64,000 nucleotides of DNA from Bugula neritina (lineage: Eukaryota > Animalia > Bryozoa): NCBI GenBank assembly GCA_964035545.1, contig OZ037766.1, positions 16,482,722 to 16,546,721 of the forward strand, given 5' to 3'. Position numbers and translations under genes: made by a program. Below, piece after piece: positions 1 to 64,000 of the stretch. How positions within the stretch are numbered: position 1 is the first letter of the stretch; each line of letters opens with the position of its first letter. The notes beneath the pieces were generated by a model, which was not told the DNA's origin, made no database searches, and saw only the letters and a list, made by a program, of their open reading frames with translations.

Positions 1-1435
1 GGTAACTTTTGAAATCGTTACTTAAAGTCTAGTTGCATTTATGTAGTATTAAGATATTCAAGAATCTTTTGGCTAGCAGCTAAATGCAGTTTTAGAGTTG
101 TGTACCCTAGCAATTTGTTTTGTAAAGAGTTTTGTGTGCTTATGATGACATTTTGGTTCATATTGGCAGCATTAGAAAATAATACTGATTATTGCTAACT
201 TTTATTGCTTGTTATTCTTAGCTGCTGCAATACACAGTTTAATAACTAAGATGTTCGTAAAGATTAAAACACGTGCTAAGTAAGAAAATGAATAAAGCTA
301 CCTTGTTACTGATCTTAACAGTCAAAATGACTGCTTATTGAAACAGTGAAATCGAAAAATTTGAAGAGCTTTAACACGAGTGGTCATTCGTAATGACAAA
401 ATTATTTGCATTGTAATAAAAACCTGGTCTAGCTCTGAGAACGGAAAAATGATAATGCACCATAAAATTTAAACTTTGTCATTTTGACCAATATTCTAGA
501 CTAGTATTATAGCTATTAGCTACTGTAAGTATTATAAACATTGAACATCTTCAACACAAATTTTGATTGAGTAATCAAATTTATATTATTGCTATGGCAA
601 CTCTTTTGTACAAGTATAACCACAATGCAAATGTAAGACTAAATACAGGTGACTTCAATCATAATGTAAAAATTCGTGCCAATCAGTTTGAACTTGAACT
701 CGAAACAAATATCAATTAAAATTAAATATGTTAATATTATAATATCTAATTAGCCCCAATAAGAATTTTTTTATTATGCAATAGTATTGACTAAAATAAC
801 ACAACAATTTGAGCTTGCCAGAGTAGTTATGTTTTGTAGTAGAAGATTGTTAGGGTCGTTATTGTCGAATAGTTTGCTACATATACACAATGGCTAATAA
901 CATTTTTAATTTTATCCTGATCATTCTGGTTTATTAGTTGAATACACTATTATATGTATAATTTCTAAGTCAATAAAAAAACATTTGAAAGAGTGTTTAT
1001 CAATATAAAAAAGCAAAGTTATCATGTTTGACAAAACTTCTATTTGCCGAAAGTCTTATGGATACTTTTTGCCTATCTTCTTCACCAGACTGCAATGTTA
1101 CAATGCACCAAATTTCCTTGAAAACCAATTTGTTTGAGTATACAACTCCATAGTAAATTTGAGTTGTAGCCAAGAGATTTTTGTGGATTTCAATGATGTG
1201 TCAATGTTACTAGGAAGCCCTGCTTCAATTGTAATGTGAAATTCAAAGTATGTCATGTTCCCTCCATAAATGCATGATAGAGTTTTCTGGTGCACCTGAT
1301 GTACTCAGTAATGACTCCATTTGCAATTTGTCAACTGAACAGTTAGTTTTACAGTAACAATAATCTCCTTGTTTGAATACTCAATGCTAGTTAAGAGTAT
1401 ACCTGACTGATGAAGCTGGTGGAATCTTTCTGCAG

Positions 1436-2780
1436 GCAGAGTTATGACGTAGAGATATCTGTCAGCCACCCAGGAACTTCTGTGAAGTCTACCAATGTGC
1501 TGGATCTTAAGAATCCTTACTTCCGGTATGGTAATCAGGTGATAGCTCCAAGTCTGCAGGCTAACGAGGTGTCCCCTACCGAACAGTACTACGCTTCCAA
1601 TGGCTACCATACAAACATGGTCAACACCAAGCCACTGCCTGCTCATGAACAGCAAGTGCAGAACCTGGCCAACTTCACAGCCGTCAGTATTAGTGGGGGT
1701 GGTGAGTGTTGCTCCTCTCTTCTCTGCATGTGTTCTCTTGCATACCCTCAGCTATACCTGTCTCGTGGTGTCGTTACTCTAGCAACACTAGAGTATTCTA
1801 TGGTGCGTTTCCATTGTGTTCACATGTTTTAAAATGTGTACACTGAGCTTCATCAGGGTGTTGATGACGAATTCTATCTTCTTTTCATTTGTTAAAATTT
1901 GCTGAAGTTCCGTTTAGTTGATGCAGTAATTAAAATAGTCATCAGTTATTCTTTCCCATCTCACCACTTGTTAGGCTTGTTGGTTATTTTGTCAAATTTT
2001 GATAAAAAAAATTTACTTTTTGAGGCAAAGTAAGTCTGTGGTTGGTGGGCAACCTGCTGTATTGTTTTGTGTCAACAGTACTCAGCATGTGAGTTGAAGA
2101 AGATAATTTCAGTGTTCAGTGTTCTCAGAAAAATGTCTCGTTTTATATGAAACTTGTTTTCTATATTTGTGAGTGTTATATTGTAGGTCCCCCAATAAAC
2201 CCAGGGAGTATTCCTAGTGTAGGGATGAACTCGCATGTCAACTATAGAACTTCCATAGGGGGAGGCCTGGCTCCAACTAACTTTGCACAGGTGCCTAGCA
2301 CTATATATCAATAGTTCTTTCGTACCTTTTTATTTCTTTTTACGAATTTGTTAAAGAGCTACTTCCTATTATTGTTAATATCAGTTTAGGGCTTGCAGTT
2401 GCAAGTCTCTGTGTGTGTGGTGTGATCGTTGAGATTAAACTTGTGTTTTCGTTCCTGGCTGTTTTCTTCTATACATGTCTCACATCAACTTTTACTCTCT
2501 TGTATAACTAATTCCTTTGCTGGAGATCTTGTGCTGCTTTTGAGTAATACCAACTTCAAATTTTCCTATGTTGTAGTATATAATGTATTTGATGAAGTTC
2601 AATAATTTTCTGTACTAATAGTGACAATAACACTAATATTAATGTGTTATATTATTACTACTGCTAATATTACTATTATTGTTACAGCCGGCTATGGCTG
2701 CAGCCAGTATGGGTTTAAGTAACCAGTACATGATCGGAGATTATGTTGCCCACTCATCTACCAATTCCGCTAGACACTGA
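1436..2780 (+). CDS. CARM1: Histone-arginine methyltransferase CARM1/PRMT4, 3'-terminal coding exons (gene is 5'-truncated by the window)
   Basis: Exons are 1436-1701, 2187-2290 and 2688-2780 (TGA 2778-2780), all GT-AG and phase-compatible. RQSYDVEISVSHPGTSVKSTNVLDLKNPYFRY matches the end of the CARM1 catalytic core (RQSYD...SSNLLDLKNPFFRY). The later exons give NPGSIPS...SIGGG and NQYMIGDY, motifs I recall from invertebrate CARM1 C-termini. Confidence 0.88.
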
Positions 2781-3615
2781 GTAAGAAAGTCTTGGAGACT
2801 TGGTGTATTGTACAACATAATCCTTCACATTCTACGCATGCTGGATGTATGCAATGTGTTACACTGCCTAGTATATACTATATATACTGTGCTCGCTGCT
2901 CTGATTAAGGTAGTCTGCTATGCAGAGATCAGATGACATGTTGGAGCATATTAACAACCAGTTTTGGTTAACAATTTCTCTGAAACATTCTTGTTCATGT
3001 AGCGGCACAAGATTTGCGGATAACTTTGTTTTGCATGTCAGAAAACGTCTTGCTTTTTCTCTGATATTATATCAAAATCTTAACATCCTTGTACAGTTCT
3101 AGTCCACCATGTTTTAACTTTGTTTTACTGACTCAATATAATCTTATCTATGCCATAACTGCAAACATATTTTGTTATTTTCACAGCCTGTGTTAATTCA
3201 CTACCAATAAGCAGGTCTGTTTTGTGAAACTAGCCAATGGCAGGCAGCTTCCTTAAATTTGCTATTGACCATAAATAATTTATAAGTAATCAGTTCATCA
3301 AAAGTGATGCGAGATGAGAATTATATATACTAGCTTTTTACCAAAACTAGTACTGTCAGACTAAAGTCCCCCTACATTGTGGAAAATTGAAATATATCTT
3401 GCATGTAGGGGGTTATTGCTGATTCTCCATAATGCTCTAAATCAAATCAAAAACACTGTGCAAGTCTGGACATGTTTGCAATCTACTAAAATGAGGGCGA
3501 TGAGTTATTTGCTCTGGTACCTCATGGTAATATATTATAAACTACTAGAAATATGACAACCTAAGTTTGTTAAAGTAGAGTTGCCCAAGTTATTTGAAGA
3601 CATTGGCAGTTATGA

Positions 3616-3683
3616 TTGCATTAAAAAATAAAACCTACACTTTAAGCATAATTTATTAATAAAGTGTATATATATATATATAA

Positions 3684-3726
<43 letters not shown>

Positions 3727-3780
3727 GTTTGTCAATAAATTATGCTTAAAGTGTAGGTTTTATTATTTTTTTAAATGCAA
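3616..3780. repeat. Foldback palindrome (~48-bp inverted arms) around a (TA)n microsatellite; MITE-like
   Basis: TTGCATTAAAAAATAAAACCTACACTTTAAGCATAATTTATT (from 3616) is the near-perfect reverse complement of AATAAATTATGCTTAAAGTGTAGGTTTTATTATTTTTTTAAATGCAA (to 3780). The centre ~3668-3723 is (TA)n. Confidence 0.8.
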
Positions 3781-5099
3781 ATTAAGCAGTTGCTTTCTAA
3801 GAAAAAGTTTCATTTGATATATTTATTTCAAGTGGCCAATAAAAGTTGGATAAAAAAAATACAGTGGCTTTATTTGCAGTAAAATGTTTTCTAAATTATG
3901 ATTCACCAGAAGGTAGCAACTGAAAATTTGGAGTACATTCTGAAAAGGTTAATAACAACTCTTTAGAGTAGTTATATTAGATGATAATATGCTATGGTTA
4001 CAGTGATCAAGTTCAGTTACAGCGCTTTAACTTTAGGCACTTCTGTTTGGAGTGGCTCAAGTTTTACTTCATTTGTTTGTCATGAGGAGCTCTGATTAAA
4101 GCAAAAAAAGTACAGAGCCTTCACCGATCATTAGGATTTGGGAGTTTTTACTTCATTTTCAACTCTACCATGGCCAATTTTTACCAGCTTAGGGGTTTGT
4201 GTATTAATATGTGCTGCTTGTCTATGGGGTTAGCTCCACTTCTTATCTCAATCTGTAGGGGGGAGTTTAAGACCTCTGGGTATGGGTACTTGTCTAGTGG
4301 TGCTCAGCAGTTCTGGCTTGTAGGTTGAGCATTCACTCGTACATTTTAATACATTCTAATTTATATATTCGAAATATCTTTTTCTCAATTTTATGCTACT
4401 GCATTCCTTCCCATCTACATGTACTCATTTGTATAAATACATTATATAATATTCACACAGGCCCACCTAGATATGTTATACTTCATTTTCCTGTACTAGC
4501 CAAATTAGCTCAATTTACATAGTTGCGCTAGCTTTGTATGGCAGGGGGAATAACTGAATAACTGTTTACTAATGAATTGAAAATTGTGTTGTGGCATCAT
4601 GAATATCAAAGTTAAAACTCTAAAATCATAGGAATTCTCTCTTTCAACAGGTATTTTGTAAACTACACGCGTATAACAGCCCTGAAGTATATTACAATAC
4701 AATTCTAGCGCATTGTATTTTAGTAATAACAGTAAGCAATAAGATAATTATTATTATAAACAGTTTTCCCAAAACAGTTGCCGGTTTGGAGTTATATTAT
4801 AGAGTTACATTCCTAATCTGGAAAATCTCTCGATAGCTTACGATTTGTCCAATTGGACGATCCTTCGGACACTTGTTATTGTAAACTAAATGACTGCCTC
4901 ACTCAGAGAGAGATCATTGCTGTTAAATTTAACACCCCCCTTCACTTTGCAAACCAAAACCGACACTCCTGGTCCTACTATATAACATATCGATATACTT
5001 ATACTTATAGTAAAACCAATTGTATATAATAATAATAATAAAATATATAACTATTATAATTATCACATTACTCATTTGTAACACATCTGCTTTTACATA

Positions 5100-5720
5100 T
5101 TGACATAGTTTTACTAATACTAATAGTAATAGTAATATTGTTACTAATACAGTAATAGTATTAGTATTACTATTGCTATTACTATTAGTATTGGTAAAGC
5201 TGTCAAGTTCAACGTAAAACTAAAAGTATAGCTATGAGTTTAACTAATACTTATACTTATAGTATAACTGTATAAAGTAACTAGGTTAACTATAACTTTA
5301 ACTGTAACTTGAGCCTAAGGTAATGATAATCAAATTCCATTGGTTGCCTGTGCCTAGCCTTATGATAACTGCTTATAGTTATAGTTATGGGTTATGAGTA
5401 TCAGTATGAGACTATCAGTATGCTTATCACTATCAGTATCACTATGACAAATACTAATACTATCAGCATCACTATGATACTACTATCGGTATCACTATGT
5501 CAGTATGTGCTATCGCTAATGCTATGCCATAGCCTAGCCCTATGGCCTATGGGCTGCGAGTATGACTTGAGTGTCAGTATGAGTACGGCTAGTACCTATT
5601 GGCTATTAGTATTAGTATTACTCGATATCCATATTCATTTTTTTGAGTATAACTATATGACTATAAGTATAATTGATTATAAGCCCAACATCATTACTTA
5701 TAGATTATAGCAAAGCTAAA
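5100..5720. repeat. Cryptic hexamer-periodic low-complexity tract (AGTATC/ACTATC/TAGTAT-like)
   Basis: Degenerate 6-bp periodicity is visible directly. Similar tracts occur at ~30300-30440 and ~56310-56573. Confidence 0.6.
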
Positions 5721-6004
5721 TGTAATATAAATATGTATTGATTTTTAGTTATTAGAACATTACTGTTGTCAATGCCTGTTAATGTTAGTACTGCTGCTAC
5801 TGCCGCTACCATCACCACCACCACTACTACCACTAGCAAATAGTTTAATCTTGCTTTTCATTGTAAAGCGAATTTTAATTTATTCAAAATTTAAGTCAGG
5901 ATGCTGTTCGATAATCATCATTGTGATCTAAACATTGATTATGATTATCAATACATTTATAATGATTTTGGTGTCTTAGGGTATGGTGTATGCTGTATGG
6001 TGTC

Positions 6005-6270
6005 CAGTAAAAATGGCCCAGGTAAAAATGGCACAGGTAATAATGGCGCGGGTAATAATGGCACTAGTGGCAAAGTAGGTGAAAATGACACATCTTCAAT
6101 ATTAGGGTTTGGGTTGGGGGTTTGGAATGGGGGGGTTTAGGTTTGGGGATGGTGGTTTGATTTTGGGGTTGGGGTTTAAGGGTTTGGGAAAATTCAACAT
6201 CAGTGTGCCATACCTACATTCCATTTGTGTCATTACTACCTGTGCCATTTTTACTATGCCATTTTTACCT
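6005..6270. mobile_element. Non-autonomous DNA element (MITE/HINE-like) with tandem 15-bp subterminal inverted repeats and a G-rich GGGTT-type core
   Basis: The left arm has 4-5 copies of GGTAA(A/T)AATGGCACA (6005-6092). The right arm has inverted copies TGTGCCATTTTTAC (6226-6270). The core 6104-6188 is runs of GGGTTT/GGGGTT. Confidence 0.6.
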
Positions 6271-6341
6271 AACTAGTCCTATATCTTGAATGTCTAAAAA
6301 TACTCTTTATGCTGAACATTTTGAGAAAGCTTGTGTAAATG

Positions 6342-7580
6342 TAAGGTGCTAGTGGATTCTCAGTGTGGATTCATGAGTGGAAGAAGTACAATAGGCATCG
6401 TTTTCTGCTCGAAGCAAGTGCAAGAGAAGTGCATAGAACAAAATATGGTACTGTACATAGTATTTTTTGACTTCAGTAAGTCTTTGACATTGTGTCTAGA
6501 ACAGGCCTTTGACAGGTCCTTAAAAAGTTTGGCTGTATAGAAAATTTTACCCGAATTATTGAAGCGTTTCATACAGGCATGCAAGCAAATGTGGCAATGA
6601 GCGGTTCCATCTCAAATGATTTTGCAGTAACAAACGGAGTCAAGCAGGGGTGTGTCCTTGTACCAACCTTTTTCTCACTTTACCTGTCAGCCATGCTTGA
6701 AGTTGCCTTTAAAGACAGCCCGCAAGGGGTATACTTAAAAACTAGAAAAGAGGCAGACCTGTTTGATGTAACTCATTTCAAGTCTAAAACTAAAACCACT
6801 ACTGAGTTGGTGAGAGCATTGCTATTTGCCGACGATAGTGCTCTTGTGGCTCATCATTCTGATGATATACAGACTCTAGTCAACAAATTTGCTAATGTTG
6901 CAAAACATTTCAGTCTTAAAATCAACATCAAGAAGATAGAATGCCTCTATCAGCCTTCAAAATGGAACATCTCAGCCAAACACCATAACCATCAAAGGAG
7001 AATCTTTGAAAAAGTGTAAAACCTTCAAATACCTTGAAAGCACAGTGGCTGTCAATGCTAAACTAGATAATGAAATTTCTCTGAGAATAGGAAACGCCAC
7101 TGCAGTATATGGAAAACTGAGGGCCAGCATTTGAACTAATCGTCATGTTTCAATCAAAATCAAGTGCTGCCTTACTATATGATGCTGAGACCTGAAACAT
7201 ATACAGTGTGCAAGCTGACGGACTGCAAGCATATGCCATGCGACACCCGGCGCTCAATCATGGGTATATCTTGGAGGGACAAGATTACTAACCAAAAAAT
7301 ACTAAGGAAGGCTAGTTTGTCATTGTTAAAATTTATTCTCATTCAGATGAACTTGGGATGGCCAGACAACTTCTTTATTTGCAGCTAGAAGAAGGTAAAT
7401 GCAACCAAGGAAGGCCCAGACTGAGATTTAAAGACACTGTAAAGTAAAATATGAAAAAGATAGATATGGACTGAGATAGCTGGCAAGGAAAGGCTAAATG
7501 TAAAGACGGATAGAGATGTTTGATTAAACCAAATTGAAAACAGTTATTCTTGCACCGACAGACTGCTATGATGATGATGA
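6342..7580 (+). mobile_element. 5'-truncated, frameshifted RTE-clade LINE (reverse transcriptase remnant)
   Basis: Broken frames give QCGF..GRST...QEKCIEQN...FFDFSK, GVKQGCVLVPTFF, LLFADD and the C-terminal GKCNQGRPRLRFKDTVK. There is a 3' (ATG)n tail at 7568-7580 and multiple stops/frameshifts. Confidence 0.88.
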
Positions 7581-7989
7581 CAAATGCTGTTTAAAAAGTT
7601 ATTCGAAGTAGTTTAAAGTCTTTTCTTATATCTTGACTCTCCCAAAATACTTTTCATGCTGAAACTTTTGAGAAAGCTTTTTAGTAGTAATGCTATTATG
7701 TTTCTAAAAATATGTTAGGCTAACCGGATAAAACATTTTAGTGCTCAAAGCCTTACATAAAATGTGATGAAATTTTTTTGTTCATGTTATTAGATTGGTA
7801 TAAAATATGTCCAAATTGTAATTGCCTTGAAAAATCAGGACCCTCCCATATTATTATGGGTAACCTTGTTATATGGTCAACATTTTGACATGAAATAAAT
7901 AATTTTGCAGGATGAGGAAGTTCATACACATGTCTCCTAGTAATATGTGTGCTGACCATTATTTGCAGGCTTAGGTTGCTGTAAATAAA

Positions 7990-10900
7990 ATGTCATACCA
8001 GCAAAACTTTGCACCTCCACCTGGTGGTTATCCTCCCCAAGGAGCACCTGCTGGTGGCTATCCTCCACAAGGAGCACCTGCTGGTGGTTATCCTCCCCAA
8101 GGAGTACCTACTGGTGGCTATCCTCCACAAGGAGCACCTGCTGGTGGCTATCCTCCACAAGGAGCACCTGCTGGTGGTTATTCTCCCCAGGGAGCACCTG
8201 CTGGTGGTTATCCTCCCCAAGGAGCACCTGCTGGTGGTTATCCTCCCCAGGGAGCACCTGCTGGCGGTTATCCTCCCCAGGGAGCACCTGCTGGTGGTTA
8301 TCCTCCCCAGGGAGCACCTGCTGGCGGTTATCCTCCCCAGGGAGCACCTGCTGGTCAACCATCTGGTGATGCAGGTGAGTTTAGCTCCCATATGTAATGT
8401 ACCCCATGTGTTTTAGTAAAATATTACCTACTCTCTGCTGCAAATAGTGTTAGTCTTTGTCTTTTTATCTAAACTGTGTTATAACAGTCAGTATGTATTA
8501 TATTACATCTTAAATATTGGCCCTTTCAATAAAAATATTTTTTTCAATGGTATTTCAAACATGAAAATTATCTGTCTGGACATGGTTATAATTGGGCCTA
8601 TTACTTTTAGCAGTATGATTTAAAAGGGCTTTTATATGGGAAGCCATCAAATTTTGAAGTTAAACCAAAATATTTTGATGTAGTATTGTAGTCCGTATTA
8701 TTCTTTTATCCAAAGAAATTAAGAAAGTGTGAAACAAATGGCTTCTTGGTAGCCCAGTGCTTTAGGGACACGCATTTGATGGCTGGAATAGGTTAGACTC
8801 TCAATTGCTTTGAACTTGAATTGATTGGCAACTAGTCTGGCGTTTAATAATTACAGTATTAGCAATTTTATAAATAGTAATAAATCTTCAAATAAATTAA
8901 AATTTCCTACGTATTGAAGCTGTTGTTGTTAACCTGTTTTGTGATTATCTTCATTTAGTAATATGATCTATAAAACAAAAGTTCAAGAAGGAAGCATGTG
9001 TTGATTCACTTACTAAAGTTATTCTCAACTTTATTTACTTTTTATCAATATTTTTATATAGGTAGCTCATTGAAAATTGTTACCCTTGACAATTGTTACC
9101 ATTAGATTTGATTTTACAAAATGCATGTAGCCATTTTGATTACAAATTTAAAGCAAATTATGAAATTTACTATGAACTGTGGAATAGCAGTTTATTCAAA
9201 AAACACTAAGCTAATATAGACCAGTGATTCATCTAGCTGGTAGAGTTTCTTCCTTTCATAATATTGCTACATATTTAGTTACCTAATAACTAACCAAACT
9301 ATTCATTCGGTGACTGTCATAGTGAGTTATTGGCTTTGTGGAGTGGAGACAGGCTATGCTGAAAAACTTTCTATTAATAATTGTGAATCAGATTTGTGGT
9401 TACTAAAAATTGCTTCTACAGCAGTGTAATGGGTATTAATTCCAGTAAACACATAATTTCGAAACTGCTTCCTGTTCTATTTTCCAAGTAAATGTTAAAT
9501 GTGTAGCTTATTCAATGCTAATTCATAGTGCAGAAATTTCCTCATAACATCTCCTGAGTTTATGAAACTCAGTTATACTTGGGGGTCGAAGATCAAACTC
9601 ATTTTGAAAACCGCATGAATGTGAGTTGACAAGTTGAGGTTTGCAATATTTATTTTCACTAGTAAAGTTATTCACTCTACATCTAGCATTGTGAAGGTAA
9701 TAAATTTTGAACATGGAGGATATGACCATAAAACAATGAAGTAGCTAAACCATTTTAACCCTATGCTAGTTTCAGAAACTTTGATGAAATAAATGCATCT
9801 ATGTTTAGAACTAAGCAAAATTGGGTGCCCTTAATCCTGTAGGGAGGACTGTTTTACCAGAAGGTGTTTTTTCATACTGTGGTCTCTCTGCAACTATATT
9901 TTTGATATGCTAATGCATTATGTATATTATAGTTACAAGATGTCTAGCAGCTATGACATGAAAAATGTCTACAAAAAAACCTCATCTTTTTGCTGGTGGT
10001 GTTTATAAAATTGCAGTAAGTTTTTTGGTGGAACATGAAGGTTGTGAAACTGGTGAACATTAAAAAATGGCCATCTGCATAATAATGTTGAGCTCATTTG
10101 CCTTGAAATATGGTACACCTGTGTATTATCCTAGCCGTGTTTTATGGGTTACACTTAGCCTAATTTCCTAGGTCTGTGAGAGTATCCTTATTTTGTCCTG
10201 TAAAATAAAGCATAATTAACTGTACTTTGATTAAAAGTTTCCTTCAAGTAACTGACAATAAGTTTGTATGGTTTTCAGCGTCTGCACCAGAAGAGGTTGA
10301 GAACTACGCACCATCTGATACTACTGGCCTACAGAGCTATGACGGCTATGGACAAGTGGGCTTTCAGGCTGGGGAGTTTTTACCTCCGCCCCCACCTCCA
10401 TCTTATGAGTCTGATGCCCCTCCGCTAATGGAGTTTGGCACGTGAGTAAAGATGATCTTTTTCTGTGATGCTCCAGAAAAGGTTTTTAGGGTTTTCTCTA
10501 AGGATTTTAGGATTAAAATATTTTTGTTGAACATTTCAGTTTCATTAGAAAGGCCTGCTTTGGTACATGTATTATGATATAATGCTGCTTGTTATGTGTA
10601 AGTGCAAATCAAAATGAAAGTGAAACTCAAACTGTAACAAAACGAAGATTAACTTTAACTTTAAAGTAATAACTAATAATAAATCGACAGCCCCAAGCTC
10701 ACTCCAATCTCCACCCACGATCTGCCCAGCAAATCACCTTATTCTCCCTAAATACAAGGACCAGAAAAAACTAATTATATTCAACTTTCAGTCCAACGCT
10801 GCAACACGAATGCTTTGTTCACGGAAACACGAGGAGATGTCCTTCACCCCTGCTGTGCACCTAGCACTCTAACTTGCTATGCCGCTAACGGCATCAGCAT

Positions 10901-12797
10901 ACTTATAGCCCACACTGTTTACACTCCTTACCAATGCCATTGTTGGGCAGGTAGGTGAGACTGGGAAATACAGATATTAATTTTTTAAATCACAAATTTA
11001 ATCTTTTTTATTACAAATTGGAAGTCCACCTATAGTTGGTGTTGAATATGCATTGTGGCATGCCAAATGTTATTGATACTTTTAGTTTTCCTTTAGTGCT
11101 TGCCATTCCTCCCCCCCCCCTCCCCCCAGTCTGTAATCCTCTCTGTTTGTTCTAGAATAATTTCCTGATATTTTCTTGAATTTGAAAAAATGTGTCATCT
11201 CATGTTTGGGAATATTGTAGTGCTGCTAGTATAACTGATGAAGAGGCAAGAGCGGCCATGTTGGAACATGTCTCCCAACACTGCTGCTATGGAAAGGGTG
11301 CTGCTGAGCAAATGACTATCACTAACATTACTCCTTCAAATGCCCTTCACGTTTGTATTATATCTTATTTTCTGTTTTCATATCTCCTATTTGATGTGGC
11401 ATTCCTATTAAAGCCATCCTCATTTGATGTGCGAATTGGTGCTTGGACCGGGTTGCAGGTTGTCAGTAAATTTGGGCGCATGTCATGTCGCATATATAAG
11501 TAAATATTTGCTGCCTTTTATATGATGATCTTTTTCCCTTTTCTCTTTACAAACTAGGTTTGATCTTCTTATGCTCGGAATTTGTTTTACAGTACACATT
11601 AGAGACTTTCTGTGAGGGAAGAACTACAGCTCGTGTTGAAGTTCCTTACTTTGGTGATGCCGTTGACGGGCCGTTTAATGGGCCACCCCCAGCCCCTTGG
11701 AATATTATATGTAATCCTGCCCAGCAGTTTGCTAACAATGCCTACAAATTGCCAGTACCTCACACTGAGGAAGTTAGGGTATGGTTGAAGTAGTTCTTCC
11801 TCCATCTCCTTATATGTTTTAAATCCTGTCAGTTTTGAAGTATTTTTCATGCATAGCTTACCTTATGGTAAATTATCTGCTCCATCTGGTGGTATGCTTA
11901 TACAGGTGTGTGGTATGTGTATTGGCTGTGGGTTTGTAAGATGTCGACAATGTGGCGGGTGTGGCAGGCGTTCTTGCACTTCCTGTGGTGGGCGTGGTCA
12001 TCATGTTCGCCATGAAGATGGTCGTCGTCATCATGAGCGCTGTCATTTTTGCCGTAAGTTCCCATAACCAATCCTTAATAGATGTTTTATGTTGTCTTTT
12101 GTAGTGTTTATATCATCATCTTAGCGTATAACATTGTCTCTGTGTGATGACTTTATGAATTATTCTGTTATCCCTCCTCCCCCAAGTAAGCAATTAGCAA
12201 CTTTGGAGTTGTCATTCTCCAACATTGACATTTAAACTAGGGTAATACTGTACTCATTATTGTATATTTTTCTATTTGCAGACGGTTCTGGGCGGAGTAA
12301 CTGCATGCGTTGCCATGGCAATGGTAGAGTTAAATGCCCCCACTGCAAAGGGGCTGGAAGGGTGAAAAATTTCATTGAGATGACAATTTCTTTGTGAGTT
12401 AATTTATAAACTGTATATAGTGCTAGGGTTTAAATTTGTGGAAATCATATAATTTTAGCTTCATTTTAGCATAGAAAGTTCAGATTGAGCATTACTGATG
12501 CTTGAAATAATATTCATTGGGAAATAGTTCAAATTTTGACAAAATGTTTCATTTACGGACACTACTGTGCATATAATTCACCTCTCTAACTTGTTAAAGT
12601 AGCATAAATTACTATAATGCCCTAATTTTATTTCATATTAAATTGTGTACTAGTCACTCTCATGATAACTTAGTGTAGGCTTACTGTTTTTGCCATTTTT
12701 GTTAGTGAGAATTTTCTAAAGCAGGACCATCTTAGGCTGCTGTGTTTTTGCAATTATGTTACTCGTAGTAGTAGCAGTGGTAGTAGTAGTAGTAGTA

Positions 12798-12867
<70 letters not shown>

Positions 12868-15800
12868 CAGTGGTGGTAGTAGTAGCAGTGGTGGTAGTAG
12901 TGGTAGTATCAGTGGTGGTAGTAGTAGTAGTGGTAGTGGTAGCAGCAGCAGTAGTAGTAACGGTAGTAGTAGTAGCAGTGGTGGTAGTAGTAATAGTAGC
13001 AGTAGTAGTAACGGTAGTAGTACCGGTAGTAGTACCGGTAGTAGTACCGGTAGTAGTTCTGATTTGTTGCCCTCTTCTGTTGACTTTAGTAAGAATTATG
13101 TGACGGACTTCATCCTGGAAGAAACTGACATGCCTGATGAACTGGTGAGAGGCGTAAGAGGTGTTGAAGTATTCAACCAATCATTGCCCCAGGTAACTTT
13201 CTTATTCCCTTATAACTCCTTATTTAGCAGGTAAGTAAACAGTAATGTCGCAGAAGTGCAAGAGTTAAATCTTGAGCTCAAACCAATGAAACTTATTTAA
13301 TTGTATTATAAGAAATTTTGTCTTTTAAAGTACACAAACCAGTCTCATCATTACTGCAATAAACCTTTGTCATATTTTCAAGATAAAAAAAATGAATCGT
13401 AGAATATTTCCAATGATGATGGTGAAAAGCACACATTTATTATGCTGATTTTTTATGTGGAAATAAAATTCATCTGTATACATGTTCTAACATGATAATA
13501 TATGTTTTAATTAATATGGTTAGCAGTTGACTTTATAGTAGGTTTAAATTTAAACTAAAACTGAGTTGAAATCTCTCCGGTGTGTCCAGTTTTTTGTGGC
13601 CAATGTTTCAGGTGTGGCCAATAACCACCTTCCCTGTGAGAGCAATCAACGACAACTCTGTCAGGCTTGTGGAGGCAGCCAAACGGGCTCACCCCATAGA
13701 AAGGCAGCTGAATCAAGTGAGTCTTTTACTCTTTTTGCTAAAGAAAATATTGAGCATGTCTCTGTGTGGTTGGTAATCCTATATCTACTCTCACACTTTT
13801 TACCGATTTTCACCAGTTTTTTCCTTTTCTGCTTAGTTTTAAGTTTCAACAATAAGATTGAGCCAGTCTTTATGATGTCACACTATCTTGGCTTGGGTCG
13901 TCCTCTAGGTCACATTCCTTCTATTCTCATCTCTGACACTCCCATGGTATCTCGTTTGCTATAGTATATATCTACTGTGCTGTTATAATGTAAAGTCGAA
14001 TCATTGACATAGTAATGGAGGACTAAAAAGTAAGAGGGTTGTAGTGTAAGGATTAGAGGCTAACACTTTTGGCTCCTAGCTTTTAAGGAGAGATGTCATG
14101 GTCATCATTATCTTTTCATTCACCTAGAAATAACTTATTTTAATCGGAACAGAGTGTAAACATTGAATGTTTCATGCTATTCTCTTTTTTTAAAGTTCTA
14201 AACATTGTCTATGATTGAGCAATTCAGCAAATGTTTTAATAATAAAAATAAAAATAAAAAAGTGTTGTGAAATTTGATTCCGTTTATTTTGTTCAAAATT
14301 TAATTGTTAGAATATATTCTGCTGGGGGTTTTGTTAGCCTGTATTGCAGGAAAACCTTAGCTTTTTAAACAATTGTGTAATTTTTAAAAAGTTGCTTGAA
14401 AATAGACCATGTAAGTTTGGTACATTTAGTACCTTGTACCAATTCGAGAATACTCACCACTATAACTTATATAAACTTCTGCAAGTTCAAATGCAAAATG
14501 CATACTTCTAGGAAATAGCTGTGCAACTTTTATTACATGCATTATTATATTTCATATCTTAAATTTATGAATCATGAGTTCATTTTTCAAAATGTTTAAT
14601 TTAAGTGCTTAAAAAATGCAAATAAAAAGTACAAGTTTAAAAAAATACCCTGGTGCAAATTGACCACAGCCCCAGCTGTTTTGGCAAAACACATTTAATG
14701 ACATTTTCATCGACATAGTGGTAAATGGGCTGGTTGTTTTTGGCAGATGGGTAGCACGCTGGCTGGCTGCAAGTTTATACAATTCTGATTGGCTGGACTC
14801 TACATGACCAGCTAATGATTGTATCTGATTGGCCTAATAATTCATTTGCGTTTGAAAATGTAGAGTTTTATATAAGTTATAGTGGTGATATTTTAGAGTT
14901 GGTACACACCCCTTTTTTGGTTGAGTTTTATAGTCTGATCACGCTGTAGTCATCTACAACACTTCAGTGTATGGGGAAATTATTAGTATTACAAAATCTG
15001 TTTTGGCTTATATTGCTATGCCAGTTTTCTGACTTAGTTTTTCATCAACTATATGCAGGCTGTTCTAACTTAGGTGATTTCATCAAAGGTAGACATTACT
15101 TAGACCTTAGAACATCAAATCAACCAGTGCTGTTACTTGGTTTTATTGCAAAGCAGTAGTGAGAGCATAGCACACTAGCACAGTCACCAAGCTGCAATGG
15201 CAGTGGCCACACTAAACTCACCAGTTTTATTAAAATATCTTATGTAAGGCACTTAAATACACTAGCCTAGTCTGTTAGTATGTAGAGCAGTAACACAGTT
15301 ACAGCAGTCACACCACCCCTCTCTATCTTGTCTACCAAGTACAGAGGTTGCAAAAATGATAATCATTTCATGATTTAGTTTTAAATCAATGCATATTACT
15401 GAATACATTCTCATAGTCTGATTATTTTGCGCTTCAGCTTATTTTAATGTGATAATTTAAAAAATTGCTTCACATGCATATTACTTACAAATGCATGAAC
15501 CTACGCTAACGATAAATTATTTGCTTGTGTACTCACTACTGTTTTTTAAATTTATATAGCAGTAGCTTTTTTAATCAATCACATATTAATCTGCAAGAGT
15601 TTAATTGCACAGATAATGTAGACATTTTGTATAAAAATTAGTATTAACACGTAATGCCTTGCATGTGGGTCTATATTGCCAGTTGGTATCATCACCTATA
15701 ATACCATGTTGATAACCCTTTCTTGTATACGATTTACTTAGTGGAACAGCATGATTATCTTACAAATGTAATGACATCAGCCATGAGACAATATAGTCTA

Positions 15801-18800
15801 GAATCTAGACTCTAGATTCTTTTAACTGTGAAGTAATCAGCCTCAAACCATTGCTGGATGAAGTGCCTACACTTAGCTGTGAAGCTACTGCAATAACGTC
15901 AACAATTTTACTAATGAGTTTTCAATACATGTTTTAGTCAGTTGGGTAAAATACAAAGGTTCTCTGGTATATGCTAGAATAAATGATGATTAAACATTGG
16001 ATTTAATGAACATTTTTTCATATTGTGTGATGCAACATGATAGTTACAGAAAAAACGCTGATCCCACTAAAAATGTAATGAAGGCATTATATTTCAACAC
16101 TGACTGCATACAACATTGTTACCCACAGAATATTATCCATATATGAGTTTGTATTTTGCAAAATAAGCATCGAGTCTGAGCTGCCATTTTCTTTCACTCA
16201 AAAACCAATAATATCAGACTTTAGCTTACAAAGCATAGTGGTATAGCACATGCATATACAATAGCACACCAAAAAAATATTATAAAGTGCTACACTTTAT
16301 TGGTTACCAAGGGTGGCTGCAGAAAGCACAGCAGACTATTATAATATTTTCTAAAAGAGGTGCAAACAGTAAGCCTACACCTCCAGGACTATTTAGGATA
16401 TCAAGTCTTTTATGGGTTGATTGCTCTTTTAACCTGGATTCTAAGGATAGCAATTAATTTAGTTTAGAGTTACTGCATTCTAGTCAGTTGAAAATGGCCT
16501 TTCTTTCCAGGTGGCATGGCCAGGAAATAAGTAAATACTGTAGGAAGATCGCCATGTAGTAGAAATAGGTGTGCTCCGGAAGCACTATAGTGAAGTTTTA
16601 ATGGCTGGCATATGGTATTGGATACTAGCCCTCAGAATGTTTTTGTCATCTTCCTGCCTCAATGGTGGTTGATGATTACTTTGAGTGAGGAAAAACATGT
16701 ATTGAAAACTCATTAGTATAGCGTCAGAGCTAGGTGCAGATATTTCCTCGAACAATGACTTGAGACTGGGAAGCTCACATTAAATATCACTTAAAAATGA
16801 AGCAAGCTGCTAACAAAATTACTTCATAGTTGAAAAAACTGGACTATATTGTCCTATGGCTGATGGCATTGCATTTGTGGGATAAACATGGTGTTTCACT
16901 AAGGAAATCATGTACAAATTGGTGATGATACCAAGTAACAGTATAGACTAGCATGCCAAGCACTACAGGTTAAAGCTCATTTTTATATAAATCGTCTATG
17001 TTGTCTATTGCTAAAAACTGTGCATTTTAACTCCTGCAAAAAAATATGCAACCAAGTTAAAAAAAATTACTGTTGTAATTTTTTTAAGTAAAATAATGGT
17101 GGGTACATAAGCAACTAATTTATGCTTAGCACATGCTTATACATGTGTTCGTCAGTGTGCTGTAAATATATGCTAGTGATGATAAATATGGTGCAGCACT
17201 GCCATTACAGTTCGCTGACTGTGCTATGCTATTGCTACTGTTTTGCAATAGTAACAACAGTGTTTGATTTGCTGCACCTAAACAGTGTCTACCTTTGATG
17301 AAATCACCTAAGTTAGAACAGCCTGCATATAGTTGATGAAAAACTAAGTCAGAAAACTGGCATAGCAATATAAGCCAAAACAGATTTTGTAATACTAATA
17401 ATTTCCCCATACACTGAAGTGTTGTAGATGACTACAGCGTGATCAGACTATAAAACTCAACCAAAAAAGGGGTGTGTACCAACTCTAAAATATAACCCTA
17501 TAACTTATATAAAACTCTACATTTTCAAACGCAAATGAATTATTAGGCCAATCAGATACAATCATTAGCTGGTCATGTAGAGTCCAGCCAATCAGAATTG
17601 TATAAACTTGCAGCCAGCCAGCGTGCTACCCATCTGCCAAAAACAACCAGCCCATTTACCACTATGTCGATGAAAATGTCATTAAATGTGTTTTGCCAAA
17701 ACAGCTGGGGCTGTGGTCAATTTGCACCAGGGTATTTTTTTAAACTTGTACTTTTTATTTGCATTTTTTAAGCACTTAAATTAAACATTTTGAAAAATGA
17801 ACTCATGATTCATAAATTTAGGATATGAAATATAATAATGCATGTAATAAAAGTTGCACAGCTATTTCCTAGAAGTATGCATTTTGCATTTGAACTTGCA
17901 GAAGTTTATATAAGTTATAGTGGTGAGTATTCTAGAATTGGTACAAGGTACTAAATGTACCAAACTTACATGGTCTATTGCTCTAGTCTTTTCAGTAGGA
18001 TTTTCAACAGTTTGGGGTTGTCTTCTCTATCAATATTTCCGTCGACAGTGGTTTAAGTAAATTATTTTGCCTACATTTTAAATTTATAAGCCTTTAGTGT
18101 GCCTTCCTAATGCCTGGACAAAACTTTTTACTGCTATAACTTATTTATGTTTTAGGAGTAACTAGAAATTAATTGTAATCCTATTGTTACACCAACTAAT
18201 AACAAAGTTGTAGTGAAAAGAGCAATTCGATTTACTTATATTGTGATTGATACGATTCTGAAATAATTTTTTTTTAATATAACTTAGAAAGCATTCAATT
18301 TAGGAAAAATAAAAACTGAAAATCTAATACCTGATGCTGTATTATACCCAACATATTTTGATATAAGCTATAATATTCAGCCATCTGCTAGGGCTTTTAT
18401 GTTTCAGTATATTTCAATCAGCAATAGTTTTGGGAAACAAGTTATAATTTTTTTACTTTTATTTTGATGAACAAGATACAAATACCCAGCTAACAATCTT
18501 TTAAGTGCTGAAATAATGACATTAGGAATTTTAGTTCAGTTACAAAAACTTGAAGTCTTTTGTAATTCATGAAAGATTGTGTCAGTTTAGTCAACTGGGG
18601 TCGAAAAATTGGTAACTTTTTTTATTGGGTACAAATTTATGTTTTCCACATACAATAATGTTAAATTTTTCCTGCAAGGGGGTGCCTTTAACCAAATATA
18701 ATATTTCTATATACAGTTTTGCAAATAACTATTTGTTATTATTCACCCGATAATATGTCTTGTTATTTGCAGAGGCAAATTCTTAGAGCTGTGCCAGTCA

Positions 18801-18919
18801 CTGAGGTGGACTATAAGTTCAAGGACAAGACAACAAGATACTGGGTGTATGGTATGGAGAGACAGGTACACGCCCCTGACTATCCACAACAATGCTGCTG
18901 TGGATGTACTATACTCTGA
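7990..18919 (+). CDS. SSUH2: Protein SSUH2 homolog (DnaJ-like CxxCxGxG Cys-rich repeats), ~492 aa, 9 coding exons
   Basis: Exons are 7990-8374, 10279-10441, 11221-11350, 11593-11778, 11906-12053, 12282-12393, 13090-13192, 13612-13716 and 18773-18919. All are GT-AG with consistent phases, total 1479 nt. Motifs ITDEEARAAM..HCCYG, YTLETFCEGR, VDGP..GPPPAPW, VPHT, repeated CxxCxGxG, VPVTEV.Y and YP..CCCGCTIL match the SSUH2 family. An acceptor at 7967-7968 implies an upstream non-coding exon. Confidence 0.9.
8023..8352 (+). repeat. Coding minisatellite, 11 x 30 bp encoding GGYPPQGAPA
   Basis: Direct tandem repeat GGTGGTTATCCTCCCCAAGGAGCACCTGCT, mostly with synonymous variation. Confidence 0.95.
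12765..13056. repeat. (GTA)n / (GTG,GCA) compound trinucleotide microsatellite in SSUH2 intron 6
   Basis: Visible directly. It explains the poly-T and poly-V shadow ORFs. Confidence 0.95.
13790..13965 (-). mobile_element. Small decayed 3' fragment of an RTE-like LINE
   Basis: The minus strand reads EMRIEGM*PRGRPKPR*CDIIK, resembling the RTE ORF C-terminal GxRxRGRPxxRWxDxI motif with R->stop and W->stop changes. Confidence 0.45.
14404..17976 (-). mobile_element. Decayed ISL2EU/PIF-Harbinger-type (PHIS) DNA transposon with very long TIRs, in SSUH2 intron 8
   Basis: TIRs at 14404-15095 and 17286-17976 are near-identical. Termini AGACC...GGTCT are flanked by AT on both sides (14402-14403, 17977-17978), and there is an internal transposase remnant. 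The AT TSD fits ISL2EU by my recollection of PHIS groups. Confidence 0.75.
16290..16660 (-). pseudogene. DDE_Tnp_4 (Harbinger/ISL2EU-type) transposase C-terminal remnant
   Basis: The minus strand gives GR..DDKNILRAS, FLAMPPGKKGHFQLT...TKLIAILRIQVKRAI, then frameshifted LFAPLLENIIIVCCA..QPPLV. This resembles the IPP...QL...IA..RIHVERAI...VC..L.N.QPPLV consensus, with stops and frameshifts. Confidence 0.65.
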
Positions 18920-19166
18920 GCCTAAAGCAAACAGTCTCTGACTTTATCACTCATCTCACCTGATGATTGTAGTTGCGCAATTTAATCAAAGGAATGTCTT
19001 GATTTTATTTTTTTTTTTAAATTTGTTTTATGTGATCAAATTTTAACCTTGTTCTATGTTCTGTTTTACTTAAGAATGCATACCCACACACTATAGCATA
19101 ATAAACTATATTCACAATACTTAAATTTAAGTTGCATCTTTATTTATAGACTTTTTCTTGGCTCTT

Positions 19167-19370
19167 GGGAGCAGCCATAGTCTAGGGGTTAGAGCGCTGG
19201 CTTAGTAAACACGAATTCATGGGTTTGATTCTCAGTAAAAGCCATTGATGATGTTAGGAAGAGCATCTGGTCATAGTTGCTCCTGTGCCTCATTTGAATC
19301 AGTCCTTAGCTTGATTTAAAAAAACCCTTCTATCAGGGGTTCTTACGGGAATAATGACTATAAACTTGCA
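19167..19370 (+). mobile_element. Degenerate tRNA-derived SINE
   Basis: The head GGGAGCAGCCATAGTCTAGGGGTTAGAGCGCTGG...GGGTTTGATTCTCA has A-box-like (TAGTCTAGGGG) and B-box-like (GGTTTGATTCT) motifs at tRNA-like spacing. It does not fold into an intact cloverleaf. Confidence 0.5.
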
Positions 19371-20940
19371 CGAGGTTTTACTTTGGCTGTTTATTACTTA
19401 CAAAATAGTCGTCTAACTTTTAATGCTTGAACCCACTATTCTCAATGTTGGTCTACAGTTAGTTCAGGGATTCTCACTGTTTTACCATTACTGTGCACAG
19501 TAAGACAATCTTACTTATTAAAGCTGCAAAGCAAATGAAACATATTTTTGAAAAATGGCCCTTCTAAATCTATATTGATCACATTATATTATAGTCTCCT
19601 AGGTCACCTGGCTAGCATACACAAACAGTACTTCCATCTACTTCACTCACTCACCATCTACTCACAATTAGCAAATAGTGGTAAGTTGCCTTCTGCTTTA
19701 TTTTATTATTCAATTGTAAGATAACTTTCCAGAGCTAGCAAAAGTGAGACATTTTGTTTTGTGCATATTGAGTCTAAATTAAAGGAAAAAATATAATATA
19801 TATAACTGAGCGAGAAACATGTAAATCCCTTATATGGCACAGTAGCACTGCAGATAACTGAGGCGCATATATTTTTATTGCATATAATATACAAATTTAC
19901 AGCTTGAACACCCCAACTTGAATTTATACAGCCTCTTAGCTGTATGTACATATACTTTGGTAAAAACATTAGTTTCCTCCATTGTTGTTCTGTGCTGACT
20001 AGGCAAATGGGTCAGCACTGCAGCTAACACTTAAATGATTGATTGTGTATGTCAATTCTACACCTCAAACTTACTGTTTACTTTATTGAAATCCAAAAGT
20101 TAATTAGTCAGAATATTGTTTAGGTATCATTCCATATTATTGTGTGTTTGATAAGCATCTGCATAGGCACATTGCAATCTGCTTTACCTGCATTTTGAAT
20201 AGCAAAGGTCAACAATCAACTGCTAAAACAACAAATACTGAATTTGATATTCCACTACTTTAAGTGAGTAAACTGGAGATTTGCAATTGAAATCTTTTGT
20301 TTCTGAATAGACTTTTGTCTCAAAGTTCATTGCGAATTATCACTTGAAATCTTAGACTGGGGCCATTTATATTAACAAGCTAATTGAGTAATTTCACTTC
20401 AGTTTATAGGTTTGTTTGAGCCACAGACTATGTAAATTGAAATTCTTGATATTTAAGGGGCTAGATATGTTACATTTTTTGTATATCTTGATAAAGGTAA
20501 GGGCCTCTTCACAACACTTGTAATAAAAGTGAGCAGCTGCTACTCGGGTTTCTACAAATGAACAAAGTCAAGTGAATTATATTCTTTTATTATATATGAA
20601 AATAAAGAAGGTTTGTATTGCAGTGATCAAATAAATGAGTAGAAAAAGAAAATCTTGTCAAAATGAGTTCCAGGAGTTTTATATACACAGGTGGTATTAA
20701 TAGCATTGATTGACAACTAACAATAATGACATTATACTGTTCCTACAGAAGGTCATGTTATATTATTTATATACAATAAATTAGAAGAAAAAAGGAAACT
20801 ATGTAAATGCACACATATACTTTTCAATTTACACACCGTCGTATGCATTCAATATCCGTCAACATATTGAGCATTTTTGTTACAGAATATAGAATCAATC
20901 AAATATGAGAGACAGCGTGCTGTGTGCAGGAGCTGCCTAG

Positions 20941-23900
20941 TCAACTTATATGAGAATGGGGTATTGTCCTACAAGCTGTGCAAGTGTCACAAGCTGATGA
21001 ACCTGGAGTTATTCTTCCATTTCCTGCTTGCTGTGCAGAAAACCTTAGGAATTCATCTCGTTCCTCAATATTAGTTGCCATATAATGATTCTCATCATAT
21101 ATCTTATGATATGGTTTATTTGGTGCATTTGGTAAAGGCCTCTGGGCCTGCATCTGGGACGCTTGCAGTGAATGGAGGCTGACTGGATATGGGCCATTTT
21201 TATCACTGCCGTTGCTACTGCTGCTATATTCGCTCATTACTGGTGTAGAATACTGCGTTGCTTTTTTTCGACGGTAAACGCAGAAATGTAAAGTGACAAC
21301 TGTAATGATGAGTGTGCTTATGAAAGTTCCTAATATGGCACCCACCATATCCACTAAAGTGAAGTATTTGATTTTTAGGTAGTGTGTTTCTGTATTGGCT
21401 TCAGATGTCGGGTTAGATAGGATTACATCTTTAGATGTTGCTTGGGAATTACATCCAACACCATTATCTGAACCACCAGCACTTGATGCTTGAAATGGCC
21501 AGTCCACATTAACAGAGAGTGAAATATTGCCACCGTCGTTGGAAGCTACACACCTATACTGTCCCAGGGTCCCTGGTTCATCAGCTAACAACTCTATCTC
21601 ATTTCGGATGCTGTCTTGATTACCGATTGGATCCTTTTCTACAACGACACCATTAGGCCTGTACCAGGAAACCTTGGGTAGTGGAGTACCTCTAGAGATG
21701 CAGGCTAGGGTACCCTTGTCTAGAGAGAAAGACAAGTCAGCTTGCAGCGTCGGCATATCACATGAGAAATCAGCAGCAGACAAACTATCAAAGTATTGCC
21801 CAGTCACATGATCTGGTCCATCACACCGAGGTTCTTCTTTGGTACCCTCCATGGCATCCCGAATTATTGTTGTCTGCGAGTTTAAATCATAAAACTCTTT
21901 GAGCCATTTTGATTGGCAATCACAAATAAGGGGATTGCCATAGATTCTGATGGCTTCAACTTTACTGAACACATCCAGCATGCTTCGGTCAAACCGAGCA
22001 ACCTTGTTACCTTGCAGCATCAGTCTTCGGAGTTTGTTAGTTGACAGTAGAGGCTGGAAAATGTCGGCGGCCAGGTGTTCAATCTTGCATTGCGCCAGGT
22101 TTAATATTTCTGTGGACATTCCAACAAAGGAAGAAGTTGTCAGTTTAATATAGTGGTTTTCTTCAAGATAGAGATAGTTCAATCGGAGGCCAACAAGGGC
22201 GCCTGTGGAGATTATGGCTATGTTGTTGGATGACAAATCTAGAGTGGTTAGTTTAGTCATATCTAAAACAAAAGATAACATAAAATACAATAAATGTACA
22301 AACCAATTGTAAAAGGTTACATTAGTACAGGGTACACGCCCAACTTGAAATATGGTGCAACATCGTATTGTGGCAATATTTATAAATAAGTTCAGCTTAG
22401 AGACATAGTTTCCCTTCTACTAGTGTAGAGGCTGCTGTAATGTGAGTGAGTTTAGCGAGACTCGGTGAGTTAAGTCCACAAGTGACTCACTCCAGTACTG
22501 AATCATGGTGATAGCCAATTAAATCACTTCAGTTTTGATATCTTGTAATTTGTTTTTAGTAAATAACTGAGTAGGTCAAAGGCTTTGTACACACTGGCAC
22601 TTTTTAACAAGCTAATAGGCTGTCTGAATTTCACAAATGTGAGAACATCCTTCCTTATACAAACACCAGTTTAGTGATACATGTTTGATTAGCATCATGA
22701 CCGTGGCATATCATCCTAGCTCATTTAGAAACTTTATAAATTCTTTACAAGAATCATCAAAACCTAATCATACAAACTAAAATGTTACTTGTATCGTTTA
22801 CTGCTTGGTATTTATAAGATGGTGAATAGCAAAACAGTTATTGAGAATTAGTTTAAGAAATGCATTCACTCACAACTTCAACATTCTTCTGATGTTATTC
22901 GAATATCATGATGTAATAGATTTGTAGTAAGCCAAGTGTGTAATTATTTTACACTGATTAGTAAACTTGTTTACTTAAAACTCAACATTTCATTCCAAAA
23001 TAAGCTTTATCAAAATTTGTGAAAATTTTCAAACTTGCCATATTTGCTTTTAAAAGAACCATTTTATATGATTACGATGCTACAAGCTCATTCAGGGCAG
23101 ACTGTGTAGTCATAGAGTAAAATTTCTCATATCCAGTCTGATCGAGTCTCCATCAGTTACAGACCTAAAGACTTACAGCTTTTGCTCTTTTGTTAAAAGA
23201 TATAATTTACAGTATAAAACAATCTAAATAGTTAGAGGCTGTGAAGTAAATCTAGACATAGTAGTTTTGCATTAGAAAAAAAGAAACTATTTTATCAGCT
23301 GACCACATCACTAGACTCAGTGTTTTGAAAGACTCCAATATGGCTGCTAATCAGTTCTAATTAAAATTTTCAAAGATAGCTGGAAACTGAAATGAAGAGG
23401 CCCTTATTGTCCAGTATAAAGAAGCCCAAGCTTTTTTGCTCAGTTGAGGAAGGTAAACCATAAAGGGTTGAATCTGAATAAAATATGCTTTGATCATTTA
23501 ACAGGACACTTGAGTTGACTGGTCCACTTGACAGTCAACACTCCCATTGATGCAAGGCACCTTAAAAACAACAGTTTCTGCTTCTGCTACTCAAAAGTGG
23601 ATTTTGGTGCATGTTGGCTTCATTTTTGGTTATAACTTTAAGGTTTTTGGTTTGGCAGTAATATATTATTTGCTTCTAGACAATGGTTTTACTAAGCTAT
23701 TGAGTCAAGATTGCAGCACAACAATGACACCACCACTAAAGGCAGGAAATTCTCCAAAAGTGTTTACATTTTCTCTAATAGTTTATATAATTGTAGTGAT
23801 TACCTGCACAATATTCTGCAATCTTAGAATTTACAGGTTTGTCCATTAAAGACTAATTAGCAGGCAATTACCCAGGTGCACCAACAGCACACCAGGTGAT

Positions 23901-25896
23901 GCACAGAATCATTAGCTCTGCCCTTAAATCATGGCTTATCAATGAGTCAACAAGTCACTTAAACCAATTCCAGGATTTTGTTGACATATAAACAAATTTA
24001 TAAATAAAACCACAGAACATTTATAATAGAACAAAATAAATTTGCTGGCAGTATAATTGGCTTAAACAAATTTAGTAGTTTTTGAGTGAGGGCCATTAAT
24101 TAATTTGCGATAATGTAATGATAATGCATGCATTATATTTCAGAATCTTTAAAACTTGTATAGATATTCCACTTGTATCCTGTATAAGCCCACACCCTAC
24201 TTTATTAGTTTTCCAGTGATGATACGGAGTTGTCATTGCTTGCATTAAAATCAAAAGTTTTTTAAAGAAAAAACTTTTGATCAAGCAGTCATTTGAGTAA
24301 ATTAATTGCTTATTGCAGTGGCACTAGCCATATAGCAAGTTTTTCTAAACTGATTCAATAACAGTATATTAAGCAGTCTATTAATGCCTTTCTAAGGAAT
24401 GGTGGTTTAGCTTAAAACTTCAACCATTGCAAAACTACCCAATAGAAATACATCCCAGCTATATAATATCTGGAGGTTTTGCTTAGTAGCCAAGGAATTT
24501 TGCTATCTTGGTCTCCTTGAAATTGAGTTGCAACATTTAGCTCACTTTTTGCATTACTTTAGCATGTGTAGGTGTGCAAGCGTTGGCTGGTAAGAATATA
24601 TAGAAGAGAAATGCTAATGCTGGTTAGGTTTACTCAAATATGTAGAAACTGTAAAGTTCCTGTAACAATATTATAGAAGCGGTAACCTATAAGTTCATTA
24701 TTACACACTTGAATGAAAATTTAATATTTTTTTCTTTAGAATATGTTAAGATAAATGGTAGTCTGCATTAAATCAATAACTCAAGTGGGTACATGTAGAT
24801 CACATTGCAGCATATATTAAATACAGAAGGATTACTTATAGAGGTACTTGACCCATAATGTAAGTAATAAACCACCTTAGAGCATTGACTAATATAAAGC
24901 CTATTTACTCCTCTTAAAGTACTTCTTACAGTGAAATTTAGTTTAATTATTGGTGATTACAAATCATGGTATAAAATCTAATGACTGCCTCACCTAAGTT
25001 CTATTAATACAATAACTTTAAATTTGTTTTGTATATGACACCCAAAACTTAAAATGCTGAAATATTTTTTAGGAAGAACAACGATTTTTTTATTTATAAC
25101 AAATGTCAAAGCTTGGCAGATAGACAGGATTGACACTTGGCATTCTGTCTTGACAGCTAGTAGCAGGTTGGTGAGATGTTTTGCTGTTTTTTGATGAGAA
25201 GTGCATTGAGTGCATTGGAAACTAATTACCAGTGTAACCAAATCTTCAAAGACTATACTCAAACCACATTTTCTATTTTTGAATCTTTCTTCTACTTGAG
25301 AGGCATGTTTTAATAGTGGCCCTTAAATCTATTGATTATAATACTGTTCTTTTGATACACACTAGTCAGCTCTTGAAATATCAGTTACTCACTAGCCTGA
25401 AGAGTTTTAAACGTAACCATAGTTTCAAATGGTACAGTCAAATGAGTACAACTCAATCGACCAAAAGGAAAACCTTGTTATTCTATATGTGAATAACAGT
25501 GTAACTCTAGAAGAAAAGAAACCACACCTCTAGTTACATCACCAGCATAACATAGTGCTTTTGAAAGAAAGTTACAGCTTGAGATTTATTGCTGGCAAAC
25601 TCACCTATGAATGTGTGGTAGTTGATGGAGGTAATGCCACAGCCTTTGAGTACCAGATGTTCCAAATTCACATAGTTGGTGAAGTTCTGTCTTTCCAATA
25701 TGGGATTTGTAAATCTATTGAAACTAAGATCTAACTGTTTAGTTTGAGAGTGTATAAGAGGAAGTGATGTCACAGAAGACTGCTCACACTGAGCTCTAGA
25801 ACATCCTGGCAAACACGTGCAGCCATTTATATTATCTATATATTGTGAATATGCAAATGCTGGAATGGTTAGCAGAAGTATTGCTGAATAAAACAT
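20941..25896 (-). CDS. LRR- and Ig-domain single-pass transmembrane protein (LIG family; kekkon/LRIT/LINGO-like architecture), ~537 aa
   Basis: Coding exons 25896-25605 (donor GTGAGT) and 22262-20941 (acceptor TTTTAG) join in phase 1, giving a continuous 24-aa LRR register (..NYHTFI-D-MTKLTTLDLSSNNI). Domains are signal peptide MFYSAILLLTIPAFAYS, LRRNT CTC...C, ~7 LRRs, LRRCT GNPLICDC, Ig LAC..G.P.PKVSW...GQYRCVASN, TM VGAILGTFISTLIITVVTLHFCVY and a cytoplasmic tail. An acceptor at 25991-25992 implies upstream UTR exon(s). Confidence 0.88.
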
Positions 25897-26600
25897 GTTG
25901 AGTTCGGTTGCTTGTCTCTGTGTCAGTGAGAGAGCCTGGCTGTTCCGAATATGACGGTTCCTAGAGAAGTTCTACCACCAAATCATTTATCTGAAATATA
26001 CCACAATGTAATAGATGTACTAGCCTGCAGTAATATAAGATACACTAGTTGTAGCCCTGCCAGCCTAAAGATGAATGTGATATTTATACAGCTCCAATAA
26101 AAGTATAAACATATCATTTATCAACAATAAACTTAGCAGTTACCAGCTGTAAAATGCTAAAGTTGCAGCTGAGCTTTCTGTAACTGCTACTGTGCTATAA
26201 AAACCTAATTACAGCCATAGAATCCTAAAAGCATAGCGCAAGCCTTTTTATGGCACATGGGCAACCAGACACCTAAACCTCAGCATAGACATTTTGCCAA
26301 TATTGACTTTGACACACTGCTATACTCTCACTGTTAGTACTGTCTTGTTTTCTTTTCACAATATGGTGGAAAGTGATAAAATAGTCTAATCAGTGATAAA
26401 TTGGTCATGTAATATCTATTCATTAGGCTGTCAGTTGAACAAAAGTGGCAGCTTAGCATTGATAAGTCTGTCAAAGTGGAGGCAAGTGGCCTAATTACGG
26501 TGTAAGCATTTCCATAACTGATCTATGCTAAATTTTTCTCATATATAGGTGTTGACACCTTCTGGTGTGTGTGATCAAATATTATAGTACTTCTTAACTA

Positions 26601-26669
26601 AGTATGAGACTGTATAGGCACAGGTATGCTCAGTATGAGACTGTATAGGCACAGGTATGCTCAGTATGA
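26601..26669. repeat. Perfect 31-bp tandem duplication (2.2 copies)
   Basis: AGTATGAGACTGTATAGGCACAGGTATGCTC occurs at 26601-26631 and 26632-26662, followed by AGTATGA. Confidence 0.9.
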
Positions 26670-29600
26670 AAACCACCAGGAAGTTTGGAGAGATTAACAG
26701 AAAAAATTACATTTCAACATTTTTCATCAATCATCACTTTCAGTGACACAATTGTTTGCTTTAAGCAGTGTATTGGACAAATGTTGAGATGTGATGGGTA
26801 TCGCCACTAAGTTTTTATAAAAACTATGTGGTTATTTTTGCCAGAAATAGCTTATGGGCTTTGTTGCCTGCTGCAGTATTAATTTCAATAACAAAAGTGG
26901 TTGATTTTCATTATTCATTGTATTGCAGTAATTATGACAAATGTCTGGTAGAAAATAATGAGAACAGCAATGAAGGCGCTTTATCTACACACATCTCCTT
27001 AGTCCAATGCAAAGAATTATCTTTACAACCGAGAAATAAAAATCAGAAACATTATTGCCCATTTGCAATTCAAGACTCAAACTAACAGTCTACAGTTTTG
27101 AGTATACAGCTTCCATTGCATAACTAGAGGTTGCACATCAAAGGTTGTGATTATATTTGACCACGCCAGTCAAGTGTGGAAATCTGATAGGAGTTGTGAA
27201 TGAAGAATGATGAAGACGCTTGGCTGTTTGATATCCATTGAAATTTTTTGCTTAGTCAAAGAAACTTATCTGGTGGAGTATAATTAGTTTTTCTACTTAG
27301 GCTGAAAGTCAATCGTAAACTGTCTTTCCCAGGACTAACACTATCTTGTGTAAGGGTTACATAATCTCTCCATTATGTAAGTGCATCAACACTTTGTTTT
27401 AATTTTGAATAGATGCTTCAACATAGCAAATTGCAAAATGAGAAATTAGCATTGAATCTAAACTAAAATATTTTTTGAGATTATAAAGTCAAGAAAAGAT
27501 GGTTACCAAGGCAACAGAGTGAAATTATGACATATAAAGATAACCAGAAATTGTAACACTGTTTTTATCTGGGAAGTTATTTGATAACAATTGAAAAAGT
27601 GACATCATTTTCTACTTAAAACTATGGCGAAACACTGCATAGACTAATAAAAGCTGATAAACAGAGATTTATATAGAAATTTGTTAAAATACAAACTAAC
27701 ACTTCCCAGTGTGTTGATACAGATCTTGAGTCAAGTCTCTAGTTGTGTAGACAAGCAATTTTATTACAGCGTTGGTATCCAAGTTCACTTACTTAAATTA
27801 AAAGATGCTATTATAAGTCTATGATAAGCAAAATAATTTGAGCTGATCAAATATAATTTCTTTATCAGTAGAAAAGATATACCGCCATTAACAAGCAAAA
27901 TGAATGTAAGGGCGGAGGTTTTTATCAGGAATGTAATAAAGAATAACAGCATTGTCAACAAAAGAGAACAGGCCGTTTGTTATCATAGCAGTGGAACTAT
28001 AAAGTCACTACTAATAGATTTTTTAATAAACTTTCTCTAATTTACAAAATGTTGTGAGTGAGAGACAAGCAAACTTGTCAGGTTGCAGCCTCAAACAGAA
28101 TAAATTTAACTCATAGAATAAGTGTAATTTTACTAGGAAAGGACTGTAATAGTTTGATACCCTCTAGATTGGCGTGATGGTCTATTGGTTGCAAGGCGCT
28201 GAGGAAAGCAGAAGTAGAGTAGTGCAGGAGTAGTGTAAAGAGGGTGGGAAAGGAAACATAGTTTGAGTCAGACAGATTATCTTATCAAGGGGTACAGAGT
28301 AATTATGCAAGAAATAATTATCATTATCAATCAATCATTATATTATTTAGTATGCATGCATTCATTAGATTCTAATAGTTTCAATGCTGGAGGATTTCTA
28401 TAAGAGAGATTATCTTTTCATATTTTCTGCCATAACTTAAAGGTATTTAATACTCCCCAAGGTTTTAACAGTTATTAAGAGAGTAGAAAATAGTTTCTCC
28501 TAATTCTCAAAGAGCCTAAACTTTAAAGTGAATCTAAATAAAAATTGCTGCATTATCCTTTACTAAATTTGCTTACTTTTACTGTTTAAGCATTTGCAAG
28601 ATTGTAAATTACCTATTCCATCATTTTGAGCAGTGGGCAGCTTTGCTACAGTCAGCATAGGTAATTAGTCTAGAATGTTCTACGGCAGCTCACTCGTACC
28701 ATTCTAGTTACCCTCAAGTGGCAGCTGTCTGGGTCAGTGCTGTCACTTAATTACTCATATTTAGCTCTCTAAACAAACCATATTCAGTAGTAAATAATTG
28801 TTTATTTTGTTTGCCTTGACTTGTATTTATTATTGACTGTAACAAGAACATGCCACTATTAATGCGTGACCCAGCGGCCAGCCCAATGTGCTACAGTTGA
28901 ACTTTCTCCAGTCAAAACTACATTCATTGGTATCGTGAGAGTAAAGCATTTGTTGGGCTAATATACATTACATGTTTTATGTTTACTTAACTCTATGCTA
29001 ATTGCTGCTACAGTAGCAATAACCAAGTATTTTTATAAACTGTAGTATACCCTTGAGCCAAATATCACTCTAGAAGCTTTAGTACGAAATCTGTAATATT
29101 ATTTTACTATCAATATTAATCCATCAGGGGTAATAAATGTGTGCCTAATTGCATTTAATGTCCTAGCATAGAGTATGCTTCCTACTATAGACCTCCAGTT
29201 TCTAATCATTTAAGTAATGATGACAAGCCATTAATCAATAGATAGGATGGTAATAAAATATGCTGCCAGCTGCCAGATGATGGTTTTCTCACAAATGGTG
29301 AAATACTGCTGCCTTATTGTTTTATTACATGTACTTTGTAATTTCTAACCTCTCCCTGCTAAGTTTAATGGTTATAGACTACATTAGTCTGGAGTGTAGG
29401 GAAATCTTTCAAGACTGAAACGAGATTAAAGAGGCTAGGTTAGAAAACCAACACTGGAGCTGTCTAAGCATATTAGCTAGGCTCCCATAAATGTGCTATA
29501 ATAACATAGTAATAGAGTTATTCTATTAGTTACTAGGTGACAAGAGTGTTAAGACTGGTTATTGTAAGTGTGAGTGGCTTGCATTGAGTAGGTTCAATAG

Positions 29601-32600
29601 CAGATACTGCGTTAAGAGTAATAAATTAATATTTCCATAAGACCCTCCCCAGAGTGTGGCCATAGATGCAGCCAGGGTGAAATTATGCAAAAGTTATAAC
29701 TAAAAGTCATATTGGCACATCGTGATTATATACAGTGTCACTGCAGTTGTATAACATTATGCAGAAAAGTGAATTTAAATTTAAATTAATGCTAGCTTTT
29801 TATTTATAAAACAGAAGGTTTATTTTACAATTGAGTTCATAACATTTGACGTATGCTTCACGAAAAGAGAGCCAGAACCTGAAATTAATTTATTGGTAAG
29901 AGACTTGGCTAATGCCCTAATAAAATAGATGGTGGTTAGATGATGTAAAACTAGTTGCTATTGTGCAGCTTTATAGCTAATTATATGTTTAGAAATTATA
30001 ATTATCTAACATTGGTAAATGTAAATCCTGCATTGTTTTTATAGTTGTATTCTTGTAATGGTCTTTACTATTTTATCTTTCAATGCTTAAACTCAGAAAC
30101 TGAAAGAGAGTCGGGGTGCTACTGACACTGACACACAATAATTACACTTACAGCTACAGAATAGGATTGTCATCATGATCATTAAAAAATACATTTGATC
30201 ATCGATGATTTTTCAACTGGTTACTGATATGATAACCACAATAAAGTCACTTTTATGCAGTGTGGTTCTACCTTTACCAACCAAAGTTGGCTACAACTAA
30301 ACATATTAGTATACTGTAGTAGTATTAGCATTACTATTACAGTAATTCTATTACTATTACTAGTATTAGTATTAGACTTAATATTACTATAAGTATTAGT
30401 ATAACTATAAGCATAAATATTAGTACAGCTATAACTGTTGCCATTGTTAAATTAATATTTTATCATTTGTATTTCTTACCAATGAAACACGAATCTTCAA
30501 TTCAAATGCCTCGACTCTGAAAAGGTATGTGCGTGCTACTATCCGTAAAGATGGGCTGATATATTTGTCTCCTTGTTACAACTAAGCTTTAATACAACTA
30601 CGAGAGGAGAATAGACTTGCTAGCTAGGCAGTTTTGGCCACAAATGATTCGACTAATTATCTGTCAACATTGAAGTGCATGGGAATTCATTCTGCCTTCT
30701 TATTGGTTGAGCGTATTAATAGCCAACACTTGTTTATATACCGCGGTTGATGTATTATATTATAATGGTACTGTTCGCGCATCACGTTACTTGAGTTAAT
30801 AAACATGGTGACTTCACGTGAACCTTGCACCAAGTTGTCAAATTCTGTATTAGTCAAGTCTCGTAACAACAACAAAAATAAACATAAGATGACTGTACCA
30901 GCAGTATTACAGTGCAATGCAATTTTTCTGTTGAAACTTGTTTGTAACATTGTTTAACTTTTAAAAGGAAAGAATAAGCAACCATGGAGAAAGAAAGGCA
31001 GCACTGATGTAGTTCTGGTCATCCTAGAGGCTATTTATAAAGTCAGACATAATGCACAAAATCTACAGTCAAGGTTGGATTGTTGGTTTAGTTGTGTTGC
31101 AAATTAAGAAATAGATTTGTCACAATTCTACAAGAAATGCCAAGTTTTATTTACGTGCGACATCATGCTCATCACAGCTGAAATCCACAACATTAAGGCA
31201 ATTAATCATATAAGCTTTTAGACTAGCAGCTGCCTAAAGTAAAGCCAAGAATTTGCTGGTTATTACACTAAGTATTGGTTACCTTGAGCCCACAATCTTG
31301 GAAAGATTCTAAATGCCAAGAAGTCCTCAGCTAAAATATAAGCCGTGCAGTTCAGGTACAAACTTGTGTTTCTATATTATAATAATCTAATAAAAGTGTG
31401 ACAGGTGCTCCATGGCTAGATAAAAGATATATGTGTATGATAATTTCTAACTCAACAATGTGACAAATGCTGGTAACAGTATAACCTGCTAGATTGTTTA
31501 CATTCCTAGCTCAAAGAAATGCAAGATATCTCAATATCTATGAAGACTCAAATTACAAAAACTTGTCAATGCAACTCACTGTGGGTAATGCAACTTTGTC
31601 AGATTAGTTTTGTGGAGTGGGTCTGATCTTGAGTGTAATATTCAGTGACACCAAAAGTAATAGCAGACCATAAAGAAGATGGCACTACATATTTTCCGTA
31701 AAGCAGATTAGATAGTTCATAACAGAAGGTACCTGCACTCACTTGAAGCAGTCTTCACAACTGGATTAGCCAGTATGTTTAGTTTATCTTAAGATTTATG
31801 TCAGCAGTCGAGTCTGGAGTATCTAAAACCTGACCCAATGCTAGTTGTCAAGGATTTGCTGAAAGACTGAATCTTATGTGTAAACAAATCACAAAGTCTA
31901 TGTTCAAACATTTTAATAAGTATTACTACAACTCATGGGTTGTAATCTAAAAGCTATACATGATGAGTGATGGGCCTGTAACAAGATTAGGTAACACTTG
32001 GTTCAAGTTATTCAACAAGTGTTGAAATGGAAACAGAAGTAACTTAGCTAGCTGAAGATTGATGGAAGCAACTGCAGCATACTAAAGGTGTTGAAATATA
32101 ATAGTGTTACCCTGAGTTCAAAGTCTTGCTAGGCTAGCCTTTTACACTTTACTTATAAGGAACATTATATCAAAGTCCCTAAAACAATCTAACCACCTAG
32201 AATTCTGGAAGAGAAACAAACAACTTGGTTTAAAGCAGGTCTTGGTTGAACTACTCAAAGAGCAGCAAACCTCAACATTCATTATGTTAGATCTTGCAAA
32301 AAATTCTAGATTAAAGTTATAGGTTACCAAAATCCTGCAAATTCATTAAAAATTAAAACAACTGTAAAGCAAATAGGGCTACAGGAAAACAACAGGCATT
32401 ATGATCATTGAACTTCTCTGCAAAGTGTTAAAACAGCCTCAATAAATTTATTAGACTGATGCTTTGCTGTTTACTTGTCTTTTATTGCTACAACTATGCT
32501 TGTGACTAGAAAAGATTGACTGAATGTGTAAAGCAAATTTTGTAAGGTAAAGGAGGGGATTGCAATTTAACGAGTTGTGTTAGCCATTATTTCAAATTTT

Positions 32601-35600
32601 ATTTTTAGATGCATGTCCATTTTGATTTTAGCTAGATGCAAAGATTTGAGCTTACATTTCTGTGATGTGAGTGTCACCATGTCACCGGCAGTTTTAGACA
32701 CATAAATGTCACGGAAGAGTTATGAACCATTGTGGGATATACTTCTGCACATGTATACAATAGATCTGTTAGGCGAATAGTCACGCTTCTCTTTTGTGAA
32801 GCTACAGAAATTGGCTTTAGTAGTAGCTATCCATTCTCAAATCAAAAATTTGATTTTTATGTCTTTCAAGATTTGATAACACTATCAATTATCTAAAAAG
32901 TGCTATACTTACCAATATGGATCTTTTTTATATTTACTAAAGTCATTGAACTCATATTAAAACAAATAGTAATACATGTTCTTAGAGAATAATGAGACCA
33001 TATTAGTTTGGCTCATTGATCTATTTTTACATAAGTGTGATTGATATTTACACTTTAAACAGCAATATGATAGATGATAATTTGTATGAATCTAACAATT
33101 TGTAACTCAACAAGTGGAAATACTGTTAAATAAGTTTTCAAATTGTTCAATAGCCGATTTGAAATCAACATCAAACATGATGAGACTGGAAATTTCAGCA
33201 TAAGAATTAGGTCATGGTTTCCTTTTTACTTCATTGAATTTTTGCGAAAGAGATAAGAGAATCAGTTACACAATGTTTTTAAATAAAATCAATTTTCAAT
33301 CAACTGATAATAATATGAAGCTATTCATAATTTTTGTCTATTGAAACAATAGCTTTTTAACTACTTAAAACGTTACTATCTAAAAAATTCAGGTTTAGAT
33401 CTGAACGTGTGTCCTCCCCAACCCACTTGCACCCAAAACTGGTATTCACTAGTATAGCTCATCAAGGGGTGAAGCTTATTGAAACTTACTACTCACAGCT
33501 TGTGTATAGAAGTGGCCAACTCAATATTATGGATAGTTTGCATACTAAGTAAAGTATTAGTTTTCGCACCTTAGAATTCTAAGCCAACAGTACAAAGTGA
33601 AAACTAGACATTTTCAGATTTAGCTAACATATAGCCCACCTTGATGGACTAAGAACTACATCTAGTTCTAGGTCTACTACACTGTCAATCGTCACTAAGT
33701 ATATATACAAAATAGGCTTTATACATACCCACTATTGCCATTAAACTGCTGCCTAGAAAAAGTCAATAAAACTTCAACTACCCTATTAAAATAATAGCTG
33801 TAATACAATTGTACCAGAAATGTCACAAGTGTCTAACCAGAGATGCTTATCTAACTTTGCCGCAGAGCCCAGTATTTATATATTCATACAGTGTTTTTAT
33901 TCATTTAGACGAGCATGTACTATAATATGTTCACCAACCACCTAACAGAACTGAGGTGACCTACTATTGCTAACTATAGCTCTGCTTATAAACTACTACA
34001 AGCTCACAGTTCTATGGCCAAGACCTGGTAAACTTCTCAGAATATGTAGTAAAGGCAGCCTAGCTGACTAAAATCTCATAAATAAGTAATATTTTAGTTG
34101 TTGTATTAAAAATGCATTATTTAATAGAATGCAAGTAGTAGTTGAGATAAGGCAGATTTTTATTCCTGCCAAGTGTCAGTCAACAATAGTAATTGTTTTT
34201 AAACTAGTAATTGGTACACATTTCTTATTTAGCCAACCCAACTTTTGATTTAGGTTTACTTGCATTTCTACCTACTTTATTCTTTTGAAAAATTATAATA
34301 AAAATATGGAGAACAAATTTCTAAAAACCTAAACATCTGTAATTACTTTTGTGTTAAAATAGAGTGAAATATAAATCAAATTCAAAGCTACAATGTTTTA
34401 AATTTCTCTATACATACATAGAGTTAATTTATTATATTTTTACAGGTTTAAAAACGGGACAGTGGAAGACCTCTAAAGTAAAATAGAGAGACCGTATACA
34501 AAGAAACACAGCTACTCAACATACAATTAATTTTCAACCTCATTAATCTATGCTAATCCAGATAGATAATCTGTATAATTTTAAAAGTTTCGTGGCTAGT
34601 CGGTGAATTTTAACTGTCTAGCCCACCTAATTTAGAATAAGCCTGTAACTGAAATATAGATAAGGCATTCCAACACTTAAATTGCTTTGAAAAAGGTTAT
34701 ACATTTGAAAAAAATGAATGTGGTAGGTCTAAGAAAGGTATTGGAATCTTGGGAGATTTTGCAGCAATATATAATTAGCTAAATGGCATATTATAAGAAA
34801 TTGCTTGTAGAAAATAATTATTTATTAATGCTACTAAATTAAGATTAAGATGAAGACAGCTTTCCTACAAGCATTTACAAGAATTAGTAATTGTCCAGTT
34901 TATATACTACCATTGCTAACAGAGGCCCATTTAGAATTTCTCCTTCCCATAAAGTTGGTAGATTAATTAAACAGAAACTGTAAAACAATTTGCCTATAAG
35001 GAGGCCATTCTCTAGCAACAGAGCAACTACAGTGTGACACTATTCCTTATACTAACCACACTAAGACATAAAAACATAAATACATCAAGATGACACCAAA
35101 AAACAGATTTGTTATAGTTTAACCAGAATATATCAGAACAAATAACAATGGCAGCAGAAATTTATTACAAGTAGTACAAATTCACAAAAGCATTACTCTT
35201 TATGATCATATATTAATCCCTTTTCTTTTATGAAGTTTTCTCATGGCATAACAAAGACATTTGATATAACCAGAACATTGACACTTCTCTTATAACTGGC
35301 TAGTTTAAGTGTGGCTAGCAGATAACATAAATTTGGCAAAACCTACATTTCTAGCCTCTAGCATGTGATTGTCAAATATGTGACATAATTGTTTGAGTGA
35401 CACTAACTGCAATAAGTTGATAGAGATAAATTAGTCTGTTTGAAGCCAAACATATTATTCAGATAAAGATGAAAGACTGGAGGAAGATTTGAAGAGTCTC
35501 CAAGATCATTTATAATTTTACTACCATATAGCTGTAACAAGCAGCTTATATGTTGTGAGGATTCCAAAGTGTCATAAGTCTTAAGATCCTGTCTCTACAT

Positions 35601-38600
35601 AATATTACATGCACACATTAGGAGTTACTCCCCTTAAATATGATTCCATGTAGTCAGTTTTATGGTTTCAATAATAAAGATAAAGAATCTTCAATACCAA
35701 GTTGCTCAAAGACCTTTGATAGTTATTTTACTGCTGTTACTGTTATGAATGCAGCACTCTATGTTCCAATGAATAACTGAGTGATGGGAGATACTGTCCT
35801 AAGGCAAGTTTATCCATTAACTCAGTAACCAGCATAATAAATATTTGCTCTTTAAGTAAAATTTTAGGGGCAGTCTGACAGTATCCCAAACTAATTATAT
35901 GCTAGAAACTAAAACCAAGGGGTGACTGAGCCCATGGTTTTATTTATTGTTTGATGCAATTGATGAATGAAAACTTAGCAGATTTTACAGGTTTAAAAAG
36001 CACTCTAAATACCTACCATTGGTAATATATTTGTTGAATAAATATGAGTTTGTTGTTTTTAGACCATCAGCTACAGCTGTTTTAACATGTTAAGCACTAA
36101 GAACATAAATTAGCATCAATTCAAGTAAACAAAGATTTAGAATACTACAAGAAACTATAAAGAAGATAGAGAAGAGAGTAAAATGCACTGTATTTTTCTT
36201 TTAGATGTGCATACTGCAAGGTTTTAGAAGGAGCATCTATCGTGAAATTCCTTTAGACACTGCTGCTATTCAAACTCTATACCCATCATACTTCTAAAAA
36301 ATAGAAAGTACCAAATCACGCTCACTCATCACTTGCCACAAGTTTCCTGTGAAGTGAATTCCAGCCATTAAAAGCACAATTAGGCAATATTTAACAATTG
36401 ATTGAAAACAAAACCTTTTGCAGTTTGTCAACTGATGCTTTGGCTACATACTGGTGAATCAACGAGCAGACACTCAAGTGCTGAGCCACAAGACAACAAG
36501 CCCCACCTGAACTCTCAGCCTTCTTCTGTGACCACATTGGCTACACTTCACCTCTGTGAAAGGTGACTACACAGCACATCTGGCGGCCATACTAACAGCA
36601 TACCAGGACTTTTGTTGACATATTCAATGCATTTCTAGAGGCTGAGGTCACCAAGTTAATCTCTACAATCAGCTGTGCAGCCTAAACAATTCATTAGATT
36701 GACATCTACTAAGTATCTGCATTCTGCAGATTAACCACATTGTTTGTATACAGGAGTGATTTGCAGTATATGCTCACCATTTCTAAAGGAAATCTTCACT
36801 TCTGTGAACACATGAAAACCTGATACCCATCAGCACAAAAATGGGCATACCTTGAGCCAGGTTATCAGGACTTCTAATAGTCCCCAGGCATTATGTTGAT
36901 AATCTTCTTTGATATAAATATTGTTGAATCAATTAGAATAATTAAACAAGTCTTTCTTATCAGCAGTGATCTGGAACTGCACATCCTGAGTTGGAGTGAT
37001 AAATTACAATTTAGTATAAACCCAGCAAAATGAAAACAATATTTTGTATTGGTATGCATAGCTTAAACTCTTACAGACTAAAAACCATTAGTTTTTAATT
37101 AGTTATATCCATAGATGGCAATAAAGCTTGTAAATGTTAGTATTTTTAGTTAAAATGGCCATTGAGAGTTAATTAACCCCTATTACAAGATGTGATATTC
37201 CACACCTCATGCATGTAGCCATATAATATTTGTGTAGCGATTATCTTGAACAATTATTAGTGTAAGTAATCAAAAACATTTAATTCTAGTTGTAATAAGC
37301 CAAAGATAATGACCATCAATTTATAATATAATATATTACATTTGAGTGCAGCTACAAGTTCATGGGTGTTACAGACCAGCTAGCTAAGGAGACATATCCC
37401 AAGACCACACAATGCAGTAGACTTGATCTGTTACTCCTAACCTTGATGTGTCTGGTTGAATCACCACCGAGCCGTGACTTTGCAATCAGAGAGAAGTTGT
37501 TGCTTCAATGTCAATAGTTTTTAGAGTTTGCTGTCGTTAAAACCCAAATGTTTTCATTTAAATTTTAATCTATGACTTGTTCTTCTGCAAAAAAGTTTTC
37601 AAATTGGTCTGTTGCATCCTTAGATGCTGAAGCTACTTTGTGGTTGGTTAAATCCCAAAGGTAGAATTATGGTGTAATATACTGTACAGTAATACTGTTG
37701 TAAGAGTAAACTCATGCATTATGTTTGAAGGCCTGCAGCCTTAGCAATTTACCCAAACGCAGGTACCAGACACTAGCTGGTAAAGAACAGATGTGTACTT
37801 TTTCACATTGGCTGACCAGTTTATATGAAACAATTTAATACTGCACCATTTCAGATCGGCTGACAACTCTATTTTATTCTATCATTGCTATGCGATATGT
37901 GGAAAACACTCCGATATTATCATCAGTTATAGTCACATGGCAAGAGCTACTAACCTGCATTTCACCATCACTTACTAATGCAAATGTTTTTGTCACTAAA
38001 TGGAATGTTTACCTCCTAAATCTGCCATTAGGTTGTTGATAAGAAACAAAGATTGCAAATGCTATAATAAAAATAGGTTCTGGTGTACAATTTAATATAC
38101 ACTGCTTGTGGATCACAATTTTTATATTTTGTGTGTCAGGGTGAAAAAGTTTACAGATTAACAATTAAATGCAGGTGGTTGAGGTGAAAAGCTTTCTGGG
38201 GATAAGTTGGGAAACACAGCTGTCTAGAGACTAGGAACTGAATGTCACTGTTCTCTGCTAACCTCCAACACCTTGCTTTTTGCATCACCAAAACAAAGTT
38301 GGTGTCAGCATCAGCTGTTATGAGACTGATTTGCCTTTTCCAACAGCCAGTGCTTATGGTTTTGTAGCCACTGCCATGGAAAACACCAACAAAATTAAAG
38401 GAAAAGTCCATGGAAAAAAATATTTTTGCTAAATTTTCACAAAACTCAACTAATCTGGTGACTGTGTAGCCCAATACAAAAATAATGTTGAAAACAGCTA
38501 TCTTACAATTGTTTTTACTGTTTCTTTTCTGACAAACTAGGTTTTTTGCTATCTCTTACTAAATTAGAAGAAGAACTGGAATTATTTACATTCATTAGAC

Positions 38601-41600
38601 CAATTTCTTGTTCTCACAGATATATTAAAACAATAAGTACTGATTAAATGGGGGATTAGTTTTCAGTTATTCAAATTTGAGACTCATTTGCTGCTTTTAT
38701 TTTGTTCTATTGTTTTGTTTTCTTGCGACAGACAAATTATCTTTAGATCTTTGTATTTCATTGAGCAGCATATGCACATCTTTGCAAAACCATGTGAATC
38801 TGAGAGCCTCTCATTTCACAGCTAGTTTAATATTTTGTGTTGCTTTTGAAGAAATTAGAGTCAGGTTCCATTACTGTTGGCATAAACGTATATTATTCTC
38901 ATGGAGGTCTTAACTTATGCTTTTCTTTGCTATATTCCAGTAATAAACTAAACTTTCAGTGGGGAGCATACTTCACGCGTAGTTTTTATGAGGTGCTTTC
39001 CAGCCTTCAAGATTTATTCTGGTCTAGTTATCGTGAACATTGTTCAGCAAACATTCCACACCAGAGTGATTCTTTTTTTGCAAAATTTAGGGATGTATAG
39101 TAGTTGTCACTAAATTTGGAAATTTGTAATACATTAGTAAGTGGATACAGAGTCAGATAAATTATAAAAAATCTTGCACTCGGATAAAAACAAGTTACAT
39201 GTTCACAAAACTTCAATGAAAGTACAAACCAAAGTTGATAAAGATAGATAAAAAATATAGGCTATTCAAGTTATTCTACTGTTGTTAAATGGGATCTATT
39301 ACTATAATGCTGTTTTTTAAATTGGGTAAAAATCAAGTGCATTTAAGTGTATAGAAGCATTTGCTTTGAATTTTTAGAATAATGGAGAATAACAAATCTA
39401 AACCAAGAGCATATAAGTCTATATATTAATTTGGATTGATTTCCTCTTCTTGGATAAAAACTATTGCACTTATTAGTTATGTCTCAATGTTATCTGAACT
39501 TCTCCATTATATATGCACAACTTTAAATGATTTTTTCAGTCATACTAGGTTACAAATTAGATCTTAACTGTACCAGAAAGCAAATTGTTGAGGATGTGGG
39601 CAGCTTCTCTGTCATCTCAATAGAGCACCTTCCACACTTTGACAGTGTGATGAAGGCTGGTGTGTCAGTGCTGTCCTGTAGCACATGTGACTGTTGCAAA
39701 ATACTCGAAAGAATGCTTGGTGAGGTGTCAGGCAGAGGTTGCTACAGTTTCATTACATGTTGTTTAATCAGCATGACAAATAATACTCAGGGCATGTGGA
39801 AGTGACAGTTGTATCGGAAACACTAAAGCTACATTTGTTGTGTGCTTTAGATGTCATCCGGTGAGAAATAAATAAGTATATTAATTTTGAGGTCTCCATC
39901 CTACTTCAACTCAATACTGCATAGCATATTGTTATTAACTAGCTAGATAATGAGTGGCCATGGAAATATTCTGAGGTTAATTTGAGTGTAATTATCTTCT
40001 TTGTTTTTCTTATTGGTAATGTAAGTATATATATCTTTGATCATGTAAATTGACAGATAAACTTGACTCATCACAATAACTTTAGTCTTTGGAATCTGAT
40101 CTTTAGATAGGAATACAAAATATTTTACAATCATTTTATTTTGAATGCTTAAATTTGCTAGATTTTGCAAATCCTCTATGAAGATCGAGTGACATGGAAG
40201 CACCAGTAATACTAAGATACGGCGTTGTTTAGCAGACTAAGCATTTCTTTTCAGAAATTGGATTCGTGTAAACAAGGAAATGCCAAAAACAGGCTCATCT
40301 GTCCTGAAATTGACATTTAAGACAATAAATTGCCATTTAAAAGGTTGTGTCACAGTTCACCATACAAACTGATACAGTTTGTGTAAGCTTATTCCCTCTA
40401 ATATTACATTATATTACAATTTTCATTATTATATAGTTTTTATTGCATTCCACTAGATGTTAAGCTGACGTGTGTATTACGCAGGTTCCAAGTGGAAACA
40501 CCAAATATGATTGAATGAAATTTGAGGCTAAGTAGTGGCTAGCAATTCAACTTAGAAACCTGATCGGCTCTATATTGTTTGTAACTATGAAACTATAACC
40601 ATTGTCAAGATGATTTGCAGTTATTTTACATGGTTAATGATTTTTGAAGTTGAAACTACAAACATTGTAGGTTTATTATTGATTGATACACAATATCCTT
40701 TAGAGATTGGGTCTTTAAAGTATTGTTTGGGTGCATAAACATATTCATTATTAAGAAGCTGAGGTAGTACAGCTACTTACCCAAATAGCTCATTTCTTGT
40801 AGACAACAGCGGTTATATATTTGTTATCACATTGCACTCAAACTAGATTTGGGCATTGTATTTTTATTGTATTATGACAAATGTATAAACCAGTAATTGA
40901 GTATTTTGTTTTTCTTCCATATAGCTATTCTAGTGCCTGTCATAGAGAACTACTATTTTTACCACAGCTCCATAACAAGTTTTTTGAAACTAGTCATTGC
41001 CGAAAGATTAGAAAATATATATGGCATTACAGAAGGAAACGATTGTTGGAAAGGTCTGAAGCAGTTAGATAGATGTTTTGAATGTTTTTGGTGCAGTTTT
41101 AACTGAACTTTTTTCAACCCGAGCCTTTTTCTAGAATTTATTAGAAACCTGTAGAGATATTGTGGAGAAACAAGCACTCTTTGTGTCAAACATAAGAACT
41201 GTGACTACATTGAGATGTCACTGAGCATGTGCAGACACTTGTTCCCACATGGCTGCAGTAACAGGAAGTGCTACACTCACCACCTGCCTCATAAAGGCCG
41301 GAATATAAAGTTTGCACGGAGTTGTGTGATGGGATGCCCTAAGATTATAGTTTTATATAACATCTTTGAAATGTTATTCAACATTATAATCGGATCACAA
41401 TTTTATAACACTAGATAATATGCATGTGTGTCATTCTTCTTAGGTCTGACTGTCACAGGTGCAGTTGACATAAAAAGACAAAAATAGAGATTAAAATATA
41501 AGACAAAAAATTAATGTGAAATTAAAGTGACAAGATAGTGCCAAGACCTTTTTATGAGGATGTTATGTGAGAGCTGAGAGGTTGGAGATTAGGGCGAGGT

Positions 41601-43450
41601 GGGCAGGCTTAAAAAGTGACATAACTTATTAATTTTCTTGACTTTGGATAAAAATGTTGTATAATGCTTTAATTTATTATGATTATCTAAGCAAAGCCAC
41701 ATTTTTACAACTTGTTTTGCCAAGAGCTTTCCGAAGAAGAAGGTTTCCAACCTGCGGCTTCATGCCACCAGAGACGAGTTTTTCTCTACGCAGACTTCTG
41801 TTCATTTATAGCTTGCAATAAACTTACACTAATATTATTGAAAATTAAATTTGGTATTTTAGATGTCTGGTAATGTCAATTTTATTTAAAAAGCTCAAAA
41901 GATGATGATCGATTTATAACAGCTATAACACAAATCTACACTACTGCAGGAGGCAAGTGCTTTTTACAAATTCTTTGCCAATATCTCAAGGTTATATGAT
42001 GAGTATTCTAACCAGCATGTTCAGTTGTTTTACAAATCTTCAAAAGAATTTGAAAGCAGAACTACTCTTATTGCATTGATTCCTCAGGCTAAGCGTGAGA
42101 AAAAAACAAGAAAAAGAAACAAGAATATAGTCTACTACTGTTACAACTAATTGTAGTAGAAAAGCATTAGCTTTAAAATAATGGATTTGCATATAATGTA
42201 AACTGCCAATCTCACTTACAAGAAAAGATGAATTCATCAGTGAATCACATTAGCAAGTTAACTGGAGTGATGGTTACAATTCCAAGCTAGTGAGCAGTCG
42301 TAAATGACACAGTCTACTAGTTTCACAAGCTGCAATGTGGCATTGTCATCAAACCTCAGTTTTTTACTCCTACTATAATCTTAAGCTGGCTTCAAACGCA
42401 CTTTTCAGATGTTTATTTTACGCACTAGACTATGAATAGAAAGTACAAAGAGAGACGTAATATTTTCTGGTGAACTAAAAGAAAGCTTAACATGAATGCA
42501 CTTAATGCTGTGGAGATGGAGCTGGTTATTTGTTTTGAAAACCATAAAAGTTAAATCTGATTAAAATACTAAATGCTGATGGTAAGTTGTCATGGTGGCA
42601 TTCCTCTTGAAGGTGAACTCCAGCCAGAGGGAGTAAACACCCTGCAGACAGACATGACTGAGTACTGGAGAGCTCAGGAGGATAAACATGCTTCTTTAAT
42701 ACTCAGCCTATACTAATTAGAATTATATTCTATTAGAAATTCTAACTATATGTTGTTTATAATATGTTATTTCTATAAGCCAGTTTCACTCAAAAGTAAC
42801 AACTTTTTTGGCAAACAAAGAATCTGCAGACAATTTTGCTACTCGAAAAACATAGCCATTGGTCTATGGTTGCAGTCTATGAAGTGCATAGACTGTGAAA
42901 ACATTGTGGTTAGTTCACAAGTGATTATAATTTTGTAATAATATAGACATAATATGGGTATTAAGGCAAAATACTAATTATAAGATATTATTGTAAACAA
43001 GACCACAAACTTTAATAACTTTTTTGAGAGCAGATAGAGCCAGTCTGCTAAACACTTATTGACAGAGACTGATGCAAATTTTTCTCTCAGACAGATAAGT
43101 TGATAAAAGATGGTTGAGGTCATGTGGGCCACTCCACGATACAAGTTGTCAGCTTGTGTCAAGGTAATTTATTTGGTCCAGGAAAGCCCTAACCAGATAA
43201 AAGTCAAGTAGCTTGTTCTTTAATAAGAGATATTGGTTTCAGCTTTTTACTGATAACAATTTTTGTAATGTACATAGAAGCCTCCGGGACTATTATATCA
43301 AGATACTACTGGCTAGTGCTCAGTGCAGCTGTTTTTAAATTTATACTCACATCAATTAGGATATTTTGGTGTAAATTTCATATTTTGGGCCTAACACCAA
43401 CATTTTTATATTTTAAGTAAGTATATACGCTAAATTTGAAATGTATATCC

Positions 43451-43603
43451 GTGTGTGTATGTGTGTGACGTGTGCGTGTGTGTGACGTGTGTGTGACGTG
43501 TGTGTGACGTGTGTGTGTGACGTGTGTGACGTGTGTGTGACGTGTGCGTGTGCGTGTGGATGTGCATGTGCATGTGTGTGTGTGTGTGTGTCTGTGTGTG
43601 TGT
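43451..43603. repeat. (GT)n microsatellite with periodic GAC interruptions
   Basis: Visible directly, with seven TGACGTG units. It explains the HT-rich and CV-rich shadow ORFs. Confidence 0.9.
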
Positions 43604-44614
43604 ACTGTAAAAAATTGGACAGACCAATTCTAATTGTTTTAAATTACTTATTTACTGCGCACACCAGCATTTAATTTGACAGACGGCTGCAGGTTGTCTG
43701 TGATTGATGTCTTTATCTTCTGTATCCAATAGAGCAATAACAATTCTTATGCTGTATTATTTTATGCAATAAAAACTGTATTCTTGGCAGACCGTGGACA
43801 ATTGACATAAATTTTAAATAATTTCGAAGTGCTTTATGGAAAATAATAAAAAACAGTCGATTAATGATTCTAATAAATTCAACTCTGCTTGATGAACCAC
43901 AAGTTAGATTAATAAACCACATTGGTGACAGTAGATATCACAACCAACTCATACATCTAAAATGTGCAACGATTTTACATTTATAAGTCTGAGTCTACTC
44001 TAGAATTTTGTAAATAAGAAAATTGCATATAATAAAAAGAAATTCCATTATTACTTTTCCTTACTTTGTTGCATTATTGTGAGTACAGTGGCAAGCTACT
44101 TTTTCCTATAAATAGTCTTGATTTCATAATTAATTGTCTTATCTGGTGCACCATCTGGCAAATAGCTCTTTGACTCCTCTACTAGTAGATTATTACTAAA
44201 AATATTCAAATGTTGGAAAGCTCAATTAAATAATGTTTCAAAAAGTTACTGAATTAACCATTTTTCACACACAATTTGGAATATCCAAGACAATTACCTT
44301 AAACAATACTGATAGTATTATAACATAGTAAACTATACTGCCACACCTCATTTGCACTTACTATATACTAAATTATACAATCTTTACAAACAATCCTAGA
44401 AACTATATGTAAATTGTTTATACCACATGAGGTTTCATCTAAATTTAGAGCAACTATAGTGCTATTACTAGCAATATCTATGAATAATCACTTTGATATT
44501 ATAGACACACACAGCTGTAAAATTCTGATAACACACAATTTTAAATGATGACTAATATAGTTGTAAATAATATACGCAATAGCATAAAGAATAAAGACCA
44601 ACAAAAACCTATTT

Positions 44615-44750
44615 GGAATAAGTTCCACTGTGCTCATCGTTTGAATCTTTTAGCAGCGAAGTTTTGTTATCTACCCGATTCGAATTTTGAAAATCTCTTC
44701 AGTTCAGCACAAGAGTTTACCATGTTCATTCGAAAAAACACGATAATTAA
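44615..44750 (+). mobile_element. Possible hAT transposase remnant
   Basis: FHCAHRLNLL...NLFSSAQEFTMFI resembles the hAT HCxAHxLNL motif and the helix after it. It is short and I identified no TIRs. Confidence 0.35.
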
Positions 44751-47700
44751 CTGAGGTTTAATATGTTGCTGAAAACATTAAATTCAAGTATAATATATGA
44801 TATAAGCTGACATAGTTTTTCCGTTCAAATGATAATTCGTCGGCTAGTTATGGAAGTTGTTTGATAAATAACATTTTTGCAAACAGCCCGTCCAGTTGGG
44901 CATCTACCACCGCCTCTGTTTTAGCAAAAGAGTTTAAGTTTGTGATTCACTATCAAGTTAAAAAATGTTTAAAATTCTTTTTATACATTACTATTGCTAA
45001 TGTCAACGTTTTTAGTCTAGCTTAGTTACTTTAGATTGAATTTGCTAAACTCCCCTATTTTCAAACTGTTTAAATAAATTATCCTGTAATAATGTAGAAC
45101 AATTTGACTGCCCAATGACTATATTTGAAATGTTGGTGCGACTTTCGTGTGATTCTCACGAGTGTGTGGCCGGGCCTGAACTTACAGCTGTACAGCTACA
45201 AGAGAATTTCAGATTGAAACTAGTGCGGCCAGCCTTAGGTTGTTAAGAGCAATATTTTTCTTGATTTTATCGGTGATCTACATTCAGTAGTCAATATAAT
45301 AGTCCTAAAAAATACACTTGAGCTGAGCTTTGAAGAGGAAAGCTGGTAATTATAAATATAATAAATAAGTTAGCACATCAAATAGAGTAACTGGACAACT
45401 TTTGAAGTTCCACATTTTTAGGCAGTTACGGACCAGCCATTTGCAATAATTAAAACAATGCATGCATGATTTATGGTCATGGGAAAGGATACTTTATGTA
45501 AATGGACTTGAATGGCTAGTGTATTTATAATATGCAAAATAACATGTGAGCGTTAGCCAGGCTGAAAGCATTACTATTCACTTATGAAACTATATGTAAT
45601 GTTATTTAATAATATAATATTTGTAATAACTTCAGACTAATTACTGGTTTAATGAGCCTCTAGCTTAAAGATTCTCAATATTGTTGTAATGACTCAAAGA
45701 GGATTACAGAGTTAAGTACTCACAGTCAAACTACAACTAAATATAGTCATGACATGGTGATGGTCCTTACAGGACTGTATAATTAACTCATTAGGACAGT
45801 CTTAAGTGAGATATGCCGACTCCTACAAATATACTATACATTTTATTGGGCCATAATTTCACCAGGTACTACATAGCTAGCAGATGTTTCATGGGTACTC
45901 TATATACAGTGCTTCGCTTGAAGGAAAAAACTGCTTGTTTGACTCATAGTTTAGTAAACATTGAGGCCAACACCAGATGATAAGACTTTATCTTGACAGT
46001 TTGTTAGGTTTTGAAGGCATATTTTCTGAGTCATATAAAATGCAATAAACAAACTTGTAAAATAATTAGCAATACCATATAACATGAGCTTAGTGTGTTT
46101 GTGATAAGCCTATGAATTGCGGTCTGTGGGCTGTGAAGATATCAGCAATATCAGTTTTATTCTGATTGTTTTAATACTAAAGAAGAATATAAATTATGAG
46201 AAAAAGTTACAAAACTGGTGTACAGTAATATGATGACTTACTTAGTGACACTTTTTACTTGTAATGTCCGTCACATTTAACTAAAGTGAAGAATAGCATA
46301 AGGTAGGTAATAGGTAACAAAACATTAAGGTTTTTATTTTATATTATATTAAATAAAAAGGAAAAGTCATATTAGTTACATGTGTGAGTTGTTTCAAATC
46401 TTCTAATTTTCAACAGTTCCATTTTCTACCATCTAGCATTTAATTAAATTTCTTATCAAAACGTTTTTACTTAGCAAAAAATTACCACATTGAGAATAGC
46501 AACACATGTACGCTAATGCTTTAGATAAGAAATATAAATAAACATTGCTAATTGATGGGAAGTAACAAGCAATTTAAGTGTAGGTTTTCTTATTCAAACA
46601 AATAAAAAGATATCTAAATTCACCCCATTTAAGGCAGCTGATAAGTTAATGGATTTGTAGGGTTGTCTTCTCACTAATGACTTCCCTAGCATAACTAGGA
46701 AGAAACGTTACCAGAAAAAAACATCTACAAAAATATCTACCAAAACTGATGCTCTGTGCGTAAAAGTTAGTGTTTACTCAATCATTGATTGTACTCAGAC
46801 TATATAATATATTCAACATATTCACACTGTAAGTGTCAGAGATAAAACATATCAACACCATTTTGATGACCGATCTGAGGTCAACAGTTTAGTGTCCACC
46901 TCCAAGGCCGTAAAATACCCAGGTCACAGCATACTATAACATTATATTGTAAAATAATATTATATATTTATGTATGTAATGACTGTTTGGTGCATACAAA
47001 ACTGTAAACAAAATTACAGGCATAAACATTTATGAATTATTATACTATATGAAACTCTCCGGTTATGTTTTATAATTAACTTCATATCACACATCAGAGG
47101 GAAAATGCTGCGGAATTGTTTGAAATTTTATAAGCAGGTTTGCATATTTCATGAACTTTTATTCTTCTTGCAAATGCACTTTCTTTAGTATTTGCATATC
47201 AATGCTGCCACAGTTTGTAAGTTTCTGCATGGGCCAATGTTTATTTCAAGGTCAAGAAAATGCTAATACTAAAAAACTGCGTCCTATAAGAAAGAAATTA
47301 TGCAGCGACACAAGACTACACTCCACAGTTTTAAGCTTTGCAGGACACCTGAGGATGATTAGAACGGCAGATGACTAGAAACTCAGGTGTGCTTAGAGTC
47401 TACACTCTGTTTATATTCCAACAGGCATTAGAATCTAGAGAACAGATTGACTTTGACATAATACAAACCCTTACAGCAAATAATGGCTTTATTATTCATG
47501 AGACAAACAGTAGTGATCAAGGTAATTAAATAGTGATAATTCATAAATGTAGAGGTTTAGTATTAACTGCAGCACCTGAAGAAATAAATAAATAATTATT
47601 GTCAGTTTGACATAGGAATTGTTAAGTATGTGCTAATGGAGCTATTGCAACATAATTGCTACAGTTGCTTGTCTTTTGTTGGACTGGAAAATGGATAAGT

Positions 47701-50078
47701 GCAGTAGAAATTAACTATACAATTAATGTATTCCCTGAATCTTCACAGATATGAAGATCAAAACAATTCTTTACACAAAATTCAGAATCTAAATATATAA
47801 AAATACATTCTTTATAAGCACTACAGTTTTGATCTCAAAGTCAATCCATTCCACACTGGGTCTAGAAAATATTTATTGTAAAAGATGGTGAACTGTAGAC
47901 ACACTGCTATTTAAATGATGCAGCAGAAGAGAAGTGCTAGACATGCAGTTGCTTGAAAAGCTATATCACTGAAATAACTTACTCAGCAGCTTCAATAGTT
48001 TTATCTTTGTTTAGTACAGCTAATTGCGAAAACAAACTTTCTTGTCTATATTAGGAATGAAATAAATTAGATAATTCCAGGATTCCAAATTAAATTTGTT
48101 TGTTATTAGAAGTCCTTCTGACAGTCAAACATCTGCTTAAATTTGATTAAGTTTTGGAACTGCTGGTGCTACTGCTCATTATTTAATTACTCAGCCATTG
48201 TGTTGCATCTGAGTTATGGTGGAGATTGCTAGGTGGAAATTAGACATTCATAATCTATGAAAAAATGTCATTTGTAAAGCCCAATGACATTTAAAAATTT
48301 AGGTCATATTATACAGTATTGAGAAAATAATAATACATTATAATTTAGTTGGGCAGTGTATCAATTTATCATTATGGCATGAGCTAAATCTTATGTTCTA
48401 TTGAATAATTTAAATAGCAGTGACTGCAAGTTTTGGCACTGCAAATGTCAGTTTTTTGGTGTCAAAACTTAGGCATTCTACCAAAAACAAATAGCCCTTT
48501 TCTGTGACATGTATTATACAAAAAATTGCCCCCCTAGCTTTCCCTTATCAACATTTCAATTGATCAATTTGTAATTATATTTTACTTACACTGCTAAATT
48601 CCACACTTGCTTTAGTCGCATGATAAAAGAAATAACTCTTATAGGCATCTAACATGCTTTATTACTGATTATATTGGACAAAGGTATAAAAATTACAAAA
48701 AAGTTTTTATACCACCAAAACTGCACGATTTTGAATACTTATGTGCAATCATAAGTTGAGAGTAATTCACACTCTTTTGACAGTCTAAATAACTAATTTC
48801 AAAAACTAGTAAAATATTAAGCACTGAAAGATTTGGTAAAAAACTGAGTTACAACATTATGCACTTCATTAAAATCTAGACTGGTTCAAAATATCGGATA
48901 ATGTAACTGATATATGATCATATTGCGTAACTATATCTTTATTTTATTGTTTATCAGAACACTAAATGGGAAAAGTTACAGCAAATGCTGGAAAAATTTT
49001 AACACCAGTGAATAAGGGAAAGATCCATTTACACCCATTTCCATGATGTATAACAACAGAAAATCCCATTTATGTAGGAAATTTGTGAAATCTCATGTTT
49101 CATACCATGAAGGTCAATCACAGGCCTTAAATGTTTGATATTATCAATAGCAGTAAGTTATCAACACGTGTCATGACTTTAAATTGGACATAACTGAGCA
49201 TGCCAATAAGAGTTTTGTAAATTATTTAAAATATAAATAAAAGATATCACATAACAAAAAATAGGTCTGTCATTAGAGGTTAAAAGTTTATGTTAGGAGT
49301 TGATACAATAATATATGAGATAATATGATCAAAATTTCTTGGCCATTTGTAATGGTTGCAACATGTTCTATGTGACACCCAAAGAGATAACTGCGAAAAG
49401 AAGAAAATCCTGTTATAAGAGGATGAAACTATGACTGGTCAAACTGCAACAAATGTACCACAAAAACAGAATTTAGCAAATGAAAGCAGAAAGCACTAAA
49501 ATGTGATCTATTGTTTCAAATTATATAATATAGATAAGAGATGGCAGGTCTTAATGTGACCAAATATATTGACAGACTTGCACACACCAATTGTTAAAAA
49601 GGGTAAAAGTTATAAATCCAGATAATTGATTGATTGGAATAAAATTAAACAGTCGATATGATTGAAATGTGAGTGTAGCACTTGCTAAGTTGTGACACTT
49701 GGCTACTGGGGAATTTGGTGACACTTTGGAAGTGACATCCTAGAGTAATTTTGGCACTTGCTCCCACTATTATGAAACTGCACCTCACATGATTTGCATG
49801 ACTAGACGAGTCACTAATATATTCCTGCTGATTGAGATAAATATGGCTCTTTGGTGGTATGCGAAAAATTGCATAATCTTACAAAACAGTTCTGTCTGAG
49901 AGTTTTAGCAATTGGACTTCTGACATTTCCTTTCTACTGAGAGGCATACTGAACAATGCAAGACTATCTGAAGTGGAGAACATAGAACACAGCACATGGT
50001 AATGGCCAGAAAATTAGAGTGAATGTGCAGAAGTATGGCTTATTGCTACTGGTAACCACTCCTGGTAGCCACTGCTGG

Positions 50079-53000
50079 TTAACAGAGATCCAAATGCTGG
50101 CGAAATATTCGCTGCACAAATTCATAAAGAGGAGAACGAGAATCCTGTCCAGAGTGAGGGGTTGGGGTTTGGGTTGAGAGTGCATCACTCAGCTCATTAG
50201 CTTGAGATTTGAGATGAGCTAGTACCAACTTTCTACACTTGTTAGCTCTGAACGCTGCAGTCTTCACATCTGTAATATTAACATACTATATTACTAGAAC
50301 ATACTCAATCAGCAGGGTGATGTGACACAACACATATTAATCACAAAGGTGAAAACAATCTTCTGGAAGACAGCACATCACAGAATCACCATCCCTTCAA
50401 CTTTGTTCACTGAACATAAAAACAATTTTCAAAGGCAAAGGCACATTCCATATTAATTTTAAAAAATTTCGTTTATCTCACACACAGTAAGCTTACAGCC
50501 AAACTTCAAAGGCCTTGAACACTAAAAATAACAAGTCTTGAAAGATATATAAAGTCTACTAGTAAAGCGCCAGAGCCTCTGGAGGATCAAATAGTCTATC
50601 TTAAACATCAAGTCAGTTTCAATTAAACCAAATATAGACAGGTTGGGGTTCTCAAGGCGAATAATCATCACCATGCACACAGACAGTAAAACACAGACAA
50701 CTTCACAGCTCCCAACTCGCCAACATGAGACAACAGTGGCACAGTTACCTAGTGAAGTTGTTGCTAAATAGTAAGTAGCTCTTTCAAAGGCTTCATGTTG
50801 GGTGGCAGGGTGTATTTGCTTACAAAACAAGACATAAAATAAAAGTTCACACTGTTTATAAGATTGGCAACATTTGCACCAAGATTATCTCTGGTGTAAT
50901 GGGAGAGATTTTCATATTCAAAAACAAGTAATTATGCAAGCCTATAAAATTGTGTGATGAGATAAACTAATTAAAGTAAAGGCACCACCTCATACTTTAT
51001 AGCCATTACTCTTCAACAGCCAATACTATAAAAACCTATAAAACAAGTTCATTATCTTGATGACATAATGTCTAATGTGTAGAAGAAAAGAATATATGAA
51101 ATTCCATCATAACAGTTATTATAAGTACCAGGTGCTGAAAAGAACACAAAATCTTTTGAAATAAAAATCGTCTGACAGGATTTAGGGCTAAGGAAGCATG
51201 AAGCCAAGTACCACCTTTAACAGTGCAATTTGTCAATTGATTTAGACGACATAAAACATCAAACACTCTTAAGCAATATTGCTAGGTGCATTGACTGTAA
51301 AAATAGGAAGTATTTATATAAATCTATGCTTAAAGGATGTATACATCACACCCTAAAGGAACTGATTACTCTTATTGATAAACTAGTCTATGCTGAAAAC
51401 ACATTTGGGTTATCTCTTAGGGAGTAGGATTAGAGTTAAGTAAAATGTGATAGTCAAATTGGAGCAAAGTTACTTTCTACTATGAAGATTATACAATGTA
51501 GATAGAAGTTAAAGAAGTTTTATTTCCTGGGTAAAATGAAAAGCTAAAATAATCCTACCAAAAATATTGGCAGTTTCGTTACTAAAAATGCTTGATTTGT
51601 ATAATATGTAAGTCATATGCAATGCTCTGGTATAATAATTTACTGGTACTATTTGTTAGTAAATACTCAGATGTGTGAAAGCATGACACCGTTTACACGT
51701 GTGACATGATGTAGCATACGGACCTCTTTCCCTCTCACATGACTGTCACATGGCTGAATGACATTGACTCACAGTCACATGGGCAAACTACACTAAAGCA
51801 TTAGAACCAATTACAGCCACAGCAGAAAAAGAAATAAGGAAGAAATGGAATAATATATTATAATTATGTTAATTTGAAAGATTGAAAATAGTGTCATTTT
51901 TATTTTAACATAAATTAGTTAAAGCTGTCTACGGCAACAATGCTGGAAAGAAATGTGTGCAAGAAAAAATGCAGGTATTGTTTGTAAATTCTCCATGCAT
52001 GTGAGAATGGTAAGAGCTTTTCAAGTGGCCAAATGACTTGTTTTCTATTGTGGCAAAAGAACAATTATGACCAAATGCCCTTCCTAACATCAGCAATGGC
52101 TTTACTGATGTTTGTCAGAAGTGATACTTGAATTCAGACAGCTCATATTGCCTAGTAGTAAAGTGAAGTAATTTCTCATCCCTAGATCAACCATCATAAC
52201 CAACGACTACATTTGACAACAAACTACTAGACATATTTTAATATAAAGCTTTCACATTTTACAAACTATTAAATTATATTAAATAAATCCAAAATGAACG
52301 TAAGATGAAGGTTTTGAATTTCCAGTAAACATAGAAGCAAATAATCATGCCAACATGGCTGTAGATATAATGATTAAAAACATTCAGGATTAATAACTAG
52401 TAAAAGTTTCAAAATTCCAGCTACCAGAGATGAAATATAAATAATCAATGCTTTCTGCAGACATGATTGATGGTATAATATTTAACTATTTCCTAAACAC
52501 CTACTTTATCTCTATAATAAACTGAAAACAACTTGATTCCAGTAAAACAATTTGGAGAGAGAAGATAAATGCAAGTAAATTCAACAGAATATATAATCTG
52601 TTCAGATCAGTCATAACCACAACCTAACATCACCCAAGTGTAAACATTATTTATCTGTGTATTAGGAAGTGTAGGAGACAGCACATACCACTTGGAGCTG
52701 AGGAGTTGATGTACAGTTTAACAAGTTGGCGACATATTAAATCGGCTTGGTGGGAAACATCCTCTGCAGAAATCTGCATACTCTTCTCTTTTTCTAAAGA
52801 GTCGGTCACATGACTTGGTGCTTCCACAGGTTTAGTCAAACACATCTTAGTAAAGCTGTGACATGCAAAACAAGTAGTTACCATGGTAGTTATCTTACCG
52901 AGTTGACTGAAAAGAGGGCATTACTCCAAATTGGAAAAAGTGATAAAAATTCGGTGTAATCAAGAATTAATTCTAAAATCTCTGTTAACAAATAGCCAGT

Positions 53001-56000
53001 TAGCTACTAATTCATTGAGTAACTTCAACGTAATATGAAGGAATGATGGTGAGCCTGCCGAAAATAAATTCTCTTTAAATTGTTAGATTGTCAGCTTTTA
53101 GTATTTTCTGTAGAAAGAAACATTACTATGTAACCATTTCTTAAGGCCTCATTCACACTTGCCGTACCGTACGCCGTAACAGCAAATACCAGGCATTTTT
53201 ACAAATGTCTAGGCTTCCTGTACGGCGTTGCGTTAAGTCAGGATCAAGCATTGCTTGATTCAAACAAGTTGCGGCGGGCTCCTATTAGACAGAAAAACTT
53301 TTACGACAACTCATTGGATATAATTGTCCAATGAAGTGTCATAGATCGTATCTAATAGCGGACTTTGAAAACTTCAGCCCGGACACATTAAAAATGGCTG
53401 ATATTTTACGTTACGAGTGTGAATGAGGGGCTAGTGTTACATAATTCATTACTCATTGAGGTAATTTTTTTACCTGATTGTGTTTAGGAAATTGCTAAAA
53501 GATAAAATAAATAAAATCCTTGTGTTTTGAAAATGTGAAGTGCTGAAGGAATGTACAGCAGAAGAACGAAAATTTGTGTTTTCTTTGCACCAGCTATTGT
53601 AAGGATTAGCTTTTGTAAAGTTTATATTTCAATTCTCTAATTGATCTACTACACCTGGACCCCAGCAACTCTCAGAGTTAGAATAGTGAAATAAAAAAGT
53701 GTAGATTATGCACCAACTGCATTCCTTAAAGTAAACATTGAATAAAGAATATTAGCTATTGGTGTCTAGAAAGAAGAATGATAAACAGACTATTACTAGA
53801 TTATTTGGTTTACACAAGGTGATTGTGAATCAACAGTAAAACATCTGCTAGCCAACCACTGCTATTATACTATTACATTAGGATTTACTCTCTCATGTAT
53901 CTTACCCTTAGCTTCATAATAAAGATAGCAATACAGTGCAATTCACACTGCAATTTACGTTATTCTATTTGCTAACAAGCTGACAAAACTACAGAGAGCT
54001 CACTATTTCATTTCAAAAAGTGTATAAAATTTCATAGCATAAGAAATTCTTACTAAAATTTAGTTTTCCATTCGACAAAATTCAATTGAAAAACTGCAGG
54101 CTAAAACTTAAAACTGTTCAGCAGAGGCTGTCATGACGGGGATCAGAAAAGTCTATTTTTATAAGTTGAGTATGCTTAATATTTTCCCTATAGTTGAATG
54201 TATAAAAGATTGATCATTGTTAGTCATTTAATTTTTAATATATAAATTTCTTTCTATGTGAAATACTGAAAGCTTACAATCTTCCATTTAATTTTATGCT
54301 AAATCACAAATTTCTGAAAGGACTCATATGACTTTTAACTTATAGCACTATTTTTACAAGCCTAACAACATGATTGCAATAAAACCAGCAGATTTCAACA
54401 CACGTATATGGTATACCTAATTAGATCAGTAACAGAAGATGCTCCACTGTCGATATTGTAGATCTCCCACGAGTGAGCTGTAGGATCAGGTACTTCTAAC
54501 CTCTGACTTATCTTGCAAATTGTGTTTTCATCTATTCTCTTGTCAATGGATCTGTCCTTGTTCCTGCTCATACAGACTGCCAACGGTTTGTTTACATATA
54601 CCTCACCAAACCCTAGGTTATCTATAAAATAAGATGGGTTGTAGAGCACTCAAGTGAATTTCTTAATTTATGAGATTAATTCTATAAAAAAATCTAATAA
54701 CAAAATATACTAAAGTCGGTAAAAAATTTGTTTCACCATTAGAAGCCAAGTACAAGTGACTGAATTTAAAGAAAGCACATGTGTTTTTCAAACTGCTGTG
54801 TGAATATGACAAATTGTAAAGCAGCAACAACAAAAACGAAAAGTTTCCGATGCTTTTCTTTTAAATTGCATAAAAAATTTCTAAACTTTGGAATAAAATT
54901 GTTTATATTTAAGTAACATTATTAGTACATTGCTATCTCTGTACTGTATCATTCATCATCATATTTTACAAACACTTTCTAGCTAGTTGGTAGTAGGGAT
55001 ATCTCATGCTGCGATAATACATGATGTCATCAATAATGATGCACACATCATCACTACTGGTGAGATCAGCTGTTTGTGATGTGATGAGTTGACAAGCATC
55101 TGATGTATTCAATATCTCTGGCATGACCAAGGCAGCACCATGTTTGATGTAGAGCACGACAGCCTCGACTAGTCTGACTATAGCATGTCTAAACAATTTG
55201 TAAGATGTCAAGACAGCGCCTTCCTACAACAAGTTCGTAAAAGTTAAATAAGAAACCGAGAATGGTACGATGATATTGAGAATGGAGTTTATATTTTGTA
55301 CCTAATTGACAAAGTAGCAGATATTTAGGTATAAAGAGACTCTGTGTAAGATAACCTACTGAACTCATAGAAAATTCCATCATTCAGGTCAATATTTATC
55401 ATAACAAATTATTCAGCTCTAAACTCTACATTAGGTAGTGGGCATGGAGATTTGCACAATAAAAACAGTACAATATTTCCTATTCAAAAAGCTATTGGTC
55501 AATTAAATATATATCAAATATTTGATTAAATCATACCTCGAGTAAACTTGACCTTTCAGTTCCAAAAGATTGTGATAGCAATTGTAGTTCATCAAAGCAG
55601 ACGTGTACATCTAAAAACACAGTTAAATAAAAGGAAATATATAAATGATACAAGATGGATGCTGCATCTGCTTTAACTAAGATTTAGTAGTCAGCCATAC
55701 ATCACCCAAAACTTATACTCAATGTTATTAAAAGGGAAAGAAAGAATGCTATATGGTTAACAAGCTTAGACCTTTACATGACTTCGGGAAACTTCTAAAA
55801 TAAACATATTTTGACTCAACTTTACCAGCTTACATGAACATACATCAATGCAATCAGCATCCCGAGTTAGCTGTTGGTATTGAAAAAATAAAGATTATAT
55901 GCAACATGTGCCATTGCAGTTTTATAACTTACATTTGATTGAAGTCCTTGTGCCGGAACAATTTGCTAAGGTTTGAGCTAATGTTGTTTTTCCGGAGCCA

Positions 56001-56035
56001 GGAACACCAATTGTGCATATGAGAGAGACAGACAT
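50079..56035 (-). CDS. PSTK: L-seryl-tRNA(Sec) kinase (O-phosphoseryl-tRNA(Sec) kinase), ~329 aa, 6 coding exons
   Basis: Exons are 56035-55933, 55610-55537, 55223-54974, 54621-54417, 52855-52689 and 50269-50079. All are GT-AG with consistent phases, total 990 nt. The N-terminal P-loop IGVPGSGKTT, IIIDDIMYYRSMRYPYYQLARKYNLGF, C..RN..R, RLEVPDP..HSWE and HQADLICRQLV match PSTK (DDNFYYQSMRYEVYQLARKYSLGF...). Confidence 0.9.
53145..53431. mobile_element. PIF/Harbinger-like MITE in PSTK intron 4
   Basis: TIRs are GGCCTCATTCACACT (53145-53159) and AGTGTGAATGAGG(GGC) (53416-53431), with TAA on the left flank. The interior is CpG-rich relative to the flanks. Confidence 0.55.
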
Positions 56036-56573
56036 TAACTATTTCCGAAAATTCAACCATTACCTACAAGTGTGATGACATAGCGCATGAAACATGAAAA
56101 ACAAATGATGCCTCAAATGCATAAATAATATTATTATATAGTATATAGTATAGTATAAATACTAAAACGATTTAGATGATAATAAAATTATCATAAATTA
56201 AAATACACAATCATTTTACGATTATTAATTAAAATTAAAATAACTTAAACTATGCCACGACTGTGAAGATGGATAGTTAGAACTTAGATATAGGGATCAC
56301 TGATTTAAGTGATTATCATTATGATTATATTTCCAATTGATATTATTAGTTATTAAATTTAACTAGTATCAGTATCAGTATGAGTATCAGTATGATTGTA
56401 TGGGTATGATGTGTGGTCATACTTATAGTGATAGTCAAACTCAATCACAATGACAATTTCATACTGATACGACAGTCATACTCACAGCACTTGATCACTG
56501 ATCAGCATTAGTATGACTATGAGTATGAGTATCACCATTATATTTATTATCATTATGACTATGAGAGTAATAG

Positions 56574-56879
56574 TGTGGTGGTTCGTGGAACTACCAGCAG
56601 CACAACATGTAGGGTCGCGTAATTGACCCGGAACAATGGATAGCCAATTAGCGTAGTTGATAGTTAGCAGCAATTGTAGTTTCCCGCTGCTAACTCAGTC
56701 GAAGCTAGAGTGTGAAATAGATTAGATGTGTAACTTGTTGGAAATAATGTATCGTGTTTTTGTAATGTATAGTTGTGTATAAAATATACTCGTTCACTCG
56801 ACTTAGCCTGGTGTAGTTCTATACTAGATAAATAGACTCTCTGGATAGCATATCAACCCTAAATCTGAAAACTATAACA
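56574..56879 (+). repeat. 5' LTR (306 bp, TG...CA)
   Basis: It starts TGTGGTGGTTCG and ends ACTATAACA, 1 nt before the PBS. It matches 63769-64000. Confidence 0.92.
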
Positions 56880-56880
56880 G

Positions 56881-56898
56881 TGGTGGCAGCAGTGGGAT
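56881..56898 (+). promoter_or_regulatory. Primer binding site complementary to the tRNA-Leu (AAG/TAG-type) 3' end
   Basis: TGGTGGCAGCAGTGGGAT is the reverse complement of ...AUCCCACUGCUGCCA-CCA, the usual metazoan tRNA-Leu acceptor end. Confidence 0.8.
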
Positions 56899-56910
56899 AG
56901 TGCATCCAAG

Positions 56911-57870
56911 ATGGAGACTGAAAATGCTGAAACTCAACCACCGGCAATCGAAGGTGAGCGTAGAGACAATGCTGTAGAGACAATGCCTGTTAACCATGTA
57001 GTAGAAGAGCGAAGGGTTCCGCGAGAACTAGCTGAAGACCGCTACAGGTTAAAGGCGCCCACCTTCACGGGTGAAGAGGAGGTGGAACAATTTATTCAAG
57101 AGTTTAGCGACGTAATGGACGTCGCTCAGTGGCCCCCTAGGGTGGCCCTGCTGAAGCTTAGAATGGCATTGATGGACAAAGCCAAGCCCTATGGGCTGGG
57201 CGTAGACATTGATAATATCTTTGCTTCTCTGCGGGCCCGCTTTGGCCTCTCGGCTACAGATGCCAGGGCCCGATTACAGAGGTTGCGGCGTGATCCCCGC
57301 ACCCCGCTGCGGGAGCATGCCGCCGCGGTCATGAAGCTGGCACAGATCGCGTACAGCGACTTGCCCCCAGTCAACCGCGAGAGGTACACCCTCGACGCTT
57401 TCATAGCATCTGTCGACGATCTGGGTCTCCACCACCAGTTTCTAGCTAGGGGAGTCACCACCGTTGAAGATGCTCTGACTGAGGGGGAAGCTTACCTCCT
57501 AGCTAACCAAATGCATAAAAGTCGCGGAAGCTCCCGCCAAGTGGAGATAGACCGCGCAGACACGGCCGCGGGACAAGGGGAGGAAACCCCCGCCGCGGCT
57601 GCCGTGTCCCAGTTGGCGACGGCATCAAAAGTCACTCAACTGACGGACATGCTAGCCAAGCTGATAGCAACACTGACACCACAAAACCCAGTGAGTACCG
57701 CCCCTGAGCCCATGCGGCCATCGGCGCCGCCACAGGGGGAAACAGTCAGTTTTTGCTGGGAGTGCGGAAATCAAGGACATTTCTGCCGATATTGTCCCTT
57801 CCTAAATCAGGGGTTAAACTACCGCGGCCCGCAGATGTTCCCACCTTCCGCGGGCCGACGAAACCTCTAG
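56911..57870 (+). CDS. gag: Gag polyprotein with CCHC zinc knuckle
   Basis: 319-aa ORF right after the PBS. It has a capsid-like LKAPTFTG..VEQFIQEF...W segment and the CWECGNQGHFCRYC knuckle. Confidence 0.9.
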   Translation: METENAETQPPAIEGERRDNAVETMPVNHVVEERRVPRELAEDRYRLKAPTFTGEEEVEQFIQEFSDVMDVAQWPPRVALLKLRMALMDKAKPYGLGVDIDNIFASLRARFGLSATDARARLQRLRRDPRTPLREHAAAVMKLAQIAYSDLPPVNRERYTLDAFIASVDDLGLHHQFLARGVTTVEDALTEGEAYLLANQMHKSRGSSRQVEIDRADTAAGQGEETPAAAAVSQLATASKVTQLTDMLAKLIATLTPQNPVSTAPEPMRPSAPPQGETVSFCWECGNQGHFCRYCPFLNQGLNYRGPQMFPPSAGRRNL

Positions 57871-60800
57871 GGAAGAAGAAACGCAGGTCACCCAGACGGG
57901 TACCGCGTACTGGCAACCAACAGTGGCAACAGCCACGACGGACCAGCAAGGGGCTTCGCCCCGCGGCTGCCTTTTCTATGCCCCTTCACAACAGATTCAC
58001 AGGGCTACAAGTCCAAGAATCTGGATGGGAGCACACAAAGGTAGCTGAGAATCTAGCCTCGGCACCCCCGAGGCCTACCTATCACCGCCCCAAGAGACCT
58101 CCTTCGCGACCCAAAGCGAGGGAGGTACTCCCTGCGAGAGTAGGGCCTGAAGGGAGAGTTCGGGTGCAGCCCCATGGGAACAGCTATTTCTTGCCCGGTA
58201 AACTGGAAGGCAAAGCTGTTACTTTTCTCATTGATTCGGGCTGTACCACAAACCTCTTAAGCCGCCAACTCTTTGACACCCTCAGTGCTAGGGTCAGGGG
58301 CGAGATGGAGGCATACGAAGGGGAATACGGCACCCTAGCTGACGGGTCGTGCCTTCCCTTCTATGGTATAATTGAGCTGACGGGACGAGTCCGCGATCAA
58401 ACGATCCAAGAGACGTTCATCGTCAGTCAGCTCAAGGAGGATGCTATCCTCGGGATGCCGTTCCTTAAACGGCACGGATGTCACATAGATTTTAGCAGAT
58501 CTGCAATGATGATGTCCGGGCGGGAACTCGCCTGCGTCGACAAGTTCGGCTGCCCTTTAGTGGGAGGTGTGCAAGTGGTACGCAACCGTACCATACCAGG
58601 CCGCTCCCGGGCTACCATTCACTGCAGGGTGAATAGTAGCCGGATCTCTGGACTCGGGGTGGTTGAAGGCGCGCACGAAAAGATCCAACTTGCCAGCAGT
58701 CTGAATCAGCTGACTGAGCAAGGGGAGATCTTAGTGCAGTGCGTCAACCCCTTTACCGAGCCTATCAAGCTCCCGGCTGGGTCGATGCTGGGCCGTTTTC
58801 ACTCTGTTCAAGAGGGAGACGTAGGCCCGTCGCTGGGTGATGCGACAGAGGCACTCCCTCGACACCCTATTCAGGGACGAGGGGCAGTCCCAACACATCT
58901 CCGGGAGTTATACGAAACAGCCAGTGGCGGCTGCGCGAGTAACAGAGAGCGCCAAGCTATGGTCAAGTTACTACGCGACTACGGTGATGTGTTCAGCAGC
59001 GGAGAACATGACGTGGGACTGACTGGAATTGTCAGACACGAAATACCGCTGACTGCAGGGACAGTCCCTGTCCGGCAGCCCACACGCAGGCTGGGGCCGG
59101 AGAAAGAGAAGGAGGTTAGCCGACAAGTACGGGATCTTCTGGACCGGGGACTGATAGAGCCCGCCCATAGTGCGTGGAGCTCGCCAGTCGTACTGGTCCG
59201 GAAGAAAGACGGCAGTTGGCGGTTCTGTGTGGACTACCGCAAACTCAATAGCGTAACCATACAGGACGCCTACCCTCTACCTCGTATTGACGAGTCATTG
59301 GACGCCCTAGCCGGCAGCAAGTACTTCAGTACGTTAGACTTGCTAAGCGGCTATTGGCAGGTTCCTCTGAGTCCCGACGCCCAAGAGAAAGCGGCGTTTA
59401 TCACACGGGACGGGTTGTGGAAGTGGAAGGTGCTGCCCTTCGGGTTAACCTCCGCCCCAGCCACCTTCCAGAGGCTGATGGAACAAGTCCTTAGCGGACT
59501 CCATTGGAAGACACTGCTGGTCTACCTCGATGATGTCATCGTAATCTCTCCAGACTTCGAGACACATGTCAGTCGTCTGCAGGAGGTTTTCGAGAGACTC
59601 CGAGGTGCCGGTCTTAAGCTCAAACCTTCCAAGTGCGCTCTGTTGCAGCCGGAGGTCAAGTACCTGGGGCACGTTGTCGGTCGAAACGGCGTGGCAACGG
59701 ATCCCGAAAAGGTACGGGCAGTAGAAGACTGGGTCACCCCCCAAGACTTGACCGGACTCCGGGCTTTCTTGGGGCTGGTAGGGTATTACAGGCAATACAT
59801 ACCAGACTTTGCGGGCATAGCCCAGCCTTTAAACCGGCTTACCGCAAAGGGAGTGACGTGGCAGTGGACCCCAGTCGAACAAGAAGCGTTCGACCGCCTC
59901 AAGGGCTGCCTCCTAACGGCGCCCATCTTGGCCTACCCAGACCCCACTCTGGAGTACATCCTAGACACGGACGCCAGTGACCAGAATGTTGGCGCTGTGC
60001 TGTCACAAGTGCAGGAAGGCCGAGAAGTAGTAGTAGCCTACTACAGCAAGTCTCTCTCTCCCGCTGAACGAAATTACTGCACTACCCGCAAGGAACTGCT
60101 GGCAGTAATCAAGTCAGTGAAGCACTTCAGACCATACCTATATGGCAGGAAGTTCCGGCTGCGTACGGATCATGCCTCGCTGATCTGGTTGTGCAGGAGA
60201 GCAGAGCCCTCTAGTCAGGTCGCCCGGTGGCTCGAAATCCTAGCTGAATTCTCATACCGGATCGAACATCGACCGGGCAAGAGACACAGCAATGCGGATG
60301 GGTTGAGTCGCCGACCTGACGGAGGTTGCAAACAGTGTCTCAACATCGAGAGGAGGGATGGAGGTCCCCCGCGATGCGAGTTGGAGACGCTGGCTCATCA
60401 CGGAGCACCGTTTGACTGGGATCAAGGTCAACTCAGGCAAAGAGTTGATGAGTCCCCGGAGGATGTACAAAACCTCCGCGCCAACCCTGTACTGGCCGGT
60501 AATGTTCGAGAGCTGAAGAAGCTCCAAGAAGAGCTGCCTGGAGTCGTGGCAGACATATACCGGGCCAAAAGGGAAGGGCGACGACCCAGCGAGGAACGCA
60601 TACGACAGGGATGCGCCGAGTTCCGGCTATACTGTCAGCGTTGGGACTCGCTGCGGATCGGGCAAGATGGGTTGCTAACCATCTCTCTAGCTGCCAGCGG
60701 CAGACACCCGGAAAGGAAGAGGGTAGTCTGCCCCACAGCCATCCGCCGTGAGTTGATTTGGGATACTCACAAGCAGGCCCACGCAGGGGTCAAGCGAGTG

Positions 60801-62381
60801 ATATCCAAATTACGACTCCGGTGGTATTGGCCGCAGATGGAGCGTGACGTCCGGCTCAGAGTCAAACAGTGTGAGATCTGCCAGGCCAGTAAGCATAGCC
60901 GCCCCCCTGGTGAAGCAGGACGGCGGAGGCTATATGCTGGTAGGCCCTGGCAAGTAGTCGCTGTAGACCTGGTCGGACCCATGCCCCTGACCCCCAGAGG
61001 CAATAATTGGATACTAGTACTAACCGACCACTTTACTAGGTGGGCGGATGCTCTGGCTATCCCAGATGCATCAGCCCCAACAGTGGCCAGGGCACTAGAC
61101 CAACATGTATTCTGTTATTTTGGACTTCCCGAACAGATACACTCTGATCAAGGCGCTCAATTCCAGTCTCAACTGATGAGCGACCTTTGCCACCTCTGGG
61201 GAGTAAATCAGAGCAGGACCACCCCCTACCACCCTCAAGGTAACGGGGTGGTGGAGCGCAACAACCGGATGCTAGGTGATGCGCTCCGGAGTCTCCTCCT
61301 TGGACGAGGTCAAGAGGAATGGGATACGGTGTTGCCGCAAGTCATGCGTGCATACCGTAGCACCCCACACACCAGTACTGGTGAGACCCCAAACCTCTTG
61401 ATGCTCGGGAGAGAGACTCGTGTCCCTGACCATCTCACCTATCACGTTCCAGAGCAAGACAACTCGGTTCACGAGTATGCCAGTGAACTAGTGGAACGGA
61501 TGAAGGCCGCACACGATATACTGCGTCAACAGCAGTGGAAGGTGCGGCACGAAGATTCCGATGAACCCCCTCTCTATCAAAGGGGAGATAAGGTGTGGAT
61601 GGTCAATTACCGTAGGCGCCGCGGACAGGCTGATAAGCTGAAGCCTAAGTTCGTAGGCCCCTACGTGGTCGTCGAGGCTATGCCCAATCATACGTACAAG
61701 ATCGAGCGCTCAGGACAGGTATCCATCCAGAATGAGTCTCGCTTGAAACCGTATTGGGCTAGCCCCGGCGGAGTGGGAGAAGCCCCCCCGTTGTTAGAGC
61801 CCAGAAGGCAGACAACAACGCGCGGGCGACGGCGGCATGGACCTGAATACGAAGTGGTCATACCGCGGGAAGAAAACTTGGTGAGAGAAGAGCGGCAGCT
61901 TCTACCAACAGAAGCGTATCCGCCACCGCCAAGTCTAATTCCATCACTTCCAGAAACCGAGCCGGTTCCGGAAGTGCAAACCCCCGCGGAGGGAGGGGCT
62001 CCATCCGGAGAACAAGAAGAGGTGACTGCTGACGGTGAAGTAGAGACGCCATTAGAGGCCCCTACTAACGAACCGGCAAGCGTGTCACCCCCCCTAGAAA
62101 GGGGACAGCGTACGAGGCAACCCCCCGCATACTTGAAGGACTTCGTATGTGACTGCGTTAAAAGCGGCACACATGAAAGTCTAGGGGGAAACCGTACGAG
62201 AAAAGAATCGAGCAAATGTGGGAGTTGTCAACACCACGGAAATATCAACTTTTGTATCGGCGGAAATAGAAACAAAATTTATCCGCCGGGTGCACAAAGT
62301 CTTAATCACGCACCCCAACCACGTTGCTCGATCTTTTCATACGCTGATGCAGTCAAGAGTAGACGTGTTTCTAAGCAGTAG
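57753..62381 (+). CDS. pol: Pol polyprotein (protease, RT, RNase H, integrase), probably translated as a Gag-Pol fusion from ~57819
   Basis: Motifs are FLIDSGC (aspartic protease), WRFCVDYRKLN/LPFGL/YLDD (RT), LDTDASD...ELLAV..TDH (RNase H), and H-x3-H...C-x2-C with VDLVGP/SDQG/VERNN (integrase DDE), plus KFVGPY (GPY/F). There are no internal stops. Confidence 0.96.
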   Translation: MLGVRKSRTFLPILSLPKSGVKLPRPADVPTFRGPTKPLGKKKRRSPRRVPRTGNQQWQQPRRTSKGLRPAAAFSMPLHNRFTGLQVQESGWEHTKVAENLASAPPRPTYHRPKRPPSRPKAREVLPARVGPEGRVRVQPHGNSYFLPGKLEGKAVTFLIDSGCTTNLLSRQLFDTLSARVRGEMEAYEGEYGTLADGSCLPFYGIIELTGRVRDQTIQETFIVSQLKEDAILGMPFLKRHGCHIDFSRSAMMMSGRELACVDKFGCPLVGGVQVVRNRTIPGRSRATIHCRVNSSRISGLGVVEGAHEKIQLASSLNQLTEQGEILVQCVNPFTEPIKLPAGSMLGRFHSVQEGDVGPSLGDATEALPRHPIQGRGAVPTHLRELYETASGGCASNRERQAMVKLLRDYGDVFSSGEHDVGLTGIVRHEIPLTAGTVPVRQPTRRLGPEKEKEVSRQVRDLLDRGLIEPAHSAWSSPVVLVRKKDGSWRFCVDYRKLNSVTIQDAYPLPRIDESLDALAGSKYFSTLDLLSGYWQVPLSPDAQEKAAFITRDGLWKWKVLPFGLTSAPATFQRLMEQVLSGLHWKTLLVYLDDVIVISPDFETHVSRLQEVFERLRGAGLKLKPSKCALLQPEVKYLGHVVGRNGVATDPEKVRAVEDWVTPQDLTGLRAFLGLVGYYRQYIPDFAGIAQPLNRLTAKGVTWQWTPVEQEAFDRLKGCLLTAPILAYPDPTLEYILDTDASDQNVGAVLSQVQEGREVVVAYYSKSLSPAERNYCTTRKELLAVIKSVKHFRPYLYGRKFRLRTDHASLIWLCRRAEPSSQVARWLEILAEFSYRIEHRPGKRHSNADGLSRRPDGGCKQCLNIERRDGGPPRCELETLAHHGAPFDWDQGQLRQRVDESPEDVQNLRANPVLAGNVRELKKLQEELPGVVADIYRAKREGRRPSEERIRQGCAEFRLYCQRWDSLRIGQDGLLTISLAASGRHPERKRVVCPTAIRRELIWDTHKQAHAGVKRVISKLRLRWYWPQMERDVRLRVKQCEICQASKHSRPPGEAGRRRLYAGRPWQVVAVDLVGPMPLTPRGNNWILVLTDHFTRWADALAIPDASAPTVARALDQHVFCYFGLPEQIHSDQGAQFQSQLMSDLCHLWGVNQSRTTPYHPQGNGVVERNNRMLGDALRSLLLGRGQEEWDTVLPQVMRAYRSTPHTSTGETPNLLMLGRETRVPDHLTYHVPEQDNSVHEYASELVERMKAAHDILRQQQWKVRHEDSDEPPLYQRGDKVWMVNYRRRRGQADKLKPKFVGPYVVVEAMPNHTYKIERSGQVSIQNESRLKPYWASPGGVGEAPPLLEPRRQTTTRGRRRHGPEYEVVIPREENLVREERQLLPTEAYPPPPSLIPSLPETEPVPEVQTPAEGGAPSGEQEEVTADGEVETPLEAPTNEPASVSPPLERGQRTRQPPAYLKDFVCDCVKSGTHESLGGNRTRKESSKCGSCQHHGNINFCIGGNRNKIYPPGAQSLNHAPQPRCSIFSYADAVKSRRVSKQ
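57813..57875 (+). promoter_or_regulatory. Predicted -1 programmed ribosomal frameshift signal (G_UUA_AAC plus stem-loop/pseudoknot)
   Basis: The heptamer 57813-57819 is in gag codon phase, followed by a 5-nt spacer and an 8-bp stem 57825-57832/57850-57857. Loop CTTCC (57845-57849) is complementary to GGAAG (57871-57875). pol is in the -1 frame. Confidence 0.7.
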
Positions 62382-62694
62382 TTCAAACCATTTCACATAT
62401 TCAGTATGTCTTACGACAACAGATCGTGGGGTGAGTTAACTATATCTTAATACGAAACTAGATTGCATCGCTTAGCTCTGACCCACTGAGTCAATCGAGC
62501 TGGAGATAGGTTAGTGAAATACCGTGGTAAGAACTCAGTTTGACTTAGAGATTTTTATAATCTCATTGCAATACGGTTCTATCTGACTATTCACTATCAT
62601 TAATCTCTACGAGGTAACTGAATTAGGAGTTGCCAAGCTGTTCAAGCTGACAACACAGCAGTGTACTGTACTAACACTGTTGAAACTTTTTCAG

Positions 62695-63482
62695 ATTACA
62701 CTCGACCCGCTATAACCAGGGTACGGGATAGAACACTTCCCGCTCCGTATCCGGAGGACTATGCTAGTGGTGACCGGCCTGAGCCACTACGCCGCCGTTG
62801 GCGGTGGGTGTCTCCACAAACCGAAGAAGAAATAGAAACAGCCTGGGGGTCCAGAGGACGGACGAGATGCCAGATATGTGGTGAAGATTGCGCCTCCCAC
62901 CGCTCCCTTAAACTACACGTCAATGCTCATCTCCTACTGACCTTCTGCCCCTGCGGGTACAATGATGTGTATCCCTACCCCGTCACCAGACACAGAGCGG
63001 CGGGCTGTTTCCCTGGAGAAAACTACGTGGTCGACGCTAAGCTATACCCGGAGTTCCTCACACTTATACGACCTCTGGTGAAGAAGGCTATGCTATTAGC
63101 CGTTCTGTCCTCGGGGTTCCAACGTGTGTTAGACAACGCCCGCCAACAATCCCCGTTGGTGTCTGACCGTCCTCAAATTACATACACCCCCGAGGAAATT
63201 ACATATCCAGAAGAAGGAGAGATCTCCCCTACACCGGCGAAGAGACGAACCAGGTCCCCCAGTCCACCCTTGCGCCGCAGACGGACACCGTCCCCAGACC
63301 CAGTAAGCCTGGCTACAGTAGAAGAACGTCTCCTACGATTACAAGAGGAGTTCACCCAGCTGGCACCAGATCTACTTAACACTACAACAGGACTCTTCCA
63401 GCTAAAGGGATCCGTATGCCGTATGAAACGGAAACTGCGTACATGCCAAGCCAAGCACCGGCGTGCCCGACAAGGACTCTAG
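62695..63482 (+). CDS. Retrotransposon ORF3: non-env zinc-finger/basic/coiled-coil accessory protein, predicted second exon of a spliced subgenomic mRNA (first exon 56911-56953)
   Basis: The open frame 62661-63482 has no ATG before the fingers. It has branch point TACTAAC 62669-62675 and acceptor TTTTTCAG ending 62694 (phase 1), matched by donor AAG|GTGAGC at 56953/56954 (phase 1). A C-x2-C-x12-H-x3-H finger lies at 62868-62930. Confidence 0.75.
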
Positions 63483-63757
63483 TTAGACTACCCAGAATAC
63501 TCCAACTCCGCCTCTTGGGAGAGGCCCAGATGTCCTGTAAATGTTTGACTGCTTAACAGGTTATCCCCTGTCTAACACCACAGCTAGCTAGTATTCCTCG
63601 TCTATCTACAGCTGGCCAATTGTATGCAACGGATCTTTATAATGACTCTGTCTATTATTATGTCGCTTCCTGTATATTATGTATTATTTTGTCCACTGAT
63701 GTATGCAATTACTATTGAATGTTTTTTATATATATATCAGAAAGATGGCTTTCTGCT

Positions 63758-63768
63758 GGTGGGGGCGG
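63758..63768 (+). promoter_or_regulatory. Polypurine tract (plus-strand primer)
   Basis: GGTGGGGGCGG lies immediately before the 3' LTR TG. Confidence 0.65.
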
Positions 63769-64000
63769 TGTGGTGGTTCGTGGAACTACCAGCAGCACAA
63801 CATGTAGGGTCGCGTAATTGACCCGGAACAATGGATAGCCAATTAGCGTAGTTGATAGTTAGCAGCAATTGTAGTTTCCCGCTGCTAACTCAGTCGAAGC
63901 TAGAGTGTGAAATAGATTAGATGTGTAACTTGTTGGAAATAATGTATCGTGTTTTTGTAATGTATAGTTGTGTATAAAATATACTCGTTCACTCGACTTA
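63769..64000 (+). repeat. 3' LTR (partial, truncated by window end)
   Basis: All 232 bp are identical by eye to 56574-56805. Confidence 0.93.

What the first reader, a model, noticed from the sequence alone, without database searches (positions are those of the whole stretch)
56911..63482. Gypsy retrotransposon with a spliced, non-env zinc-finger accessory gene (complex-retrovirus-like organisation)
Seen: after pol, in the position env occupies in errantiviruses, is a 273-codon open frame whose first ATG lies downstream of its zinc fingers. Near its start is a perfect branch point TACTAAC (62669-62675), a pyrimidine run and an AG (62693-62694). Fourteen codons into gag is a strong donor AAG|GTGAGC (56953/56954). 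Both junctions are phase 1, so removing the 5741-nt intron gives METENAETQPPAIE-D-YTRPAIT..., a ~276-aa protein. It has a canonical C2H2 finger (CQICGEDCASHRSLKLHVNAH), a second C-x-C-x12-H-x4-C finger (62946-63008), a basic SP-rich tract and a C-terminal coiled coil. It has no signal peptide or TM segment, so it is not Env. Established: Drosophila gypsy expresses env from a spliced subgenomic RNA, and complex retroviruses express nuclear regulators (Tax/Tas/Rev) the same way. Inference: this is an element-encoded nuclear regulator (LTR transactivator, anti-silencing or RNA-processing factor) that I do not recognise in Ty3/Gypsy elements.
Basis: partly seen in the sequence, partly recalled or inferred. 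Interest (0 to 1): 0.92.

Follow-up and report, generated by a model that had tools for sequence, protein, structure and literature searches.

The report
Spliced zinc-finger gene in gypsy retrotransposon
A young, intact jumping gene of an invertebrate carries, where retroviruses keep their envelope gene, a conserved extra gene for a double zinc-finger, coiled-coil protein that is joined to the start of gag in one sister copy, and this protein likely works in the nucleus to control the element's own RNA, as a different protein does in the worm element Cer1.

Summary
The element is an intact Ty3/Gypsy retrotransposon (LTRs identical at 232 of 232 comparable bases). Its donor and acceptor are the best-scoring sites in the element. 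ORF3 is a real gene: 65 close and 104 wider homologues keep two zinc-binding motifs in a confidently modelled domain (pLDDT 94). That domain has no Pfam family and no significant structural match, and it also occurs in bryozoan proteins. One sister protein (P0020) begins with 14 residues identical to a sister Gag start and continues into ORF3 at exactly the predicted junction, on a contig too short to hold the intron. Splicing of this copy itself was not seen. The protein is not Env.

The organisation is not new: C. elegans Cer1 makes CERV from a spliced gag-sharing mRNA, and CERV is needed to export the unspliced RNA. This scan also noted a similar layout before on other DNA, with an apparently unrelated protein. 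The protein here has a different build from CERV. Function is untested: RNA-fate (Rev/CERV-like) regulator about 45%, LTR transcription or anti-silencing factor about 30%. Verdict: new variant of a known kind.

The parts
56574..56879 (+). 5' LTR, 306 bp, TG...CA, TATA-like box at 56778
56881..56898 (+). primer-binding site, complementary to a tRNA 3' end ending in CCA (tRNA-Leu assignment is recalled, not from a call)
56911..57870 (+). gag, 319 aa, with a C-x2-C-x4-H-x4-C knuckle near the end; its first 43 nt are exon 1 of the spliced gene
   Evidence: 129 homologues
56951..56959 (+). splice donor, cut 56953/56954, encoded as the E-G-E codons 14-16 of gag
   Evidence: best of 377 GT sites; E14 36 of 37, G15 33 of 38, E16 38 of 38 in alignment A5
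56954..62694 (+). predicted 5741-nt intron holding nearly all of gag and all of pol
   Evidence: joined form in sister protein P0020
57813..57860 (+). likely -1 frameshift signal: slippery heptamer in the right register followed by a GC-rich stem
   Evidence: stem z -2.1, 6 of 200 shuffles as good
57708..62381 (+). pol frame, uninterrupted: protease, RT, RNase H, integrase, SH3-like tail
62669..62694 (+). branch point TACTAAC, T-run and acceptor AG
   Evidence: best of 238 YAG sites; no variant listed at 62641-62709 in run X2 against 17 at 62710-62849
62695..63482 (+). ORF3 / exon 2, 262 codons including the split codon
62766..63149 (+). compact double zinc-finger domain: C2H2 finger 62868-62930, C-x-C-x12-H-x4-C finger 62946-63008, flanked by a conserved Trp helix and a V-D motif
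   Evidence: model pLDDT 94.3, pTM 0.86; ligand columns 78-100% conserved in 108 rows
63318..63476 (+). C-terminal helix with leucine heptads (predicted coiled coil)
63758..63768 (+). polypurine tract
63769..64000 (+). 3' LTR, cut by the window end; 232 of 232 bases identical to the 5' LTR

Best explanation
This is an intact Ty3/Gypsy retrotransposon with a conserved third gene, which is likely expressed by splicing the first 14 gag codons onto ORF3 and whose zinc-finger, coiled-coil product likely acts in the nucleus as a Rev/CERV-like switch that lets the element's unspliced RNA escape splicing or leave the nucleus. Shown: the anatomy, the conservation of the gene and of its metal ligands, the joined form in one sister contig, and the absence of a membrane anchor. 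Predicted: the fold and the coiled coil. Inferred: strong splice sites make the short mRNA the default product. Its protein would oligomerise through the coil, bind the element's RNA through the basic face of finger 1, and shift output towards full-length RNA for Gag, Pol and packaging. Proline-directed phosphorylation of the linker might tune this.
For: Joined form: P0020 starts with 14 residues identical to the start of sister Gag P0129 and then enters ORF3 at the predicted Asp. Its contig is 5320 nt, shorter than the 5741-nt intron here. Donor codons are the only near-invariant residues in the first 44 of Gag (37 of 45 exact E-G-E), in both a 14-codon and a 10-codon leader class. 15 of 186 non-gag proteins held read F/L-S/L-D/G across the acceptor. 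Linkage to gag: 3 of 12 ORF3 contigs of 5.5 kb or more share their exact length with a gag contig, against 0.06 expected. Finger 1 has conserved basic residues on its helix (K/R 78% and 81%), but a hydrophobic residue just before the first His (83%), where base-reading fingers usually carry a DNA contact (established knowledge), and only 5 residues separate the fingers. A heptad tail is present in 42 of 71 longer homologues against 1.3% of shuffles. The protein has basic clusters and 9 S/T-P sites. Precedent: Cer1 CERV has the same layout, a Cys loop, a leucine zipper and an S-P switch, and is required for genomic RNA export.
Against: There are no functional data. No convincing nuclear export signal was found: the two pattern hits lie inside the folded domain. 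The top-ranked zinc-finger matches, all weak, are mostly DNA-binding tandem C2H2 domains (Kaiso Z 3.7, SALL4 3.5, ZBTB38 3.3). No response element was established: two strongly folding intron regions (z -6.7 and -6.2) fell to z -2.0 to +0.7 under a codon-shuffle control, and 3 of 5 variants in them break a pair. Simple retroviruses and errantiviruses export unspliced RNA without such a protein (established knowledge). The S/P-rich basic tract is not conserved in most sisters. The joined form was seen in 1 of 184 family proteins, and its DNA could not be read.
Confidence: 0.45

Rival explanations
1. The spliced product is a DNA-binding transcription or chromatin factor: a dimer that binds the LTR and activates it or keeps silencing off it (Tas/Tax-like, or like the VANC anti-silencing proteins; both comparisons recalled).
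For: The architecture is zinc fingers plus basic linker plus zipper. Residues of about 30-83 align with DNA-bound tandem C2H2 pairs at about 3 A over about 50 residues. The family profile hits C2H2 transcription-factor fingers. Dimerisation would give four fingers. The same domain occurs in annotated bryozoan genes.
Against: The structural matches are weak (Z under 4, no Foldseek hit at E 0.001). There is no canonical inter-finger linker, the fingers are packed in a larger globular domain, and a base-contact position is hydrophobic. No acidic activation region is evident (linker and coil are net basic).
Confidence: 0.3
2. The product is a particle-associated or integration-associated adaptor, or a copy-number limiter: it binds Gag, integrase or a host chromatin protein and steers insertion or restrains the element.
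For: Double zinc fingers packed into one domain often bind proteins (established knowledge). The insertion sits in a hexamer-rich repeat tract, which would fit a target preference.
Against: Only 14 disordered Gag residues are shared, too few for co-assembly. One insertion site shows no preference. No interaction was tested.
Confidence: 0.13
3. ORF3 is a captured host exon carried as a passenger, with little or no function for the element.
For: Homologous domains occur in annotated genes of Watersipora and Bugula. Only 8 of 17 variants in the first 150 nt of ORF3 are synonymous, against 26-30% expected and 21 of 29 in pol.
Against: The frame and the metal ligands are kept across homologues from 98% down to about 25% identity. 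The closest named host-annotated protein compared is only 35% identical. The donor is built into gag across divergent subfamilies. The variant sample is small and lies mostly before the domain.
Confidence: 0.06
4. ORF3 is an Env or a small fusogen.
For: It has env's position and env's mode of expression.
Against: There is no signal peptide in the 14-codon leader. The best 19-residue hydropathy is 1.51, in a helix of the folded domain, and only 2 of 42 homologues reach 1.9. The protein is a zinc-finger domain with a basic coil.
Confidence: 0.02

Closest known systems
CERV of Cer1 (Caenorhabditis elegans Gypsy/Ty3 element); PMC10309623 (abstract, passages, sections 9 and 15 read) and PMC3315495 (passages read)
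   Same: [quoted passage not shown] Consensus splice sites must be skipped to make the gag-pol RNA. The protein has a Cys-rich putative zinc site, a leucine zipper, a basic NLS-like motif and S-P sites.
   Different: CERV is 517 aa from 5 exons, with H, M (C4-type loop) and G-protein-like domains, and is reported to have no homologues outside nematodes. This protein is 276 aa from 2 exons, shares only 14 Gag residues, has a C2H2 + C2HC double-finger domain and a C-terminal coil, and has no room for a G-like domain. Direct sequence comparison with CERV was not possible.
Errantivirus env (Drosophila gypsy and ancient metazoan errantiviruses; PMC13524379, passages read)
   Same: Third ORF after pol; expression from a spliced subgenomic RNA (the splicing of gypsy env is recalled; the word does not occur in this paper).
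   Different: No signal peptide, no transmembrane anchor, no fusogen ectodomain.
Rev/Rex/Rec and Tas/Tax regulators of complex retroviruses (Rev as described in PMC10309623; the others recalled)
   Same: Small regulator from a spliced RNA, with basic patches and an oligomerisation helix.
   Different: No sequence or fold similarity was found, no clear export signal, no response element established.
Additional ORFs of plant and fungal LTR retrotransposons (Grande, RIRE2, Retand, Boty, Bagy2; PMC7264820, part 1 of 3 read) and MDG1-group sORF1/sORF2 (bioRxiv 10.1101/2025.03.14.642691, passages read)
   Same: Conserved accessory ORFs beyond gag and pol, some nuclear.
   Different: These are antisense, env-like with membrane anchors, or upstream of gag and unspliced. 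In the text read, none is a gag-leader-spliced double zinc-finger protein.
Uncharacterised bryozoan proteins XP_067940964.1 and XP_067944745.1 (Watersipora subatra) and KAF6040923.1 (Bugula neritina)
   Same: Same double-finger domain (35% identity over 115 aa for XP_067940964.1), which also ends in a heptad-rich tail.
   Different: Two of the three carry two copies of the domain and they are annotated as host genes. Whether they lie in, or derive from, retrotransposons could not be read.

Membership tests
Ty3/Gypsy LTR retrotransposon | Two LTRs with TG...CA ends, PBS and PPT | tested here: met
   (3' LTR end and target-site duplication lie beyond the window)
Ty3/Gypsy LTR retrotransposon | pol order protease-RT-RNase H-integrase; RT closest to Ty3 | tested here: met
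   best solved match Ty3-G Gag-Pol, E 8.5e-120
Named metazoan Gypsy clade (MolGy, PolGy, Mag, CsRN1 and others) | Placement in an RT/RNase H tree with clade references | not tested
   no reference sequences were available through the tools
Errantivirus-type env | Signal peptide and transmembrane anchor | tested here: not met
   hydropathy maximum 1.51; 2 of 42 homologues at 1.9 or more
Errantivirus-type env | F-type or gB-type fusogen fold | tested here: inconclusive
   fold searches list no significant match of any kind; the model is a small zinc-finger domain
CERV-type accessory gene (organisation) | [quoted passage not shown] | tested here: met
CERV-type accessory gene (organisation) | Spliced mRNA sharing the Gag N-terminus | tested here: met
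   met in sister protein P0020; not observed for this copy
CERV protein family | H + M (C4 loop) + G-protein-like domains, about 517 aa | tested here: not met
   276 aa; C2H2 + C2HC domain, linker and one helix against the description
CERV protein family | Sequence homology to CERV | not testable with these tools
   no tool supplied the CERV sequence
CERV / Rev-like export factor (function) | Nuclear protein required for export of unspliced RNA | not testable with these tools
   needs experiments
Rev-like export factor | Leucine-rich export signal and a structured response element | tested here: inconclusive
   pattern hits only inside the folded domain; structure signal not robust
Classical tandem C2H2 transcription factor | C-x2-C-x12-H-x3-H finger | tested here: met
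   finger 1; Pfam match below cut-off here, 7-9 of 57 homologues at E 0.01 or better; profile hits
Classical tandem C2H2 transcription factor | Array of canonical fingers joined by TGEKP-type linkers | tested here: not met
   two fingers only, 5-residue hydrophobic spacer, second finger C-x-C...H...C

The most novel reading that the evidence does not exclude
A lineage of Gypsy elements in lophotrochozoan animals invented, independently of retroviruses and of nematode Cer1, a Rev-like or transactivator protein built on an undescribed double zinc-finger domain. The elements express it through a donor fixed in the gag leader, still copy the spliced RNA into short intron-less insertions, and have exchanged the domain with host genes such as the two-domain bryozoan proteins. 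Complex-retrovirus-style self-regulation would then be a repeated outcome in Ty3/Gypsy evolution.
Probability: 0.35. Interest if true: 0.8.

Novelty: new variant of a known kind. Interest (0 to 1): 0.6.

Why it matters
Cer1's CERV is the one case my searches found of a Gypsy element with a spliced, gag-sharing nuclear regulator. A second, differently built solution in another animal group would show that the layout arises repeatedly. It would also make a general question testable: how LTR retrotransposons with strong splice sites get unspliced RNA out of the nucleus. The double-finger domain has no Pfam family or significant solved relative, is small and well folded in prediction, and is shared with annotated bryozoan genes. 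It is therefore a tractable case of domain traffic between hosts and transposons.

Tried and rejected
No whole genome is held for this window, so sister copies could not be read as DNA and dN/dS was not computed. Locus searches found nothing confirmed: close ORF3 alignment in metagenome, viral and genome contigs, distant ORF3 alignment in viral and metagenome contigs, gag alignment in viral and genome contigs, pol in viral contigs; the broad alignment had no searchable stretch. The DNA context of P0020 and of the distant homologues is therefore open. RNA run X1 gave 20 low-depth contigs, one inside ORF3 (62843-63061) and none across the acceptor; DNA carry-over is not excluded, so it says nothing on splicing. 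Run X2 listed no loose end at the acceptor and no joint at the junction (15 of 55 joints shown; 6 of 7 loose ends shown). A search for long fusion proteins covered only 1044-2980 aa and returned 2 unrelated C2H2 proteins. Fold searches gave no significant match (best Z 3.7), which does not show the fold is new. The ESM Atlas gave unnamed or generic C2H2 clusters. Rfam found nothing in the element. A response-element reading of the folded intron regions was not upheld. The domain tree did not resolve the direction of transfer between bryozoan genes and elements (52 of 108 rows used, midpoint root). Literature searches found no description of this ORF3 family. The library lacks most subscription journals and Repbase reports, and I opened no supplements, so an existing annotation is not excluded.
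Full report
1. The element. The region is a complete Ty3/Gypsy retrotransposon in an AT-rich animal genome. The 5' LTR is 56574-56879. The 3' LTR starts at 63769 and is identical over all 232 bases left in the window. A PBS follows the 5' LTR and a purine tract precedes the 3' LTR. Gag (56911-57870) and pol (57708-62381) are uninterrupted and overlap in the -1 frame, with a slippery heptamer and stem at 57813. Pol has protease, RT, RNase H and integrase in Gypsy order, and its closest solved relative is Ty3. It is a young insertion. The host was not identified. Named homologues of ORF3 are bryozoan, so a lophotrochozoan host is an inference.

2. The observation. All coordinates of donor, branch point, acceptor, phases, intron length, first Met and second finger are right. 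The donor ranks first of 377 GT sites and the acceptor first of 238 YAG sites in the element by simple consensus scores. The gag ATG is the first ATG after the TATA-like box. [quoted passage not shown]

3. ORF3 is a real gene. A word-seeded search gave 65 homologues at 46-98% identity, and an exhaustive search gave 104 at E 0.001 or better, down to about 27%. In 108 aligned rows the eight metal ligands are kept in 99 of 107, 106 of 108, 102 of 108, 104 of 108, 108 of 108, 105 of 108, 102 of 107 and 82 of 105 rows, together with a Trp, an Ile and a V-D pair. With that alignment the 128-residue domain folds at pLDDT 94.3 and pTM 0.86. The full-length model from 42 close rows was poor in the finger region but showed one long C-terminal helix. 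A leucine-heptad tail is present in 42 of 71 longer homologues against 1.3% of shuffles, including 17 of 39 distant ones. The domain has no Pfam family of its own and no significant structural match; its core aligns weakly with tandem C2H2 pairs. Of 20 distant homologues looked up, three clusters carry organism names: Watersipora subatra twice and Bugula neritina once. Linkage of ORF3 to gag in sisters is indirect: 3 of 12 ORF3-bearing contigs of 5.5 kb or more have exactly the length of a gag-bearing contig, against 0.06 expected (all sizes: 4 of 65 against 1.2). The context of the distant homologues is unknown.

4. The splice. The strongest evidence is P0020. Its first 14 residues are identical to the first 14 of sister Gag P0129, and it then continues as an ORF3 protein from the Asp that the phase-1 junction creates. 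It is the only such case among 184 family proteins. Its contig is 5320 nt, too short for a full intron plus exons, so the join most likely exists in the nucleic acid, either as a transcript or as a reverse-transcribed copy of the spliced RNA. A deletion at the shared AG would look the same but would have to hit both sites exactly. Second, the three codons that carry the donor read E-G-E in 37 of 45 Gag homologues with a recognisable start. In an alignment of 37 chosen homologues plus this Gag they are 97%, 87% and 100% conserved, while the flanking columns 5-13 and 17-27 reach 24-76%. A protein-level role for this motif is not excluded, and 2 rows have Asp at the middle position, which would lose the GT. 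Third, 15 homologues whose called start lies upstream read F/L-S/L-D/G across the acceptor, and run X2 lists no variant in 62641-62709 against 17 in the next 140 bases. Against this, the one RNA run has no contig across the junction and very low depth, so splicing of this copy is not shown.

5. It is not Env. The leader is acidic and the best hydrophobic window scores 1.51, inside the folded domain; 2 of 42 homologues reach 1.9.

6. How it likely works. With the best donor and acceptor flanking gag-pol, the short mRNA is the expected default, and the element must somehow keep full-length RNA. Cer1 solves the same problem with CERV, the product of its own spliced, gag-sharing mRNA, which is nuclear and required for export. 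The protein here has a conserved basic face on finger 1, a non-canonical spacer and base-contact position, a predicted coil and S/T-P sites. That fits an oligomeric RNA binder, and I give it 0.45. DNA binding at the LTR is the serious rival (0.30): the weak structural matches among zinc fingers are mostly DNA-binding tandem fingers, no export signal is evident, and a response element was not established. An adaptor or copy-limiting role (0.13), a passenger exon (0.06) and Env (0.02) follow.

7. Comparison and novelty. The protein does not fit the description of CERV in size or domains, and I found no description of this family in ten searches. The passages read from two annelid LTR surveys (PMC8556966; PMC8220671) and the errantivirus survey (PMC13524379) do not mention it, and the word zinc or zinc finger has no occurrence in their main texts. 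Plant and fly accessory ORFs differ in strand, position or membrane anchor (PMC7264820 part 1 of 3; bioRxiv 10.1101/2025.03.14.642691 passages). Repbase reports, subscription journals and supplements were not seen. Earlier scan notes had no look-alike sequence. One note (e1-7499290) describes the same spliced layout on other DNA with a disordered protein said to have no relatives, and it pointed me to PMC3315495; its claims were not tested here.

8. Verdict. Observation confirmed; interpretation partly supported; new variant of a known kind; interest 0.6.

Noticed in passing
window 57813-57860: Slippery heptamer in the gag/pol overlap, in the right register for a -1 frameshift, followed by a GC-rich stem.
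   Followed up: partly
window 56954-62381: gag and pol fold more stably than shuffles over much of their length (mean z -1.8 and -1.5 under codon shuffling, ORF3 -0.9). The strongest peaks, 57950-58150 and 62080-62340, were not robust to that control.
   Followed up: partly
window 58530-58830: About 100 aa between protease and RT with no Pfam match; by position it may be a degenerate dUTPase-like spacer (recalled, untested).
   Followed up: partly
window 14401-17979: Element with very long terminal inverted repeats (482 nt at 100%, then 220 nt at 98%) and no open frame over 101 codons: likely a young non-autonomous foldback DNA transposon.
   Followed up: partly
window 20941-25971 (minus strand): Exons of a host LRR + Ig membrane-protein gene.
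   Followed up: partly
window 6513-7019: Fragment of a non-LTR-type reverse transcriptase.
   Followed up: partly
window 7961-8415: 30-nt tandem repeat that reads as G/Y/P/Q-rich decapeptides (Pfam XYPPX), probably a host exon.
   Followed up: partly
window 56340-56573: The element is inserted in a tract of AGTATN-type hexamer repeats; similar low-complexity tracts lie at about 5100-5470 and 30340-30450.
   Followed up: no
proteins P0202, P0235, P0297: Homologues with two tandem copies of the double-finger domain; two of them are annotated bryozoan genes.
   Followed up: partly
gag homologues: Two leader classes, with the donor codons starting at residue 14 or at residue 10; the shorter class may pair with the more distant ORF3 subfamilies.
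   Followed up: no
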